Shown here: piece by piece, positions 1 through 64,000 of the stretch | How positions within the stretch are numbered: position 1 is the stretch's first letter | Layout of the letters: the number at the start of each line of letters is the position of its first letter | Source: Promethearchaeota archaeon | Lineage (GTDB): Archaea > Asgardarchaeota > Lokiarchaeia > Sigyniarchaeales > SOKP01 | Assembly (NCBI GenBank): GCA_019058365.1 | Contig: JAHPZE010000018.1 | Location: 17,801-81,800, forward strand | Direction of reading: 5' to 3' | Length of the DNA stretch: 64,000 bases | Program-made: the position numbers and the translations under genes | Notes under the pieces: model-generated | Told to the model about the DNA's origin: nothing | The model's database searches: none | Seen by the model: the letters and a program-made list of their open reading frames with translations, nothing else

Positions 1-142
1 GATATATAAATTTTCCTTTAAGACTTTTAATTTTATTTCCTTTAACTATTATCAAACGGTTGTTTCTACTTTTCAAATTATTACCATTAATTTTTTCTAG
101 ATAATATAATATCTTCATCAGTATTATCAGTCTAAGTTTCAT
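1..142 (-). CDS. Hypothetical protein, runs off the window edge
   Basis: ATG at 142 preceded by GGTGA; frame MKLRLIILMKILYYLEK... stays open to position 1; not in the ORF track. Confidence 0.4.
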   Translation of the reverse strand, partial: MKLRLIILMKILYYLEKINGNNLKSRNNRLIIVKGNKIKSLKGKFIY

Positions 143-376
143 ATTTTCACCATTGTAAAAATTTAGTTAAAACTATTATTAATTTATGTTTCTAAACCCT
201 TATATTTAAAGTAAACCAATATTTAGATCATTAGAATAATAGATTTAAAAAAAACAAGCATTAAATATATCACTTTGCAGTTATCTAACTAAATTTTATA
301 GCTTGATTTTTTTCAAGCAGTATAATACTAAATTAATCATTTTTTCCTTTAAATGCCGATGATTAAAGTATGATTT

Positions 377-721
377 ATGAAATTTAAAAAAATACAAGAT
401 ATCGCAAAACTAATCAGATATGTCTGCGATAAAAACTTCATTTCAGCATATGAGATCCATAGAAACATTAAATCGTACTCATACTTTGGTGTTTTAGATA
501 ATTTCAAGAAATGGGTGAATTTAGGAATCTTAGAATCCCAAATTATAATCGACCGAAGAAATTTTGTTAAGCAGAAATTCAGAATCAATAAAAAAGGTAT
601 AAAAATGGTATATAAAATAACTCTTATACTACTGGAAGCATTAATGAAAAGAATTGAAATCATGCCTTTAAATGTTCGACGAACATGGTTAAAAAATCTT
701 TTGAGTGTTTTTAACAATTAG
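377..721 (+). CDS. Small basic protein, possibly winged-helix DNA-binding
   Basis: 114 aa ORF; KWVNLGILES...KFRINKKG resembles a wHTH wing; divergent from the ORF at 1-142. Confidence 0.45.
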   Translation: MKFKKIQDIAKLIRYVCDKNFISAYEIHRNIKSYSYFGVLDNFKKWVNLGILESQIIIDRRNFVKQKFRINKKGIKMVYKITLILLEALMKRIEIMPLNVRRTWLKNLLSVFNN

Positions 722-938
722 TAAGTTATTGTGAATATAATATTCTAGATTTCTCTGGATGGCACGGAGGAGGTTGGAAAATATGTTATTGCTTAGATTC
801 AGGTAGTTCCATTGGTTCACGATCTATTTCTTTTAGCTCCCCCATAAGAACTACTTCGGTTCATTCGGAAGATCATCAGAGATTATAATTAAAAAAAAAA
901 TAAGTTTTGAAGTTTAAATTATTCAAGTAATTATCAGA

Positions 939-1265
939 CTATTCAGGCATCTTTATACCAATCATGTCTAAGGCTTCTGGCACTTTAAATCAAACATCCA
1001 TCTGGTACCTATATCCTTCAACATCATGATAATTTGTCAATGTTTTTTGTTCTATAGCTAAAAATTCTTCTAATTTTCCTTCTTTTATGTCCCAGACACC
1101 GATGACTTCTATACCCACCGTAGTCGCTTATATCGCATTTGGTATTATCTCTTTTCCCTTGTCTCTTAATTGGGACCGAAGATCCTTAAGAGTTTTAACA
1201 TATATCTCCGCCAATTTCTTTGATGCATGAGGCGGAAATATCGATGTAACAAACACATATGGCAC
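939..1265 (-). pseudogene. Pseudogene of a ~108 aa archaeal hypothetical protein
   Basis: Manual translation from GTG 1265: VPYVFVTSIFPPHASKKLAEIY...NAI*ATTVGIEVIGVWDIKEGKLEEF...MDV*FKVPEALDMIGIKMPE*; in-frame stops TAA (1128-1130) and TGA (990-992). Confidence 0.65.
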
Positions 1266-1441
1266 ATGGATCACCCTTTTTTGATTCTACATAAAACCGA
1301 AGTTTATGCAATCTTCGAATTACTTTGGTGCTATATAAACCTTCACCTTTTTGTCATAGACAATTTGATTACGGTTTGTCGGCTTATGTAGATATTAATA
1401 AAGAGAGTATTGAAGATATCTATCAAAAAAATGGATTGATT

Positions 1442-2644
1442 TCAATTATCTACAGCCCTTAAAAGATTTATCAGATCATTATAACTAAAGATAACTATCC
1501 TATCACTATAAACTCGTAAGGTTAGATCAATATCTTCTCTTTTAAAATTATCATAATTCCCAACAATTCCTATTAATAATGGATTTTTTACTTTCACTTT
1601 ATATTGTTCATACACCCATTGAGTATTTACTCTGTTATCAAAATAACGATCATAAGTATTGAGTTGTCCAATTAATTCACTAACATACTTATTAAATCTA
1701 GGTCTTTTTTTTCCGCCAATAACTAGATTTTCATAATGTAAAGCTGATCTCTTTAAATCCAGAATATCAAAATAACCATCATCTCTCTCCATTAAATAAT
1801 CGGGAATACTTTCATCTGGATCATCAGAGTATTGCTTCTCAATCCATTTTAGATTTTTCTGGCTTAGGCATTTCTTATATCCTAATGCTTTACTGAAGAA
1901 ATTAGCATGATTTTGAATAAAACTATCTAAAAGAGGTTCAGTAACGTTTTGATCAGTCAAGCTTAATAACTGTTTTGCAAATAAATCAACAGAAGAAGAG
2001 TGACCAATATTTAAACCAAAGATGTCTAGACTTGGAGGTGAATAATATTTCTCACAAACTGATTGGAGCCAATGACGTAGATTTTTCTCTGTTATTGATT
2101 TCTTAACTATTATTGCTGTTGAAATATACTTAAAATAAATTCGAAAGAGATCAGTTCGTATGAAATTTAGCTTTCTGAAATATGCAGATTGAATATCAGG
2201 AAGTATATTTATAATATTATCAACACTTTCACCTATTAATATTGTTCTTGAAAGAGGGAAGTTTACCTTTTTTGAAAAAAGTTCCTCATCAAAATCAGTA
2301 CAAATAGTTAGTGTTGATAATCCAAAATTCTTTGCCTTTTTAACATCAAATACAGGTTTTTTTTTTTCTTCAATCTTAATCCCAGGATTTATAAAATATA
2401 TTGTATTATCAAATTTTTCTCTAGAATCTCTCAAATCTAAATTTATTTCGTCTTCATTTTTGATCTCTGTAGCCCCTAGAAGTTCTGCCATAAAATGATG
2501 AGGACTTTCACCAACTCTAATAAAGTTTGGAAAGGAATAATTTCCTTTAATTAAAATTTCTTTGTTCTTAATCTTTAAATATATCTTCACAAGATATTCA
2601 TTAAAGAAATCCTGAATAATTTTTCCAAATAATTTATAGTCCAT
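1442..2644 (-). CDS. Shedu-like (DUF4263/SduA-type) PD-(D/E)XK nuclease with unknown N-terminal domain
   Basis: C-terminal IPDYLMERDDGYFDILDLKR...LIGQLNTYDRYF...LIGIVG...FSYNDL; ORF track starts at 2677, ATG 2644 overlapping the upstream stop is more likely. Confidence 0.7.
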   Translation of the reverse strand: MDYKLFGKIIQDFFNEYLVKIYLKIKNKEILIKGNYSFPNFIRVGESPHHFMAELLGATEIKNEDEINLDLRDSREKFDNTIYFINPGIKIEEKKKPVFDVKKAKNFGLSTLTICTDFDEELFSKKVNFPLSRTILIGESVDNIINILPDIQSAYFRKLNFIRTDLFRIYFKYISTAIIVKKSITEKNLRHWLQSVCEKYYSPPSLDIFGLNIGHSSSVDLFAKQLLSLTDQNVTEPLLDSFIQNHANFFSKALGYKKCLSQKNLKWIEKQYSDDPDESIPDYLMERDDGYFDILDLKRSALHYENLVIGGKKRPRFNKYVSELIGQLNTYDRYFDNRVNTQWVYEQYKVKVKNPLLIGIVGNYDNFKREDIDLTLRVYSDRIVIFSYNDLINLLRAVDN

Positions 2645-3200
2645 GTGATTTTTTGATCTCTTTAAAATATGTTTCAAATAATTTGTATAATTTGTTAAAG
2701 AATGGTTTCGCTTCTTCTGCTTTTATCCTATCCACTTTCAGATGCTCATGAACGATTTGATTCCTAATTATTCTCCACTCATTCAACTCTCCTAATATAC
2801 CTGAAAAAATATTCAAATTCTCTTCTATCTCTTTTATGATTTCACTTAGATTTATCTGATCATCAAATTTAATTTCTTTATTTAATATGTCTTGATAAAA
2901 GGATCTATAGAAGATTTCTGCTCCTTTATATTTGAGCATGATAAAGTCACTGTAACGTCCATCATCAAAAGCTCTTTGAGCATCCCTATTAACTTCATAA
3001 ATTGTAGCCATAAAAGGTGGCAGATTCTGGGTTCCTATTTTAACACCATCAATGATTTTATTGAATATTTCTGAAACCCCTTGTACTATCTCTGATGGAC
3101 TTATTTTTGTGCCACCTTTATCTAGGGGTGGTATGACTTTAGATATATTCCGAAAAAATCCAAAAACCTTATTGATTACCTCCTCTTCTTTTGAGTTCAT
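2634..3200 (-). CDS. HEPN-domain protein (putative RNase)
   Basis: Helical protein with WRIIRNQIVHE (R-x4-H) motif near the C-terminus. Confidence 0.6.
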   Translation of the reverse strand: MNSKEEEVINKVFGFFRNISKVIPPLDKGGTKISPSEIVQGVSEIFNKIIDGVKIGTQNLPPFMATIYEVNRDAQRAFDDGRYSDFIMLKYKGAEIFYRSFYQDILNKEIKFDDQINLSEIIKEIEENLNIFSGILGELNEWRIIRNQIVHEHLKVDRIKAEEAKPFFNKLYKLFETYFKEIKKSHGL

Positions 3201-3262
3201 ATTTCTCCCTCAATTAATAAATAATATCAAATTGAAACTTAAGAAATTTATTAATTACTCTA

Positions 3263-4048
3263 TTAAATAGTTGGATATATCTTTGTCCATTTATTTTGTT
3301 GCATAAGAATAACCGAATTATTCATTAGTTTTATTACTTTTTTTCTATTTACTCCTTTTAATATTGGATGTTTATCTACACTATCATAGATTTGCATTCC
3401 TTTTTTCAAGAAATCAATTCCCAATAGAAAAAAATTTTTCATACCTTTATCGAGAGCGTTAATATGTCTATTACCAAAAATCTTATAAGTCATAGCTTCA
3501 AGCTGATAAGATTTAAATGGTTTTTTATTAATGGCATTCCATTTTTTTAAAAGTCTAATTAGTTTTGTAGCACGACCATCATTTCTCTGATTTAGATCAC
3601 TTAATTTTTTTTCATCTAACTCTGGATTTATAATGATAATTTTTTGATTTTCAGGTATTTTGTAATATCCTTTTTCTAAGTTAATAGCAGCTAAGCAGTC
3701 TAATTCGATGTCATTGTTAAAAATTCCTGGAATTGCATGAAAGTAAGGTGGCTTACGAGCAATTTTGAAGGGTTTATAAGATTTTTCTAACTCTATTAAT
3801 CTATTTTTAAAATAATTTAATAAATTATTTTCTTGATAATGCCCAATAAAATATACATCTACATCAAAATAATTTTTAATACTAGTATATCGTTTGAATC
3901 CTCCACAAAAACGATAATTATAACAATCTGGTACATGTTCTCTAAACTTTTCGAATATTTTTCTAACTGCATTTTTAATATGTTTCTGTTTTTGAGGTGA
4001 AATTTGAATTTTACTAACAATTTGTTCTAAAAACTCATTAGGTTTCAT
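3263..4048 (-). CDS. SMODS/CD-NTase-like nucleotidyltransferase
   Basis: FCGGFKRYTSIKNYFDVDVYF (G[GS]..R.T....DxD), third acidic residue in LDCLAA, C-lobe KLIRLLKKWN...FKSYQLE; ATG 4048 has a GAGG RBS (ORF track extends to 4093). Confidence 0.8.
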   Translation of the reverse strand: MKPNEFLEQIVSKIQISPQKQKHIKNAVRKIFEKFREHVPDCYNYRFCGGFKRYTSIKNYFDVDVYFIGHYQENNLLNYFKNRLIELEKSYKPFKIARKPPYFHAIPGIFNNDIELDCLAAINLEKGYYKIPENQKIIIINPELDEKKLSDLNQRNDGRATKLIRLLKKWNAINKKPFKSYQLEAMTYKIFGNRHINALDKGMKNFFLLGIDFLKKGMQIYDSVDKHPILKGVNRKKVIKLMNNSVILMQQNKWTKIYPTI

Positions 4049-4067
4049 TATATTCCTCTTATTTATT

Positions 4068-4790
4068 TTATTTGAATGGTTGAATTTTAACATCGATTTT
4101 CATATTTGACATTGAAAATAACTCATTATTGCCCTTTTTATTTATCCCTAAATACACACATGGTAAATAATATTTATTTGCCATCTCGAGTAATTTAAAC
4201 GAAAATAATTTACTTAAGGGTGTTAAATCTATAATTATATCTGCATTTTTCATCTTATCACTCAAAATACTTTCAACTTTATGAAAGAATTCTGATTCGA
4301 TATGACGATAATCTTCATATGGAAATTTAATAAAAGAATCGATTTTTATCAAACTTTCTTGTTTTTGATGTTCCTTCCTCTTTTTCAACGCATCTGGACT
4401 TGTAAAGCACACTATCCGAGAGACTGGATAATATTTTTCTTTTAATATTTGAAATATTATATCCGGAAGTTTATAACCTGTCCCAAGAGTTCCGAAACCA
4501 GTTATTAATGTATAATCCTTGACTTTAAATCCAAGAATCTTGCGAACATGTTGACGAGCAGAAGGATCTAACGAAATTCTATTAATTCTCGCATTCCCTA
4601 TTTTTTGAACCATTATTTTTCGAATTAGATTATACTTCTCCATCCTGGTTAGGTGATAATGTAAATTTGAACCTGTTGTATTCAGTGCTTTTTGTAATTC
4701 ATGTTGTAAATATTCTTTTTCAAACAATAATTTGAGAATTTGTATCTGATTCTCTGAGAAATCATCAGTATTTAGTCCAAAAATCATCAA
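4068..4790 (-). CDS. wHTH (ArsR-like) transcription regulator fused to a C-terminal CARF-like domain
   Basis: N-terminal LQHELQKALNTTGSNLHYHLTRMEKYNLI; C-terminal TLITGFG...RIVCFTS...IIIDLTPLSKLFS...PCVYL matches the CARF Rossmann motifs. Confidence 0.65.
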   Translation of the reverse strand: MMIFGLNTDDFSENQIQILKLLFEKEYLQHELQKALNTTGSNLHYHLTRMEKYNLIRKIMVQKIGNARINRISLDPSARQHVRKILGFKVKDYTLITGFGTLGTGYKLPDIIFQILKEKYYPVSRIVCFTSPDALKKRKEHQKQESLIKIDSFIKFPYEDYRHIESEFFHKVESILSDKMKNADIIIDLTPLSKLFSFKLLEMANKYYLPCVYLGINKKGNNELFSMSNMKIDVKIQPFK

Positions 4791-4938
4791 AATATGTATT
4801 TTTTCTTAGGTTAAAATATTTTCTTTAACAGCGATTAGATGATTTAGTTAACAACGATTAAAGATTTATTTTTAAAGGTCCAAAAAAACCTATTACTTAA
4901 CAAAATTAAATATAAATTCTAAAAATGAGGTAAAAAGA

Positions 4939-5061
4939 ATGGCAAAAAATAAAATGACACCAAAAGCTGCTCGTAGAATCCAATCACATGCAGATAAAAC
5001 TAGTAGGAATCAAGACTTTAAAGCAAGAGCTCAAAGAGCTGCTTCTAAGGGTAAAAAGTAA
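4939..5061 (+). CDS. 40 aa small basic protein, SMP/seed-maturation (LEA-like) type
   Basis: MAKNKMTPKAARRIQSHADKTSRNQDFKARAQRAASKGKK; GAGGT RBS at 4927-4931; below the ORF-track cutoff. Confidence 0.75.
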   Translation: MAKNKMTPKAARRIQSHADKTSRNQDFKARAQRAASKGKK

Positions 5062-5172
5062 AACAAAAAATTCAAACATAAATGTAAAATCTTAAATTAA
5101 CCATCATCCTTTTTTTATTAATCTTTTAAAAAGACTTATTAGAATTAAATAAAGATTACATGGCGAAATTTT

Positions 5173-6096
5173 ATGAATAAGAATGATTATCCTTTAAAGC
5201 AAAAAATTAAATGTCCTATATGTAATTCAGAATTCATCCCAGAGTCTTTTAATGTTGAGAAATTGGATATTGATCAGTCATTGAATTTAGGTGAAATTTA
5301 TCGATCTGATGAAACTGACTCAAAATCAAAAATTAAACCTCTAACTATAATGCGTAGAGCATGGGTCACTTATTGTCTTGATTGTAATCATGCTATTAGG
5401 TTTGCTGCCGAAATTTTAAGAAAGGAAATTGTAGAAAAACCGTCAAACAGTCCCAATAGTGGTGAATTTAAAGAATCTAGTAATACTTATAAATATAATA
5501 TATATACATTCAAAAAGCCCTTTATGGAATTAATTGACTACAGGATAGGAGTAATGGATCGTATAAAGAACGATATCAAAACGACTTTGGATGAATTGAG
5601 AATCTCTGAATGGGGTGCAAAGTATAATGCTTGGAAAAATGAAAAAACTATCGATTCCTTTAAATTTTTTACACAATTCATTTCAAACTTAGATAACCAT
5701 TACAAATCAATTTTTAAAAATGATATAAATAAAGACATGCCCGAGAAAATTAGAGAACTTAACCTCCCAAAAGATCTAGAAAACCTATTGTTAGAAGTTA
5801 ATAGGATTAGAAATAAAATGATTCATAACGATTATGAATTAAAAGAAAGCGATGAAATAGTTATTGATGATGCTTACTTTAATTTGATGTTTTATCTTAT
5901 TTCAAAAGCATTAATCGCCTTAAATCTAACTAGCCATACAGATGAAAGTAATGCTAGCTTTATTGATATTGATTACCTTTCTAATGAGCTTAGGACTTTT
6001 TTACATATTCATTTAGGTGAAAGCCTGGGATTGAAAAAATTTTATGATCCATTTTTGATACCATTACTGAAATTGCTGAAAATACCCATTAATTAA
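5173..6096 (+). CDS. Zn-ribbon + HEPN-like domain protein
   Basis: CPIC...CLDC pair at the N-terminus; NRIRNKMIHND (R-x4-H) in the C-terminal helical domain. Confidence 0.55.
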   Translation: MNKNDYPLKQKIKCPICNSEFIPESFNVEKLDIDQSLNLGEIYRSDETDSKSKIKPLTIMRRAWVTYCLDCNHAIRFAAEILRKEIVEKPSNSPNSGEFKESSNTYKYNIYTFKKPFMELIDYRIGVMDRIKNDIKTTLDELRISEWGAKYNAWKNEKTIDSFKFFTQFISNLDNHYKSIFKNDINKDMPEKIRELNLPKDLENLLLEVNRIRNKMIHNDYELKESDEIVIDDAYFNLMFYLISKALIALNLTSHTDESNASFIDIDYLSNELRTFLHIHLGESLGLKKFYDPFLIPLLKLLKIPIN

Positions 6097-6124
6097 TCAA
6101 GAAATTGTGAAAAATAAACTGTTT

Positions 6125-6430
6125 TATATCATTCTTTCTTAATTAATAAAATGTGAAAGAATTAACAGCAAGAGAAGACCAATGGTTAGAAGCATTTGCT
6201 AAAAATCATGAATTTTTCGCTTCCTTCCTGCTCCATCACAAATTAAAACATCATTTATCTAATAATCAATATTATTGGCTGTGTCTCTATATCAATCAAG
6301 CAGAGGAGAATGGTGATACTCTACTAACTACTGAAGAAATAACATTTCTGGAAAAAGAATCTGAAACCAATGAAAGTGTGAGAGAATTATTGGAATTGTA
6401 TAAAGATAAAGGATATGTAGAAAATTTGAA
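6125..6430 (+). repeat. Diverged direct repeat, copy 1 (upstream region + 5' end of LRR gene)
   Basis: Aligns with 12667-12972, including the identical run aaaaatcatgaatttttcgcttccttcctgctccatcacaaattaaaacat. Confidence 0.9.
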
Positions 6431-7202
6431 GTATCAAGAATTATTAATGTTGAAAGCTAAGATTATGGGAGAAACGGAAGAAGTCAATCAAAAAGTAAGT
6501 AATTTTAAGCATAAAATTGTAAAAGTACTTTGTCCTCATTGCAATTCTCTTTGTTCACCCAAAATTTCGTATTGTTCTAAGTGCGGTGAACCTTTACCTA
6601 AATTAGTTGATTCTAATGAGTATAGTGAGGTTTCAGATGTAATTGATGTGGATTATACCGAAAGGAATATAATTTTTGCCCTTGAAAAATTAATCGATAA
6701 ATCTCTACCCCTACAAGAGAAATTTGACACTAATTCAACTTGCTACGTTAAAGAAGGGGATGATATTACTGGTTTGAGTATCTTCAATTGTGGATTAAGT
6801 GCCTTTCCAAGCGAGATTCTAAGGATTAAATCACTTAAACATTTAGCACTTAGAAGAAATAAAATCAATGATTTACCAAAAAATATTGGATTTCTTTCCA
6901 ACCTTGAATTACTGGATTTGCGTATAAATAAACTCGAGAGGTTGCCAACCGCAATAGGACTCCTTTATAAATTGAAAAATTTAAACCTCAGCTCGAACAA
7001 TTTGACGATGATTCCAGATTCAATCGGAGACATACTGATGCTGAAAAAGCTCAACTTGAGTAATAATAAGTTAAAAAGCATACCTAAGTGTATTGAAAAT
7101 TTAAACTGCCTTGAAACCTTAAATTTAAAGGCAAATTACTGGATTAACATTCCCGAGAGTGTAGAAAAGTTAAAAGACCAGAGGCTCCAAATTATCCTAT
7201 AA
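6153..7202 (+). CDS. Double Zn-ribbon + leucine-rich-repeat protein
   Basis: CPHCNSLC...CSKCGEPL followed by ~5 LxxLxLxxNxLxxLP repeats. Confidence 0.9.
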   Translation: MKELTAREDQWLEAFAKNHEFFASFLLHHKLKHHLSNNQYYWLCLYINQAEENGDTLLTTEEITFLEKESETNESVRELLELYKDKGYVENLKYQELLMLKAKIMGETEEVNQKVSNFKHKIVKVLCPHCNSLCSPKISYCSKCGEPLPKLVDSNEYSEVSDVIDVDYTERNIIFALEKLIDKSLPLQEKFDTNSTCYVKEGDDITGLSIFNCGLSAFPSEILRIKSLKHLALRRNKINDLPKNIGFLSNLELLDLRINKLERLPTAIGLLYKLKNLNLSSNNLTMIPDSIGDILMLKKLNLSNNKLKSIPKCIENLNCLETLNLKANYWINIPESVEKLKDQRLQIIL

Positions 7203-7259
7203 GAGTCTCAATCCCTTCATTTGAAAAAGACTTAAATATTAAAAATCTTACCTAATTTT

Positions 7260-8429
7260 GTGAATGAGACAGAAGTTGTTTCTATAATTTGTGAACATCT
7301 ACAAAAAGAAAATTGGCAACTCTGGATTGATGATCATCCTATTCATAAAGATTTGCAATATAAAAAACATTGTTTATTGATTGGTGGAGCTCGTCCTGAT
7401 ATTTTTGGATTAAATAATGTTAAGCAAGTCTTCGCTGTAGAAGTAAAAGGTTTAAAAGACTATAAAAAAGCAATAGGGCAAGCTCTTATTTATAAATCTG
7501 GAGTAAATGTTTCTTATATAGGTGGATTGAATGACTTATTGAACAACATTTCTAATGTTGCATTATCCTCAGGTCTAGGATTAATTTCAGTAAACGAATC
7601 AAATTTTGACGTGGAAGTTATTAACCCCATCTATAACATATCTCCGATTTATTTAGATGATATCAAAAATGAGTTAAAGGTACTCCAAAATCAAAAAAAG
7701 AAAAATAGAAGTTTCTCCTCATTTGGAAGAACCCATATAATTAATTATTTTGCTCCAATTTTTTTATTTCAAGATAGATTCGCTAAAAAAAAAGAAGAAT
7801 TAATAGCTGATTTTGAAAGAGTTAATTGGGCAAATAAAGCTTATCCCGAGTTAATAAACGGAGCAAATACGATAGGATTATTAGATATATGTGATGATGG
7901 TTATAATATATCAAAAATCGGTCGATTTTGCTTGGAACATTTTACATCAATCAATATCGACTCAATCGATAAATTATCAGAAACTTTAAATCAAACTAAG
8001 AGAAATAAGTCTGTATATTCAGAGTTCCCCTCTCTCGCTAAATTTCTACAGTTGATTTATTTTCAAAATCCTGACTTTAAACAATTCATCTCAATTCTTC
8101 AAAACATAAAGGATAAAGAGATAAATTCAAAAATGATTATCGATAAGTTAATTCTTGATTATCCGAACCTTTTTTTGAATTTCTTTATTAAACCTACTGC
8201 TAAAGACCAAGTAGTTTCAATATTTTTATCTGGAGATAAAGAACAATTGATGGAGGATTATAATAAAATGATATCAGATTTTGGGCACTATAATTTCTTT
8301 TTTGCATTTAAGCGACATTTAGTGCATCTGGGTATTTTGAGCCAAGAAAATACAACCTTTTATAAAAAATCTAGTGAATTAAATGTCGAAAATGATATTT
8401 GGATTTTAGGAGATGATATTTTAATTTAA
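7260..8429 (+). CDS. PD-(D/E)XK restriction-like endonuclease with C-terminal helical/wHTH region
   Basis: RPDIFG...FAVEVKG...KKAIGQALIY motif. Confidence 0.7.
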   Translation: MNETEVVSIICEHLQKENWQLWIDDHPIHKDLQYKKHCLLIGGARPDIFGLNNVKQVFAVEVKGLKDYKKAIGQALIYKSGVNVSYIGGLNDLLNNISNVALSSGLGLISVNESNFDVEVINPIYNISPIYLDDIKNELKVLQNQKKKNRSFSSFGRTHIINYFAPIFLFQDRFAKKKEELIADFERVNWANKAYPELINGANTIGLLDICDDGYNISKIGRFCLEHFTSINIDSIDKLSETLNQTKRNKSVYSEFPSLAKFLQLIYFQNPDFKQFISILQNIKDKEINSKMIIDKLILDYPNLFLNFFIKPTAKDQVVSIFLSGDKEQLMEDYNKMISDFGHYNFFFAFKRHLVHLGILSQENTTFYKKSSELNVENDIWILGDDILI

Positions 8430-8440
8430 TTATTATGATT

Positions 8441-9691
8441 TTATTCGCTATTTTCTGATAAAAAGTTGAAAATGCGACCAGGAATTATCTCAAGGATTTT
8501 TTGCCTTTCACTTTTGAGAAAATTAATAATTTCTTCCTCAATTAATTCATTTTCCCGCGTTAAAATATCCAAATCCTTATTTTTATGTAAATTAAAATAG
8601 AAGTATTTCAAATCATTATTAATTAATGGATGCTCTTTATTTATTAGGCATAATTTAATGTGGGATCTGATATTTTCCTCCAACGATTCAGTCCATTCAG
8701 GAATATTATTTGATTTCTTGATATTTATTGTTGGATCGGAAGGATATAAATTCCAAAATCGATTAATTGGATAAAATGACCAAGGTAAAAAGTGGTCAAT
8801 ATGAAAAGCTTCTTCTGGCTCAAATATTGTTCCTGAATAAATGCATTTTCTTGAATCGATTTCTTCATAAAAGTCTCGATAATGGGATATTAGCAATGGA
8901 TCACGGGCTAAATCACTTGTATAGATATATCCTAAAAGTTTATATAATAATATTTCAAAATTAGAAGAGTCTCTCCTCCTGCTTTCTCCTTCAAGAGAAT
9001 AGTTAAACCATGACCTTAAAATGACATCTCTAGCCCAAAAACGATATCGTGCTAATTCCTGATATGTCATATCGTCTATTATTAAGGAAGTATTATCAAA
9101 TTGAAGCAATTCTGCCCATGTCATTGAACTGGGGTGTTTCTGCTTTATAGCTTGTGACCGATGCTCATCATATGAAGATTTAAATGGTATTTCACTATTT
9201 AACATACCAAAAAATCTTATTATCTCACCATTGACATTATGTAAATAATTTAAAGGCTGTAATAGTATCCTTTCTCTCACATTCCATAATAAATCTAATA
9301 AACTTTCTGGTAATAAATCCGGAAGCTCATACAACCGATTTATCCAAAAAATTCCGCTCTCGTCTAAAGTTAAGATTTTATGAAGAATTTTTTCTTGGAT
9401 GCCTTTTTCTGATGGCAATTTAAGCTTAAAGTCTTCAATATAGTTCAATACTCTCAAGGTTTTATCAGCTGCTAAGGAACCTTGGTAAAAATCATGAAAA
9501 GAAAACGGATAATAATAGGAAATGAATTGATGAGATAAATAGACAATTGGAATGAAATGTAGATTGTTTATCGGTTGCTCTGAAGGGTGTTCAGTAATAA
9601 AATCAAATATTCCGAGCAGTGTAGCATACTTATATGATGTTGTTTTCCGTCCGTATTCTAAAATGTTATTAATATCGCGAATTAACGTCAT
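8441..9691 (-). CDS. HNH endonuclease domain protein
   Basis: N-terminal KTTSYKYATL; C-terminal CIYSG...HIDHFLPWS...WNL...IN..KS. Confidence 0.8.
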   Translation of the reverse strand: MTLIRDINNILEYGRKTTSYKYATLLGIFDFITEHPSEQPINNLHFIPIVYLSHQFISYYYPFSFHDFYQGSLAADKTLRVLNYIEDFKLKLPSEKGIQEKILHKILTLDESGIFWINRLYELPDLLPESLLDLLWNVRERILLQPLNYLHNVNGEIIRFFGMLNSEIPFKSSYDEHRSQAIKQKHPSSMTWAELLQFDNTSLIIDDMTYQELARYRFWARDVILRSWFNYSLEGESRRRDSSNFEILLYKLLGYIYTSDLARDPLLISHYRDFYEEIDSRKCIYSGTIFEPEEAFHIDHFLPWSFYPINRFWNLYPSDPTINIKKSNNIPEWTESLEENIRSHIKLCLINKEHPLINNDLKYFYFNLHKNKDLDILTRENELIEEEIINFLKSERQKILEIIPGRIFNFLSENSE

Positions 9692-9939
9692 GATTATTAA
9701 TAGAATTACTTTTCATACAAATAAATTTTTATGGAGAAATCTCCCTATGTACAACAGGAACTTGTCTTTATTAAGTTTTACATAAAATTAAGATTGAATC
9801 TAATTTTAAAATAAAAGAAAAGAAAATTGATAATTAATTATTAATATCTGAGTCCCAAAATATCATAATGAATTTTTATAAATCATATTATTTACTTTAA
9901 TTAACAATCTCAAAGTGATATAATCAGAGGAAATTAATA

Positions 9940-11154
9940 TTGAGAAAAGTATTTAGATTTGATGAATTATATCAAGCACCTCTTATAATTGACGCCATAT
10001 ATGAAGGTGGTGATAGTGGTAATGTTTCTGATGATCCACTTTCTAAATTACTTAAAGGGATAGGAAATTTAGGTGGTTTTCGCATCGCATATAATCAAAT
10101 TGATAAAAATCCTGCATTTATAGTTTTATATACAAGTGAAAAAGAGTTGGAATGGCCTGATTATATTGATTATCAATCTGGAGTATTTAAATATTATGGG
10201 GATAATAGACATCCTGGACATGAATTACACGATACACCTAAAAGAGGAAATCAAATCCTGAAACAAGTGTTTGATCTTTTACAAGGCTCAGCAGAAGATC
10301 GTAAAAATATTCCACCTTTTCTTGTATTCAAGAAAATAGCTCATGAAAGGTCTAGATCAGTTTCCTTTTTAGGGTTAGCAGTACCGGGAAGAGAGGGTTC
10401 ATCTCCTGGAAAAGACTTATTAGCCATATGGAGGACCAAAGGTTCGGTGAGATTTCAAAATTATGAGGCTTATTTTACAATTTTAGATGCCTCTCTTGAA
10501 TCTGTTTCAAAAGAATGGTTGGAAGCCTTACGGGATGATAGAAATAAAGCTTACGAACTTGCACCTCAAGCTTGGAATGAATTTATTCATAATGGTTTGT
10601 CTAATATCAAACCTCTTAAAGCTCCTAAAGTTAAAACTATTCGAAAAAGATGGGAACAATTACCTAGAGATGAAGATATAAATGGATGGGAACTGTTACT
10701 TTCAATTTATAATTACTTTAAACCTAATCCTTTTGCTTTTGAAAAGTTTGCTGTAAAGATAACAAAAATGATGGATGGAAATTTTAATCATTTTGATCTT
10801 ACAAGACCTTGGAGAGATGGAGGTAGAGATGCTATGGGAACCTATACAATAGGTATAGGCACTGATAAGTTATCTATAATATGTGCTCTTGAAGCAAAAT
10901 GTTATAATCCTAAAGAAAATGGTTGTGGTGTCAAGTTGACAACACGACTGATTTCAAGAATTAAATATAGAGAATTTGGAATATTTGTTACAACTTCATG
11001 GATAAATGATCAAGCCTATAAAGAAATTAAAGAGGACAGGCATCCAGTTTTAGTTATATCAGGGATAGATATTCTAAATATTTTAAGGGAACATGATTTA
11101 GGATCCATTGAATTACTAAAAATCTGGTTAGAAAATAACTTTAAATTAAATTAA
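9940..11154 (+). CDS. AspBHI-family 5mC-dependent restriction endonuclease (SRA-like + Mrr_cat)
   Basis: DAIYEGG..GNVSDDPLSKLL..GNLGGFR, YYGDNRHPG, RFQNY; C-terminal RDGGRDA...LEAKCY...RLISRIKYR. Confidence 0.88.
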   Translation: MRKVFRFDELYQAPLIIDAIYEGGDSGNVSDDPLSKLLKGIGNLGGFRIAYNQIDKNPAFIVLYTSEKELEWPDYIDYQSGVFKYYGDNRHPGHELHDTPKRGNQILKQVFDLLQGSAEDRKNIPPFLVFKKIAHERSRSVSFLGLAVPGREGSSPGKDLLAIWRTKGSVRFQNYEAYFTILDASLESVSKEWLEALRDDRNKAYELAPQAWNEFIHNGLSNIKPLKAPKVKTIRKRWEQLPRDEDINGWELLLSIYNYFKPNPFAFEKFAVKITKMMDGNFNHFDLTRPWRDGGRDAMGTYTIGIGTDKLSIICALEAKCYNPKENGCGVKLTTRLISRIKYREFGIFVTTSWINDQAYKEIKEDRHPVLVISGIDILNILREHDLGSIELLKIWLENNFKLN

Positions 11155-11408
11155 AAATATAACTCTTTCAGATTGTCCTTTAATTAAAAAATATGTCTTA
11201 TTTTTGAATAATTTATCTGTCATAGGATTTAATAATTTAATAATTTTCTTTCAAAGTGCAAAGTTATTTTTTTATATAGTCGTGATATACTAATATTGGG
11301 AATGATAAAAATGGCAGTTAATGATAGAAGTTTTATTCAACTCATAGTAGAAGATTAATCATTTTTATCTATTCATTATATTGAAACCAATCGCGGGAAA
11401 TATTATTA

Positions 11409-12440
11409 ATGAAATATTTGTACCTAAAATTAGGCAGAGGAAATCGTCAGTTAAATTATTGTATAGAAGATGAAAATATATTTGGTCGACCTACCGTTTA
11501 TATCTTTTTTGGAAATATTACAACTGAACAATGCAAAACATTAATTAATTTACCCAAAAATGAACTAGAAAATATGCGTAAAAATGATAAAAGCATTCCA
11601 AAATACATAACTCTACATCAACAAATAAAACCATTTATCGAAGCTGGAGAAACCAGAGAAGTAAGATTCATTTCGATTTTTGAAAATAAAGTATTCATTT
11701 TTGAACCGGATAGCGAAGTTAAAGATATGTCGAAGAAAGAAATAAATGATTTCTGTGATGATTTGAGAAAAAAGAAAATTGCTGACGAACAATATATCGA
11801 AGATATTAAAAAAGATATTCCTAAAATAATGTATATCAAAAATATTTATAAATTTGAGAAAAATGTTCCTTATATACTCAGAACGCTAAATGTATCCCAA
11901 TATTATAACCGAGGCACATGTAGAGAGATTGTAGAGAATGAAAAGAATTGGGGGATAATTCAAGCAATCAAAAAAATTCTTAAAGAAAATGGGGACATTA
12001 TAGAAAAATTTTCTTCTCAACAACTATTCAATCTACTGAGTCCTCATCAATTTGAGACGCTTGTGTTTTTAATTCTAACTAATGCTAACATTTTTTCTCC
12101 AGCTTGACGTGCAGGTTCCTTGCCTGATATAGATATAATAGGAATTAATTATACGAACTCAAAAATTAAGTTAGGAAATGATAAGCCAATTAATTTTGAA
12201 AAAGACAAAGAAATTACCTTTCAAATCAAAAGAAAAGAAGTAAAAGATAATTTCAATGCAGATTTCGCGATTACTTTAAATCCAACGAAAAAACAAAAAA
12301 CGGATAATCGCATTCGAACATCGGATTGGTTATTAGAAATCATTAAAAATCAACCAAATACAAGAAAATGGCTTAATAATTCATTAAAATGGTTGTTAGA
12401 AGATACTCAATATGATTCTATATTTAACTTATTAGAGTAA
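11409..12440 (+). pseudogene. Mrr-like restriction endonuclease split by one in-frame TGA
   Basis: ORFs 11409-12107 and 12120-12440 are in the same frame: LSPHQFETLVFLIL...FSPA*RAGSLPDIDII...FQIK; stop at 12105-12107. Confidence 0.75.
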
Positions 12441-12694
12441 TTAATTATATCAAATTTAGTTTTAAATAAAGATAAACCTTCCTTTAGTCAACTATTTATC
12501 TACAAATACGAACTCTAATTTAGAAAATTTAATAATAATAATTAAGTTAAATATGCAACTGCATAGTATTTATCCATTTGAAATGTAATAATGATTATTA
12601 GAATTTACAATTCCTGTATTTAAAATCCTATTAATTTCAAAATGATAATTTTTGCAAATAGAATTTAATATCATTCATTCTTAATTATTAATAG

Positions 12695-12976
12695 ATGAAA
12701 CAATTAACAGAACGCGAAATCCAGTGGTTAGAAGCGTTTGTCAAAAATCATGAATTTTTCGCTTCCTTCCTGCTCCATCACAAATTAAAACATTGTTTAT
12801 CTAATAATCAATATTATTGACTGCATCTTTATATCAATCAAGCAGAGGAGAATGGTGATACTCTACTAACTATTGAGGAAATAACATTTCTGGAAAAAGA
12901 ATCTGAAAACAATGAAAATGTGCAAGAATTACTGGAAATTTATAAAGATAAAGGATATCTGGAAAAGTTGGAATAA
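12695..12976 (+). pseudogene. Truncated, nonsense-bearing paralog of the 5' end of the LRR gene (direct repeat copy 2)
   Basis: MKQLTEREIQWLEAFVKNHEFFASFLLHHKLKHCLSNNQYY*LHLYINQAEENG...; the Trp codon TGG of the 6153 gene is TGA here. Confidence 0.85.
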
Positions 12977-13065
12977 TTCCTAATCTAAAAAAATATTAAA
13001 TATTTAAATAAAAATCAAATTTAAATTAAATAATTTCAGTTGAATCCAAATTTAAGCCTAAATTT

Positions 13066-13515
13066 ATGAAAAAAAAAATAAAGGTCTGGAGATGTCCTAA
13101 TTGCATGAAAAAGTCAATAATAATTCAAATTAATAATGCTACTTTAGCAGCAAAAATATCATGTGGTTCATGTGACCTATATGTCGAGATGAAAGCAAAA
13201 AAAATTTACGACCCTATTGATGTTTATGGTGATTTTATTGATGAGTACTATGAAAATCCATTAAAACATTCTATGAAGAAAAATAATCTTTCAGATTCAA
13301 AATCAATCATAGTACATATTACTACCCAAAGCATCATTAAATCCTTATTATTGAATTGGAAGAATTTAACTGAAATCAAAGAAGACTTAAATATAGAAAG
13401 TGATCTGGATTTTAGGTACCTAAAGCTCAAGTTAAAAGAACTAGAGAGAAAATTTAAATTGGAAGTTAAACGAATTGGTACAGAAAAATATTGGAGAACT
13501 GTAAAAAAAAAATAA
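13066..13515 (+). CDS. Elf1-like transcription-elongation Zn-ribbon fused to a C-terminal wHTH-like domain
   Basis: WRCPNC...ISCGSCDL...DPIDVYGDFID is the Elf1 signature; extra ~80 aa C-terminal domain. Confidence 0.75.
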   Translation: MKKKIKVWRCPNCMKKSIIIQINNATLAAKISCGSCDLYVEMKAKKIYDPIDVYGDFIDEYYENPLKHSMKKNNLSDSKSIIVHITTQSIIKSLLLNWKNLTEIKEDLNIESDLDFRYLKLKLKELERKFKLEVKRIGTEKYWRTVKKK

Positions 13516-13744
13516 TATTTTATTATTAGTTAAATTTATATATTAGCTTTTTCATATTAATAGTGGCAAAAATTGTTTAATCCAGTAATAAAATTAAACC
13601 CACCTATTGGTTGTTTTATAGCTATATCATAGAAGCCAATGATTAAGTCCTTTAGAAGATTAGAATTGTTTTGATAAGAATTGGATAGAATTGTAAAAAA
13701 ATTAAAATTTAAAGGATATAATAATAAATTGGTGGAAATTTAAG

Positions 13745-14986
13745 ATGAAATATGCTATAGACCTAAATTTAGGTGAATGGGTAACAGTTGATGAATTACT
13801 TGAATATTTCCCAATTGCTTTAAAATATCATAAGTTTACTTGCCCAAAATGTGGTAAACGCGTATCTCCTGTTAAAGCAGTAATTAGAAAAATGCATTTT
13901 AAACATTTAGATGGATCCCCTAATTGCCCCGACTATTTTGGAGGAGGTATATATGATGCAGGAGGCATTTCAAGCGTTAATGTTAGTGGGCTTGCGCGTC
14001 GCAATCCCAATGAAATTTTTGAATTTGTAGGATTTGAGAAATTTTACATTGATGATTATCATTTTTCTGAAGATCTAGAAATAAACACAATTGATGAAAA
14101 ATATCATCCAGATCTAAAACGCAATAAATATTATCTTTGGTTAAAACTTTTAGATGAACTAGAGAGTAAAAACTTTGATATTAATGAATTAGTTCACAGT
14201 ATAGTTTTATTTTCAGAAATTGGTTATCCAGTATTATTTGTTCTTAATCCAAACCTTACACCTTATGGAATGGGGGCGGAAAATCCAATTATTAATACTC
14301 TAGTTAATGGTGTAGGTGTTGTATTCGAAATGCCTCTTTTTACATCTGTTTCACGATTAATTAAAATATGGATCTTGGATTCAGCAGGAGAAGTTATATG
14401 TCCCGGTAAAATCGCTTTTGATTATTTAATAAAGAAGACTAAATTCTCATATAAAGTATTAAAAACCATAATGAAAGATCTGTGTGGGTTTTTTAAAGAA
14501 GACAGTTTTGAATATAGTCAACCAAGATATACTTATACTAATGAGGACTTAATGTTAGAAGTTAAGTGTAGCTGTGGTCAAACTCACTTAATTTATGCCG
14601 TTTGTAATGTTAATTATGAAGTTAAACTCTATTTTATGAAAGGACCTAAGACTTTCACTTACGTTAGTCACATGTATAAATTCAAATGTGATAGATGTGG
14701 AAGGGATTTCTATACTTTTGAAGAACTGAAAGAAGCTTGGACTGAAAAATATATTATTAAACAGAAGGAAAAGCAAAAATCTGAGTTGCAAGAGATCTTA
14801 GACGAACCCCTTGTTGAAGACACTACAGACATATCAATTCTAGATAGAATGGTTAAGATACGATTAGGGGAATACATGGGAGAAATTGGAACCGTAATCA
14901 TGAAAGAGGACGGAGATATTCAAGTAAGATTAGATGAATCAAAAGAAATTATTGAAATAAAAGAAAAATTTGTTATTTATATATGA
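13745..14986 (+). CDS. CoiA-N-like Zn-finger protein with internal Zn motifs and C-terminal KOW-like domain
   Basis: FTCPKCG...HFKH...C; CSCG...CDRC; C-terminal VKIRLGEYMGEIGTV. Confidence 0.55.
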   Translation: MKYAIDLNLGEWVTVDELLEYFPIALKYHKFTCPKCGKRVSPVKAVIRKMHFKHLDGSPNCPDYFGGGIYDAGGISSVNVSGLARRNPNEIFEFVGFEKFYIDDYHFSEDLEINTIDEKYHPDLKRNKYYLWLKLLDELESKNFDINELVHSIVLFSEIGYPVLFVLNPNLTPYGMGAENPIINTLVNGVGVVFEMPLFTSVSRLIKIWILDSAGEVICPGKIAFDYLIKKTKFSYKVLKTIMKDLCGFFKEDSFEYSQPRYTYTNEDLMLEVKCSCGQTHLIYAVCNVNYEVKLYFMKGPKTFTYVSHMYKFKCDRCGRDFYTFEELKEAWTEKYIIKQKEKQKSELQEILDEPLVEDTTDISILDRMVKIRLGEYMGEIGTVIMKEDGDIQVRLDESKEIIEIKEKFVIYI

Positions 14987-15017
14987 AAGAAGAAAAAAAA
15001 TCTAAAGGTAAAATAAT

Positions 15018-18000
15018 ATGGTAATAAGAAAAAACCGAGAATTGATCATTTCTGATTTAGTAGGGACAATGTTAGGACCCAAATATGGATTAACTGAAGT
15101 ATACCATGCAACCATGAATCCCTGGAAAGTTTATCTTACGGGAGTCCTTGCTCCTAATAATGCTGAACCAGACGAAGATGCAGAAAATGAAGATATAGAA
15201 ACAACTATATCTGAGGATAATGATGTTGATGTTTCCCAAATAAGTGATCCAGAAGAATTTACTCCTAGCTTAAGCAGCTCATCTCAACCACAATCCTTTG
15301 GTATTTCATTTATCGCAAGTTCACCAGAAGATTGTGCTATGCTAGATTGTTGTTTTACTTGGGCGCGTTATTTATGGCATCCAGATTGGAGTCGAATTCA
15401 AAAAGAGTATGAAGATAATAAATTAGTGGGTTGGTATGATGAGGACTTTATAAACGAAATTACTAAAAGAGTTCAAGAGGAAGGAGTAAAGAAAAAAGGA
15501 GCAAATGATGAACAGGATGAAGGTGCAAAAGAAGATAATTATGTTGTAGATGAAGAAAAAAAAAAGGGTGGCTCTTTTCTCGTTGAAGATGATTCTGAAG
15601 AACCAGATCTGACCCCTACCATATTTGGTGGATGGAAAAGGGATCCTCGTTACTTAATACTAAAAGGTTTGAAAGTTTGCCCTGATTCTGATAAAATCTT
15701 CATAGATCAATCTACCCTAAAAAATAGTGAAATAATCCAAGAGTTAGATTATACGTTTCCTGAAGAAGATGAGGCATTTCGAATATACATTCGCATAAGA
15801 AAGTTGAGTAATATTACACAAACCAAACTTAATTACTTTCATATCTCTTTATATTTCGTTAATGATGCTGAAAGAATATACATAACGGATTTACCTGAGG
15901 CAGAACAAAAAGTAAGTTTGGGAAAACCTACTGAAGCATATATCTTTCAACCACAGATAAGAATAAAATGTAGAGGTGATACCCAGATTACTTCAGAAGA
16001 ACTACATTCTGCTAAAGAAATTTATTTTGAGAAAGAGGAAGAGATGGATCTTGAGAATGAGAAAGATGAGTTAGAGACATACCTTAAGGGTATAGATTGT
16101 ATATCAAATGAAAAGCCTCCAGAAGATAAAATTCTAAATTTAATTTATATGAAAAAACGGGAAAAAGCTAAAGGACATATGTGCTCTGCAATATGGGACG
16201 AAATTGACCCAGAACGCCCATATGAAAATACAGATGCCATTAGGTCACCACCTTTTTATTGGACAGATGGAGAACTGTTAAAAGATGCTGATCGGAACTA
16301 TTTTTATCTGTCTGATATCAGAACGGAATTTGTACCAATAATCTCTGTTAGTGCTCCCGATTTTAATTGGCGAAGCAAAATTGCTTATTCTAATGGTAAA
16401 ATTATCCAGAGTCCATTAACAGGAAATATGCGTGATGAAACCTTTTTAGATCCACTATTTATTGCTGAAAAATGTTGGGATAGAGAGGTACTAAAGGTTA
16501 CATTTCATGAACTAATTGAGGAATATGAGAATTGGATGAGAGTACAGAGCCAAATAATTTTAAATTCATATGTGTATAAGAGTAATCCCAACATTGCAAG
16601 GATTGCCAAATATAATCTTAGAAACCACTTAAAAATATTTAAAAGAATAAAAAGAGGCTTACAAGTTCTTGATTCAAATCCAGAAGCACGAATCTGCTTT
16701 TGTTATGCGAATAAAGTTATTCAATTACAAAATTACTGGGTTGAGAAAAGAAAGCCCAATCCAATGAAATTCTACTGGAGGCCATTTCAAATTGCCTTCT
16801 TATTGTTATCTATCTCTGGTATAATTAATAAGGATGATGTAGATAGGGATTATATTGATCTCATATGGTTCCCTACAGGAGGGGGGAAAACTGAAGCATA
16901 TTTATTGACAGCAGCATTCACATTAGCATATCGACGTCGCATTGCCTATAAAGATTCGGAAAAATTACCTTTCATCGAGAATGGGACTTATTTAATTTCA
17001 AGATACACATTAAGGTTATTAACAATTCAACAATTTCGAAGGGCAAATCTAATGGTCCTCGCAGCAGATTGTTTAAGAGTAAAGAATTTACCCCAGAAGA
17101 TTGGTAATTCTATTGTTGGATGGATACCAGAGGACTTTGGGGTTAATGATAATCCAGAAGTAAAAAAGCAGTTCGGTTATCTATGGGAGAGTTATAACTG
17201 GATATGGGGGACTCATCGTTTTAGTGTAGGACTATGGGTAGGAAGTGGAATGACACCCAATAGGCTTGAACGATCATGGGCGTTCGGTAGACCTTATTAT
17301 GGCGCTCTAGATGCTCTTAAAGTAAAAATTGATTTAACAAAAGAAACGGAAGAAAAAGCAAGAGCTAATGAAAAGGTAGATGAAGATGATGTAGATCAAG
17401 ATGCTCCCCCTATATCTGATTTTGATGAACAACCACAGGATATAGAAGACAGTAGGACTATAAATAGAAATATCCGTAATGTGGTTAAAGAGATTGGCGA
17501 CCCTGCGCAGATAGTTAACTGTCCTGTCTGCGATGCCGTTTTATCTCTCCCAAAATCGAGGGAACAATACCTTTCCACTGAAATTAATAATTTTTTTCTA
17601 CTTATGAAGGTAAAAGATACAACAATTATTCCAGATGGTAATACTTTAAGAACTAAGCTTGAATTAGTAATAAACAGTTCTGTGAACTTATTTCCATTTA
17701 CAAACAGAATTCTTGGAATTGCTATTTGGAAATCACCCGATATTTATTCAGTAAATTTCTCATTTAAAGCTCGAGATGATAGAAGCTATGATAGCGAAAG
17801 GCTTGAAGAATGGTGGTTAAATTTATCACACCAAATCCCGATGATTGAAATTCTAAGTGTAGATATAAGAAATCCAGGATATTATTACTTACATCATAAT
17901 AATAAATGCTATGATTTTGAAATAAGATGTTGTAATCCAAAATGTGAATTAAACTTAGTTAATTGGGCAGAAGGTACAAATATACCAAATGAAGATACAT

Positions 18001-19970
18001 TTTGGACTAAAAATTCTGATCAATGGATAGAAATTGACACTAAAATAGCAAGATCGATCCCAATTTCTGCTTATACCGTAGATGAACAGATTTACCGAAG
18101 ATTACCCTCATTGGTAATAGGAACAGTTGATAAATTCGCCCAACTAGCCTTTAATGATAATGCAGGCACTATGTTTGGACATTTAGAATTATATTCTCCG
18201 AATTTTGGATTCTTTAAAGAAAATGTAGTTCCAAAAATTGGTGATGTAAGAATCAGAACATTTGATATTGGTCTATTAGATCCTCCCGAAATTATTTTGC
18301 AGGACGAATTACATCTAATTGTTGGACCATTAGGGAGTATGGTTGGTATTTATGAAACTGTTATTGATGAGCTTTGTAAGAGAATGGAGGGTGAAAGAGA
18401 ATTAAGACCAAAATATATTGCTTCAACAGCAACAATTAAAGCGGGAGAGCAACAAACTCAATGCCTATATAATCGTAAATTTTCGATATTTCCTCCTTAT
18501 GGAATCGATGAGACTGATAGTTTCTTTTTAATAAATCAAGATTTACACCCATGTAAAGAAGACGTGCCCGGTCGTCTATATATTGGCTTATGTTGTCCAG
18601 GAAAAAGCGCTCAAACTCCATTATCCCATATATGGGGGTCAATATTCCAAAAAACATTTGAACTCATGCAAAGTATTAAAGATAACCCCGATCCAACATT
18701 TACTATAGATCAAAGAAACGAACAACTCAGGCAATTAGATCCATACTGGACTATAGTGGGATATTTTAATGCTATCCGTGAATTGGCAGGAGTTAGGGCA
18801 GTATATCATCAGGAATTTGTCGCTTGGATGAGATTATTTTACGGTAAAACTAAATTCCGCCCATTTCATGAAAAATTAAATGAACCAATTGAATTATCAA
18901 GCAGAACGGATTCAATTATATTACCTGAATATTTTGAACGGTTAGATAAAAGTTTAAAACTATTAGATGATGGATCGGAGGGGTATAAAGTAAAGGAACC
19001 TGTAAATGGTGTTTTAACTACAAGTATGTTTGGAACAGGGGTAGATGTTGTTAGATTAGGTGTTATGGTTGTTAATGGACAACCAAAAACTACTGCAAGT
19101 TATATACAAGCAACTGGAAGGATAGGAAGGAGAATTGGAGGGATAGCTACTATCTTACTTAGAGCAGGTCGCCCCAGAGATCTAGACCATTATGAACGAT
19201 TCTCAGGGTATCACAGGGCTATTTATAAATATGTAGAACCGATTACAGTTATGCCATTTTCACTAAATTGTATGAAAATAGCATTTGGGCCGTTAGCTGT
19301 AGCCCTTTTGAGACAATCAAAGAATATAAAAAATCTCCTTATCTCAACTAGCTGGCGGGGTAAGCAAAAAGGGCATACTAATATCCTCAATCTAAGTCAA
19401 CTATCTGGTACTCCGGTTTCAACACCTGTTGAACCTATTAATTCCATGGAATTTAATCAAATTATTAAAGTCTTTGAAGACAGGCTCCAAACACAAGACA
19501 CTGATCGTAAACCAAAACAAGAACATTACGATGAGGCAAAAAATGAATTTTTTGAAAAATCTGGTAGATGGCAGGAATATGCGATTAATATTAAGGTGAA
19601 GAAAGCCTTTACTTATAGCGAAGCAACAATAGATAACCCCCCAAGTAAATCAGTTGTCCTTGGAGATCCACAACATCAAGTTGCAGCAAGTAAACCTAAA
19701 AGAGCAACCTCCACAGCCCCATTAATCCACGTAGTGTTTCAAAATTCACCCATGTCTTTACGTGGAGTTGAAAAAATGACTACTTTTGGAATCTTTGCAG
19801 ATTATAAAAAAACTAAAGAGAAAATTGAAAGAAAGACCATGAGGAAAAGTAGGGGAAATAAGAAACCCAGCAAAATGCCAGCTAAAAAAACCGAGAAAAA
19901 TCCTCCAAAATCAGGACCTGTAAGAGGAGTAAAGAGAAAACCACCAATGGGGGTTTTTAGACGTACGTGA
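15018..19970 (+). CDS. drmA: DISARM helicase DrmA
   Basis: WRPFQ, WFPTGGGKTEAY, SRYTLRLLT, GTVDKFAQ, QDELHLI.GPLGS, STATI, GVDV.RL, GQPKTTASYIQATGRIGR, RPRDLDHYE; adjacent to a DUF1998 gene. Confidence 0.92.
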   Translation: MVIRKNRELIISDLVGTMLGPKYGLTEVYHATMNPWKVYLTGVLAPNNAEPDEDAENEDIETTISEDNDVDVSQISDPEEFTPSLSSSSQPQSFGISFIASSPEDCAMLDCCFTWARYLWHPDWSRIQKEYEDNKLVGWYDEDFINEITKRVQEEGVKKKGANDEQDEGAKEDNYVVDEEKKKGGSFLVEDDSEEPDLTPTIFGGWKRDPRYLILKGLKVCPDSDKIFIDQSTLKNSEIIQELDYTFPEEDEAFRIYIRIRKLSNITQTKLNYFHISLYFVNDAERIYITDLPEAEQKVSLGKPTEAYIFQPQIRIKCRGDTQITSEELHSAKEIYFEKEEEMDLENEKDELETYLKGIDCISNEKPPEDKILNLIYMKKREKAKGHMCSAIWDEIDPERPYENTDAIRSPPFYWTDGELLKDADRNYFYLSDIRTEFVPIISVSAPDFNWRSKIAYSNGKIIQSPLTGNMRDETFLDPLFIAEKCWDREVLKVTFHELIEEYENWMRVQSQIILNSYVYKSNPNIARIAKYNLRNHLKIFKRIKRGLQVLDSNPEARICFCYANKVIQLQNYWVEKRKPNPMKFYWRPFQIAFLLLSISGIINKDDVDRDYIDLIWFPTGGGKTEAYLLTAAFTLAYRRRIAYKDSEKLPFIENGTYLISRYTLRLLTIQQFRRANLMVLAADCLRVKNLPQKIGNSIVGWIPEDFGVNDNPEVKKQFGYLWESYNWIWGTHRFSVGLWVGSGMTPNRLERSWAFGRPYYGALDALKVKIDLTKETEEKARANEKVDEDDVDQDAPPISDFDEQPQDIEDSRTINRNIRNVVKEIGDPAQIVNCPVCDAVLSLPKSREQYLSTEINNFFLLMKVKDTTIIPDGNTLRTKLELVINSSVNLFPFTNRILGIAIWKSPDIYSVNFSFKARDDRSYDSERLEEWWLNLSHQIPMIEILSVDIRNPGYYYLHHNNKCYDFEIRCCNPKCELNLVNWAEGTNIPNEDTFWTKNSDQWIEIDTKIARSIPISAYTVDEQIYRRLPSLVIGTVDKFAQLAFNDNAGTMFGHLELYSPNFGFFKENVVPKIGDVRIRTFDIGLLDPPEIILQDELHLIVGPLGSMVGIYETVIDELCKRMEGERELRPKYIASTATIKAGEQQTQCLYNRKFSIFPPYGIDETDSFFLINQDLHPCKEDVPGRLYIGLCCPGKSAQTPLSHIWGSIFQKTFELMQSIKDNPDPTFTIDQRNEQLRQLDPYWTIVGYFNAIRELAGVRAVYHQEFVAWMRLFYGKTKFRPFHEKLNEPIELSSRTDSIILPEYFERLDKSLKLLDDGSEGYKVKEPVNGVLTTSMFGTGVDVVRLGVMVVNGQPKTTASYIQATGRIGRRIGGIATILLRAGRPRDLDHYERFSGYHRAIYKYVEPITVMPFSLNCMKIAFGPLAVALLRQSKNIKNLLISTSWRGKQKGHTNILNLSQLSGTPVSTPVEPINSMEFNQIIKVFEDRLQTQDTDRKPKQEHYDEAKNEFFEKSGRWQEYAINIKVKKAFTYSEATIDNPPSKSVVLGDPQHQVAASKPKRATSTAPLIHVVFQNSPMSLRGVEKMTTFGIFADYKKTKEKIERKTMRKSRGNKKPSKMPAKKTEKNPPKSGPVRGVKRKPPMGVFRRT

Positions 19971-20021
19971 TGTTTATGAAAATATATATTAATAAGATAA
20001 TTAAATGAGAGGGAATATTTT

Positions 20022-22190
20022 ATGGCAAAAAGACCAAGAATTAGAAGAAGGGTGAATGAAAGAAGGGTAGTTTTACCCATGAATCCACTCCAGTTAAGAC
20101 CTTCACAATTTATTACTACTTATGGTGTAGGTGCTCTTGTTGATGGACGTCAGGGGTCATCAATTATTTTGGAGTTTGAAAAATCAGAATTATTCCCTTC
20201 AACTAAACCTGATTTGGGAACAGATGAATTTATCTGTTATGTGGTTGCATTACCAGGAGCATCCCGATTATCAAAAGTTTTAGAAAATAAAAACGCAGAG
20301 CGTAAGGAAATCGGCCTATTCAGAATGATTACAAATTCTGATTTAAATGTTGAAGACAGATTTGAAATATATAAAACACTACGTTTCCCTGAATATTCTC
20401 TATGCAATAAGCACGGGAATACACAAATTATTTACCATCGCCATTATCCCAGAGATTTTGAAAAAGGAATATTCGGGATTTGCCCTAAATGTCTAGCTGA
20501 TCCTGAAAGAAACACTCAGAATTATCAAAGTGATCAAGAGGTTATTCGCTTCATCCAAATTTGCAAAAATGGCCATTTAAATGATGTGGATTGGAATTAC
20601 GAGGTCCATAGAAAAAAAATTCAGGGAACTACGGATAGACCATGTAAATTTACTCATCTAGAATGGATCGAGGAGGGGTCTGAATTGCAATATGTAAAGA
20701 TAAAGTGTCCTCACTGTCATGAAAGTATCAATTTAAAACAACTTAAAAATAGAAAAATAAGATGTAGAAGAGGAATGCCATGGAAGGGAAAGGAGACAAC
20801 AATACAAGGAAGGTCCCGAATATCTGAAGATCATTTTCCTTGCGATGAATATGTCCAAATTATCCAGCGAAATGCCTCAAATGTCTTCATTTCTCAATTA
20901 ATCACTTCAATTTCTTTACCAAAGGAAGCCAATGCATTTTATCGCACTCTAAATTATAAAATTATTATTAATGAGATGTACAATAATTTAATAATTGACT
21001 TCTCTACGCTTTTCCACTTTTATGAAACTCATCAAGCAGAGGAAACCATTAAACAAAATCCTGGCTTTGGTGACTCTTTTGAAATTCTAAAAAAAATAAG
21101 AACAATGGGAGCACAGGAAATTAGTAAAGCTGAAGATATTATCTCTTATTTCATTAATGATGTATTGAAAGCTAGTGGTACTTTTGATGAGATGGACCTA
21201 AGAAGAGAAGAGTTTAGAGCATTTAAAACTGGAGAATCAGAAAGTAGTCTAAAAATTGACCCAAATTTAGTAATTGAAGATCCTATTGAAGTTGATTATC
21301 AATGGATGGGAACAATCCCAATTACATTTAGAGTTACCCCAATACCAAAACTAGAGGCTATTCTTGTTCAAAAAGGTTTTCAACGGATTGCCAGACCACC
21401 AAAATCTAAAGAAGAAAGACATGAAACTGATATTTCACATGCTACAACAAGGAGAACTCCCTATATTGATGTTAATGGACATCATTGGTACCTATCAGAA
21501 AAATTACAAGGGGAGGGAATATTTATTACTTTAAAAAATCCAAAAATCTTAGGTTTTTCAGACGAAAATAGTAAAAAATGGAAATATATGGAAGAATTAG
21601 TAAATCTATTCCCCCAATACTATAAAACGGAGGGTGAAGAAAATGGAGGTGGATCTGAAGATGATAAAGCTCCTCTCAATAATAAACTTACTAGCGATGA
21701 TTCTGGGGAAGTTTCTAAAGAATCAATAGAGGATGCTGCATATGCTTACTCATTTTTCGGTAGAAATTTTGAAGCTTTTGCAAATCCGTTAGGAACATGG
21801 TGGCATACTTTGGCACATCGATTAATACTCGCTCTATCACTAGATTGTGGATATTCGAGTGCAGCTCTACGAGAAAGGTTATACATCGATGGAGAAGAAG
21901 GTGGAGTGCTAATCTTCGCAACACAGGCTGGAGAGGATGGTACTCTAGGAGGACTTATTTCACAAGCTCAAGAATACAGATTTAAAGAAATTCTCGAACT
22001 TGCTCTATCCAATATTAATAACTGTTCAAATGATCCTAATTGTCTTGAAAGTAATATCGATGATAATCTATTTGGGGCCCGAGCCCCCAATGGAGCAGCA
22101 TGCTATGCATGTCTTTTTCTATCTGAGACTTCTTGTGAATTTGGTAACATTGGACTTGATAGAAAATTACTCATAAATAATCCAAGTTAA
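20022..22190 (+). CDS. drmB: DISARM DrmB (DUF1998 domain)
   Basis: LRPSQFITTYGVGALV; HTLAHRLI...CGYSSAALRERLY; DGTLGGL; CSNDPNC...GAACYAC...ETSCE.GN..LDR. Confidence 0.92.
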   Translation: MAKRPRIRRRVNERRVVLPMNPLQLRPSQFITTYGVGALVDGRQGSSIILEFEKSELFPSTKPDLGTDEFICYVVALPGASRLSKVLENKNAERKEIGLFRMITNSDLNVEDRFEIYKTLRFPEYSLCNKHGNTQIIYHRHYPRDFEKGIFGICPKCLADPERNTQNYQSDQEVIRFIQICKNGHLNDVDWNYEVHRKKIQGTTDRPCKFTHLEWIEEGSELQYVKIKCPHCHESINLKQLKNRKIRCRRGMPWKGKETTIQGRSRISEDHFPCDEYVQIIQRNASNVFISQLITSISLPKEANAFYRTLNYKIIINEMYNNLIIDFSTLFHFYETHQAEETIKQNPGFGDSFEILKKIRTMGAQEISKAEDIISYFINDVLKASGTFDEMDLRREEFRAFKTGESESSLKIDPNLVIEDPIEVDYQWMGTIPITFRVTPIPKLEAILVQKGFQRIARPPKSKEERHETDISHATTRRTPYIDVNGHHWYLSEKLQGEGIFITLKNPKILGFSDENSKKWKYMEELVNLFPQYYKTEGEENGGGSEDDKAPLNNKLTSDDSGEVSKESIEDAAYAYSFFGRNFEAFANPLGTWWHTLAHRLILALSLDCGYSSAALRERLYIDGEEGGVLIFATQAGEDGTLGGLISQAQEYRFKEILELALSNINNCSNDPNCLESNIDDNLFGARAPNGAACYACLFLSETSCEFGNIGLDRKLLINNPS

Positions 22191-22204
22191 ATTATAATAA
22201 TTAG

Positions 22205-24199
22205 GTGTTAAAAATAACTGATATACTCTCAAAATATGAAACAACCAAAATCTCACAAAAAATGCTAATAAAAGGAGAACCTGGAACAGGTAAAACTGAA
22301 CTATTTGCTAAGCGAGTCGTCCACCTAATTGAAGAAGAAGGGTTAGAACCTAGAGCCATATTAATCTTAAGCTTTACGCGAAATTCGGTACGCGAAATGA
22401 AGGATAGAATCAAGAAGATATTAAAAAAAACATCTCCTCAGGTATTTAATAAATTAAAAATAATGACATTTGATAGATTTGCCGCAAAAATCCTGCAAGA
22501 TGATAGAGAATATAGGGTTTTTGACAATAAATTTGAGACAAATATCTCTAATGCCGTCTCGTTTTTATTAGATTATACAAATAGAAGTGAAGATTTTCAA
22601 TATTTCTTTAGTCGTATAAGATATGTAATTGTTGATGAGATTCAAGATCTATATTATGGTCGTGCTGCTATGTTACAATGCATTTTTTCAACTCTCGCTC
22701 GGATCCAAGATCAATGGGGTTACTTACTCCTATTAGATGAGTGTCAGGAGATATTCTCTTATATGGAAAAAAAAGGAGAAAAATCTGAACTGGGGAATTT
22801 TTTTAAGCGTTCCAAGAATTTTGTTGAATGGGCTATAAAATGGACTGAGAAAAATTATCCTGATGATTTTATAAATGAAATGTTGGATATTCCTATGAGT
22901 GAGAATATACGATTTAAAGACTTAAAAAATGGAAAATTATGTTCCATTATGAAAACGGCACGCTTCATTCTTACAAATCACCCTGATAATATAAAAAAAC
23001 TTAAAAGTTTAAAAAATCGCTTTCCATTAATTACCATTCAAGGAGAGGAAGAATTTTTTCATTTACTTAGAGATAATGAAGATAAAAACAAAACAACTTG
23101 TCTATTATTCAGAGGTAATGAAACGGCAACAAATTTCTCTCTTAAGCTGTACCAGCAAAATCCTCCTTTCAATCACATATATCAATTAAGCAACCAAAGT
23201 AAGGTATTTCCCAATTGGATTGCATTTTCAGTTAAAAATAGTATTAGGGATGATTTAAACTTATCAGATAGTGCTTATATAGAAAAGGAAAAGTATATCG
23301 AGATTTGGAATTTGATGAATTTACAACCAAAATTTAACTTAGATGCTGATAATGCATGGAACTTCCTTTCTTTTATGGCTACAGAAAGTGAAGATGAGGA
23401 ATACATCGACCTCGAGAAATTGAAGTATGGGCTATTGCGGAACTACTCGGATTCATTATTAACAGAATATGGTTATAATGCTGCACCAATTATAATTTCA
23501 AATATACACAAGTCCAAAGGTCGTGAGTATGATTATGTCTTCTTAGAGGATGCATCTCTACCAAATGGAAAAATGTTTGATTTGGATTCCGTACAATTAT
23601 TTGCTAGGTTAAATTATGTTGCACTAACTCGTTGCAGGAAAGACTTCAAATTATTATCTTCCACCCATCGTAGTTTTTATAATTATCGAACTAATGATGA
23701 ATATGAGAATCTAGGTCAGTTTATTTTTAAAATTAAAGAAAAAGATAATGAGAAAATCTTAGAAAAGATCTCATTTTTATTATCTAATGAGGAAAATTCT
23801 AATAACAAACAAGAAAAAATATGGAATTTAAAACTGGGAGAACCTGTAAAAGTTGTAGTAAAAGTTGATCCTCCTGAAAAATTTGCACGAGTGTATATTT
23901 TAAACCAAAATCCTAATAAGAAAAATGAAGAGCTCTGTGTAATAACAGAATCTTATACAAAAAGAATAATTAAGAAAATTAATGGTTTATTGGACAATAC
24001 TGATATAAGCAAAGAGAAAATAAAAAGAAGAAATGATAACACATACACCCTTGTGGGTGCTAGAATAGTAAGCTTAAACACGGAATTATTACCCCCAAAT
24101 GTTAAGGAATTCAATCAAGTAGATATACCCCTTAAAGATTTTCTAATTGGGTATTGGTTAGGCTTTAGAATAATGGGGCCGCTCTATATAAAAAATTAA
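22205..24199 (+). CDS. UvrD/Rep-family SF1 helicase
   Basis: GEPGTGKT, LSFTRNS, VDEIQD, IHKSKGREYD, YVALTR. Confidence 0.88.
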   Translation: MLKITDILSKYETTKISQKMLIKGEPGTGKTELFAKRVVHLIEEEGLEPRAILILSFTRNSVREMKDRIKKILKKTSPQVFNKLKIMTFDRFAAKILQDDREYRVFDNKFETNISNAVSFLLDYTNRSEDFQYFFSRIRYVIVDEIQDLYYGRAAMLQCIFSTLARIQDQWGYLLLLDECQEIFSYMEKKGEKSELGNFFKRSKNFVEWAIKWTEKNYPDDFINEMLDIPMSENIRFKDLKNGKLCSIMKTARFILTNHPDNIKKLKSLKNRFPLITIQGEEEFFHLLRDNEDKNKTTCLLFRGNETATNFSLKLYQQNPPFNHIYQLSNQSKVFPNWIAFSVKNSIRDDLNLSDSAYIEKEKYIEIWNLMNLQPKFNLDADNAWNFLSFMATESEDEEYIDLEKLKYGLLRNYSDSLLTEYGYNAAPIIISNIHKSKGREYDYVFLEDASLPNGKMFDLDSVQLFARLNYVALTRCRKDFKLLSSTHRSFYNYRTNDEYENLGQFIFKIKEKDNEKILEKISFLLSNEENSNNKQEKIWNLKLGEPVKVVVKVDPPEKFARVYILNQNPNKKNEELCVITESYTKRIIKKINGLLDNTDISKEKIKRRNDNTYTLVGARIVSLNTELLPPNVKEFNQVDIPLKDFLIGYWLGFRIMGPLYIKN

Positions 24200-24202
24200 T
24201 CG

Positions 24203-26101
24203 GTGAATAAGATGGTTAAAAAATTTCCTTCTACTGAAAATGACCTAAGACTTAAAAGGCCTGATGTTCCACGTTCAGAAATGATATTTTATGAGATTAT
24301 TGATGATTTAAGCGATAACTGGGTCGTATGGCATTCAGTTGAATGGATAGATGAACCAGAAATGAGAGTAGGAGAAGCTGATTTTCTAATATTCAATCAT
24401 AACTATGGATTTTTAGTAATTGAAGTGAAAGGTGGAATTATAACATATGAAGATGATATTTTTTACCAAAAGAATCAAAAAACTGAAAATATAACAAAAA
24501 TACAAGACCCTTTCTATCAAGCAAGGAAATCTACATATTTTTTCAGAGATTACTATACGAAAAAAGCTTTGTTAGAATCTAATCCAAGAGAACTTTTGTA
24601 TTTTTCAGGAAAGAGAGGAAACTTTCCACTATATTATAATTACGGAGTCTTCTTTCCGGGGTCATATTTTAAGAATGATAATGAAGGACTAGCTGGAAGT
24701 CTTAGAACTCCTTTCGATAAGATTTTTGATATATCAGACTATAAAGAACAAGAGACTTGGGTTGAAGAAAATCAAAAAGGAATCACACTTTCTCCATTGG
24801 AAAAATTTCTTATTAACTTATTTAAAGGATTCAAGAAGAGAAGCCTAAAGTTCCCAAGACTAAAAGATTACTTCCCAAAATTAATTAGTCCAAATATAGT
24901 TACAGCTTTTAGGTTAAATCGGTATTTAGAGGAGAGAAATGAGGAACTTATGGGCATAAATGAAGAACAAAATATGATTCTTGATTCACTCTATGCTAAA
25001 CCCCATTGCATTTTTAAAGGAAGCGCTGGATCTGGAAAAACATTTATGGCTATAAAAAAAGCATTAATGAATTACCAAGAGGGCAAAAGAACGCTATTTC
25101 TCTGTTTTAATAAAGAATTACGTGATTTTCTATATTATTATTTCTCAAAAGAATTCAAGCGTAAAGATAGTGCTTGGCATAAAAAAATTCAAGTTTATTC
25201 CATAAATCTTTATTTAAGTGTTATTTGCGAAAAACTATTTGATTTTGATACAATAAAACAAATAAAAAATGAGATTTTTAATTTCCAGTATGAAAATGTA
25301 GCTCATAAGATAAAAACTGAAGTTGAGAGTCAAAAGTTTACATCATCCTATAAGTTCGATGCCGTACTCGTAGATGAGGCTCAGGATATGGATGAAAATC
25401 TATGGGATCTGTTCATTTACTTTTTAAATGATCCCCAAAAATCAATTTATTATATTTTTTATGACCCAGAACAAGCGCTATTTGTCGAAAACTTTGATCC
25501 CAATAGATTTGGGTTAGATATGGGTAATGATCTAATCTTACGTCAAAGAAATATAAGGAATACAACACAGATTGCTCAGTGGCTTAAAGATAAAACTACT
25601 TATGGTGAATACAAGGAATTTTCCGGTATTAAAGGTTTTAATATAGATGATAACAACCAGTTTGATAACCCTGTAGAGGCGATAAACTTTATAATTAACG
25701 AAGTTAAAGACAACATCCTAAAATCTGAAGTGGAACCAGAGAAAATTGGTATACTATCTTTTTTCAAGTTAAATACGGTCTTTAATAAAGTACGGGAGAA
25801 TGATCTCTGTAAATACCTATGGTTCAAGAATGAAGAGGAACCTAAATTCGATTCTATGTTTATAGTAGAACCAAATAATGTTAAAGACTTACCTATAATA
25901 AAACGAACATTAAATAAATGGGTTTTATTATTTACGACTATCTCGTCATTCAAAGGCCTCGAAAAGGATATTATTTTTCTTTTAGTTCCAAAACTGGAAT
26001 TATTTAAAAAGGAAAACCCTAATCAGTATAAATTTTTCCTAATGCAAATTTATGTAGGAGCATCTAGAGCTAAATTTAAATTATATTTAGTGGAATATTA
26101 A
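24203..26101 (+). CDS. NERD nuclease fused to SF1-type helicase
   Basis: GEADFLIF...VIEVKGG...PFYQA; GSAGSGKT; VDEAQD; SSFKGLE; YVGASRA. Confidence 0.88.
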   Translation: MNKMVKKFPSTENDLRLKRPDVPRSEMIFYEIIDDLSDNWVVWHSVEWIDEPEMRVGEADFLIFNHNYGFLVIEVKGGIITYEDDIFYQKNQKTENITKIQDPFYQARKSTYFFRDYYTKKALLESNPRELLYFSGKRGNFPLYYNYGVFFPGSYFKNDNEGLAGSLRTPFDKIFDISDYKEQETWVEENQKGITLSPLEKFLINLFKGFKKRSLKFPRLKDYFPKLISPNIVTAFRLNRYLEERNEELMGINEEQNMILDSLYAKPHCIFKGSAGSGKTFMAIKKALMNYQEGKRTLFLCFNKELRDFLYYYFSKEFKRKDSAWHKKIQVYSINLYLSVICEKLFDFDTIKQIKNEIFNFQYENVAHKIKTEVESQKFTSSYKFDAVLVDEAQDMDENLWDLFIYFLNDPQKSIYYIFYDPEQALFVENFDPNRFGLDMGNDLILRQRNIRNTTQIAQWLKDKTTYGEYKEFSGIKGFNIDDNNQFDNPVEAINFIINEVKDNILKSEVEPEKIGILSFFKLNTVFNKVRENDLCKYLWFKNEEEPKFDSMFIVEPNNVKDLPIIKRTLNKWVLLFTTISSFKGLEKDIIFLLVPKLELFKKENPNQYKFFLMQIYVGASRAKFKLYLVEY

Positions 26102-26141
26102 CTCATTTTAAATTTGTTGTGACTTTATGGATCCTATATAA

Positions 26142-26792
26142 ATGGATAAAAATAAGGCATTTTTTAATGAAAATATTGTAAAATGGGGTAAATCAAACTT
26201 AAGGGATTTTCCATGGAGGAAAAACATTACCCCTTATAGAATCTTGATAGGAGAACTACTTTTACAGAGAACTACTTCTAAACAAGTCGATGATGTATTC
26301 AATGAGTTTATTGATGAATATCCTATACCAAAAGATTTAGCTGAAAGTGATGTAGACAAAATTCTAGAAATTATCAAGCCCCTTGGGCTTTATAGACGTG
26401 CTAATGCACTTTTCAAGCTCGCAAATCAATTAGAAAACGAACATTTAGGAGTGATACCTAAAAATTATACAGATTTAATTAAACTATTTGGAGTGGGAAA
26501 GTACATAGCAAATACGGTCCTCTGTTTTAGCTTCAATGAACGAGTTCCGATAGTTGATACAAATGTGATAAGAATTTTCAAGAGGTTTTTTAACTTCAAA
26601 TCTGATAAAAAATACATTGAATCAGATAAAAAAATCTGGGAATTTGCAGAAAGTCTATTACCAAAAAATGATTGCCGATTGTATAACTATTCTTTACTGG
26701 ATTTTGGTAATTTAGTCTGTAGACCAAAAAATCCAGAATGTCAAGACTGTATAATACGGGAAAAATGCGTTTATTATAACAACAAGTTATAA
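26142..26792 (+). CDS. HhH-GPD [4Fe-4S] DNA glycosylase, MIG (T:G mismatch)/MutY-like
   Basis: RDFPWR..PYRILIGELLLQRT, GVGKY, VDTNVIR, CRPKNPECQDCIIREKC; no MutY C-terminal domain. Confidence 0.85.
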   Translation: MDKNKAFFNENIVKWGKSNLRDFPWRKNITPYRILIGELLLQRTTSKQVDDVFNEFIDEYPIPKDLAESDVDKILEIIKPLGLYRRANALFKLANQLENEHLGVIPKNYTDLIKLFGVGKYIANTVLCFSFNERVPIVDTNVIRIFKRFFNFKSDKKYIESDKKIWEFAESLLPKNDCRLYNYSLLDFGNLVCRPKNPECQDCIIREKCVYYNNKL

Positions 26793-28037
26793 TTATATCT
26801 CTATTTGTATTTTTTTAGCAAAGAAAATCGATTGTTTAACTTCTTCTTTAGATTCAAGGAGGACATTTATAATTAGATCCTGTTGCTCCTTGAATAATAC
26901 TTCTCCCCCTCTTCCCTTGAAATCACCCGTAATAAACTCAATTCTATCTCCAATTTCAATCTCACGGGCATTTTTGATATATGATTTAATAATGTCTATC
27001 CATTTATATATATTAAATAATTCTTTAGAACAAGAGTTACATATAAATATTTGAAACAAATCCTTATGTATTAATCCAGTATGGCGAATTATTCTATAAT
27101 TGAAATTCCATTTATAGGGTAAGGCGAGTACTAAGTTAATTGGATTATAACACGCCTTACAATTACCTACCCTTTCAAAATATCCAAAATATATACCCTC
27201 TCCTAAGTGAGGCCTTATATAGGGATTTATAATCTCTTGAAATTTATTGTATAAGAATTTATGGTTGTATAATACATTTAAAGGAATATGGTCATATTTT
27301 ATAATTTTCTCTTGACGATTAGAATATTTCCATACTCGATTATTGGGTAAAAAATATGAAGGTCTAATATTCGATTCTATAACATAATCAATATCAATTA
27401 ACTTTAAGTTTTTAAAACAACTAAATAAAGAACTCTCTTCGAATTGTGCATATTTTTCAATGAATTTATAATCGAGATAAACGATATTAATAATTCCGGG
27501 ACAAATCGAACTAAAATTCGCTATTTGATGATTAAAACAATCTACAAATTCCTTATCTTTCAAGCATTCTATAAAATTAATGATGGGATAAACCCAGAAG
27601 AAAATAGTTTTTATAACTGAATCGGTTTTGAATTCCTTGAAGAAGGATGGGATTATCCTATATATATAATCTTTATCAAAATTATTCCAATACTTAAATT
27701 GTTTACAATTTAGTGTTTTTAAAAATAAATCGCTTGGAGTTCTAATTATATTTATACTGTTATCTAAATTAACACTAAAGTTCTCCCCTTTATTCCCTGT
27801 ATAAAATGGACAAATTCCAATCTTTTTGCTCCCAATGTGTTTGAAATGTGATTTTCTATTGTAATTCTTAGAACGAAGTACAAAACTGATAGGTAAGAAA
27901 CATATGGGGCATCTAAAACTAAAGTAGTCATTTATATTGTCATATTGTTGAATACTTTTTAAATAATTCAAGATAAATGTTTCAACTTCTAAAGCTGTTA
28001 TTAATTCGTTAGATCCAGATAATATTGCATACTTCAA
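26793..28037 (-). CDS. CoiA-N-like Zn-finger protein with C-terminal Spt5/NusG-like KOW domain (same architecture as 13745-14986)
   Basis: FRCPIC...HFKH...C; CKAC...CNSC; IEIGDRIEFITGDFKGRGGEV. Confidence 0.6.
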   Translation of the reverse strand: MKYAILSGSNELITALEVETFILNYLKSIQQYDNINDYFSFRCPICFLPISFVLRSKNYNRKSHFKHIGSKKIGICPFYTGNKGENFSVNLDNSINIIRTPSDLFLKTLNCKQFKYWNNFDKDYIYRIIPSFFKEFKTDSVIKTIFFWVYPIINFIECLKDKEFVDCFNHQIANFSSICPGIINIVYLDYKFIEKYAQFEESSLFSCFKNLKLIDIDYVIESNIRPSYFLPNNRVWKYSNRQEKIIKYDHIPLNVLYNHKFLYNKFQEIINPYIRPHLGEGIYFGYFERVGNCKACYNPINLVLALPYKWNFNYRIIRHTGLIHKDLFQIFICNSCSKELFNIYKWIDIIKSYIKNAREIEIGDRIEFITGDFKGRGGEVLFKEQQDLIINVLLESKEEVKQSIFFAKKIQIEI

Positions 28038-28060
28038 TATTATAACCTGATTAATTCGTA

Positions 28061-30265
28061 TTACACAAAGTTTTGAATTACCTGTTTCAGCTGTTCTTTA
28101 TCAATTGTTGAATTTGATAGTATCCAACTAAAAATCTTTTCCATTAATATTACCATCCTATCTACTGAGTGAAAAATATCATTTGGAATTAGATTGACAA
28201 GATCGGAGATATTCTGAGATTTGTTGTTCATATAAAGCTTTTTAGCGTCCTTTAAATCACCATCGATAACCTCATACTCATTAATGAGTTCTATATTTTT
28301 ACTAGGTGTTTTAAACCCTTTTTTTTCAACAATTTCTTTTGATTTTATCTTTTCTAATTCTTCTTGTTGTTCTGCTAGTCTTTTCTTTTCAGCTTCAATT
28401 AGATCTCTTTGTTTTCTTAATCTTTCTTCTTCTTCTCTAAGGATTTCCTCTTGTTTTCTCTTCTCCTCTAAGAATTTCTTTTTCTCATCAATAATTTCTT
28501 TCTTTTGTTCATATATTCTCTTTATCCTAATTTCCTCAGCTATTTTCTTCTTTTCCTCATTCCTCTTTATGATTTGTTTATTTTTAGTTATTATCTCATC
28601 GACTTTCCGTACAAATTGTTCAATATTTCTAGAGAATTCCTTTATCGTTTTATCAAAATCACCTGATTTTGGGCCTGTTTTTAAAGTTTCCTTTGAAGCA
28701 GTTTTTAAATTATTGAAAAACAGCTTTATTTCATCTAATTCATTCTCTTCTTCTACTGATAGAATTTCACTTGATTCTAAGTCTAATTTATATTTCTTCA
28801 ATATGTCATCAAATTTTTCTAAAACATCCATCCAACATTTAATTAAACCAATAAAATTGTTATCATTAGATGGGTCTTTATTAAATTCTTCTTTTGCAGA
28901 CTTATAAATAATTGAAGTGTTTATTTGAATGCTAAATTTTTCTAATTCTTTCTCCAAACCCTCATATAATTCTTCATAATGATTTTGATATCTTTTTGCA
29001 GCCTGTGCCTTTTTCCTTTGCCTTTCGCCGGCTTCTGCCACTTCAACTAACCAGTTGGCAATCTCTTCTCTCACTTTTTTCCAATAATCATTTGAAATTA
29101 TAGAATCTCGACTGCTTTTGGGATTTAGATGTTCAGAGAAGAGATAAATTTCTCCCCACATATTATCAAGGGGATGGCTTTTTAATGATCTCTTGTCAGT
29201 TTTCGCCCATTCCCAAACATCATTAGAGTTATATATTAGAACATTATATAATCTGACTATTATTCCTCTGAAATAGTAGTCAGAAAATTGAGGGGCTGCG
29301 ATTTTCTCTGTTGAACCCCTAAACACAGCCCATCCAGCACCAACTAACTCATTATTAATCTTAAAATCTTTTGCGAGAAAAAAGTATTTTGGGGACAAAA
29401 TGTTGTCTTTTGGTATTGGTTTTTTTATCATAATATTTTTAGTCTGCTTCAAATCAGGAAGATTTCTGTAATGAACCTGTATTTCGTTATAATTATAGTT
29501 CAATGGAATGAATATTTCATCATTAACCTTTATTTTACCAAACTTTTTTCCACTTAAAATGGAATATATATTCTCCTTTAGTAATTCTTTTCCCTCTTCA
29601 TCCTCATTTAGATTATAATCAGTGATAGAAAGATTATTTAACCCATCTTCAAAATCCACTGGCACTACTCTAGATAATTTAAAAATAAATTTCGGGTCGA
29701 GCATTTCCCTGAATTTTTTAGGCGTTATTTCATGTAATGTTATAATAGTTCCATGATATTTCTTTTCTTCTTCATCTTTAGTATCGACTTCTTTCTGGAA
29801 AGATATTATTACATCACTGATATATTTTTTACTTGGATCCTTTAAATCCTCCATCCATTGCCATATTGGAATTCTTCTAATATGCCAATATTCTTCATCT
29901 TTTTTTTTTGACCGAATAATTATATCTTTACATATTTTACCTGCAGAGTATATACCTATCCCAATTTCACCTATAGGAGGAAAGTTTGTTTTTTTATCTT
30001 TAGTTTTAGGACTAACCATTATATCCAAACATTCATTAATTTCATTTTTATCCATACCGATTCCAGTATCCATGATCATTAAATCTCGCTCATCATAATC
30101 TATATAGAGATCAATTTTGGTACTTTTAGCATCTATTGAATTTGATATATATTCCCTCAAAACATACTCACAATTATCATATAATTCTGATGTAAATGCA
30201 TCTAAAATTCTTTTTCCAATTTGAGTATCTTTATAAGGTATTTCTTCTCCTTCTTTTATCCCCAT
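28061..30265 (-). CDS. GHKL (HATPase_c/MORC-like) ATPase with long C-terminal coiled coil
   Basis: LREYISNSIDA, DTGIGM, IGEIGIG, HGTIITL; E/K-rich coiled coil. Confidence 0.82.
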   Translation of the reverse strand: MGIKEGEEIPYKDTQIGKRILDAFTSELYDNCEYVLREYISNSIDAKSTKIDLYIDYDERDLMIMDTGIGMDKNEINECLDIMVSPKTKDKKTNFPPIGEIGIGIYSAGKICKDIIIRSKKKDEEYWHIRRIPIWQWMEDLKDPSKKYISDVIISFQKEVDTKDEEEKKYHGTIITLHEITPKKFREMLDPKFIFKLSRVVPVDFEDGLNNLSITDYNLNEDEEGKELLKENIYSILSGKKFGKIKVNDEIFIPLNYNYNEIQVHYRNLPDLKQTKNIMIKKPIPKDNILSPKYFFLAKDFKINNELVGAGWAVFRGSTEKIAAPQFSDYYFRGIIVRLYNVLIYNSNDVWEWAKTDKRSLKSHPLDNMWGEIYLFSEHLNPKSSRDSIISNDYWKKVREEIANWLVEVAEAGERQRKKAQAAKRYQNHYEELYEGLEKELEKFSIQINTSIIYKSAKEEFNKDPSNDNNFIGLIKCWMDVLEKFDDILKKYKLDLESSEILSVEEENELDEIKLFFNNLKTASKETLKTGPKSGDFDKTIKEFSRNIEQFVRKVDEIITKNKQIIKRNEEKKKIAEEIRIKRIYEQKKEIIDEKKKFLEEKRKQEEILREEEERLRKQRDLIEAEKKRLAEQQEELEKIKSKEIVEKKGFKTPSKNIELINEYEVIDGDLKDAKKLYMNNKSQNISDLVNLIPNDIFHSVDRMVILMEKIFSWILSNSTIDKEQLKQVIQNFV

Positions 30266-30823
30266 ATTCTATCTCTCTATTCTTAAATACGTAATTTCAA
30301 TTGAATATTTCTATAATTAATATTATTTTTTGTCTTTTTATGCTATAGGATGAATTCTTGATTTTTTCCTATATCATAAAATACTATATTCTTCTATATA
30401 AATTTTAAGAATTTAATTATTTCTTAATCCTGTCAAATTTAGGAGTCATTTAAACCAACTGGGTAATATATCGATAAAAAGTTAGAGATCTACAATAATT
30501 TAGTAAATCAAAAATTAAAATAAATGTAAAAATAGCATTAATAATTCAAAATGACCTGAATATTATTAAATACATATTAATGAAGAGAAAATCTTAATCC
30601 ATTAAACCCTTTCAATTATTAAATGTTTATGGTTTAATAAAAGTAATGTAATCGCTAACATTATTGGATAAGATGTGTTTGAAAAAGGAGAATGAGTAAA
30701 TCTTTTATAAAGAAATTACTCACCCAAGATGAATATATTCAATAGACGATCAACTCGAAAGCCTTTTAAAAACTTCTTATAGCTATGGTTTTTTTAAAGC
30801 AACTAACCTATATCTACAAATTA

Positions 30824-32122
30824 TTAATTATTAAAGGGCTGAAGGTCTTTATTTCCTAGATTGACTCTTCTTTTATTAATTTGATTATTAATATCTCTAT
30901 TATTAAGTATATCAATGAAATTCTTGAGTTTATTATTACTCCCTAAACCCAACATCTTTCGAACACATTCTGCAATTGCCTGAGCTAAAAGGGGGGGAAC
31001 TGAATTTCCTACTTGCTGTACTTGGCAACAAGAGAGCCTTCTTCGACTTCCTCCAGTGGTCGGAGTGCCATAAAACACATAGCTGTCAGGATAACTCTGT
31101 ATTCTAGCCATTTCTCTTATTGTAATTATTCTGTTAAGGGAATAGTGTATAAAATCTTCATTACACGAGGTAATAGTTCTGGTGGGTTTTCTAGCATACA
31201 TCCTTTGTACGGAGCTACGCTTAGTTCTATAATCTTCAGGTATATCTTCCATAGAATGACCTTGTTTAAACTGAGAAAACCTTTTCCGGGTTGTTAATGA
31301 ATGTCTTGTTGTAACATGATTATAAAGTCTATTTTTTTTCCACTGGAAATTTTCCTGAAAAGGACCATTGGGAGTTTTACTATACAACGTTGGATTCTCT
31401 TCATTATTTTTATATGCTATATCATCTAATGCTTCAAAAGCTGTTACCTTCCTCTTTACGTATGGTACTACATCATATTTTTGATTTTCCCTATTAATAA
31501 AATTCAAAATATCACTTTTACGTGTTTGATGTATTTTTGGAAAATAGATTTTTTCACATGATTTCGACCCAATAATAATAAATCTTTCACGATTTTGAGG
31601 AACTCCATAATCTGCCGAGTTTAATAATTCGAAACCGTATCTATATCCTAAAGATGTTATAGTCTTAAAAATAGTGTTTAATGTGTCATTATATTTTTTC
31701 ATTAAGAGGCCTGGTACATTTTCGAATACGAATATTTCCGGTTTTATTTCTTCTATCAATCTAAAAAATTCAAATAATAAATTATTTCTCGGATCCTGCT
31801 TATTGCGTTTTCCTCTCAAGGAAAACCCTTGACAAGGTGGACCCCCAATTATAACGTCAATATTTTCTTTTCTCTTAAATCTCTTCGCAATTCTCATTAG
31901 GATTGCATCTCCTTTGAGCGCTCGTATGTCCTCATTTAAAATTAAAAGCTTTTTTTTTAAATTAGCTCTATTTAATTCATAAGTTTTTAGGGGATCAGGG
32001 TGAAAATCAACAGCACAGACTCCCTGAAATTCTGCCTCTTCAAAACCGAGAGACATACCCCCTGCTCCACAAAAAAGATCTATAAAAGTTGGCTTCTCAA
32101 TATTAGAATCATTAATACCCAT
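30824..32122 (-). CDS. dcm: DNA (cytosine-5)-methyltransferase (DrmMII-like)
   Basis: FIDLFCGAGG, GGPPCQGFS, FENVPG, QNRER, GNSVPP. Confidence 0.93.
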   Translation of the reverse strand: MGINDSNIEKPTFIDLFCGAGGMSLGFEEAEFQGVCAVDFHPDPLKTYELNRANLKKKLLILNEDIRALKGDAILMRIAKRFKRKENIDVIIGGPPCQGFSLRGKRNKQDPRNNLLFEFFRLIEEIKPEIFVFENVPGLLMKKYNDTLNTIFKTITSLGYRYGFELLNSADYGVPQNRERFIIIGSKSCEKIYFPKIHQTRKSDILNFINRENQKYDVVPYVKRKVTAFEALDDIAYKNNEENPTLYSKTPNGPFQENFQWKKNRLYNHVTTRHSLTTRKRFSQFKQGHSMEDIPEDYRTKRSSVQRMYARKPTRTITSCNEDFIHYSLNRIITIREMARIQSYPDSYVFYGTPTTGGSRRRLSCCQVQQVGNSVPPLLAQAIAECVRKMLGLGSNNKLKNFIDILNNRDINNQINKRRVNLGNKDLQPFNN

Positions 32123-32344
32123 GATTTGCTATAATTTTTACCTGCTTTTGATTGAATTATTATCTTTGCCAGATATAAATATTGTGGTGAAATTCCATAA
32201 ATTTTTATTGTATTGAACTAATCTCTACGACAAAAATAATACTTCATTGTTATTATTAACTATTATTACTTTATTGATAATTGTATATTTAAAAACCAAC
32301 TAAAATTAAGTATATATAAAAGAAAAAAAAAAGGGGGGAAATTA

Positions 32345-32977
32345 TTGATTAAAGTTAGGACTTGGTATACTTTCGCAACAGATGTTTTAGGATATTTAAA
32401 TCCAATTTATAGGCTAGCCTTAGGTATGACTCGTGAAACTACTTCAAAAAGACTTCAAGAATCTAAGAAATTTTTAATTTGTCCTAAGGATACGCGGAGG
32501 CATCAGAAGAAAATCTTCAAATCTATTTACCACTCCCTATATGATACAAAAGATCAGATTATTCTACCTAATGATAAGTTAAAAATTCAATCCTATGGTA
32601 AAATTATAACGTCTTTTATAATCACACCTCAGGACGTTGCTGACATAGAATTCATAAAAGCTATTGGCCCATTTAGCCTTTGGACAATTGATCATATTCT
32701 AGATTATACCAAAGGAAAACAAGTCTCACAATTTGGTGTTAATACTGGATCAGTTTCAATCTTTTTAATCCGTATATTTGAGTTAAAAGAAGAAATCATT
32801 ATCCATCGCCCTACAGAGGCAGGGGTTTCAAACCAATTCTTCAATACACCTATCCCTAGTTCAGCCATCCTTAAAAATTGTAAACCTGTAATACCTGATG
32901 AAGAATTCAATGAAATTTTATCATCAATTGAATATATATACTCTCTTTACTCTTCTCTTAAGAAAAAAAATACATAA
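32345..32977 (+). CDS. DUF1802-like (PUA-like) protein
   Basis: PFSLWTIDHI...FLIRIFEL...PVIPDEEF resembles the DUF1802 C-terminal motifs. Confidence 0.45.
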   Translation: MIKVRTWYTFATDVLGYLNPIYRLALGMTRETTSKRLQESKKFLICPKDTRRHQKKIFKSIYHSLYDTKDQIILPNDKLKIQSYGKIITSFIITPQDVADIEFIKAIGPFSLWTIDHILDYTKGKQVSQFGVNTGSVSIFLIRIFELKEEIIIHRPTEAGVSNQFFNTPIPSSAILKNCKPVIPDEEFNEILSSIEYIYSLYSSLKKKNT

Positions 32978-33113
32978 GAAATATCTCAGATATCAATTAG
33001 CCTTTTACAACTTTTATTTTATTAGAATGTAACTATGGACCAATAGCTGCAATAATTGACAGATTTAATGAATAACTTTAAGAACTTTCAATTTATACCC
33101 TTCAGAATATCTC

Positions 33114-35024
33114 TCAATATTTATATTTAATTATGCTAGGCAGGGATATAATGTTGATATCTTCCATATTCCTAAATTTCCGGGTAAGAGATTCTTCAAA
33201 TGTTGTTATAATAAGTTGATTTACAAATCCTTTTTTATAAACATCGACAAGATAATCAACAATATTAATACGATTTTCTAAATTTAAATGCTCCAAGGGT
33301 TCATCAAAAATTAAGAATGGTATTTTTGTATACATTTTTAATAATACTGTTTTAATTAAAATTAACAATACCATTTTTTCTCCACCACTTATATTATCAA
33401 ACGATATTTTCTGTCTACCTTTCCTAAAAAAGGGTAAATATTTGTTATCAAAATATAATTCCCTATTCTCAAAAGGAAAAAATAATTTCCAAATATTTTT
33501 AATTTCATCAATTAAATCCTTTAAATTAATATTTCTTTGTTTACTAATAATCTCATCAATAGCTCTTTGTGTAATCTCAGTAATTAACTTACCTTTGATA
33601 TTTTTTTTATAATCTTGTTCAATTTGGAGCTTATCTTTGATTTCTTCAGCCATTTCTAATCTAGTAATTAATTCTTCTATTTCCCTTAATTTATTTTTAT
33701 ATTTCTCTTCCTTTTCCTCAATTGATTTACATTCTTTAAGAAGATCATTCTTTACTTTTTCAAAATCATCTTTTTGTGAGTTACGATATTGTAAATCTTC
33801 ATAATTCAGATCTTTGATTGATTTTATTAAATCATATAAATTTGAAATGAAATTGAATTTATCTTTTAACTTATTTTTTAAATCAATTAAAAAGTTTAAT
33901 TCTCCTTTTAAATCTGCTAATTCTTTATTCAAAATATTAGTTTGATTTAATATTTCTTGATTAATTTGTAAAAACTCATTTTTAGATAGAATTTTTTGAC
34001 AGATTGGGCAATTTAGATTTGGTTGCTCTCTAAAATTAAATTCTAAATTTTCAATTATCATTTTAACTCTATCTTTATCTTTTATTCTGAGTTCTTTTTC
34101 ATATAATTTTTCTTCAATTGAATTAATCTTGACCTTGTTTTCATCCAATTCCCTTGTTATGTTAATCCTTATCAAATCAAGGTTTTTTTTTTCTGATATA
34201 ACCTCTTTTATGTTGATTTCTTTAATATTTAGAGTATAGAAGATATCTTTATTAACGTCAAAGTAATTTTGAACTTTCTGACTTAAAAATTTGTATTCAT
34301 TATAATAACTAGATAATTCAGCAATTTTCTTCTCATTTTTAACCAATTCAGCTTCTTTTGATTTCAATTGTTCTTTTATTATATTAAGCTCTAATTTTTT
34401 TTCTTTCTGTTCTTCTTTAAGTTGAATTAAATCAAATTTTTCTTTTTTTAATTCAATATCTTTTAAAATTTTTAAATAATCTTCATTTTTTTTCTGATTT
34501 CTTTTAAAATTATTGTTTACTTCAGAAATAATTTTCTTAAATTCACTAGTTTTCCCTATTCCGATAATTGTCTCCAAATAATTGACTAATTTTTTTGAAT
34601 TTAACTGAAGAAATTCATAAACTTCACCTTCACTAGAAAAAATTATATTTTCAAAAAATACTTGGCTCGAGTCAAAGATATCTTCTAAATATCTAAGAAT
34701 CTCGTCTTTTGATTCAATTTTTTGTCCAGATTGATTTTTAATTAATCTTGAATCATATTTACCGTTAAAATTCCGAATAATTTCAAAATTTTCGTTATGG
34801 TCCTCTAATTTTAGTTTAACTTCAGTATTTCCTTTACTCCCAATTTTTTTGTACCCTTTGATATTTTTTGTTCTTACTCGCCCCAATAAACCAAAAACTA
34901 GGGCTTCTAGGAGAGAGGTTTTTCCAATTCCGTTATGACCTATAATGAAATTAACACCTTTTTCAAATCGCAGTTCTAAGGAATCATAGCATTTCCAATT
35001 CTTTAATGACAATTTATTAATCAT
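33114..35024 (-). CDS. Short Rad50/SbcC-like SMC ATPase with Zn hook
   Basis: IIGHNGIGKTS (Walker A), coiled coil with central CPIC, ISGGE signature, LIFDEP (Walker B); only 636 aa. Confidence 0.88.
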   Translation of the reverse strand: MINKLSLKNWKCYDSLELRFEKGVNFIIGHNGIGKTSLLEALVFGLLGRVRTKNIKGYKKIGSKGNTEVKLKLEDHNENFEIIRNFNGKYDSRLIKNQSGQKIESKDEILRYLEDIFDSSQVFFENIIFSSEGEVYEFLQLNSKKLVNYLETIIGIGKTSEFKKIISEVNNNFKRNQKKNEDYLKILKDIELKKEKFDLIQLKEEQKEKKLELNIIKEQLKSKEAELVKNEKKIAELSSYYNEYKFLSQKVQNYFDVNKDIFYTLNIKEINIKEVISEKKNLDLIRINITRELDENKVKINSIEEKLYEKELRIKDKDRVKMIIENLEFNFREQPNLNCPICQKILSKNEFLQINQEILNQTNILNKELADLKGELNFLIDLKNKLKDKFNFISNLYDLIKSIKDLNYEDLQYRNSQKDDFEKVKNDLLKECKSIEEKEEKYKNKLREIEELITRLEMAEEIKDKLQIEQDYKKNIKGKLITEITQRAIDEIISKQRNINLKDLIDEIKNIWKLFFPFENRELYFDNKYLPFFRKGRQKISFDNISGGEKMVLLILIKTVLLKMYTKIPFLIFDEPLEHLNLENRINIVDYLVDVYKKGFVNQLIITTFEESLTRKFRNMEDINIISLPSIIKYKY

Positions 35025-35025
35025 A

Positions 35026-35781
35026 TTATTTCACATTTTCTCCAATTTTTTTAAATTTCTTTTTTATATCTTTTCGAGAATATTTGTCTAAAAGATAATC
35101 TGTAAAAAAATCTATTATCATATTGATTTCTTTCTCATTAATTTGCATCATTATATCTTTTTTAACACCACGAAATTTCTTCGATTTATATTTAGATAAA
35201 GCCTCATTTATTAGTTTTTCAAATTCTTTAGACAAATTTAAAGCTTTCCTCTCTTGGATATCTATAACAGGAGTTTTAACTGTTTTTCCTAATAAATCTT
35301 TTCTATTAATTTCTTTTTCAAGTAAATCTTCTAATGGTAGAAGATTATCAATGATGTTTTCAATAATAATCTCAGCAGGGGCACTTAGATCTTCATCTTT
35401 TAATAATAAAGAGCTTAGATTCTTATCATCCCATACAACTATTATTCCAATTTGGTTTAGATTTTCATTAAAAAGCTTTTTATATTCAACTAATTCATTT
35501 ATATTAAGTTTAGGTTGTTTTTTATTAATTACAAAAAAAAGGTATTCCCTAGAACTTATTGAGATAATAAACGAAAAAGGTAAAACTTCAGTTGTTTCGG
35601 GTAAGAATCTAGATAAATTAATCTCTAAGACTTTTATATTATGATTTGAAGTCAACATTTCTTGTACTCTGTTAAAAAACTTTATGAAGCTATTCATTTT
35701 TTCATAATTATCAAGAAATTTACTCTCTAAATCTACTAATTCTTCAGGAGATTTAAACTGCTTTCTACTCAAATATTTCAA
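35026..35781 (-). CDS. Hypothetical protein translationally coupled between PIN and SMC genes
   Basis: 251 aa ORF; 4-nt overlap with upstream gene and 1-nt gap to the SMC gene. Confidence 0.7.
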   Translation of the reverse strand: MKYLSRKQFKSPEELVDLESKFLDNYEKMNSFIKFFNRVQEMLTSNHNIKVLEINLSRFLPETTEVLPFSFIISISSREYLFFVINKKQPKLNINELVEYKKLFNENLNQIGIIVVWDDKNLSSLLLKDEDLSAPAEIIIENIIDNLLPLEDLLEKEINRKDLLGKTVKTPVIDIQERKALNLSKEFEKLINEALSKYKSKKFRGVKKDIMMQINEKEINMIIDFFTDYLLDKYSRKDIKKKFKKIGENVK

Positions 35782-36611
35782 CCTCCTTCCATTTTCTCTT
35801 TTTCAGTTCTTGCATTATAATACTCATTAGTAGACCAACTATAAAATGGTGTCAATTTAGTTTCTCTCATTTTTGGATTATTAATTTTAATATTATTCAT
35901 AAAAAAAAATCTACCAAAACCCTCTAAGTTATCAAATTTACAGCATTTAAAAACTTTGGTCATATATGATAGCGCAGTAATAGGAATTATATGCAAATTA
36001 TTAAAGACTTCACCATTCAAATCTATTCTATTTTCTTCATTTATATGATTTATTAATGCATATAAGCTAGTATCATCAGTTACAAATAATAATCCATTTG
36101 CTAAAATTCTCTCTTTTAAAATTTCTAAAGCTGCTATTAATAGTGTTAAATCATTAATTTCCACTATCTTACTAATCCCTTTTTGGTTAAGAAACATATT
36201 AGAGATCTCTTCAATTGGTTCGATTAAATTGTTATTTATGGTTTTAATATTCAAAGAATTCTTAATTAAATTAACAAAATCCATTTGATATTGTCTCGCA
36301 AGAACACTAAGATAAGGCACTTTTTCTGAAATTGTTCTTCTATATTCCTCATTAAATACTTGATTTGAGCAATAAATCTTTTGATTGCTACACTCATATA
36401 AGTTAGCTATAAAAATCTTAAAATCTTTTAAGACTTCTCTATAAGGACGTTTTATATTTTCAGTGATGCAATTTAAGTAATTAATAAAAAAATTTGTATC
36501 AAAAATCGTAGTTCTTTTGTTTTCACAGTTTCTATTGATCCTATCACATAGAGCCAAAGTTATCATCTTGAAATATATTTTGGATCTTACCCTAAAGTAT
36601 ATTATTTCCAA
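35778..36611 (-). CDS. PIN-domain protein (putative RNase)
   Basis: TIFDTNFFI...VFNEE...NDLTLL...FVTDD acidic PIN motifs. Confidence 0.6.
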   Translation of the reverse strand: MEIIYFRVRSKIYFKMITLALCDRINRNCENKRTTIFDTNFFINYLNCITENIKRPYREVLKDFKIFIANLYECSNQKIYCSNQVFNEEYRRTISEKVPYLSVLARQYQMDFVNLIKNSLNIKTINNNLIEPIEEISNMFLNQKGISKIVEINDLTLLIAALEILKERILANGLLFVTDDTSLYALINHINEENRIDLNGEVFNNLHIIPITALSYMTKVFKCCKFDNLEGFGRFFFMNNIKINNPKMRETKLTPFYSWSTNEYYNARTEKEKMEGG

Positions 36612-36696
36612 TTAATCACAATTAAAAAATATAAACATTTTTTCTAATTTACTTGCTTACAGCCTTCACAGGTGTAATAATTGCTATGGCTAAATT

Positions 36697-36711
36697 TTCG
36701 TGAAATAACCG
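36697..36711 (+). repeat. Recombination-site-like half site, type A (arm on left)
   Basis: TTCGTGAAA-TAACCG, intergenic. Confidence 0.85.
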
Positions 36712-36837
36712 CATTAATCATAAAAGATTTTTACTTATATAATCAGAATCTTTATACATTTTTGTAATATCCTTTATTGAAGTCCCCTTTCCCCATGAAT
36801 TAAAGTTTATATTGAATACTTTTTTTAATAACAAGGT

Positions 36838-37857
36838 ATGCTTTTATTATCAATTCTATTTCTTATATTAGGATTTTTTGGGTTATATTTTGGTGCTAAG
36901 TTTGTCATAATTAGCCTTGAAAATATTGCAGATCGCTTAAATATTAGTCATATAATGGTAGGGCTAACAATTTTATCGATTGGGACTAGCTTACCTGAAA
37001 TTGCTGTTAGCATAATGGGGGGTATTGATAAGATTTTGGGTATTGATCCTTACATTGATGGAATAGTTATAGGAAATAAAGTTGGTTCTTTTTTGACTCA
37101 AATCACTTTAATTATTGGAATTTTAGCAGTAAGCCAACCGATTTTCGTTAGTAAATGGGAATTGAGAAGAGAAGGACCTATGCTTTTTATTTCTATATTG
37201 ATTTTTCTTTTTTTCTCTTTGGATGGAATTCTTACTCAATTTGAGGCACTCCTAATGATAATAATATATCTTATTTATCTAATTTTTGTAATTTGGAGTG
37301 AGAAACGTTTACAAAAAATTAAAGTAGATTCTAATTATATTGAAAAAGAACGTTTAGATGCTGTAAGTTTTGAACCAGTTAAGAGTCCTCGTAAAAAATC
37401 ATCAACACTTAGAGATATAGGTATTTTTCTTTTTGGTCTTAGTATATTAATAATTGCAGCAGAGTCCACATTACTTTCAGCGCATGATCTATCAAGAGAA
37501 TTTCACATTCCTGAAAATGTAATTGGTATATTAATTGTTGGATTTGGCACAAGTTTACCGGAACTTGTTGCTGACTTAACCGCTATTAGGAGAGGATCAT
37601 TCGGAATCGCAGTAGGGGATATATTAGGTTCCAATATATGTGATATCTTATTAGCCACAGGATCAGGCGCAATTCTAATTAATTTTAATGTTCCCCTGAT
37701 AATTCTGGTTTTTGATATGCCCGTTCTATTATTGGCGTTAATTTTACTTATTTATTTCTTATGGAGTAAGAAAATACTTAAAAGATGGGAAGGAGCTTTA
37801 TTAATCGGATTTTATGGCGTTTATGCAATTTTAAAATTAGTAATGTTTCAAATTTAA
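36838..37857 (+). CDS. Ca2+/Na+ antiporter (CaCA, YrbG-like)
   Basis: Two GTSLPE alpha-repeats, GNKVGS/GDILGSN, ~10 TM segments. Confidence 0.92.
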   Translation: MLLLSILFLILGFFGLYFGAKFVIISLENIADRLNISHIMVGLTILSIGTSLPEIAVSIMGGIDKILGIDPYIDGIVIGNKVGSFLTQITLIIGILAVSQPIFVSKWELRREGPMLFISILIFLFFSLDGILTQFEALLMIIIYLIYLIFVIWSEKRLQKIKVDSNYIEKERLDAVSFEPVKSPRKKSSTLRDIGIFLFGLSILIIAAESTLLSAHDLSREFHIPENVIGILIVGFGTSLPELVADLTAIRRGSFGIAVGDILGSNICDILLATGSGAILINFNVPLIILVFDMPVLLLALILLIYFLWSKKILKRWEGALLIGFYGVYAILKLVMFQI

Positions 37858-37963
37858 TCAACACCATTTTTTTTTAACGATATAAGAAAAAGATCAAAAA
37901 AGTTAAGGCAATTATTCCTCATTTTCATCAATTTCTTTGTTAGCTTCTTAAATTAAAAAATTG

Positions 37964-37978
37964 TTCGTGAAACGGTTA
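37964..37978 (+). repeat. Half site, type B (arm on left)
   Basis: TTCGTGAAA-CGGTTA, intergenic. Confidence 0.85.
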
Positions 37979-38166
37979 TAAACTAAAAAGCTAATCTTAA
38001 AGGATTTGACTATTGTGTTAAAAATCCTTATTTTTTTAAATTGATTTTAAGACTTCCGATAAATGTTGATAAATCAAAATTTAATTGGAGTAAAAATTAA
38101 TTAACATCTCTCTTTATAAAAGACTTAAATGAAACGTTTTTTATTTGTGAAAAAAGAGTAACAATT

Positions 38167-38829
38167 ATGCAAAATAAAGAATTGGATAAGATATCAAATA
38201 AACCGAATATCAACGCAACAAGGTTAGGAGTATCATCACTCGGAAGCCTCGGGGGATTGATTAGTATCGAGCATGGCATTTTTGAGACGGCTCAGGGGAA
38301 TACCCCCACATCTGGAATAATAATAAATGCAATAGCTCCAGGACATTGGTATTGGAAAGAAGGAGGAGAACTTGCTATGACAATTATTCCGAATTTTTTA
38401 ATTACCGGAATAGTTGCTATAATCATTGGTATTATCGTAATAATTTGGTCAATTAGATTTGTACAAGAAAGATATGGAGCGCTGGGGTTGTTTACTCTTA
38501 CCGTATTAACCTTATTATTCGGAGGAGGGATTGCTTTTTTTATTATTGGGATTATAATCTCTATTATTGCATTACAAATCAATAAATCTCATACATGGTG
38601 GGATATTCATCTTTCAAATAATGTAAAGAAGTATTGTACCAAATTTTGGCTTCCTTTATTTAGCATTACAATTATAATACTTGTATTTTTAGTTTTAGGA
38701 GGGATGTTAGGTGTATGGTTCTTAGAGCCAAATATTGCTACAATTTTACTGACCAATGTTGGCTTAATATCAATTGGACTAATTATCTTTACAATCATCT
38801 TTGGTTTTATACATGATATTAAGAAATAA
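38167..38829 (+). CDS. Multi-pass membrane protein of unknown function
   Basis: 220 aa, ~6 hydrophobic segments, EHGIFETAQGN motif. Confidence 0.75.
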   Translation: MQNKELDKISNKPNINATRLGVSSLGSLGGLISIEHGIFETAQGNTPTSGIIINAIAPGHWYWKEGGELAMTIIPNFLITGIVAIIIGIIVIIWSIRFVQERYGALGLFTLTVLTLLFGGGIAFFIIGIIISIIALQINKSHTWWDIHLSNNVKKYCTKFWLPLFSITIIILVFLVLGGMLGVWFLEPNIATILLTNVGLISIGLIIFTIIFGFIHDIKK

Positions 38830-38856
38830 ATCCAAAATTTAATTTTATTAAATTAT

Positions 38857-38871
38857 ATCGTAAAATAACCG
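38857..38871 (+). repeat. Half site, type A (arm on left)
   Basis: ATCGTAAAA-TAACCG, intergenic. Confidence 0.8.
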
Positions 38872-39009
38872 AATAATATAATTCAATTATTAAAAACTTA
38901 ACTTGAATCTACATTTTATTTATTAATTTTAATTGATAATAATTCTTTAAGGAGCTTGAATTTATTACCCTAATAATTTATGTGAATATTGAAAAATTAG
39001 AAAATAAGA

Positions 39010-39315
39010 ATGAATATAATGAAGAAAAATAAAGATGAAATTCTCAATACGCTTAAAAATATAAAAAATGATATTAATCAAAGATTTCGAGTAAAAACAA
39101 TTGGATTATTTGGTTCTTTTGTTAATAATAGGCAAAAAAATACAAGTGATATTGATTTTTTAGTAGAGTTTGAAGAGGATGCAGATCTATTTCATCTTAT
39201 TGGCCTTTCACATTATTTAGAAGAGATTTTTCACACAAGAGTGGATGTTATTTCGAAACCAACTCTAAAAGAAGATTTAAAACAGCATATCCTTCAAGAG
39301 GTTATATATGAATAA
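39010..39315 (+). CDS. Minimal nucleotidyltransferase (MNT) antitoxin
   Basis: IGLFGSFV...SDIDFLVEF...VDVIS. Confidence 0.9.
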   Translation: MNIMKKNKDEILNTLKNIKNDINQRFRVKTIGLFGSFVNNRQKNTSDIDFLVEFEEDADLFHLIGLSHYLEEIFHTRVDVISKPTLKEDLKQHILQEVIYE

Positions 39316-39646
39316 AAATTTACCTATCTATTTGAAAGATATAAAGACAGCTATTATTAGTATCGAAAAATTTATTGAAGGATTGGATTTTGAACAATTT
39401 AAATTAGATGATAAAACTTCAAGTGCCGTAATTCGTAAATTTGAAATTATTGGAGAAGCTACAAAAAATGTTCCTGATGCTATTAGAAAGCAATATCCTC
39501 AAATTCCGTGGAAAGATATCACGGGAATGCGAGATAAGTTGATTCATGCTTATTCTGAAGTTGATTTAAAATTGGTTTGGACAACAATCCATCAAAGATT
39601 ACCAAATCTTAAATCTATTATTGAAAAGTTGATTGAAAAAGGATAA
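39308..39646 (+). CDS. HEPN/DUF86 toxin (HepT-like)
   Basis: SAVIRKFEIIGEA...IPWKDITGMRDKLIHAY; overlaps the MNT gene. Confidence 0.92.
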   Translation: MNKNLPIYLKDIKTAIISIEKFIEGLDFEQFKLDDKTSSAVIRKFEIIGEATKNVPDAIRKQYPQIPWKDITGMRDKLIHAYSEVDLKLVWTTIHQRLPNLKSIIEKLIEKG

Positions 39647-39721
39647 ATAGTGTATTCTCAAATTTCTAAAATATTTTATGTTTAAGGGATATTATTGAGA
39701 TGTATTCCAATATTATGTTTA

Positions 39722-39736
39722 TTCGCGAAACGGTTA
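39722..39736 (+). repeat. Half site, type B (arm on left)
   Basis: TTCGCGAAA-CGGTTA, intergenic. Confidence 0.8.
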
Positions 39737-39951
39737 TTGCCCAAAAAAGTATAAAATTCATACTATTCTTGAAATCATGTATGGAAAAGGAAATTCAGAG
39801 CTTGTAAGAAACAATTTAATGTTGATATCCTTTAAAATAATTGGTACTTTGTTCATTCTCACTTCTTTTAATCCTAATATTTGAAAGTCGATTTTAACTT
39901 AATATTTACACTTTAGTTAAATATATATTATTTAAATTTTTTGTTATTTTC

Positions 39952-48819: not shown

Positions 48820-50532
48820 TTAAGGATTAATTAATCTTTCACATTCTGATTTCCATTCTAAAAGCATTTTTTTTGAAATTCCTCTAATACCTTCAGCTAG
48901 AACACCTAAACTTGCCTCTTTTAGGTTAGCAATCGTAATAATACCTTTATTTTTTAAATGTCCTAATCTAGCTTTTCCTAATCCGGGTATATTCAATGAA
49001 CTAAGTTCTGTAATTTCATTAACTTCTTCAATTTCTTCTCCCTCTTCTGATATTTCGCCTTCTTCAAAAATTAACTCAGGAGGTTGAAATTTTATCCAAT
49101 CAATTGAGTAATGTTCAAGTATTTGTTTAGTACTGTCTGTTGGGTCATAAGGGGATATAAAAAAGTAATAATTATCTGGATGATTATATACCGTTGTTTC
49201 CTTAATGTTATTTAACCAGCCTGAAAATTTCTCTACTTCTCCTTTTAATGATTTTCTCTGAGTTGTTTTTATTTCTCCGAGAGCACATTTTCTAATTATT
49301 GTTCTATGCCTTGTTTCAGCATACACATCAAGATTATATCCTTCAATGGGTGTAGGTTCTTCAGCAATAAATGTAAAACCGTTATCTATAAGTTTTGGTT
49401 TAATAAACTCTCGCCCCTCTTTCTCATATATTTGGCGCTTTTCTGAAGGTGTTAAATCAAGAAGACCTAGCTTTCTATAAACTTTCTTTATATATTTTCC
49501 AAATTCTCTTGGATTATTACGCTCAATCCAATAAGTAAGTCTTGATTTAGTTTCAGTTTCAAATTTTTTAGTTTCTTCAGGGGTTAAATTTGTAATTTCA
49601 GCACACAATTTTAATGCATCATTATGTTCTTTTTCTGTAAAATTGCAGAATATTATTTCCTTACCCTTCATTCTTGATACAAAACCAGGACTATATCTTT
49701 CAAGAAAAGTATATTTACTGTCACGAGACATTGGACTTTTTAAGAGAAATGATAAAATAAAAAATAATCTTGCATCCTTAGAAGATCGCATATATCGATC
49801 ATAAGTCGAGGATACAAAAGACTCTAAAAACGCTTGAAATACAGGGGCTCCCCATTTTTCAATTTGTTGTACTTCATCAATCGCAATTATTGTTAAAATC
49901 TTATTCTCCATTAAAATATCTATAATGCCATTAAAAAATGCTTGGATATTAGAAATTCTTTGGAAATCTTCTCCATAGAAATATTCTTCAGAAGTATCTT
50001 GCCTAAAATTTCTTACATTCTTAGCTATTGTTGAATTTTTAAAAATTTTTCTGAGATTTCGTATATCATAATCTTCTATAATTTTGAGAATATCTTCTCT
50101 CTTTGATAATGAGGCATAAATTTGATTAAAAATTGCTAGCCACAAACCTTCTTCTGTTTTTTCAGCTACGTGGCGTAAATCTATTTCAAAAAAGAAATTT
50201 AATCCTTGATAATAAGTATCTAAAATATTTTTAAAAAAATCTAAATGAGTTGTCTTGCCAGTTCCATTGTCACCAAGTAGGACTCTTACCTCTGGTCTAT
50301 TACTTCTAATCAATGATTGAAGATCGTTCTTGAAAATCTCAGAAATTTTTGTCTCTTTTTCTTCATTTGAATATATTCCTAGAATATTTTTAGAATTATC
50401 TCTAATTTTTTCATCATATTCTTTTATATTACCAATTATACTGCGATCTAAAAAAAACCATAATTGGGGACCTGCTCCCAGTTGATGAATCTTTTTAATG
50501 CGGTCTAATTTACCGATTTTAACTTGAACCGT
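48820..50532 (-). CDS. P-loop ATPase + PD-(D/E)XK nuclease + C-terminal HhH; probable start at an ACG codon
   Basis: GDNGTGKT, IIAIDEVQ, YNLDVYAE...GEIKT, IPGLGKAR; frame stays open upstream of 50313 as far as an ACG at 50532 preceded by GAGGG. Confidence 0.7.
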   Translation of the reverse strand, partial: TVQVKIGKLDRIKKIHQLGAGPQLWFFLDRSIIGNIKEYDEKIRDNSKNILGIYSNEEKETKISEIFKNDLQSLIRSNRPEVRVLLGDNGTGKTTHLDFFKNILDTYYQGLNFFFEIDLRHVAEKTEEGLWLAIFNQIYASLSKREDILKIIEDYDIRNLRKIFKNSTIAKNVRNFRQDTSEEYFYGEDFQRISNIQAFFNGIIDILMENKILTIIAIDEVQQIEKWGAPVFQAFLESFVSSTYDRYMRSSKDARLFFILSFLLKSPMSRDSKYTFLERYSPGFVSRMKGKEIIFCNFTEKEHNDALKLCAEITNLTPEETKKFETETKSRLTYWIERNNPREFGKYIKKVYRKLGLLDLTPSEKRQIYEKEGREFIKPKLIDNGFTFIAEEPTPIEGYNLDVYAETRHRTIIRKCALGEIKTTQRKSLKGEVEKFSGWLNNIKETTVYNHPDNYYFFISPYDPTDSTKQILEHYSIDWIKFQPPELIFEEGEISEEGEEIEEVNEITELSSLNIPGLGKARLGHLKNKGIITIANLKEASLGVLAEGIRGISKKMLLEWKSECERLINP

Positions 50533-50683
50533 TTTTTATTCCCTCGATATATTGGATTCCCTGCAAGTATTTTTGTTTTGGTATAAAATTATAACTACTT
50601 ATTCTTTAGTGAGTGTTTATTTTTTTGATTAACTGATTAACACTTATTTTAGGTCCTTTTTTAATATTACTTAGAATTAATAA

Positions 50684-51730
50684 ATGTTAGATATTCCAAG
50701 ATTAGCATCAATGACATTTATCCCACAGAGATTGTTTTTAGAAATCACAACGGAATGTAATTTAAGGTGTAAATTATGTAATTTATGGAAACAGAAAGAT
50801 CCACATAATAAATTAAATCTAAGATCTAAACTCAATTTTTTACAAAAATTTTTTTATTGGATCGATAATTTAAATGAAGCGAATCGAAAATCTCTCAATG
50901 TTATATTGACTGGAGGAGAACCCTTTCTTTATCCCAACCAAATTTTTAAATTAGCTCATTTATGCAAAGAGAATGGTGTTAATTGTTATGTTAACACGAA
51001 TGGTTCTTTAATTAAAGATAAAATAGAAACAATTCTAAATTCTGGGTTAAAAGCATTAACGTTTTCAATTGATTCTCATATTAATAAGATTCATGATAAT
51101 TTAAGAGGTAGATTAGGATTATTTCAATACTTAATTGAAGTTTTAAAAGAATTAGAATCCAAAAAGAAAGAAAATGGGTATCCAATAGAAATCTGTATTC
51201 AATCTATTCTTGGTGAATGGAATATAGATTCTTTGTCAACTCATATTAATTTTTTTAAAAATTTAGGATTAGATGGGATAATGTTTCAACCAGTCCAATA
51301 TCCATTTGGACTTTTAATTCCAAAAAACTGGTATATTACATTTGATAAATTTCCTCACTCAACGGGAAAAACTCAAAATGCAATGCGTTATCTACTGAAA
51401 GAAAAGGAAAATACTGGCTTTATTATGAACTCTAAAGAAGAAATTGAGTTATGGAACTATTACTTTGAAAATCCCGAATATTTACCAAAATCTATTAATC
51501 CCTGTAAAAGTTGGGAACAGAATTTAATAATAGATGTGTCTGGTAATGTGAAATTCTGTTTCAATAGGGAATTAAATCCAAAAAATCTGATTGGAAACAT
51601 CCTAAAAACTTCGATAGATGATCTTTGGAATGGAAAAATGGCTTTACAAGTTAAAGAAAGCATGCGATATTGTAATCGAGCATGTGGAGTAATGGCATGT
51701 CATATTGATACAAATTTAAAGAGTAAATAA
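50684..51730 (+). CDS. Radical SAM protein with SPASM/twitch-type C-terminus
   Basis: CNLRCKLC, LTGGEP, NTNGS, FSIDS; C-terminal PC...GNVKFC...CNRACGVMAC. Confidence 0.9.
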   Translation: MLDIPRLASMTFIPQRLFLEITTECNLRCKLCNLWKQKDPHNKLNLRSKLNFLQKFFYWIDNLNEANRKSLNVILTGGEPFLYPNQIFKLAHLCKENGVNCYVNTNGSLIKDKIETILNSGLKALTFSIDSHINKIHDNLRGRLGLFQYLIEVLKELESKKKENGYPIEICIQSILGEWNIDSLSTHINFFKNLGLDGIMFQPVQYPFGLLIPKNWYITFDKFPHSTGKTQNAMRYLLKEKENTGFIMNSKEEIELWNYYFENPEYLPKSINPCKSWEQNLIIDVSGNVKFCFNRELNPKNLIGNILKTSIDDLWNGKMALQVKESMRYCNRACGVMACHIDTNLKSK

Positions 51731-51734
51731 GATA

Positions 51735-52454
51735 ATGATAGAAAAAGTTCCCGTATCAGTCGTTGTCCCCACTTATAATCGGATTTTCAAATTATTTAGA
51801 TTATTAAAAAGTCTGGATAAATTAAATCCATTTCCAGATGAAATAATAATTGTTGATGATAATTCAAAAGATAAAACCGAGGAATTACTTATTAGATGGA
51901 AAAAAATCAAAAGAAATTATGAGAAAAAAGTAATATTGAAATCATCAAATAAAGGTCCTGCTGATTCAAGAAACCTTGGGCTTCTAAAATCTAAGAATAA
52001 ATTAGTGGCGTTTACTGACGATGATGTTATTGTTGATAAGAATTGGGTTAGATTTATCACTCCTAAGCTTTTGAATAGTGATAAAAATTTGGTTGGAGTT
52101 GGAGGAACTGTTAAATCATTGAAATCTGACTTATTAAGTTTATATTACACGGAACATAAGATTCTTGAAGCGCCAAAGCACCTAAATTATTTACCAACTG
52201 TCAATTGTTGCTTTAAAAGAAAGCCATTAATAAGTCTGGGTGGCTTTGATATTACTTTTTCTTTTGCTGGAGGAGAAGATACCGATTTATGTTTAAGATT
52301 AAGAAGAGCAGGATATCATTTTTTGAAAGAGAAAAAAGCTGTAGTATACCATGATTTTTCAAGTAATTTTTTAGATTTCTGTAAGATGTGGATAAGATAT
52401 GGAAAAGGAACTCAACTTGCATTAATGAATTCGAAGAGGAAGGATAATGACTAA
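51735..52454 (+). CDS. Glycosyltransferase family 2
   Basis: SVVVPTYNR, IIVDDNSKD, GPADSRNLG, FTDDD, GGEDTDL. Confidence 0.92.
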   Translation: MIEKVPVSVVVPTYNRIFKLFRLLKSLDKLNPFPDEIIIVDDNSKDKTEELLIRWKKIKRNYEKKVILKSSNKGPADSRNLGLLKSKNKLVAFTDDDVIVDKNWVRFITPKLLNSDKNLVGVGGTVKSLKSDLLSLYYTEHKILEAPKHLNYLPTVNCCFKRKPLISLGGFDITFSFAGGEDTDLCLRLRRAGYHFLKEKKAVVYHDFSSNFLDFCKMWIRYGKGTQLALMNSKRKDND

Positions 52455-52719
52455 ATCTTATATTATAAACAACTCAATTAATAAAAATTTTTATAATAAT
52501 TGGGATGAAGGAATTATTGCCCCAAAATTTAACTTAAAGAGTCTTATTGACGAATTACATTACTATTCAAGGATTTATATCTTGCAGAGAAAATCATTTT
52601 TAATAACAATAAAATTTCTATTTTTAAATGCAATTCAAAGAATATTTTATACACTTGGGACCTTTCTAACTTCACACTCAACTAAGATTAATAAAAACAT
52701 CAACAGTGAAATGGTCTGA
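52447..52719 (+). CDS. Small hypothetical protein (possibly the detached C-terminal part of the GT2)
   Basis: 90 aa, overlaps the GT2 stop, GGAAGGA upstream. Confidence 0.45.
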   Translation: MTKSYIINNSINKNFYNNWDEGIIAPKFNLKSLIDELHYYSRIYILQRKSFLITIKFLFLNAIQRIFYTLGTFLTSHSTKINKNINSEMV

Positions 52720-54477
52720 ACCAGTTAGAGCATGTGCAGTATCTCCCGTAGTGGAGTTGATAATATTGGACGAAAAAAATTGATTAACATAAATAAAATC
52801 AATACGCGAATCATAACTTGGATAACTTATACCCCAATCAGTAGGATTCAAAGCTCGATGAGCATCAGTCCAGCTATGAATAATAGATGAATATGAACTA
52901 TAATCACCCCCGGTATCCGGATTATAATAAGGGGGGATTATCATACTTAGAGGTCCATAACCAAGCCCCCTCTGAAGAGTATTCAGACTCCAATCCTCAG
53001 GAGAAAAGGAGTTTAAATCTCCCAAATAGACTATAGGTAAATTTCCTAAATTATCCATATAATTGATAATACCTTCTTGTTCCCATTCTCTTCTTTGTTC
53101 ATTAACCGCTCCAGACATGGCCTTTAAATGGGAACCAATAACATGCATTAATGTACCACTTACATTTACTTCTACATCAAAAAAATCATGAGTAACATCA
53201 TAACTAGTACTATTATCGAGTAGAACGTGAGTAATCTGATTATAGCTAATAATCGGATAACGGCTCATAATTGCCGCTCCATCAGTAGAATACGATATCC
53301 CTTGAGTACAATAACCAATATAAGGATCTTCATTTGTGAAATAGGTGTTGAATTCACTTACATATTGATTTAATTTTGCATTGCTATTATCATCCCAATA
53401 TCCTGTTTCTAAGAACATGATTATATCAGCGTTCTCTTCTTTTACAACATTTTTCCAATCTGGGTAAGTTAGGGCTTCTCCACTCTCTTTTATATTAAAT
53501 GTCATCAGTTTGAAGATTTCAGAAGGCTCAGGAATAATAACTGAATTATTTACTATCACGGATATTGTATCAGATCCGTTATTTCCAGAGGGATCGATAG
53601 CTTCACAGAGAATGGTATAAAGACCATCAATTTCTTGAGTTGTATTCCAAGAATAGAACTGTGTGGCTGATTTAAAAATGCTATCAACATAAATTGCGTA
53701 GGAACTGATTCCATAGGCATCAGTAGCATCCATAGTAATTGTTACTGTACCTGACACAGTCGAATTAGCCATAGGAGAAATAATAGTAACAATTGGTGGA
53801 GTAGTATCTGGTTCTCCAGTATTATTAGTAATTACAGATATTATATCTGAACCAGTATTATCAAAAGGATCGGTTACCTCACAGAGAATTGAGTGAAAAC
53901 CATCACTTTCTTGTGTTGTATCCCAAGAATAGGATTTTGTACCTGATCTGAAAGCACCATCAATATAAATTGCATAAGAACTGATTCCATTTGCATCAGT
54001 AGCGTCCATATTGATTGTTATATTACCTGAAACAGTCGAACTCGCAGTAGGAGTAGTTATAGTAACACTTGGTGACGTAGTATCTGTTCCTCCGCCATTA
54101 TCAACAAACACAGTAATTTCATCATCCCCCCAAACAGTTTTGTCTTTAGCTCTGCATAAAATAGAATGCGAACCATCAACCTCTAGTGTAGTATCCCATG
54201 TGTAGGAAAAGGAGGAGGTTTGTACTATTACATCATCAATTAAAACCTGTCTTTCAGTTATAATCCATTGTCGGTCAATTGCAGTAAAATTAATTTGAAT
54301 TGTTCCAGAAATACTCTCACCTTGAATTGGATTGTTAATATTAACATTTGGTGGAATATTATCTGGAGTATTTACTATAATATGTAAAATAACGATTGAA
54401 ATCGTATTTAATATCATTAAACTCGTAATAAATGCCAAAAATTTCTTATTTTTACTTAATCGCATTTTCATTGTCAT
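52678..54477 (-). CDS. Membrane-anchored EEP (endonuclease/exonuclease/phosphatase) with three Ig-like repeats
   Basis: N-terminal TM helix; three DxxPPxVxIxxP...YSWDTT...DGxHxI repeats; MTFNI, GDLNS, RIDFIYV, SDH. Confidence 0.88.
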   Translation of the reverse strand: MTMKMRLSKNKKFLAFITSLMILNTISIVILHIIVNTPDNIPPNVNINNPIQGESISGTIQINFTAIDRQWIITERQVLIDDVIVQTSSFSYTWDTTLEVDGSHSILCRAKDKTVWGDDEITVFVDNGGGTDTTSPSVTITTPTASSTVSGNITINMDATDANGISSYAIYIDGAFRSGTKSYSWDTTQESDGFHSILCEVTDPFDNTGSDIISVITNNTGEPDTTPPIVTIISPMANSTVSGTVTITMDATDAYGISSYAIYVDSIFKSATQFYSWNTTQEIDGLYTILCEAIDPSGNNGSDTISVIVNNSVIIPEPSEIFKLMTFNIKESGEALTYPDWKNVVKEENADIIMFLETGYWDDNSNAKLNQYVSEFNTYFTNEDPYIGYCTQGISYSTDGAAIMSRYPIISYNQITHVLLDNSTSYDVTHDFFDVEVNVSGTLMHVIGSHLKAMSGAVNEQRREWEQEGIINYMDNLGNLPIVYLGDLNSFSPEDWSLNTLQRGLGYGPLSMIIPPYYNPDTGGDYSSYSSIIHSWTDAHRALNPTDWGISYPSYDSRIDFIYVNQFFSSNIINSTTGDTAHALTGSDHFTVDVFINLS

Positions 54478-54628
54478 TATTGCTGGATTAATATAGTAAT
54501 AATTGATAACTTCAGGATATATTATTTTTTTAAGATTTGTCCAAATAAATTAATATACGAGGTTTAATAAATATCATTTCCAATTTGAAGCAAGATAGAA
54601 TTATTTTTATTAAAGGATAAATAAAATT

Positions 54629-54643
54629 CGCTTATTTCACGTA
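54629..54643 (-). repeat. Half site, type A, degenerate (arm on right)
   Basis: CGCTTA-TTTCACGTA preceded by taaaatt, as at 44668. Confidence 0.7.
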
Positions 54644-54762
54644 TCTCTGCAAAAACTTATCTAACAATTATTACCTAATTTATAAGTAACCATTTTAAAG
54701 TTCGGGAATTAAGAACTCTATTATTTTATAAAACACATGCTATTTTTACTAATTAAAAATTG

Positions 54763-54777
54763 TAACCGTTTCAAGAA
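54763..54777 (-). repeat. Half site, type B (arm on right)
   Basis: TAACCG-TTTCAAGAA. Confidence 0.8.
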
Positions 54778-54945
54778 CTTTTATATATATTCAAATAATA
54801 CCAGAATAATTTTTTATATTCTACGAGTATTTTATGAACATTCAGTTATTAGGGAGACTGATTTGCTTTAAATTATTTGATTAAATTTATATCTTAAGCA
54901 TAGTCAAAACATCAAATTTTTCTTTATAAAAAACAATTATATAAA

Positions 54946-55524
54946 TTGAAGGGAGTCAAAATGAACAATAAAAAAATTAATTTAGGAGATTTATTATTTA
55001 TCCTGTTTTACAAATATGGCGGAGAAATTAGAGGAATAACTACATTACAGAAATTAATAGATATTGTTAGATTGGATAGTGATCTAGAAGTTGATGTAGA
55101 CTATTCTCCATATGAGTTTGGCGATTTCTCACCGCAAACTAATGATGTAATTCAAGTTTTTATTGATAACTCTTGGATTAATAAAGATAAATTAAAGTTA
55201 GAAGATAATAAATTTATAGAAGTCTATAAATTAACTGAAAAAGGCTGGAAGATTGCTGAGACTATTTATCTAAACTTATTAAGTACTGAACTAGAGAAAT
55301 TAAGTGTAATAGATAAATTTAAAGATAAAACACAAGAAGAAATAATCACATATTCATATTTTTGGTATCCATTGACTGCTATGAACTCTAAAATTAAAGA
55401 TAGAATTTTTAAAAGGAGTAAAATCTCTATATTTTTATCTGGAGAGTTAGAAGATGAATATAATAGCATAAAGTCTTCTGGAGAATCAATTAAAAAGGTA
55501 ATATACGAGTCTTGGAAGTGTTAA
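54946..55524 (+). CDS. YwgA/DUF4065-like wHTH protein (putative antitoxin)
   Basis: IRGITTLQKLI...YSPYEFGDFSP...YKLTEKG; ATG at 54961 is a likely start. Confidence 0.65.
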   Translation: MKGVKMNNKKINLGDLLFILFYKYGGEIRGITTLQKLIDIVRLDSDLEVDVDYSPYEFGDFSPQTNDVIQVFIDNSWINKDKLKLEDNKFIEVYKLTEKGWKIAETIYLNLLSTELEKLSVIDKFKDKTQEEIITYSYFWYPLTAMNSKIKDRIFKRSKISIFLSGELEDEYNSIKSSGESIKKVIYESWKC

Positions 55525-55598
55525 ATTATAGATCGACTTAAAATTACATTTCGACTTAGTTCCAATTGATATCTTAATATCTAAATGGTAAAAATAAA

Positions 55599-56159
55599 AT
55601 GGCTTTAATGTTTATAGATTCGGATATTTTATTTAGTTTTTTTGCGATAAACCAAGAGAAATTCAAAAGGTTTGAAAAAAATAAGACAACAGGAGATAAA
55701 GATTTAGATATTATTTTAACTCTGATTCAAGAAATCGAGCTCAACAATCATCTAATTTGTATATCTGAATTTTCCATATTGGAACTGGTTTGTTTATTAA
55801 AAAGAAGGAGTAGTGCACATAAAATTTCACAAATTATTACTAAAATATATAAAATATGTGATGTGCTACCCTTTAATGACCAAATGATAAAGTTAGCATG
55901 GTATTTAGGCTCAAATTTTAAATTACATTCTGGTGATGCAATTCACATTTCTTTTTCATTATTTCATGATTTAGATTATTTAATCGTAAAAGATAAAGAA
56001 TTTTTTGATTCATTATCTGAAATTCAAAATGATTTTAACAAGAATGGTTCAAAAAATCTTATTAATTATTTTAGTTCAATTAAATTTGCATTAGGTGTAC
56101 CCAAAATTATCATTGAGAAATATACCAATTTAAGCAAGTTAGAAATTAAATTAATTTGA
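55599..56159 (+). CDS. PIN-domain protein
   Basis: MFIDSDIL...SILEL...GDAIH...VKDKEF. Confidence 0.75.
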   Translation: MALMFIDSDILFSFFAINQEKFKRFEKNKTTGDKDLDIILTLIQEIELNNHLICISEFSILELVCLLKRRSSAHKISQIITKIYKICDVLPFNDQMIKLAWYLGSNFKLHSGDAIHISFSLFHDLDYLIVKDKEFFDSLSEIQNDFNKNGSKNLINYFSSIKFALGVPKIIIEKYTNLSKLEIKLI

Positions 56160-56560
56160 GAAAGATTATGATAAAAGAAAAAACAATGCATAAATACATA
56201 GAGAATTATTTTAAAGAATATAAATTCAAACATGAAGTAAAATTTTTTAAAAAAAAGATAGATTTTGTATTTCTTGATAATAATGAGAGACTTCATGCTA
56301 TTGAATTAAAGGTAAGAGATTGGAAAAATGCCTTATCTCAAATTGATACTAATCAATTATTTGCAAATTATTGCTATTTAGGTATTTGGCATTCATATTC
56401 GGGACAAGTAAAAGAAAAACTATTAAAAAAATATGGGATTGGTTTTCTTTCAATTAGTAAAAATAATGTTGAAATTCTTTTAAAACCGAAAAAATCTCCC
56501 ATACTAAATGAGAATTACTTGAAATTAATTAAAAAAGAAATTAAAGAGTGTTATGAATGA
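56156..56560 (+). CDS. Small PD-(D/E)XK nuclease
   Basis: HEV...KIDFVF...AIELKVRDWKNALSQ...FANYCY...YGIGF. Confidence 0.72.
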   Translation: MRKIMIKEKTMHKYIENYFKEYKFKHEVKFFKKKIDFVFLDNNERLHAIELKVRDWKNALSQIDTNQLFANYCYLGIWHSYSGQVKEKLLKKYGIGFLSISKNNVEILLKPKKSPILNENYLKLIKKEIKECYE

Positions 56561-57729
56561 ATTATTTTTTTAAATATTTTATTCAATTTTCCAATTTCTT
56601 TAACAATATTCTACAACCTAAGAGTAATGTATACTTTCAGGGAAGTTATTTATTCAATTATAAGGAAACTTGTTATAATCTTATCATGAAAAAAAAATTT
56701 AAATTTTTTATTGATCCTGAGACTTATAAGTTTCAATTTGGTGGAAAAAAACTTTTCTATACCAAATATTTGACTTACTTCGAAGAGATTAGAGAATTTT
56801 TCAACCAAAATTACCAATTGAAATTTAATTTATTAGATAATTCAAATAATTTTAATGATCTTTATAAAATTGTAATAAGATTTCAGAAAAAAACATTAGC
56901 CTATAGCAATATTCCTTTAGATTATTATATCTCGATTCTTAATGAAGAAAGTCCAGAAATCTCTTTTAATCCAATAGAGAATATTTCATTTATAATCGCA
57001 CCATATTTTGAATTCTCAAAAATTGATGATCCATACTATATTCACACTTTAAATTATTCGAAAATTAAATATGATAATTATGTTTTGTTGAGATTTCATA
57101 AAAATTTATTGAGCAATTCAGATAATATAAAAAGTATTTATAAAGATTTCAATAACAATTCAGGTATCATATTAAATGTAATAGAATTAGATCAATATAA
57201 TAAAAAGGATCTATTACAATACTTTCCGAATCTTATTGATTTAATACATCTTTTTTCTATAAATAATCAAAATGTAATTTTAATAAATAATTCTGAATTA
57301 GGGAAATATTTTAAGTATTTTGGGTTAAATTGTGTATGTTCAAATGTAATGATTGGACAAAGAACAAGACTATTCGATCCTTTTGAAACTGAGAGGAAAG
57401 GCGGTAGTACAAATCTTGTTTATATACCTCAAATTGAACGAAGTGTTTCATTTACAAAAGGAGAGACTTTATTGGCAAGAAATCCAAAACTCGCAAAAAA
57501 CTCTCTAAAAAATATATCTAAGTCAAGCTTAGATGATAGATTGAAATTCTATTATCAAAATCTTCAAAAAAAAGTTTCAAATGTTAATCAGTTGAGTTTT
57601 ACATCAATAAAAAGAGAAATTATTAAATCTTTCGACAAAATTTCAAAGCCAATACATAAAAATCGTTATGATTATGTTTTAAAATGGATTGAGCTTCTTG
57701 AAGATAAATTTAATGAATATTTTTCATAA
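56557..57729 (+). CDS. Hypothetical protein, possibly TIM-barrel (beta-protein-like)
   Basis: 390 aa; FFIDPETYKFQ and IIAPYF motifs; 4-nt overlap with the nuclease gene. Confidence 0.5.
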   Translation: MNYFFKYFIQFSNFFNNILQPKSNVYFQGSYLFNYKETCYNLIMKKKFKFFIDPETYKFQFGGKKLFYTKYLTYFEEIREFFNQNYQLKFNLLDNSNNFNDLYKIVIRFQKKTLAYSNIPLDYYISILNEESPEISFNPIENISFIIAPYFEFSKIDDPYYIHTLNYSKIKYDNYVLLRFHKNLLSNSDNIKSIYKDFNNNSGIILNVIELDQYNKKDLLQYFPNLIDLIHLFSINNQNVILINNSELGKYFKYFGLNCVCSNVMIGQRTRLFDPFETERKGGSTNLVYIPQIERSVSFTKGETLLARNPKLAKNSLKNISKSSLDDRLKFYYQNLQKKVSNVNQLSFTSIKREIIKSFDKISKPIHKNRYDYVLKWIELLEDKFNEYFS

Positions 57730-57816
57730 AAGTAATTTTTCATTTTTATCTTTTAAAGGTTGATACACTAAGATTTCTTTTTTAGAAATATTTTTTCAGT
57801 TTTAGATATCAACCTT

Positions 57817-57831
57817 CGGTTATTTCACGAA
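57817..57831 (-). repeat. Half site, type A (arm on right)
   Basis: CGGTTA-TTTCACGAA. Confidence 0.85.
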
Positions 57832-57953
57832 TCAATGTCTAAGCATTCCGTTCTCACAGATATAAAGTTAAGATATTTGAGAATGAATAACTAATCTCGA
57901 AAAAGGATACTTTAATTAGTTAAAAATAGCTACAATAGAAGTTATAAGACCTA

Positions 57954-57968
57954 TAACCGTTTCACAAA
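57954..57968 (-). repeat. Half site, type B (arm on right)
   Basis: TAACCG-TTTCACAAA. Confidence 0.8.
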
Positions 57969-58039
57969 CAAACATATTATATCGGAATAGATTCTGGTAC
58001 CAATGAAGATAATTGTTTATATTGTTCAAATATATCCAT

Positions 58040-58175
58040 AATTTATTACTCATATATGACCTCTTCAAGGGTTTGTTTTCTTAAATCTTCCTTTAGACTT
58101 GGTTTTGAAATAACATCCACTTTAGCTTTAAAAATCTCTTCTAAATAATATGAAAGACCAATAAAATGGAGATAA
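58040..58175 (-). pseudogene. Relic of the MNT antitoxin 3' half (paralog of 39185-39320)
   Basis: Reverse strand reads HFIGLSYYLEEIFKAKVDVISKPSLKEDLRKQTLEEVIYE*, matching the MNT C-terminus. Confidence 0.85.
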
Positions 58176-58208
58176 ATATTCTTCTATTAGTTATTCATTT
58201 TTAATATT

Positions 58209-58223
58209 CGGTTTTTTCATGAA
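58209..58223 (-). repeat. Half site, type A, degenerate (arm on right)
   Basis: CGGTTT-TTTCATGAA. Confidence 0.65.
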
Positions 58224-58497
58224 TGCTGATGCTGAGTTCCAATCAGTTGAACAGTTTTTGATTGAATGTTCATTAAATTTATTAGGAAAGATAGAAGATT
58301 ATCGTAATGATTTGGAAAAATGTAAATTATTATTAAAAACAAGTTTAAAGAAAAATAGTTAATAATTAGATTAATTCACTTATAAAGACTTTCTATAACG
58401 ACTTAGACCTTCTCTGTCCATTTATAAAAAATTACCTAAATCTAAATATAATATCATGAATTTATAAATCAAAATATAAAATAATGCTAAGTCCAAG

Positions 58498-61308
58498 ATG
58501 ATTGAAGCACATGATAAATCCATCGAAGAATTATACAAAATTTTAAATATAAATAAAGAAGGATTATCTTCTCTGGAAGCTGAACAACGATTAGAGATAT
58601 ATGGGAAAAATGAATTAGCTACCGGTAAAAAAGTAAATCCATTTATTATCTTTTTTAATCAGTTCAGAGATTTATTAGTACTTATTTTAATTGTAGCAGG
58701 TGTGATTACAGCTGTTTTAGGAATTATTGAAAGAGATGAAAGTATTATTATTGAAGTTATCGCCATAACTATCGTGATCTTTTTAAATGCTGGACTTGGT
58801 TTTTATCAAGAATTTTCCGCTGAAAAAGCTATTGAAGCTCTTCAATCCTTAGCAACAAGCGAGATTATTGTCCTACGTGATAATGAAAAAAAAAAAATGA
58901 AAGCAGAATATCTAGTACCAGGTGATATAGTATTTTTAGAAGCCGGAAATGTCATTCCTGCTGATATACGACTGATAAAAAGCTATGAAATCAATGTAAG
59001 TGAGGCAATTTTAACAGGAGAATCACTATCAGTAAGAAAAAGTGTTACGATTTTACCTCAAGGCACTCCTTTAGCTGAAAGAAAGAATATGCTATATAAA
59101 GGAACTACAACTACAAATGGTTCTGGAAAAGGATTAGTAACATCCACAGGGGTTAATACTGAATTAGGTAAAATCTCCACTTCTCTATCTGAAATTGAAA
59201 GGGAAGACACACCTATTCAAAAAAAGCTGAGACTGTTAGCTAAACAATTAACTCTTTTTATAATTATCATAGCAAGTGTTATTTTCCTCATTCAAATAAT
59301 AGTTATCGGTCCAGAAGAATTTTCAGAATTGTTTATTTTTGCTATAGGACTAGCCGTTGCAGCTGTGCCCGAAGGACTTCCTGCGGTTATGACACTCTCA
59401 TTAGCAATAGGAATAACTCGAATGGCACAAAAAAATGCTCTTATACGAAAGCTTCCAGCAGTGGAAGTACTTGGTTCCAGTACTGTAATCTCAACTGATA
59501 AAACCGGTACTTTAACTAAAAATGAAATGACTGTCCAACTTGTTTGGACTATAAATCATCAATATAGTGTTACAGGAATTGGATATACAAACACCGGGAA
59601 TATCATGAAGGTTGAAACTGCTAAGCAAATTACCCCTGATTATAAACCAGAATTAGAATCTCTAATAGAAATTGGAACACTTGCAAATGAAGCGAGTATA
59701 GAATTCCAAGGTGAAGGAAAGCCCTATAAAACATTTGGGGATCCAACAGAAATAGCATTATTGATTTTAGCAGAAAAAGGACAAAACGTTGAGGTTATTA
59801 AAGATAACTGGGATATCGACTATGTATTTCCATTTGATAGTGATCGAAAAAGAATGAGTGCTATAGTGAAAAATAAAATCACAGGTCATTATAGAATTAT
59901 GGTAAAGGGTGCCCTTGACATTATGATTGATCGATGTATATCTTATTTAGAAAATGGTATAAATGTTGAATTAACTCCAGAAAGGAAAGAAAAAATTATC
60001 AAGATCTCCGAACGTTTTTCTGCAAATTTTGCTTATCGTATATTAGGATTTGCTTTAAGAGACATTACTTCTGAAGAAGCGGAGCGACTACTAAATGAGA
60101 AAGAAAGTCAGTTAGTTGAAGTTAATCTTACATTTGTAGGGTTTGTAGGAATGATCGATCCTCCTAGAGAAACATCCCACCCAGCTGTATTAAAAGCAAA
60201 AGAAGCAGGTATTAAAGTAAAAATGATAACCGGAGATCATAAGGAGACAGCTAAAGCAATTGGAAAGGAGATTGGAATTTGTGGAACAATGGAACCTATT
60301 ACGGGAACTATGCTTGAACAAATGTCAGATGAGGACTTAGAGAAAGTGATTGAGGATGTTGAGATCTTCGCTAGAGTAGATCCTTCTCATAAATTACGTA
60401 TAATAAATGCATTAAAAAAAAATGATGAGATTGTAATCATGACAGGTGATGGTGTAAATGACGCTCCCGCTCTCAAGAGGGCAGATATTGGCGTTGCTAT
60501 GGGGATTACTGGAACAGATGTAGCTAAAGAAGCTAGTGATATGATATTAGTTGATGATAATTTCGCAAATATCATCGAAGCTGTAAGTGAAGGAAGAAGG
60601 ATCTATGATAATATAAAAAAGTTCATTACGTATTTATTATCTGCAAATATTGGTGAAGTATTTACAGTATTAGCTATTGTGATACTAGGACTTTTATTTT
60701 TCGGCCATATATTTCTCCCGCTCCTAGCGATCCAATTATTATATATAAACTTAGTTACTGATACATTTCCTGCTCTTGCTTTAGGTGTCAGTGCTCCCGA
60801 AGGAGATTTAATGCAAAGAAACCCAAGAGATCCAAAAGAACCATTATTAACAAAAAATTTAGTAATCTTTATAATGCTATTTGGAATCTTGAATGCTTTA
60901 GGGTGCGTTTATTTATTTCTATGGAGTATTGATTTCAATTTAGCGATAAATATTATAACCATGGACTTAACACGACAAAGAACCATCATTTTTGCCGCAT
61001 TAGTTATATATCAAACAATAGAATGCCTTAGTGTCAGTACAAACACCCATATTTTTTCAAAAAAAACTTTTGAGAATAAAGTGTTAATTGGTGCTATATT
61101 ACTGGGGATTTTCTTACTTCTTTTTGCAATATATACTCCATTTTTACAGATTTTTATCAAAACTTATCCTCTTGAACCGATAGATTGGCTAATGATTTTG
61201 ATTACTACTATTATGATCCTCATCTTCACAGAATTATATGAAAAACTAGTATTTAATCGCGAAACCAATGATTTGCTGAACCACATCGAAAAAAAGAAAA
61301 ATTGCTAA
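58498..61308 (+). CDS. P-type ATPase, type IIA (Ca2+-transporting)
   Basis: [52 protein letters not shown]. Confidence 0.95.
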
Positions 61309-61881
61309 AAAATAATAAAATAATGTTTATTTACTTATCCTAATCTTTAATTAGAAGAACAAGTCAATTAATACTTTATTTTTTATTTCTATTATATCAA
61401 AACATATATTAAGTCTTAAAAAAATAAAAGGCATCCTTAATAGATAATGGTCCGAACAAGTACTTATTAGCAAGATCTAGAGTAAACATATTAGTTACTC
61501 TCTTTAAAATTGCTGTTAATACATGGGAAACACCTATGTTATAATTCTATACAAGTCCGGAGGCATGTAGCTGTTCCCAGAATTAAAGTTAGAAATGGAA
61601 GACTTATATTTAAAAATTTATTATTGGTCTTTCTTAACATATCATGTATATGTCAGAAGTTTAATTATTTGCTTATAATTATTCTAAATTATTTTGATAA
61701 GTTATACATAATAGCTTATCCTGATCAAGATTATTATAATACTAAATTTTACCGCTTTCTACTTGTAAAGGTAATAGATTACTATACTTTAATCAAACAT
61801 TACAATAATTTACTAAAATTAAAATAATCTCTTATTATACTTATTGTAATCATATATTTGGTATGAATATTTAAAGGATAT

Positions 61882-61896
61882 TAACCGTTTCACGAA
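61882..61896 (-). repeat. Half site, type B (arm on right)
   Basis: TAACCG-TTTCACGAA. Confidence 0.85.
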
Positions 61897-61931
61897 GATA
61901 AATATTAGAGTGACAAAATTGAAGTTATTAT

Positions 61932-62363
61932 TTATGTAATATTGTATGATTCTATATCTAATCCAAATTGCTGGAAATGTCTTTTATTTCGAGTTATAAT
62001 TTTATCAGCATTCATCATTTTAGCTGTTGTACCTATTATACAATCTGCTAAATCAAGAATAATTCCTTGAGCCCTTAATTTTCCTTTAATATCTCCAGAT
62101 TCTTGGAGAATTTGAATATTGAGGGGCATAATATGAAACCCAGATAACACTTTTTCAATTTGATCCTTAATTTTCTTATAAATAGTTTCACCCTTCTTTT
62201 CTTTTGTATATCCTAATCCATCATATATTTCAGCAATAGAAATAATAGAAATACATAAAATCTCCTCTTTATATTTTTTTAAATGTATTTTTACTCCTGA
62301 TCTACCACGCCAGATATCAATTATGACTGTTGTATCAACAATAATCATAACTATTCTCCCCAT
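61932..62363 (-). CDS. vapC: VapC PIN-domain toxin
   Basis: IIVDTTVIID...SIAEI...LADCIIG...ITRNKRHF. Confidence 0.9.
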   Translation of the reverse strand: MGRIVMIIVDTTVIIDIWRGRSGVKIHLKKYKEEILCISIISIAEIYDGLGYTKEKKGETIYKKIKDQIEKVLSGFHIMPLNIQILQESGDIKGKLRAQGIILDLADCIIGTTAKMMNADKIITRNKRHFQQFGLDIESYNIT

Positions 62364-62617
62364 AATTCAGAAAATTTGGATATCGATTTCATTGCGTCAT
62401 TTTTTTTTGCTTCGATGATAGCTTTTTCAAATTCGTCTGCTAACTCAGATGAGAGATCTTTGGCAATACCAAAAAATTTCAAAGGATCTTTCTGCTGATT
62501 TGCAATCAACCGTTCTATTAATTCAGAAAAGCTCTCATTAGGGCTCTTTAGCTTTTTCAAATTTTTATAAACATCATCACGAATAGAAATCATTTTTGAA
62601 GTCATATAATCAATCAT
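62351..62617 (-). CDS. vapB: VapB-type antitoxin (archaeal DUF217/RHH-like)
   Basis: KMISIRDDVYKNLKKLKSPNESFSELIERL directly upstream of vapC. Confidence 0.85.
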   Translation of the reverse strand: MIDYMTSKMISIRDDVYKNLKKLKSPNESFSELIERLIANQQKDPLKFFGIAKDLSSELADEFEKAIIEAKKNDAMKSISKFSELWGE

Positions 62618-62763
62618 TTAATGACTAAATATTTATATAAATATTTATATCATAAGAGTTAATAAATTTTTTTATTTAATAAAGAAATATTGATATCTTT
62701 ATATCACCATTTATTTCATAATGTCAATCTAAACATTTCTTCTTTTTAATAAAATTAAAATTC

Positions 62764-62973
62764 ATGACTCAAGAATATCGATTGAAAGAGAGTAGTGAGA
62801 AATATCGGAAGTGATTAGTAAGCATGGCAGAAGCGGCTACCTTAGCAAATGTATCAATTTATAAAATGATGGAATATGTTGAACGTGAAAAGATTCAATC
62901 CCCTTCTTTAACTGATCCTGAAATGGAAGAGGATTTGAGGCGATCTAAAAAGCTATTTGAAGAAATTAAGTAA
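62764..62973 (+). pseudogene. UPF0175-like antitoxin remnant
   Basis: ...EKYRK*LVSMAEAATLANVSIYKMMEYV...EMEEDL; one in-frame TGA; no partner toxin follows. Confidence 0.6.
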
Positions 62974-63106
62974 TGAAGTAATTAAGTGCAGGAAGGGTCT
63001 CTTTTTATGGATAATTACTTGAATTCATATTAGAAAATTGCTATTTAAGAAGAATTAAATATCGTTTAAAGAGTAAATAAAAACTCTTAAATTTATTTTA
63101 AGACTT

Positions 63107-63121
63107 TAACCGTTTCTCGAA
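63107..63121 (-). repeat. Half site, type B (arm on right)
   Basis: TAACCG-TTTCTCGAA. Confidence 0.8.
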
Positions 63122-63364
63122 TAAATATAATATTGTTGTATATATTCAGGTAGTATCCAAATGATATAATCTAAATTTTAAGTAGATTTATTTAACATAA
63201 GTAGATTGAGTAAAAGGGAAAGTTTCATTAGTTTAATATTGTTAGATATGGTTTTTAATAATAAAATTTAATTCACAGCATTTCTTGAAGTAATATAGGA
63301 AATAAGATAATTTTTTCATAATTTTTTTATTTTTTAGATAAATTAGAAAAGTCTGGTAAGAATA

Positions 63365-63571
63365 ATGAATGAAATAATATTCCTTATTGAAGAATCTTTA
63401 GAAGGAGGTTATGAAGCAAGAGCCTTAGAAACCTCTATCCATACCGAAGCTGAAAACCTTACTGAATTAAAGGATTCTATTAGAGATGCTGTAAAATGTC
63501 ATTTTGATGAGGAAGAAAGACCCCATATAATACGATTACATTTTGTAAAAGAAGAGGTTATAACTTTATGA
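63365..63571 (+). CDS. HicB-like antitoxin
   Basis: EESLEGGYEARAL..SIHTEAENLTELKDSIRDAVKCHF, immediately upstream of a HicA remnant. Confidence 0.8.
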   Translation: MNEIIFLIEESLEGGYEARALETSIHTEAENLTELKDSIRDAVKCHFDEEERPHIIRLHFVKEEVITL

Positions 63572-63808
63572 AAATCCCGTGTAATTAGCGGGAAGAAACT
63601 ATCCAAATAACTAAAAAGATTTGGATTTGAAATCACAAGGAAGACGGGGAGTCATATGAGATTAACTACAACAATTAAAGGTGAATTTCATATTACTATT
63701 CCAAATCATAAGAGCTTGAAAGTAGGTACAATTAATAATATATTATCGGATATTGCAAAATACCTCGCAAGAGATAAGAATGATCTTATAAAGGTATTAT
63801 TCGGATAA
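63568..63808 (+). pseudogene. hicA: HicA toxin pseudogene
   Basis: MKIP/frameshift/ISGKKLSK*LKRFGFEITRKTGSHMRL...ITIPNHKSLKVGTINNILSDIA; one frameshift and one TAA. Confidence 0.8.
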
Positions 63809-64000
63809 GAAGGTACTCTATATCATAATATAGGTAAAAATGAATGTTGGGTAAAAAAGAAAGAAGAAATCCTAAATTTTGAAAAATCACATATTAATTA
63901 AAGAGTTATTTATTAAAATCACAATATAGTATAATACTATAAGAGACAATGTGATTGTTATGGATATAATTAGGATTTTAAATAAAAATAGAAATATCAT

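Follow-up and report, generated by a model that had tools for sequence, protein, structure and literature searches.

A putative autoregulated composite defence cassette headed by a portable wHTH-CARF regulator in a Lokiarchaeial genome

The 64,000-nt stretch of DNA analyzed here (the window) carries on its minus strand four closely packed open reading frames (ORFs) for a regulator, a nucleotidyltransferase (NTase), a HEPN protein, and the nuclease SduA. With gene starts re-set from homologue lengths and ribosome-binding sites, the first gene (4068..4787, minus strand) encodes a 239-residue protein with an ArsR/MarR-type winged helix (wHTH) at residues 1-88 and a CARF domain at residues 89-233. 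After a gap of 19 nt follows the gene for a 261-residue CD-NTase-like (SMODS) nucleotidyltransferase with the catalytic residues GG...DVD...D (3263..4048, minus strand) and, after another 62 nt, that for a stand-alone HEPN protein of 188 residues with an RNQIVH motif at R146-H151 (2634..3200, minus strand). The stop of the HEPN gene overlaps by 11 nt the start of the last gene (1442..2644, minus strand), which encodes a Shedu SduA nuclease of 400 residues with its own N-terminal domain. A run of seven T, read from the sequence as a probable archaeal oligo-T terminator, lies 11 nt past the SduA stop (1425..1431, minus strand). Such a run is found only after SduA, and a single conserved promoter/operator region precedes all four genes, an arrangement that suggests co-transcription. 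According to profiles, motifs, and fold comparisons, the four domain calls of the first-pass annotation (CARF, CD-NTase, HEPN, and Shedu) all hold. No paralogue of any of the four proteins was found in the same genome by tblastn. HNH and LRR genes neighbor the operon.

Upstream of the regulator gene lies a BRE/TATA-like element (CCTTTAAAAATA, 4867..4878, minus strand) that is conserved in 32 distinct regions upstream of regulator homologues, whatever their cargo, and to which we assign a promoter role from what is known of archaeal promoters. Operator O1 (TAATCGTTGTTAA, 4848..4860, minus strand) follows the TATA box after 6 nt; its imperfect palindrome fits the pattern TTAAySGCSrTTAA and corresponds to the peak of information content in the alignment of regulator upstream regions. 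A second operator, O2 (TAATCGCTGTTAA, 4825..4837, minus strand), lies 37 nt ahead of the ATG and is spaced 23 bp from O1, a distance that recurs in 11/11 loci where both sites fit the strict pattern. The paired site occurs only once in the 4.74-Mb genome, ahead of this operon, and the combination of a TATA box with two operators 23 bp apart is the common architecture ahead of regulator homologues with every cargo type. These conserved operators bear out the earlier description of the protein as a transcription factor. A sigma-70 promoter scan, irrelevant for an archaeon, stayed at chance level.

The regulator matches the Pfam HTH_5 profile (6e-5) and the PADLOC profile CARF_m5 (2.9e-13), a label that comes from the CARF classification of Makarova et al. 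2020. Its AF2 model has a pLDDT of 90.5, and residues 89-233 match solved CARF domains, with CARF proteins throughout among the best fold matches (VIA-align). The closest is Can2 (8bao; Z 12.8, rmsd 2.2, 118 residues aligned), while Cdn1, Csm6, and Card1 range between Z 11.4 and 12.7 (Cdn1 9u49, Z 12.7; Csm6 6tug, Z 12.6), and Foldseek also aligned the regulator with Csm6 (E 3e-5). Two conserved loop motifs, one following strand 1 and one following strand 4, line the ligand site of CARF domains; the second has the form [DN]x[ST]xxx[RK]. The corresponding loops of the regulator, LITGFG (G97 and G99) and DLTPLSK (D187, T189, and K193), do not vary among 45 relatives, nor do G104, Y105, and P108 (45/45 aligned regulators). 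The fold match together with this DxTxxxK-type motif confirms that the C-terminal domain is a CARF domain, as first proposed, and the regulator family would be expected, by analogy of fold, to bind a ligand of the cyclic-oligonucleotide type. The family comprises 72 relatives, every named one from Loki-type Asgard archaea, and its distribution is patchy: 15/400 genomes of the phylum carry it, and among 53 genomes of the same genus only one other full-length copy was found.

The NTase matches the PADLOC Cyclase profile PDLC00823 (5.5e-27), and it also matches NCBIfam CBASS_cyclase_b (2.2e-18; 66.9 bits, under the cut-off of 200 bits) and Pfam SMODS (6.7e-5, under the cut-off). Its GG, DVD, and D117 residues align with those of 6p8u/6p82, and the catalytic residues are invariant in the family. 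Judged by these residues, the enzyme keeps the G[GS]...DxD...D active site of CD-NTases and is predicted to be active. The locus shows no Cap2/Cap3 or HORMA/TRIP13-type partner next to the enzyme. A sister NTase family (300-316 residues), present in 16/53 genomes of the genus, lacks the wHTH-CARF regulator and lies beside a Dsr1-like protein; two more distant relatives, P0118 (beside an OLD/GajA-like ATPase) and P0122 (beside a Dsr1-like protein), offer no sensor-effector partner by which the enzyme could be classified.

Sequence matches of the HEPN protein are weak (4e-4), and neither a profile sequence search of the PDB (no meaningful match) nor a Foldseek comparison of its model with PDB structures (no match at E <= 0.001) placed it. 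In a wide VIA-align search, the best matches were almost all HEPN domains (Z 8.5-11.5), such as those of sacsin (Z 11.5), AF_0298 (Z 10.9), and TT1696 (Z 10.6). Since Z values below 13 are weak for helical bundles, the assignment rests jointly on the fold and on the W-R-x-x-R-N-x-I-x-H motif, which is invariant in nine relatives and includes RNQIVH. The N-terminal ~60 residues are modelled at low confidence and the rest consists of the HEPN fold only; profiles and fold searches detected no sensor domain in the 188 residues, where a hidden one is conceivable. A complex prediction for the NTase and the HEPN protein, each given as an alignment, scored 0.00 and counts neither way.

SduA matches the PADLOC SduA profile PDLC00377 over its full length (2.5e-54; residues 12-403 of the 411-residue ORF) and Pfam SduA_C under the cut-off (7e-4). 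Its PD-(D/E)xK site is intact, with D282 and D296-x-K298 invariant in 17 relatives. A sequence search of the PDB gave no meaningful match, and an atlas look-up of the N-terminal part gave a lead to SduA_N at a score of 0.85, below the trust level. Shedu has been described as a single-gene system (10.1101/2023.08.10.552793). Two homologues, P0089 and P0096 (52% and 46% identity), are isolated genes with neighbors on the opposite strand, and stand-alone homologues retain the N-terminal domain. No SduA gene was present in the other surveyed regulator loci. Comparative sequence data thus make SduA an apparently autonomous gene elsewhere, appended to the cassette here, and the four-gene order put forward in the first-pass annotation is not conserved.

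A survey of 50 regulator-bearing loci revealed at least 15 unrelated cargo clusters behind the regulator. The NTase is found at 9 loci, the HEPN family accounts for 12 ORFs from 9 loci, and TPR proteins of ~1000 residues occur at 9 loci; further cargo includes a Mokosh-like MkoA and PLD set (helicase/PLD), a STAND NTPase, an RNase III-like protein, and others. The cargo lies on the strand of the regulator and at most 400 nt behind it in the large majority of surveyed loci. On a tree of 39 regulators, the cargo changed 19 times. The nearest relatives of the regulator studied here, L003 (82% identity, with HEPN-only cargo) and L005 (81%, with TPR cargo), lack an NTase yet share its pocket residues and operators. 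On sequence grounds, the wHTH-CARF gene is a portable regulator module that carries its own promoter and operators ahead of unrelated defence genes. Because it can stand before so many of them, the four genes are better seen as stacked modules than as one fixed new signalling system, and the regulator is not reserved for NTase cassettes.

The NTase is nonetheless a frequent partner. Among NTase relatives retrieved by an independent search, the regulator is followed directly by the NTase in 8 of the 9 informative ones, so the predicted adjacency of the two genes is conserved elsewhere. All eight NTase-linked regulators on the tree (8/8) fall within a single clade of 14 rows, whereas none of the 19 regulators of the sister clade is linked to an NTase. 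Five of seven fully read NTase loci have a HEPN-domain protein after the NTase (the present locus, L052, L053, L054, and L007, the last AbiV-type). HEPN relatives also stand behind the regulator without an NTase in L003, L019, and L043, and in L043 (63% identity) the short HEPN gene comes directly after the regulator. Given the 81-82% identical regulators without an NTase and a CARF pocket that is invariant family-wide, the ligand is probably not specific to this cassette. Within the 14-row clade, to which all NTase-linked regulators belong, a dedicated link between NTase and CARF may exist.

A possible source of such a ligand lies elsewhere in the genome. Another contig (C24) bears a CRISPR array of ~106 repeats together with a Cas10-like palm protein, RAMP proteins, and a Cas_NE0113 CARF accessory protein, a type III-like set. 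The Cas10-like protein is short (553 residues) and has NGDD in place of GGDD, which makes its cyclase activity uncertain. A Cas10 palm domain is present in three of five other regulator-bearing metagenome-assembled genomes (MAGs); the two MAGs without it are incomplete. The window contains no cas genes and no repeats of the genome's CRISPR array, but given the type III-like locus on C24, the earlier view that the cassette works independently of CRISPR is unproven and fails for the genome as a whole.

Taken together, we lean, if only slightly, towards reading the locus as a composite defence cassette that regulates itself within a Lokiarchaeial defence island, with a portable regulator ahead of a swappable cargo slot. 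The slot would here hold a two-gene CD-NTase-like and HEPN module, with an autonomous Shedu nuclease appended. A regulator dimer would sit on O1 and O2, immediately past the TATA box and across the expected transcription start, and its occupancy would keep the whole operon low, including two potentially toxic nucleases. Binding of a cyclic-oligonucleotide-type ligand in the conserved CARF pocket would alter DNA binding and induce the operon. Since the ligand would be common to the whole regulator family, a cell-wide alarm, for instance cyclic oligoadenylate (cOA) from the C24 type III-like CRISPR locus, seems likelier than a product unique to the cassette, and the NTase of the cassette may feed the same ligand pool. 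Once made, the HEPN protein (a predicted RNase) and SduA (a predicted DNase) would each act by their own mechanism.

A closed circuit, in which the CARF regulator senses a cyclic (oligo)nucleotide made by the NTase encoded next to it and output runs through HEPN and SduA transcription, strikes us as rather unlikely. Infection might activate the NTase so that the ligand lifts repression, as in CBASS; alternatively, as in Panoptes, the NTase might be always on and the ligand-bound regulator repressive until viral sponges or ring nucleases drain the pool and the nucleases come on. The position of the NTase directly behind the regulator, the confinement of NTase-linked regulators to one clade, the invariant catalytic residues, and the lack of a Cap2/Cap3 or HORMA/TRIP13-type partner at the locus are all consistent with this circuit, and the HEPN protein showed no further sensor domain, while SduA needs none. 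Precedents exist for decoy signalling in Panoptes (PMC12657218) and for transcriptional output of cOA in Csa3 (PMC8699464) and CalpLTS (10.1101/2025.07.01.662501). However, regulators at 81-82% identity with the same pocket and operators head NTase-free cassettes, the sister clade of regulators does without any NTase, L043 has its HEPN gene directly behind the regulator, and the sister NTase family works without the regulator. A narrower version, in which the NTase-bearing clade forms a self-contained nucleotide-signalling circuit with the transcription factor as sole receptor and a repressor flip, by either of these two routes, frees the HEPN and Shedu nucleases, is likewise unlikely in our judgment. 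Of the CBASS-like circuit through transcription suggested by the first-pass annotation, the NTase, the CARF regulator, the operators, and the adjacency stand; the sharing of the regulator with NTase-free cassettes and the unconserved four-gene order speak against it.

In HepT toxins, the AMPylated tyrosine lies in an Rx4HxY motif, two positions after the catalytic histidine, and the mutant name of entry 7ae2 (H107A-Y109F) agrees with this. The NTase and HEPN genes might resemble a toxin-antitoxin pair of the MntA-HepT kind, nucleotidylation neutralizing or modifying the HEPN protein with no diffusible signal and the regulator being a plain autorepressor. HepT or AMPylated HEPN toxins do occur among the structural matches (5yep, Z 9.7; 8xdj, Z 9.2; 7ae2, Z 8.9), and a HEPN-domain protein often follows the NTase, as described above. 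Nevertheless, the 261-residue CD-NTase-like enzyme is not a minimal one (~130 residues in MNT), the residue two past the catalytic histidine in HEPN relatives is histidine or another residue and never a conserved tyrosine, which sets the pair apart from type VII HepT-MntA, and HEPN relatives occur behind NTase-free regulators; we regard this alternative as improbable. That the four genes are chance neighbors in a crowded defence island, neither co-transcribed nor under shared control, is scarcely credible: the island is dense, with HNH and LRR genes nearby, and SduA is a recent addition at this locus only, but the genes share one strand with short gaps and a start/stop overlap, one conserved promoter/operator and one final oligo-T run, and regulator and cargo keep strand and proximity in most loci.

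The favored reading, a portable regulator with swappable cargo, combines Csa3-like sensing with CapW/BrxR-like logic. Like Csa3 (Csa3a/Csa3b of Sulfolobales), a CARF-wHTH factor that binds cA4 (PMC8699464, PMC8844856), the regulator fuses a CARF sensor to a winged helix and would control immunity genes. In Csa3, however, the CARF domain is N-terminal, whereas here the wHTH comes first, and the PADLOC Csa3 model matches the wHTH part only (3.5e-4); Csa3 adjoins cas genes, whereas the present regulator, in a window with neither cas genes nor CRISPR repeats, heads swappable non-CRISPR cargo and is seen only in Loki-type Asgard archaea. It is, by domain order and context, not a Csa3 protein. The repressor CapW accompanies CBASS (PMC9122588), and CapW/BrxR proteins (PMC9122588, PMC11662680) are small ligand-sensing repressors that have operators in their own promoter and head defence operons of various kinds, one of which contains a CD-NTase, much as proposed here. 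Their wHTH-WYL(-WCX) architecture differs from that of the regulator, which has a C-terminal CARF domain and no WYL match; the two are therefore not homologous and resemble each other in logic only. The ligand of CapW is single-stranded DNA, whereas a cyclic or linear oligonucleotide is expected here from the fold.

Like a CBASS locus, the cassette lies in a defence island and combines nuclease genes with one for a SMODS/CD-NTase-like enzyme whose catalytic triad is intact. CBASS effectors carry their own sensor, whereas the cassette yielded none in which a SAVED, STING, or other sensor domain is fused to the effector: the HEPN protein has the HEPN fold only, SduA is conserved as a stand-alone protein, and the only CARF domain belongs to a transcription factor common to NTase-free cassettes. 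SduA resembles Shedu (10.1101/2023.08.10.552793, 10.1101/2023.08.10.552762) in its PADLOC match and in having close homologues alone in defence islands, and differs in being apparently translationally coupled to the HEPN gene under the promoter of a CARF regulator. A survey of 7,687 Shedu proteins linked them to restriction-modification and BREX, with no link to nucleotide signalling (10.1101/2023.08.10.552793). Panoptes (mCpol OptS with SAVED-2TM OptE; PMC12657218) might share the logic of a lone minimal cyclase without an infection sensor, whose product holds a sensor off; the likeness is speculative. Its cyclase is mCpol and its effector a membrane protein, compared to a CD-NTase-like enzyme and a transcription-factor sensor here.

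The regulation of innate-defence genes in archaea has been little studied. The present family of CARF-sensor, putatively repressing proteins travels in Loki-type Asgard archaea with its promoter and operators ahead of varied defence cargo, which suggests that a nucleotide alarm, possibly common with type III CRISPR, may license a changing arsenal of autonomous nucleases. Were the NTase to feed the regulator, the cassette would represent, in the archaea nearest to eukaryotes, CD-NTase signalling whose output is transcriptional. With its defined operator, small soluble regulator, and candidate cyclase, the locus lends itself to tests in vitro.

Two smaller features were also considered. A palindromic cassette-hub site of a recombination system, sought near the operon, occurs in the window only at its known position (42318-42343) when up to 3 mismatches are allowed, and this search gave no tie between the cassette and that system. 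Divergent from the regulator, an ORF for a basic protein of 40 residues (MAKNKMTPKAARRIQSH..., 4939..5061, plus strand) has no Pfam match, and its atlas look-up gave a lead to SMP at a score of 0.89, below the trust level. According to tblastn, the nearest loci retain this small ORF next to the regulator, with 70-89% identity in L003/L004/L009, L018, L052, L053/L054, and L014.

The four-gene cassette is best read as stacked modules, namely, a portable CARF repressor and its operator, an NTase and HEPN pair, and an autonomous Shedu. The first-pass annotation was correct in seeing four minus-strand ORFs at positions 1442-4790 of the window (C41:17801-81800 of a 4.74-Mb genome in 54 contigs), and their start codons were set from homologue lengths and ribosome-binding sites. 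The regulator (ATG at 4787; 239 aa) is followed after 19 nt by the NTase (ATG at 4048; 261 aa) and, across a 62-nt gap carrying a GAGGGAG ribosome-binding site, by the HEPN protein (ATG at 3200; 188 aa). SduA (ATG at 2644; 400 aa) overlaps the HEPN stop by 11 nt, and a minus-strand run of seven Ts (1425-1431) lies behind its own stop. GC content stays at about 28% throughout. Homologue names point to Lokiarchaeia/Promethearchaeia as the lineage. On the far side of the promoter, 5173-9691 encodes proteins of 307 aa (unknown), 349 aa (zinc ribbon and LRR), 389 aa (unknown), and 416 aa (HNH_4); the regulator of comparison locus L003 also has an LRR protein nearby.

Pfam, PADLOC, motif, and fold matches bear out the four domain types initially proposed. 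The regulator matched Pfam HTH_5 (6e-5) and PADLOC CARF_m5 (2.9e-13, residues 18-214). In its AF2 model (pLDDT 90.5; input alignment of 45 sequences), residues 1-88 resemble MarR/ArsR winged helices (Z about 11-12). In the same predicted model, residues 89-233 matched solved CARF domains, as anticipated for the C-terminal domain, with Can2 (8bao: Z 12.8, rmsd 2.2, 118 aligned) joined by Cdn1, Csm6, VC1899, Card1, ring nucleases, and Cad1; Foldseek matched Csm6 at E 3e-5. G97 and G99 (LITGFG), G104, Y105, P108, and D187, T189, and K193 (DLTPLSK) are invariant across the regulator family, at the position of ligand binding in CARF domains. The NTase matched PADLOC Cyclase (5.5e-27), NCBIfam CBASS_cyclase_b (2.2e-18; 66.9 bits, short of the cut-off of 200), and, slightly below cut-off, Pfam SMODS; its GG, DVD, and third Asp align with those of its best solved relatives, 6p8u and 6p82, and are kept in 11 relatives. 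The HEPN protein gave weak matches by sequence alone, but in a fold search of 48,161 chains, almost every top-ranking match was a HEPN domain (Z 8.5-11.5), and W142, R143, R146, N147, and H151 are invariant in nine relatives. SduA matched PADLOC PDLC00377 over its full length (2.5e-54), with D282 and D296-x-K298 invariant in 17 relatives.

The regulator has 72 relatives, every named one from Asgard archaea. Its distribution is patchy (15 of 400 genomes of the phylum), and the 53 genomes of the genus hold only one further full-length copy. When the same-strand genes behind the regulator were clustered in about 50 loci, at least 15 unrelated cargo clusters emerged. The NTase and a TPR protein of about 1000 aa occur in nine loci each; the HEPN family comes in forms of 188-460 aa sharing the C-terminal core of the cassette protein. 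Other cargo comprises a Mokosh-like MkoA helicase alongside a PLD nuclease, a STAND NTPase of 1631 aa, one RNase III-like and one HNH/Smr protein, and several unknowns. The closest relatives of the cassette regulator lead other cargo, a 356-aa HEPN protein without an NTase in L003 (82% identity) and a TPR protein amid AAA_15/Schlafen, RmuC, and GmrSD genes in L005 (81%). A tree of 39 regulators required 19 cargo changes; all eight NTase-linked regulators fell in one 14-row clade (SH-aLRT 84), and none in its 19-row sister clade. SduA was found in no other regulator locus among the roughly 50 surveyed. The single four-gene system first envisaged is, on these two counts of swapped cargo and absent SduA, not a fixed unit. 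SduA homologues at 52% and 46% identity stand alone as single genes within defence islands, in line with a published account in which Shedu is a single-gene system whose links are mainly with restriction-modification and BREX systems (10.1101/2023.08.10.552793).

Several loci showed further features. In the sister clade, the gene for a 271-aa radical-SAM protein (Pfam 3.8e-18) is divergent from that of the regulator, and the intergenic region common to both bears the operators (L045:8825-9640, minus strand; same position in L012, L025, L028, L029, L033, L036, and L039). L010 (JANBVM010000002.1), labelled "Patescibacteria group bacterium," carries a Loki-type regulator fragment with a 1046-aa TPR cargo and probably reflects either mis-binning of an Asgard contig or a transfer. 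In L066 (G140:C1:3466642-3467367), within a closed genome belonging to the same order, two TAA stops break up a regulator homologue, which looks like a decayed copy.

One layout precedes nearly all regulator homologues, irrespective of cargo: a conserved BRE/TATA block, CCTTTAAAAATA, then within a few bases O1 (TTTAAyCGCCrTT), about 12 bases later O2 (TTAAnCGCCGTTAAAG), and about 40 bases further the ATG. Information content of the upstream alignment peaks on these blocks, and the O1-O2 spacing is 23 bp in 11 of 11 strictly matching loci. On the minus strand of the window, the TATA box lies at 4867-4878 and predicted operators O1 and O2 at 4848-4860 and 4825-4837. The paired site is unique to the cassette promoter in the whole genome, where single matches to the pattern numbered 15; base composition would predict about 29. 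In archaea, sites immediately behind the TATA box lie over the expected transcription start, the usual repressor position, and from this general knowledge of archaeal transcription we infer that the regulator acts as a repressor. It resembles Csa3 in sensing (PMC8699464) and CapW/BrxR in logic (PMC9122588) but belongs to neither family. A basic 40-aa ORF (MAKNKMTPKAARRIQSHADK...) diverges from the regulator at 4939-5061 (plus strand) and is kept at 70-89% identity beside it in L003/L004/L009, L018, L052, and L053/L054; in L014, it lies on the regulator's strand. It had no Pfam match, and an Atlas search (score 0.89) gave a mere lead to small proteins, 19% of them with an SMP domain.

Independence from CRISPR, also proposed at first, is doubtful at genome level. 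The window contains neither cas genes nor copies of the repeat from the genome's array, but another contig carries a type III-like locus (C24:47000-66900, L056) with about 106 repeats of 37 nt (GTTGAAAAGTAAATAGCTTCAGAAAGAAGATTGAAAT), a Cas10/Cmr2-palm protein of 553 aa that has the motifs HIDGDNMG and NGDD (in place of GGDD), three RAMP proteins (792, 457, and 610 aa), a 189-aa protein, and a Cas_NE0113 CARF protein. The Cas10-like protein is unusually short, with a weak mCpol match. Together with the Cas10 palm domain found in three of five other regulator-bearing MAGs, this gene content makes a cOA source outside the cassette plausible.

A closed circuit, in which the NTase product switches the regulator, is possible and in our view rather doubtful, its decoy version modelled on Panoptes (PMC12657218) included. 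The regulator-NTase adjacency it implies is indeed conserved elsewhere, NTase-query relatives lying directly behind a regulator in eight of nine informative cases, and a HEPN-domain protein comes next in five of seven fully read NTase loci (of the same family in the cassette, L052, L053, and L054; AbiV-type in L007). However, this regulator is also found, with its pocket residues and operators unchanged, where there is no NTase, and in L043, a short HEPN protein (63% identity) sits directly behind the regulator. The N-terminal domain of long HEPN forms is likewise common to loci with and without an NTase, and a sister NTase family (300-316 aa; 16 of 53 genus genomes) stands beside a 917-aa Dsr1-like protein in genomes without the regulator. 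A MntA-HepT-type mechanism for the NTase and HEPN pair is unlikely: this NTase falls outside the minimal MNT type, and in the HEPN family no Tyr is conserved at the second position past the catalytic His.

The long HEPN forms (346-356 aa; L054:2002-3042, L052:2572-3618, and L003:8799-9869) begin with an N-terminal domain of about 100 aa (PKIIF...FINFI...), behind which come short GFxD..EY-type repeats, neither part matching Pfam or PADLOC. The sister SMODS-like NTases (L058:3426-9439, L059, and loci L079-L095) are flanked by a 513-aa unknown protein and the Dsr1-like protein (PADLOC 3.9e-43), which faintly resembles a pPIWI-associated nuclease at its N terminus; with the latter protein, they may form an undescribed system.

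Follow-up and report, generated by a model that had tools for sequence, protein, structure and literature searches.

We read this locus as a rare, DISARM-derived defence module from Loki-type Asgard archaea, organized as two convergent operons. It represents a new DISARM variant, to which three of its proteins, Elf1L, ZK1 and ZK2, are dedicated. Domain identity, the retained RNAP-binding helix of Elf1 and gene context suggest that these three act as RNAP-linked adaptors; we give this reading of the module, and coupling to RNA polymerase as the mechanism that best fits the three proteins, a probability of about 0.4. The way in which DISARM senses invaders is understood only in part, and there is wide variation in its accessory genes. 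DrmC, DrmD and DrmE are missing from the present variant, and three private proteins are gained, built from domains otherwise known from the RNAP elongation complex. Its hosts belong to the archaeal lineage closest to eukaryotes, in which ELOF1 links stalled polymerase to repair.

Gene content, distribution and synteny of the locus

The locus lies in a dense defence island that extends across the wider window (the whole stretch of DNA analysed, 64,000 nt). ZK1 (13745..14986) heads the plus-strand operon and ends 31 nt before the gene for DrmA (15018..19970), the SF2 helicase of DISARM, here in its long form of 1650 aa. The gene for DrmB, the DUF1998/MZB zinc-binding partner of DrmA, starts 51 nt past drmA (20022..22190). 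It is followed by genes for a UvrD/PcrA-like SF1 helicase (22205..24199; Pfam UvrD-helicase 78.9 bits plus UvrD_C, GajB-like in PADLOC) and a NERD domain, related to PD-(D/E)xK nucleases, fused to an SF1 helicase (24203..26101; Pfam NERD 35 bits plus helicase domains, PADLOC RTasNERD-Hel 154 bits). An HhH-GPD glycosylase of the MutY/Mig type completes the operon (26142..26792; Pfam HhH-GPD 69 bits, PADLOC 'Type II nicking endonuclease' 152 bits); it scores 181 bits against TIGR mutY, under that model's cut-off. The minus-strand operon encodes a C5 cytosine DNA methylase (Dcm; 30824..32122), a 734-aa GHKL ATPase of the MORC/MutL-like HATPase_c_3 type (28061..30265; Pfam 57.9 bits) and, co-transcribed with it across a gap of 23 nt, ZK2 (26793..28037; TTG start), whose 3′ end directly adjoins that of the glycosylase gene. 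The preliminary description had ZK2 closing a locus framed by elongation-factor domains; the opposite strand is as described, but ZK2 comes at the end of the convergent GHKL(-dcm) operon and is part of the conserved module.

The Elf1L gene (13066..13515, plus strand) lies 230 nt upstream of ZK1 between intergenic regions of its own, and is probably transcribed separately from its own promoter. Operator-like repeats were sought near Elf1L and ZK1 and in the gap from dcm to the GHKL gene; no convincing palindrome emerged, AT-rich chance matches dominating.

On profile scores, DrmA and DrmB are genuine: DrmA reaches 1114.8 bits against NCBIfam DISARM_DrmAL (cut-off 999) and 1119 bits against PADLOC DrmA, and DrmB 378 bits against NCBIfam DrmB_fam (cut-off 240) and 423 bits against PADLOC DrmB, with a match to Pfam MZB. 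The system methylase is also present, although it fits generic type II methylase models (PADLOC MTase_II 342 bits; Pfam DNA_methylase 234 bits) better than DrmMII (203 bits). MutY/Mig-type glycosylases are the usual companions of C5 methylases, repairing T:G mismatches after 5mC deamination. Neither Pfam nor PADLOC finds the PLD nuclease DrmC among the locus proteins, and the PLD domain PF13091 has no match in the entire, 100%-complete genome, while 12 control genomes gave matches. DrmD (SNF2) and DrmE have no PADLOC match among the scanned proteins encoded at 7260–35024. The NERD domain is the sole recognisable nuclease candidate of the locus.

The ZK family is tiny, with 10 representatives among 1.84 billion proteins. 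A search of 400 genomes of the phylum with its profile (four candidates scored per genome) found no credible member in the 399 Asgard species genomes other than the present one, nor did a search of 161 genomes of the class with ZK1 alone; outside the present genome, both searches gave marginal matches only (best E 2e-4). IMG/VR scans with ZK1, ZK2 and Elf1L yielded no relatives, and a look-alike search found no related windows. In two metagenome contigs, L047 and L049, Dcm-GHKL-ZK2 faces Glyc-NERD-UvrD-DrmB-DrmA with the synteny seen here. The position of ZK2 is syntenic in these and in L048, and GHKL proteins 74–81% identical occupy the equivalent position in all three; Dcm is 87–89% identical in L047 and L049. 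DrmA and DrmB of L049 are only 43–46% identical, against 70–89% for ZK2, GHKL and Dcm. For four further contigs, co-location was inferred from equal contig sizes between homologs, which is not proof: Elf1L, ZK1 and ZK2 on one of 30801 nt, ZK1 and ZK2 on one of 20194 nt, a short ZK1 and ZK2 on one of 28709 nt (SDBV01002278.1), and Elf1L and ZK1 on one of 8284 nt. The association with drmAB implied by the preliminary description is borne out, the family and drmAB being found together wherever flanks were readable or inferable.

The small size of the family, the synteny and the co-location on further contigs are what mark Elf1L, ZK1 and ZK2 as dedicated components. That they are instead chance neighbours or hitch-hikers of the defence island, playing no part in the DISARM-like system, is scarcely credible. 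The density of the island would favour such an explanation, as would the known loci probably all coming from close relatives and hence representing few independent events. But gene order is kept in every readable contig, even in L049, the gaps to the motor genes are very short, and the searches above did not find the family away from this type of locus.

Elongation-factor domains in Elf1L, ZK1 and ZK2

All three proteins have the positions and architectures first ascribed to them. Elf1L (149 aa) consists of a zinc ribbon (aa 6–66; nt 13081–13263), a disordered linker and a wHTH domain (aa 85–149; nt 13318–13512). It scores 55.4 bits against Pfam PF05129 (gathering threshold 29.8) and 68 bits against the NCBIfam Elf1 equivalog, under the cut-off of 109. 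The four ribbon cysteines are conserved in every full-length homolog in the alignment, and fold searches with the AF2 model superpose the ribbon on ELOF1 of Pol II complexes. Elf1L is nonetheless a second, divergent paralog and not the sole housekeeping copy, a separate housekeeping-type elf1 residing on contig C35. The alignment places its N terminus 13 residues short of the housekeeping MGRRKRK... start; unlike that protein, Elf1L has neither a basic N-terminal nor an acidic C-terminal tail, carries an added wHTH and is encoded in a defence island. The basic tail of Elf1 contacts downstream DNA. A second, partly degenerate Elf1 copy was also seen in genome G057, adjoining a Dcm/Mig/BrxP-like island.

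The best-conserved segment of Elf1L relative to housekeeping Loki Elf1 is the RNAP-binding helix around DVYGDFID, with consensus identity at 10/15 positions in the helix and 18/40 in the ribbon. In yeast and human, binding to Pol II depends on the S/D pair of this helix (S72/D73 of ELOF1; preprint 10.1101/2021.02.25.432427). The pair reads G-D in Elf1L, as in housekeeping Loki Elf1, so that the D is kept. The helix may, however, have been conserved for folding alone. The best fold matches of the wHTH are repressors of the ArsR/SmtB/MarR/PadR type, and the same module is found C-terminally on Loki Topo VI-B and on a Topo-I-type zinc-ribbon protein.

ZK1 and ZK2 are paralogous by profile comparison, and the matching architecture noted at the outset holds: hhalign matches the families across 365 columns (probability 97.2%, E 3.7e-11), with invariant Cys/His ligands, C-C-H-C at the N terminus and C-C-C-C near residues 275–318. 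ZK1 comprises a CoiA_N-like finger (aa 33–61), an alpha/beta middle domain of about 200 aa, a four-Cys ribbon (aa 275–318), a helical linker and a KOW barrel (aa 363–413; nt 14831–14983); the KOW motif of ZK2 spans aa 359–414 (nt 26796–26963). The AF2 model of ZK1, made from 12 sequences, has a pLDDT of 42 and is usable for the KOW part alone, the middle domain staying below 50.

The C termini of ZK1 and ZK2 are KOW-type barrels. The Spt5-like fold originally assigned to them is upheld by the AF2 model and fold search, in which SH3 and Tudor folds come within 1–2 Z units of the KOW matches, and by profile comparison: the profile of the ZK2 clade matches the KOW motif in the Spt5 encoded by the same genome (pairwise E 7.8e-4). 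Against the PDB it picks the KOW motifs of uL24, eL26 and Spt5 with scores that are not significant, and profile searches of the PDB with both clades gave nothing significant. In contrast to Spt5/NusG, neither ZK1 nor ZK2 matches the NGN domain, the remainder of each protein being zinc fingers and the middle domain; the genome's only NGN is on contig C39, the contig that carries housekeeping spt5. Two ZK1 lineages, P0016 (together with P0030 from its cluster) and the 206-aa P0019, no longer have KOW, which weakens the case for an essential role of this domain.

The label 'CoiA-like' given to ZK1 and ZK2 survives for the N-terminal finger only. Its CPxC ... HFKH ... C motif resembles CoiA_N, which matches 8/15 members below threshold (best E 0.0064), as DUF7830 does 10/15; the nuclease domain is undetected. 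CoiA is a competence protein with a PD-(D/E)xK D-loop nuclease (PMC13663708, PMC1189080). ZK1 and ZK2 might be such nucleases in place of the absent DrmC effector, an idea that draws on the finger motif, on the absence of DrmC and PLD genome-wide, and on weak language-model leads in the ESM Atlas (a cluster with CoiA_N in 17% of members at 0.88 and, for the middle region, a 'competence protein' cluster at 0.79). We regard it as very improbable. No Pfam match to CoiA_nuc occurs in any of the 15 members, hhalign pairs the family with the CoiA-like protein of the same genome at a probability of 0.6%, the middle domain has a single invariant acidic residue across both clades (E195 in ZK1, E221 in ZK2), and the NERD domain already provides a nuclease.

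Possible coupling to transcribing RNA polymerase

The known families to which the other proteins belong suggest an outline for the module. The methylase would mark self DNA and the glycosylase repair 5mC deamination, whereas DrmAB and the two SF1 helicases would act on unmodified invading DNA, with the NERD domain substituting for the absent PLD nuclease DrmC. Elf1L, ZK1 and ZK2 would be adaptor subunits. Elf1L retains the helix that binds the Rpb2/Rpo2 lobe of RNA polymerase; with a wHTH in place of the basic and acidic tails, it could sit on elongating polymerase while holding DNA or a partner. ZK1 would be co-produced with DrmA and ZK2 with GHKL, one for each motor, which their zinc fingers and Spt5-type KOW could anchor to the elongation complex or to nucleic acids within it. 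Sensing of foreign DNA, or attack on it, would then take place where it is transcribed. The fuller proposition, an Asgard immune system that is physically wired to transcribing RNAP through paralogs of elongation-factor parts (Elf1 joined to a wHTH, and Spt5-type KOW on the zinc-finger adaptors of DrmA and the MORC-like ATPase) and that recognises or destroys invaders co-transcriptionally, we put forward as doubtful. If true, it would be a prokaryotic counterpart of eukaryotic ELOF1-dependent, transcription-coupled DNA surveillance.

Both KOW/SH3-like barrels and wHTH domains bind nucleic acids and proteins in a generic way, and the three proteins could be accessory factors unlinked to RNAP. 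Elf1L would then be a zinc-ribbon/wHTH transcription regulator of the island, and ZK1 and ZK2 would bind DNA or ssDNA as subunits that give DrmAB and GHKL their specificity or load them, with KOW as a generic SH3-like nucleic-acid binder. The resemblance of the wHTH to repressors, its sharing with DNA-handling proteins, the intergenic regions around Elf1L and the ZK1 lineages that lack KOW all fit such roles, and zinc-binding modules are common among YprA-type defence helicases. We nevertheless think it somewhat unlikely, since the RNAP-binding helix is the best-conserved part of Elf1L, the repeat search gave no convincing operator palindrome, and Elf1 and KOW, which co-occur in this one locus, are adjacent on polymerase in solved complexes (5xog is among the fold matches). 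The Elf1 ribbon has no known role apart from binding RNA polymerase.

A further reading makes Elf1L and the KOW proteins decoys or guards whose surfaces would mimic those of host Elf1 and Spt5, so that binding by a viral attacker of the elongation machinery would switch the helicase/nuclease module on. Second copies of host-factor domains placed in a defence island fit such a scheme, as do the missing functional tails of Elf1L and the island-associated Elf1 copy of G057. It is improbable, however: the present analysis met with no viral inhibitor of archaeal Elf1 or Spt5, the IMG/VR scans gave no relatives, and the ZK proteins have KOW but not NGN, the anchoring domain of Spt5.

Should Elf1L and the ZK proteins bind polymerase, as the adaptor reading supposes, the locus would represent transcription-coupled immunity in archaea and offer a few tractable proteins (149 aa and about 413 aa) with which to study how helicase-based defence is targeted. 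Should they not, the two protein families of the locus are new all the same and mark a DISARM subtype, one that current defence-finder models would call incomplete.

Known systems and the housekeeping elf1 gene

DISARM class 2 is listed as DrmE, DrmA, DrmB, DrmC and DrmMII in the account of Ofir 2018 given in PMC11529989, and a DrmAB structure has been published (PMC9142583). The locus shares with class 2 its long-form DrmA and DrmB pair and the C5 cytosine methylase alongside, but is without DrmC, DrmE and DrmD and adds the UvrD-like helicase, NERD-helicase, Mig glycosylase, GHKL ATPase, two Zn-finger-KOW paralogs and Elf1-wHTH. The view that no described DISARM has such partners still stands, none having been found in the literature searched or in PADLOC 2.0.

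A second comparison is with TALON/TOTE, which combines a YprA-like helicase, a NERD nuclease, TPR-CSD and TATA-binding protein; TALON is bacterial, mainly from Chloroflexota, and has TBP with an ARMADA-like fused helicase (bioRxiv 10.1101/2025.09.15.676423). Here too a YprA-family helicase and a NERD nuclease accompany a part taken from the basal transcription machinery; with its TBP, TALON/TOTE is an earlier, published case of helicase-based defence that uses domains of basal transcription. The present locus differs in borrowing Elf1 and KOW elongation-factor domains, in its split DrmA/DrmB core and in its Asgard host.

Finally, the housekeeping elf1 gene carries a 31-nt insert that the Elf1L gene does not. 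This break is conserved, with compensatory changes, which points to an intron of the tRNA type (BHB) and away from an assembly error or ribosomal bypass.

The locus and its defence genes

The ten genes between 13.0 and 32.2 kb of the window form two convergent blocks. The forward block opens with Elf1L (13066–13515), an Elf1 zinc ribbon fused to a wHTH, followed after 230 nt by the zinc-finger/KOW protein ZK1 (13745–14986), drmA (15018–19970), drmB (20022–22190), a UvrD-like helicase (22205–24199), a NERD-helicase (24203–26101) and an HhH-GPD glycosylase (26142–26792). The reverse block comprises a C5 methylase (30824–32122), a GHKL ATPase 558 nt away (28061–30265) and ZK2 (26793–28037), the paralog of ZK1, whose end coincides exactly with that of the glycosylase gene. 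DrmA and DrmB exceed their NCBIfam curated cut-offs (1114.8 versus 999 and 378 versus 240, respectively) and are also matched by PADLOC models. No PLD (DrmC) domain was found in the entire 100%-complete assembly of this genome (G000), and the locus-region proteins scanned contain no match to DrmD or DrmE.

Further defence genes in the flanks encode an LmuB-like SMC, an HNH protein (8441–9691, −) and an AspBHI-like restriction enzyme that is methyl-directed, specifically to 5mC (9940–11154, +; PADLOC mREase_II, 478 bits). The last two are a few kb away from a locus that encodes cytosine methylation of its own. The 558-nt gap contains an imperfect 30-nt palindrome (30693–30722; TGAGTAA ... TTACTCA), a possible operator, in an AT-rich region where chance matches are common. 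A short stop-broken reading frame upstream of Elf1L (12696–12975, +; MKQLTEREIQWLEAF...) may be a decayed small gene.

Among Asgard archaea, canonical class 2 DISARM has been reported from Freyarchaeia (PMC11529989). A survey of YprA helicases defining ARMADA, BRIGADE and TALON (bioRxiv 10.1101/2025.09.15.676423) makes no mention of Elf1, KOW, CoiA or an Asgard variant; among published systems of this kind, TALON, with NERD and TBP, comes closest in having a basal transcription domain. Literature text searches for Elf1 or KOW in conflict systems yielded transcription papers only, in keeping with the preliminary description, which knew of no DISARM with these partners. Within the limits of the literature searched, the locus is an undescribed DISARM variant.

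Elf1L and the ZK proteins

Elf1L matches the Pfam Elf1 ribbon (55.4 bits; cut-off 29.8) and falls under the NCBIfam Elf1 equivalog cut-off (68 versus 109). It is a second copy rather than the only Elf1, since G000 has a separate elf1 on contig C35, of the housekeeping type present in nearly all Lokiarchaeia searched; the sole Spt5 NGN is on contig C39. In housekeeping-type Elf1 the ribbon lies between a basic tail (MGRRKRK...) and a long helical/acidic one that ends in DDPGFLEF. In alignment, Elf1L has no acidic tail and is 13 basic residues short at the N-terminus; it retains, around DVYGDFID, the helix that binds RPB2 via an S/D pair in yeast and human (preprint 10.1101/2021.02.25.432427). 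Identity to the housekeeping consensus is 10/15 positions in this helix and 18/40 in the ribbon.

The wHTH of Elf1L is a Loki-specific and mobile module. It also occurs C-terminally in a 1113-aa Topo VI-B, unusually long and conserved in many Lokiarchaeia, and in a protein of Topo-I-type C4 zinc ribbons; these copies lie at G000:C35:246755–246949 (L041:1501–1695) and L042:362–547.

Pairwise BLAST connects only the ends of ZK1 and ZK2. Profiles of the two clades nevertheless align over 365 columns (probability 97.2%, E 3.7e-11) with invariant zinc ligands, bearing out the common architecture ascribed to them: site 1 is C-C-H-C in CPxC ... HFKH ... C, and site 2 a four-Cys ribbon. Sub-threshold Pfam matches recur among members, to DUF7830 (10/15), CoiA_N (8/15), KOW (4/15) and KOW4_SPT5 (4/15). 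The label 'CoiA-like' would hold at most for the N-terminal finger: Pfam gave no CoiA_nuc signal in any member, including the ~200-residue middle region, and no similarity to the CoiA-like protein of G000 was found. A single acidic residue of this region is invariant over both clades, and we regard a nuclease role for the ZK proteins as less likely. Against the PDB, the ZK2 profile selects the KOW motif of eL26, uL24 and Spt5, not significantly; against G000 Spt5 the KOW motif is the only alignment (E 7.8e-4), so the C-terminal KOW assignment holds for ZK2. Two ZK1 lineages naturally lack KOW, one being P0016 with its cluster mate P0030 (370 aa), the other P0019 (206 aa; contig SDBV01002278.1, beyond L049), which additionally lacks the entire middle domain; ZK2 is intact on the contigs carrying them.

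To our knowledge, polymerase binding is the sole known role of the Elf1 fold. This role, the retained binding helix and an Spt5-type KOW in the same locus suggest, tentatively, that Elf1L, ZK1 and ZK2 are linked to RNA polymerase. The main rival, a regulator plus DNA-binding subunits, would suit the repressor-like wHTH, its presence on topoisomerase proteins and the loss of KOW from some ZK1 proteins; we consider it only somewhat less likely. Decoys for viral proteins targeting elongation factors, the other role first proposed, are less likely.

Conservation and proposed roles

The ZK family has very few members: among 1.84 billion representatives, a profile search returned 10 proteins, and word-based searches gave 3 and 8 close homologs. 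Across 400 Asgard species genomes, confident family-profile matches occurred in G000 alone, and none were found in IMG/VR. DrmB is rare in the class, matching in 5 of 161 genomes, one above cut-off.

Two JGI/NCBI metagenome contigs, L047 (13.5 kb) and L049 (20.8 of 28.7 kb read), carry methylase-GHKL-ZK2 facing glycosylase-NERD-UvrD-DrmB(-DrmA), which supports the association of the family with drmAB; a third, L048, carries GHKL-ZK2-glycosylase. The L049 helicase block is diverged (identity: DrmA 46%, DrmB 43%, UvrD 28%, NERD-helicase 34%), whereas its remaining genes are close (ZK2 70%, GHKL 76%, glycosylase 78%, methylase 89%). Hence, the association persists even where the core has substantially diverged or been replaced. 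The remaining homologs were assigned to common contigs by identical size in nt and source. On this basis Elf1L (P0028), ZK1 (P0033) and ZK2 (P0010) would share a 30801-nt contig, ZK1 (P0016) and ZK2 (P0011) one of 20194 nt, the 206-aa ZK1 remnant (P0019) and ZK2 the 28709-nt contig of L049, and Elf1L (P0025) and ZK1 (P0004) one of 8284 nt. Such matches in size and source are very unlikely to be coincidental. Chance neighbourhood is a less likely reading of these genes. Elf1L, ZK1 and ZK2 are probably (about 0.8) dedicated parts of a DISARM-derived system, not housekeeping factors or chance neighbours. Judging from known families, the methylase and Mig-type glycosylase would serve in self-marking and repair, DrmAB as motors together with the two SF1 helicases, and the NERD domain as nuclease; each ZK paralog may be an adaptor for the motor encoded in its own transcript.

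Other elf1 genes

The housekeeping elf1 of G000 (C35, L002:1398–2007, +) contains a 31-nt insert within the first CxxC, after CPE. The insert starts with TGA, a GAATG repeat flanks it, and its excision restores CPEC and the frame. The insert occupies the same site in G000 and 7/8 same-genus genomes (L051–L053, L055–L058), among which its hairpin shows compensatory changes, and exactly these bases are missing in L031, L035 and L037. The adjoining exon sequences pair with each other (TTCACC/GGTGAA; MFE −18.8 kcal/mol, z −2.6). We read the insert as a putative tRNA-type (BHB) mRNA intron; Elf1L lacks it.

A same-genus genome, G057, has an additional full-length housekeeping-type Elf1 with the DDPGFLEF end and its first CxxC decayed to SPNC (C7:29685–30275; L072:7685–8275, −), 13.7 kb from its normal elf1 on the same contig. 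It adjoins genes for a DrmMII-like C5 methylase, a Mig-like glycosylase, a BrxP/SspD-like PAPS reductase and an LmuB-like SMC; spare Elf1 copies adjacent to such methylase and Mig genes therefore occur at least twice in the genus. In another genome, G079, a short 82-aa Elf1 copy on contig C183 lies near the gene of a Sec23/Sec24-like protein with trunk and beta-sandwich domains (L073:4999–6666); this eukaryote-signature protein fits the assignment to Asgard archaea.

Follow-up and report, generated by a model that had tools for sequence, protein, structure and literature searches.

What is the series of short recombination-type sites that divides the right-hand part of this Asgard DNA (64,000 nucleotides, hereafter the window) into gene modules, and which enzyme could have assembled it? 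A preliminary description had named 15 positions at which a conserved arm is followed by a 6-bp core, and a site-by-site check of the whole window finds arm and core at all of them, the arm being exact in only 7 of the 15. Two half-site types are distinguished, A (arm plus core TAACCG) and B (arm plus the reversed core CGGTTA); allowing up to two mismatches, each 15-mer has 8 matches in the window against 0.10 (A) and 0.08 (B) expected in shuffled sequence, or 16 together against about 0.2. As had been described, no match precedes position 36697 and all sites are intergenic relative to the window's ORF list. Inverted arms pair only at 6-bp spacing (9 cases versus 0-1 at other spacings), and the position frequencies of 118 half-sites show the core plus one conserved arm. 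Genome-wide dispersal of the motif, which would have spoken against a recombination locus, is not what a matrix scan of the source genome (G000) finds: 28 matches fall on the window's contig (C41) and on contig C11, whereas the remaining 4.6 Mb has just 6, each standing alone, so that the half-site motif is clustered.

The array pivots on one complete site, F, composed of two inverted 9-bp arms around an asymmetric 6-bp core; it had been placed at 42318, and its true extent is 42319-42342 (plus strand). From the left edge of the array to F, all on the plus strand, lie an A half-site (36697-36711), a Na/Ca exchanger module (36838-37857) found at 88-92% in G001, G012 and G065 beside different neighbours, a B half-site (37964-37978), a 220-aa protein without Pfam match (38167-38829) whose module begins with a linker-derived leader, an A half-site (38857-38871), an MNT and HepT toxin-antitoxin pair (39010-39646), a B half-site (39722-39736) and an NB-ARC/TPR STAND NTPase (39952-42303). 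To the right of F follow, on the minus strand, an HD-domain protein with a 168-aa partner (42392-44306), whose homologous module in L063 is bounded by A+ and B+ sites, and a decayed copy of the leader and 5' end of vapB (44462-44667, recognised by alignment), which ends at the A site of a two-site element (44668-44820; A at 44668, a gene-free linker and B at 44806, 138 bp core to core). A NucS/YhcG-type PD-(D/E)xK nuclease (44986-46503) and an A half-site (46642-46656), both on the minus strand, precede an 8-kb interval (46657-54628) with no detectable site, which encodes an AAA/HhH protein, radical SAM/SPASM, GT2 and Ig-like plus EEP nuclease proteins and probably represents fused modules. 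Two further minus-strand two-site elements, at 54629-54777 (A 54629, linker, B 54763; 134 bp) and 57817-57968 (A 57817, linker, B 57954; 137 bp), enclose a plus-strand four-gene operon including a PIN protein (54946-57729). Beyond them are an A half-site with two mismatches (58209-58223, minus), a cation P-type ATPase (58498-61308, plus), a B half-site (61882-61896, minus), a VapBC pair (61932-62617, minus), a collapsed A site (62755-62775, minus), a B half-site (63107-63121, minus) and the HicA toxin with an upstream 68-aa partner (63365-63808, plus). Pfam bears out the module labels proposed earlier, apart from those of a wHTH and a membrane protein, which have no match, and the cargo includes the anticipated defence and toxin-antitoxin genes but is wider than these. 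The HicBA pair had been placed beyond the last site; instead HicA still lies inside the array, which does not stop before window and contig both end at 64000. Contig C11 carries 14 further co-oriented sites (17459-34401); its ends do not overlap those of C41, and the joining of the two is conjectural.

A strand rule absent from the earlier account emerges from this map. Every half-site left of F is on the plus strand, whereas the ten beyond F on the right are on the minus strand, and the conserved arms therefore all face away from F; rather than the alternating layout of pdif modules that had been suggested, the half-sites converge on one complete site. The near-perfect alternation of A and B cores holds for most of the array and is broken twice, at 46642/54629 (both A, across the 8-kb interval, which the preliminary description had passed over) and at 61882/63107 (both B). 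No arm and core remain at the collapsed A site postulated near 62760, but the vapB relic at 44462-44667 aligns to 62543-62760 and then runs on into an intact A site, which supports a former site there. The polarity rule extends to 18 F-bearing contigs of related Promethearchaeia (96 half-sites, 0 violations, 10 contigs two-sided) and is also seen in genus g27. Array contigs hold at most one F each, and the array core occurs in a complete site at most once per genome; half-site runs without F are found on G063:C34 and G108:C5. Flank genes are common to array genomes, and, by sequence comparison, F is flipped relative to this shared flank in some of them, lying one way in G000, G077, G018 and G065 and the opposite way in G068 and G161.

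Comparison of relatives also answers the question, raised with the preliminary description, of where synteny breaks. Homology between shared modules stops at the final base of the 6-bp core, the point at which F is made or unmade, with base-resolution breakpoints between G002 and G071 (29.3 kb at 99.97%), G027 and C11, and L197 and L228. The G012/G065 breakpoint likewise falls at the core, where one genome has F and the other a half-site, and the 99.6% identity between the C41 and C11 VapBC copies stops at the core of the B half-site at 61882. Altogether 37 of 128 alignment ends (not independent of one another) have a core no more than 16 bp away in each of the two sequences, positions of this kind making up 1.6% of compared bases; the 91 ends away from recognised cores indicate that other processes also reshape the locus. 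In each module the far end has a weak arm and the F-facing end one strong arm, and the farther a site lies from F, the lower its score (rho -0.42, n=107). The nearest neighbour of F is B on its A-arm side in 11/11 cases and A on the other side in 12/16, as predicted by two-site circles or inversions.

The commonest unit joins a gene module (A to B) to a gene-free linker (B to A) whose length is fixed at 134-140 bp across about 26 sequence families; 29/30 short units in genomes run B-to-A, a count that leaves out 57 metagenome contigs chosen by their B-linker-A pattern. More broadly, 89/125 intervals join opposite cores, and several like-core intervals contain decayed linker. Linker A/T tracts are helically phased (0.083 versus 0.007±0.015 in intergenic controls). 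A CTX-like hairpin was rejected, as the arms do not pair (linker folding z about -0.7; 3.2-3.4 of 11 positions paired, same as the null), and so was an RNA gene, there being no Rfam match in 30000-64000. Viral or plasmid carriers were rejected too: single 14-mer matches in viral contigs are at chance level, and the two-site element is absent from the viral contigs and plasmids searched.

Taken together, we consider it likely, on genomic evidence, that the locus is a chromosomal gene-cassette platform on which the cell's housekeeping XerA, a homomeric recombinase, acts in trans at a single dif-like site, F. Sites that keep just one conserved arm are known to serve as substrates in IMEX (PMC5357621) and shufflons (PMC11852207). 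For strand exchange here, the two partners would each have to present a strong arm on the matching side, in which case F x A, F x B, A x A and B x B would react and A x B would not. Recombination between like half-sites may then release circles of cargo and linker, which could insert at F, via A on one side or via B on the other, leaving F intact, and inversions between F and a half-site would move or flip F. Such exchange rules would keep one F and all arms outward; a simulation, which serves just to check that a single F persists under them, is not evidence for these rules. The phased linker probably aids synapsis by bending or wrapping DNA, and it probably allows one gene module to be released on its own as a circle. 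No circular cassette was seen among the 57 metagenome contigs and no in-sample rearrangement in assembled contigs; the source run has two joints close to sites, which, with 20-base sides and the intervening letters missing, are evidence neither way.

As the preliminary description had proposed for an enzyme acting in trans, no recombinase is found in the window or near the array. XerA is encoded on contig C7 of the source genome (156988-157908, minus strand), passes the NCBIfam model recomb_XerA_Arch (238.7 > 220 bits) with catalytic residues intact, and scores under the XerC and XerD cut-offs. No other tyrosine recombinase was found in every one of the array genomes examined; XerA is the sole PF00589 match in G002 (100% complete) and the sole Xer-profile match in G071, G005, G012, G027 and G065; this presence is weak evidence alone, because XerA occurs in nearly every genome of the genus. 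The same platform might instead be run by a dedicated integrase encoded elsewhere, which we regard as unlikely. Further tyrosine recombinases do exist in G000, G063, G068 and G077, and the arms are unlike known archaeal dif sites, lacking TAA-N6-8-TTA, reported as their most conserved motif (PMC11840125). However, no second recombinase family is common to array genomes: the second integrase of G000 was not found in five of them, a profile built on the recombinases of 17 relatives matches two genes in G000 and no third, and no serine resolvase occurs in G000, G002, G018 or G071. Moreover, G002 has XerA alone, yet shows recent rearrangement relative to G071.

Less probable still is a shufflon-like invertible array, in which modules gathered long ago are now merely flipped or reordered with no regular gain from outside. 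The R64 shufflon (Rci/sfx; PMC11852207) shares the conserved core, one conserved arm with the other variable, and inversions, F is flipped relative to its flank, and in simulation inversions alone preserve the polarity rule. Against this, content differs between species, modules at 96-99% identity are common to different species and recur within one genome, and sites decay away from F; the cargo consists of whole genes in random direction with no constant gene needing completion of a variable end, no invertase adjoins, the core is 6 bp, and left-type and right-type half-sites accompany one symmetric site. We give very little weight to the arm being a transcription-factor or nucleoid-protein site, with the array a regulated gene set or the remnants of one repeat: the full palindrome with varied cores is indeed multi-copy, but a core that is fixed and present in two directions, strands that change over precisely at F, the loss of homology at the core, random gene direction and the placement of single palindromes (below) have already largely refuted this reading for the array. 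Least probable of all is an origin in autonomous viruses or plasmids of IMEX type that inserted in tandem at dif and left remnants. IMEX attP sites do retain one arm and core with dif staying usable, and the two inverted sites of CTX attP fit within about 150 nt (PMC5357621); but the top Pfam matches of 134 cargo proteins include no replication or virion families, the two-site element is missing from viral contigs and plasmids, and the linker has no paired-arm stem.

How does a XerA-worked cassette platform relate to known systems? The dif (pdif) modules known from Acinetobacter plasmids and from chromosomal dif-module islands (PMC13141974, PMC12907356) resemble it in arm-6 bp-arm sites, host Xer in trans (as proposed here), modules between inverted sites that break at those sites when shared, toxin-antitoxin cargo, empty modules and linear multi-module islands, and perhaps in paired gain or loss. 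Their sites, however, are all complete, with a XerC and a XerD arm, the orientation switches between C/D and D/C from site to site, and spacers differ, whereas the Asgard array has one homomeric arm, one invariant core, one-armed sites facing away from a single complete pivot, a length-fixed linker, one XerA rather than a XerC and XerD pair, and an archaeal chromosome as its setting. IMEX at dif (CTX, VGJ and TLC phages, the gonococcal island; PMC5357621) would share with it the recombination of a core plus one good arm with a complete dif-type site that stays usable, as well as tandem build-up beside the site; here, by contrast, small non-autonomous modules lie on both sides, with no hairpin attP and no replicon found; viral contigs, plasmids and circles likewise yielded no element bringing an attP of its own. 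The array thus behaves like dif modules or IMEX, yet belongs to neither by their defining features. Integrons and CALINs, including archaeal ones (PMC9668308), likewise have one insertion point, an array ageing away from it, cassettes common to several species, and toxin-antitoxin and defence cargo. The cassette-capture idea of the preliminary description is supported, but its likeness to integrons is weakened by random gene direction (64 genes toward F, 66 away); the Asgard cassettes have their own leaders, the array grows on two sides, both source-genome recombinases score far under integron-integrase cut-offs, and no attC match or folding was found (Rfam on 30000-64000 and linker folding, no attC-specific model). 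A literature search, with subscription papers mostly beyond reach, found no published description of such an array.

Closest in site architecture are archaeal XerA/dif (PMC8371274, PMC11840125) and XerS/difSL and XerH/difH (PMC5357621), with a homomeric Xer, inverted arms, a 6-bp spacer and intergenic sites often between convergent genes. Those sites are described as single-copy with a TAA-N-TTA motif, whereas here the arm sequence is another and the same arms recur around different cores in single complete palindromes, up to 12 exact copies per genome, one copy carrying the array. In the source genome F is one of about 10 such palindromes; once these appeared, the idea of F as the lineage's single-copy dif was dropped, and F is not established as the one dif site. 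Two single-contig relatives have palindromes and no array-core site, an absence that is not firm given genomes 81-90% complete; in single-contig genomes of other families palindromes occur at chance level only. Single palindromes favour convergent gaps (24/68 versus 14%) and avoid divergent ones, and their cores are conserved at 87% versus 50-63% in flanks, a figure biased by the choice of sites. More tentatively, and with rather less than even confidence, we propose that Promethearchaeia own a distinct gene-capture system, in which homomeric XerA would act on many complete chromosomal sites whose cores differ (a distributed resolution of dimers that needs no FtsK), one site would serve as a family-wide cassette dock, and the half-site grammar with its dedicated 138-bp two-site linker would let modules that encode no integrase excise, cross species and insert on either side.

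If the XerA-worked platform is real, it would constitute the first case in archaea of gene modules moved by Xer, and would give Asgard archaea a way, needing no mobile integrases, to trade toxin-antitoxin, defence and transport genes; the half-site grammar would show a way for a symmetric enzyme to gain direction. The arrays offer a ready-made list of candidate Asgard defence genes, and the palindrome a concrete, multi-copy candidate XerA site for these archaea, which bears on archaeal chromosome dimer resolution without FtsK. In Asgard genomes the palindrome stands beside xerA at 1/92 loci, about chance; in five Clostridia MAGs an identical palindrome lies 17-470 bp upstream of Xer-like genes.

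All 15 positions listed in the preliminary description are present in the sequence, and, as it claimed, the half-site matches lie outside genes and are absent from the first 36.6 kb of the window, every match falling within 36697-63121. Queries of 15 nt, made of the 9-bp arm followed by either core A or the reversed core B, each gave 8 matches in the window with up to two mismatches allowed, versus 0.10 and 0.08, respectively, in shuffles. The alternation of A and B, described as near-perfect, mostly holds and breaks twice, while the proposed module contents agree with Pfam save for the wHTH and membrane-protein labels, which have no Pfam match. The preliminary description did not include a strand rule centered on the single complete site, F (42319-42342): the plus strand carries the 4 half-sites to its left and the minus strand the 10 to its right, so that the conserved arm of each is on the side away from F. 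In the source genome assembly (G000; 4.74 Mb, 54 contigs) sites cluster on the window's contig, C41, which terminates together with the window, and on C11, the remaining 4.6 Mb holding 6 scattered singles. The C11 run (17459-34401, L002) comprises 14 co-oriented half-sites with many toxin-antitoxin (TA) modules and is probably a continuation of the window's array. An 8-kb site-free interval in the window (46657-54628) carries AAA/HhH, radical SAM/SPASM, GT2 and Ig-like EEP nuclease genes.

Exact B half-sites were found in 38 of the 161 genomes of the class, all of them in the window's family and distributed over five genera. Outward orientation of the arms is observed without exception for 96 half-sites on 18 F-bearing contigs (matrix score ≥18, within 45 kb of F), 10 of which carry two-sided arrays; below the score cut-off two matches, one in G077 and one in L208, oppose the rule. 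The related genus g27 features the identical layout of outward arms and one F, and no second F with the array core was found in any genome searched. Homologues of the genes at 6-10 kb of the window flank the array in G077, G018, G065, G068 and G161, with F reversed relative to these common genes in G068 and G161. The G161 contig (C1, JANBVM010000001.1; L063) is labelled Patescibacteria, yet besides the array it has flank genes sharing 61-81% identity with those of G000, and is probably a misbinned Promethearchaeia contig. Two half-site runs have no F (G063:C34:13166-26646 and G108:C5:29835-35369) and both point to one housekeeping block, homologous to G000 C9 near 97 kb; they may be arrays divided by a long inversion. 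In G132, F lies about 11 kb from neighboring genes of the same block.

Homology between relatives breaks at the cores, as predicted, in several pairs and at base resolution. G002:C28 and G071:C42 are 99.97% identical across 29.3 kb up to a core that is part of F in G002 and of a half-site in G071, with a common module leader coming after the latter; the same switch between F and half-site is seen in the pairs G027/C11, L197/L228 and G012/G065. Two VapBC copies in G000, 99.6% identical, diverge at the core of 61882, and the antiporter module of the window recurs in three other species with the same A and B bounds and different neighbors. Of 128 alignment ends across the arrays, 37 are no more than 16 bp from a core in each of the two sequences, such positions making up 1.6% of bases; the remaining ends fall off the cores and show that other processes contribute as well. 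Judged from these alignments, the cores are the crossover points. Overall, we are highly confident that the array is a real, family-wide, site-specific cassette array. Site quality declines from 26.4 bits within 3 kb of F to 21.5 beyond 20 kb (rho -0.42). Seemingly collapsed modules, with half-sites 31-55 bp apart, occur at C11:23681/23712, G077:C4:42048/42080, G002:C28:25472/25527 and G005:C131:4992/5025.

In a tyrosine-recombinase synapse, the two monomers bound to equivalent arms carry out each exchange of strands. If each half-site provides one strong arm, F x A, F x B, A x A and B x B would possess an equivalent-arm pair and A x B would not. Recombination between like half-sites would then excise a circle of gene module plus linker, the gene-free stretch joining a B to an A site, and the circle would integrate at F on one side via A or on the other via B, with F retained; an inversion with F and an inverted half-site as its ends would move or flip F. 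In a logic check, these rules kept one F and outward arms, whereas permitting A x B multiplied F. The neighbor of F is B in 11/11 cases on its A-arm side (7 with a linker) and A in 12/16 on the other, a fit to the proposed rules. Intervals over all arrays are A-to-B (45), B-to-A (44), B-to-B (25) and A-to-A (11), several like-core intervals holding a linker with a decayed site. Among units of 100-200 bp in genomes, 29/30 are B-to-A linkers without genes. Linkers measure 134-140 bp core to core (about 13 helical turns) in some 26 sequence families, with A/T tracts helically phased well above intergenic controls and no folding detected. Cassette genes run in either direction. Across the arrays the leading cargo families are nucleotidyltransferase, PIN, HepT, HEPN, DUF2283, UPF0175, DUF433, TPR, LRR and AAA, and PADLOC matches include PDC-S09, PtuA and Old, but transporters are present too, beyond the defence and TA cargo of the preliminary description.

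The two arms at a 6-bp gap recur in about 10 copies in G000, with varied cores and no arrays; the palindrome is present in 102/116 genomes of the order (control near zero) and in Hermod-, Hod-, Thor- and Odinarchaeota records. Single palindromes were never found inside ORFs, occupy convergent gaps in 24/68 cases (vs 14%) and have cores of 53% GC vs 21% alongside, a combination more in keeping with a role in chromosome maintenance than with operators; they are candidate multiple XerA sites. The XerD-bound XDS sites of Bacillus, as cited in PMC11840125, offer a precedent. Given these copies, we class F as dif-like and at most a candidate site of dimer resolution. The G000 singles (L003; C9:119905, C16:147575, C21:130893, C30:20288, C34:25478, C34:245221, C39:54307, C40:38018 and C52:17177) have the array arms and differing GC-rich cores, are orthologous across the genus and in most cases lie shortly beyond a gene end.

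Two tyrosine recombinases are encoded in G000: XerA, 307 aa long and intact, next to cdc6, and an integrase of 429 aa. The former occurs in 49/54 genomes of the genus and is the sole PF00589 match in G002; searches of five array genomes did not recover the latter. The exact palindrome also lies 17-470 bp directly upstream of genes for Xer-like proteins of 330-380 aa in five Clostridia MAGs (L037, L085, L086, L091 and L109), 5 of about 15 Firmicutes loci among the matches listed. This is the layout of single-recombinase XerS/XerH modules (PMC5357621), and the Clostridia loci are possible dif modules of this kind outside streptococci, lending independent, indirect support to the arm as a putative Xer site. 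On balance, it is likely that XerA runs the cassette array; for this family, a dedicated integrase finds less support in the data. The gene order thioredoxin-reductase-like, xerA, cdc6 is found in L004 (111-3508) and in L061, where a palindrome precedes xerA by 1.1 kb.

In its working the array is comparable to the dif modules of Acinetobacter (PMC13141974, PMC12907356) and to IMEX (PMC5357621); its ageing resembles that of an integron (PMC9668308), and its one-arm sites are of the shufflon type (PMC11852207), yet it departs from each of these systems in a defining feature and would be a variant form of Xer-exploiting module. No such array is described in the reviews consulted, which cover recombinases of archaea and mobile elements of Asgard lineages. 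Adjoining it, a defence island without sites (9940-36611) encodes an AspBHI-type restriction nuclease, a 1650-aa helicase with an MZB-domain partner, UvrD and NERD helicases, a HATPase, a C5 methylase and an SMC-like ATPase, a predicted gene set that resembles DISARM-type systems.
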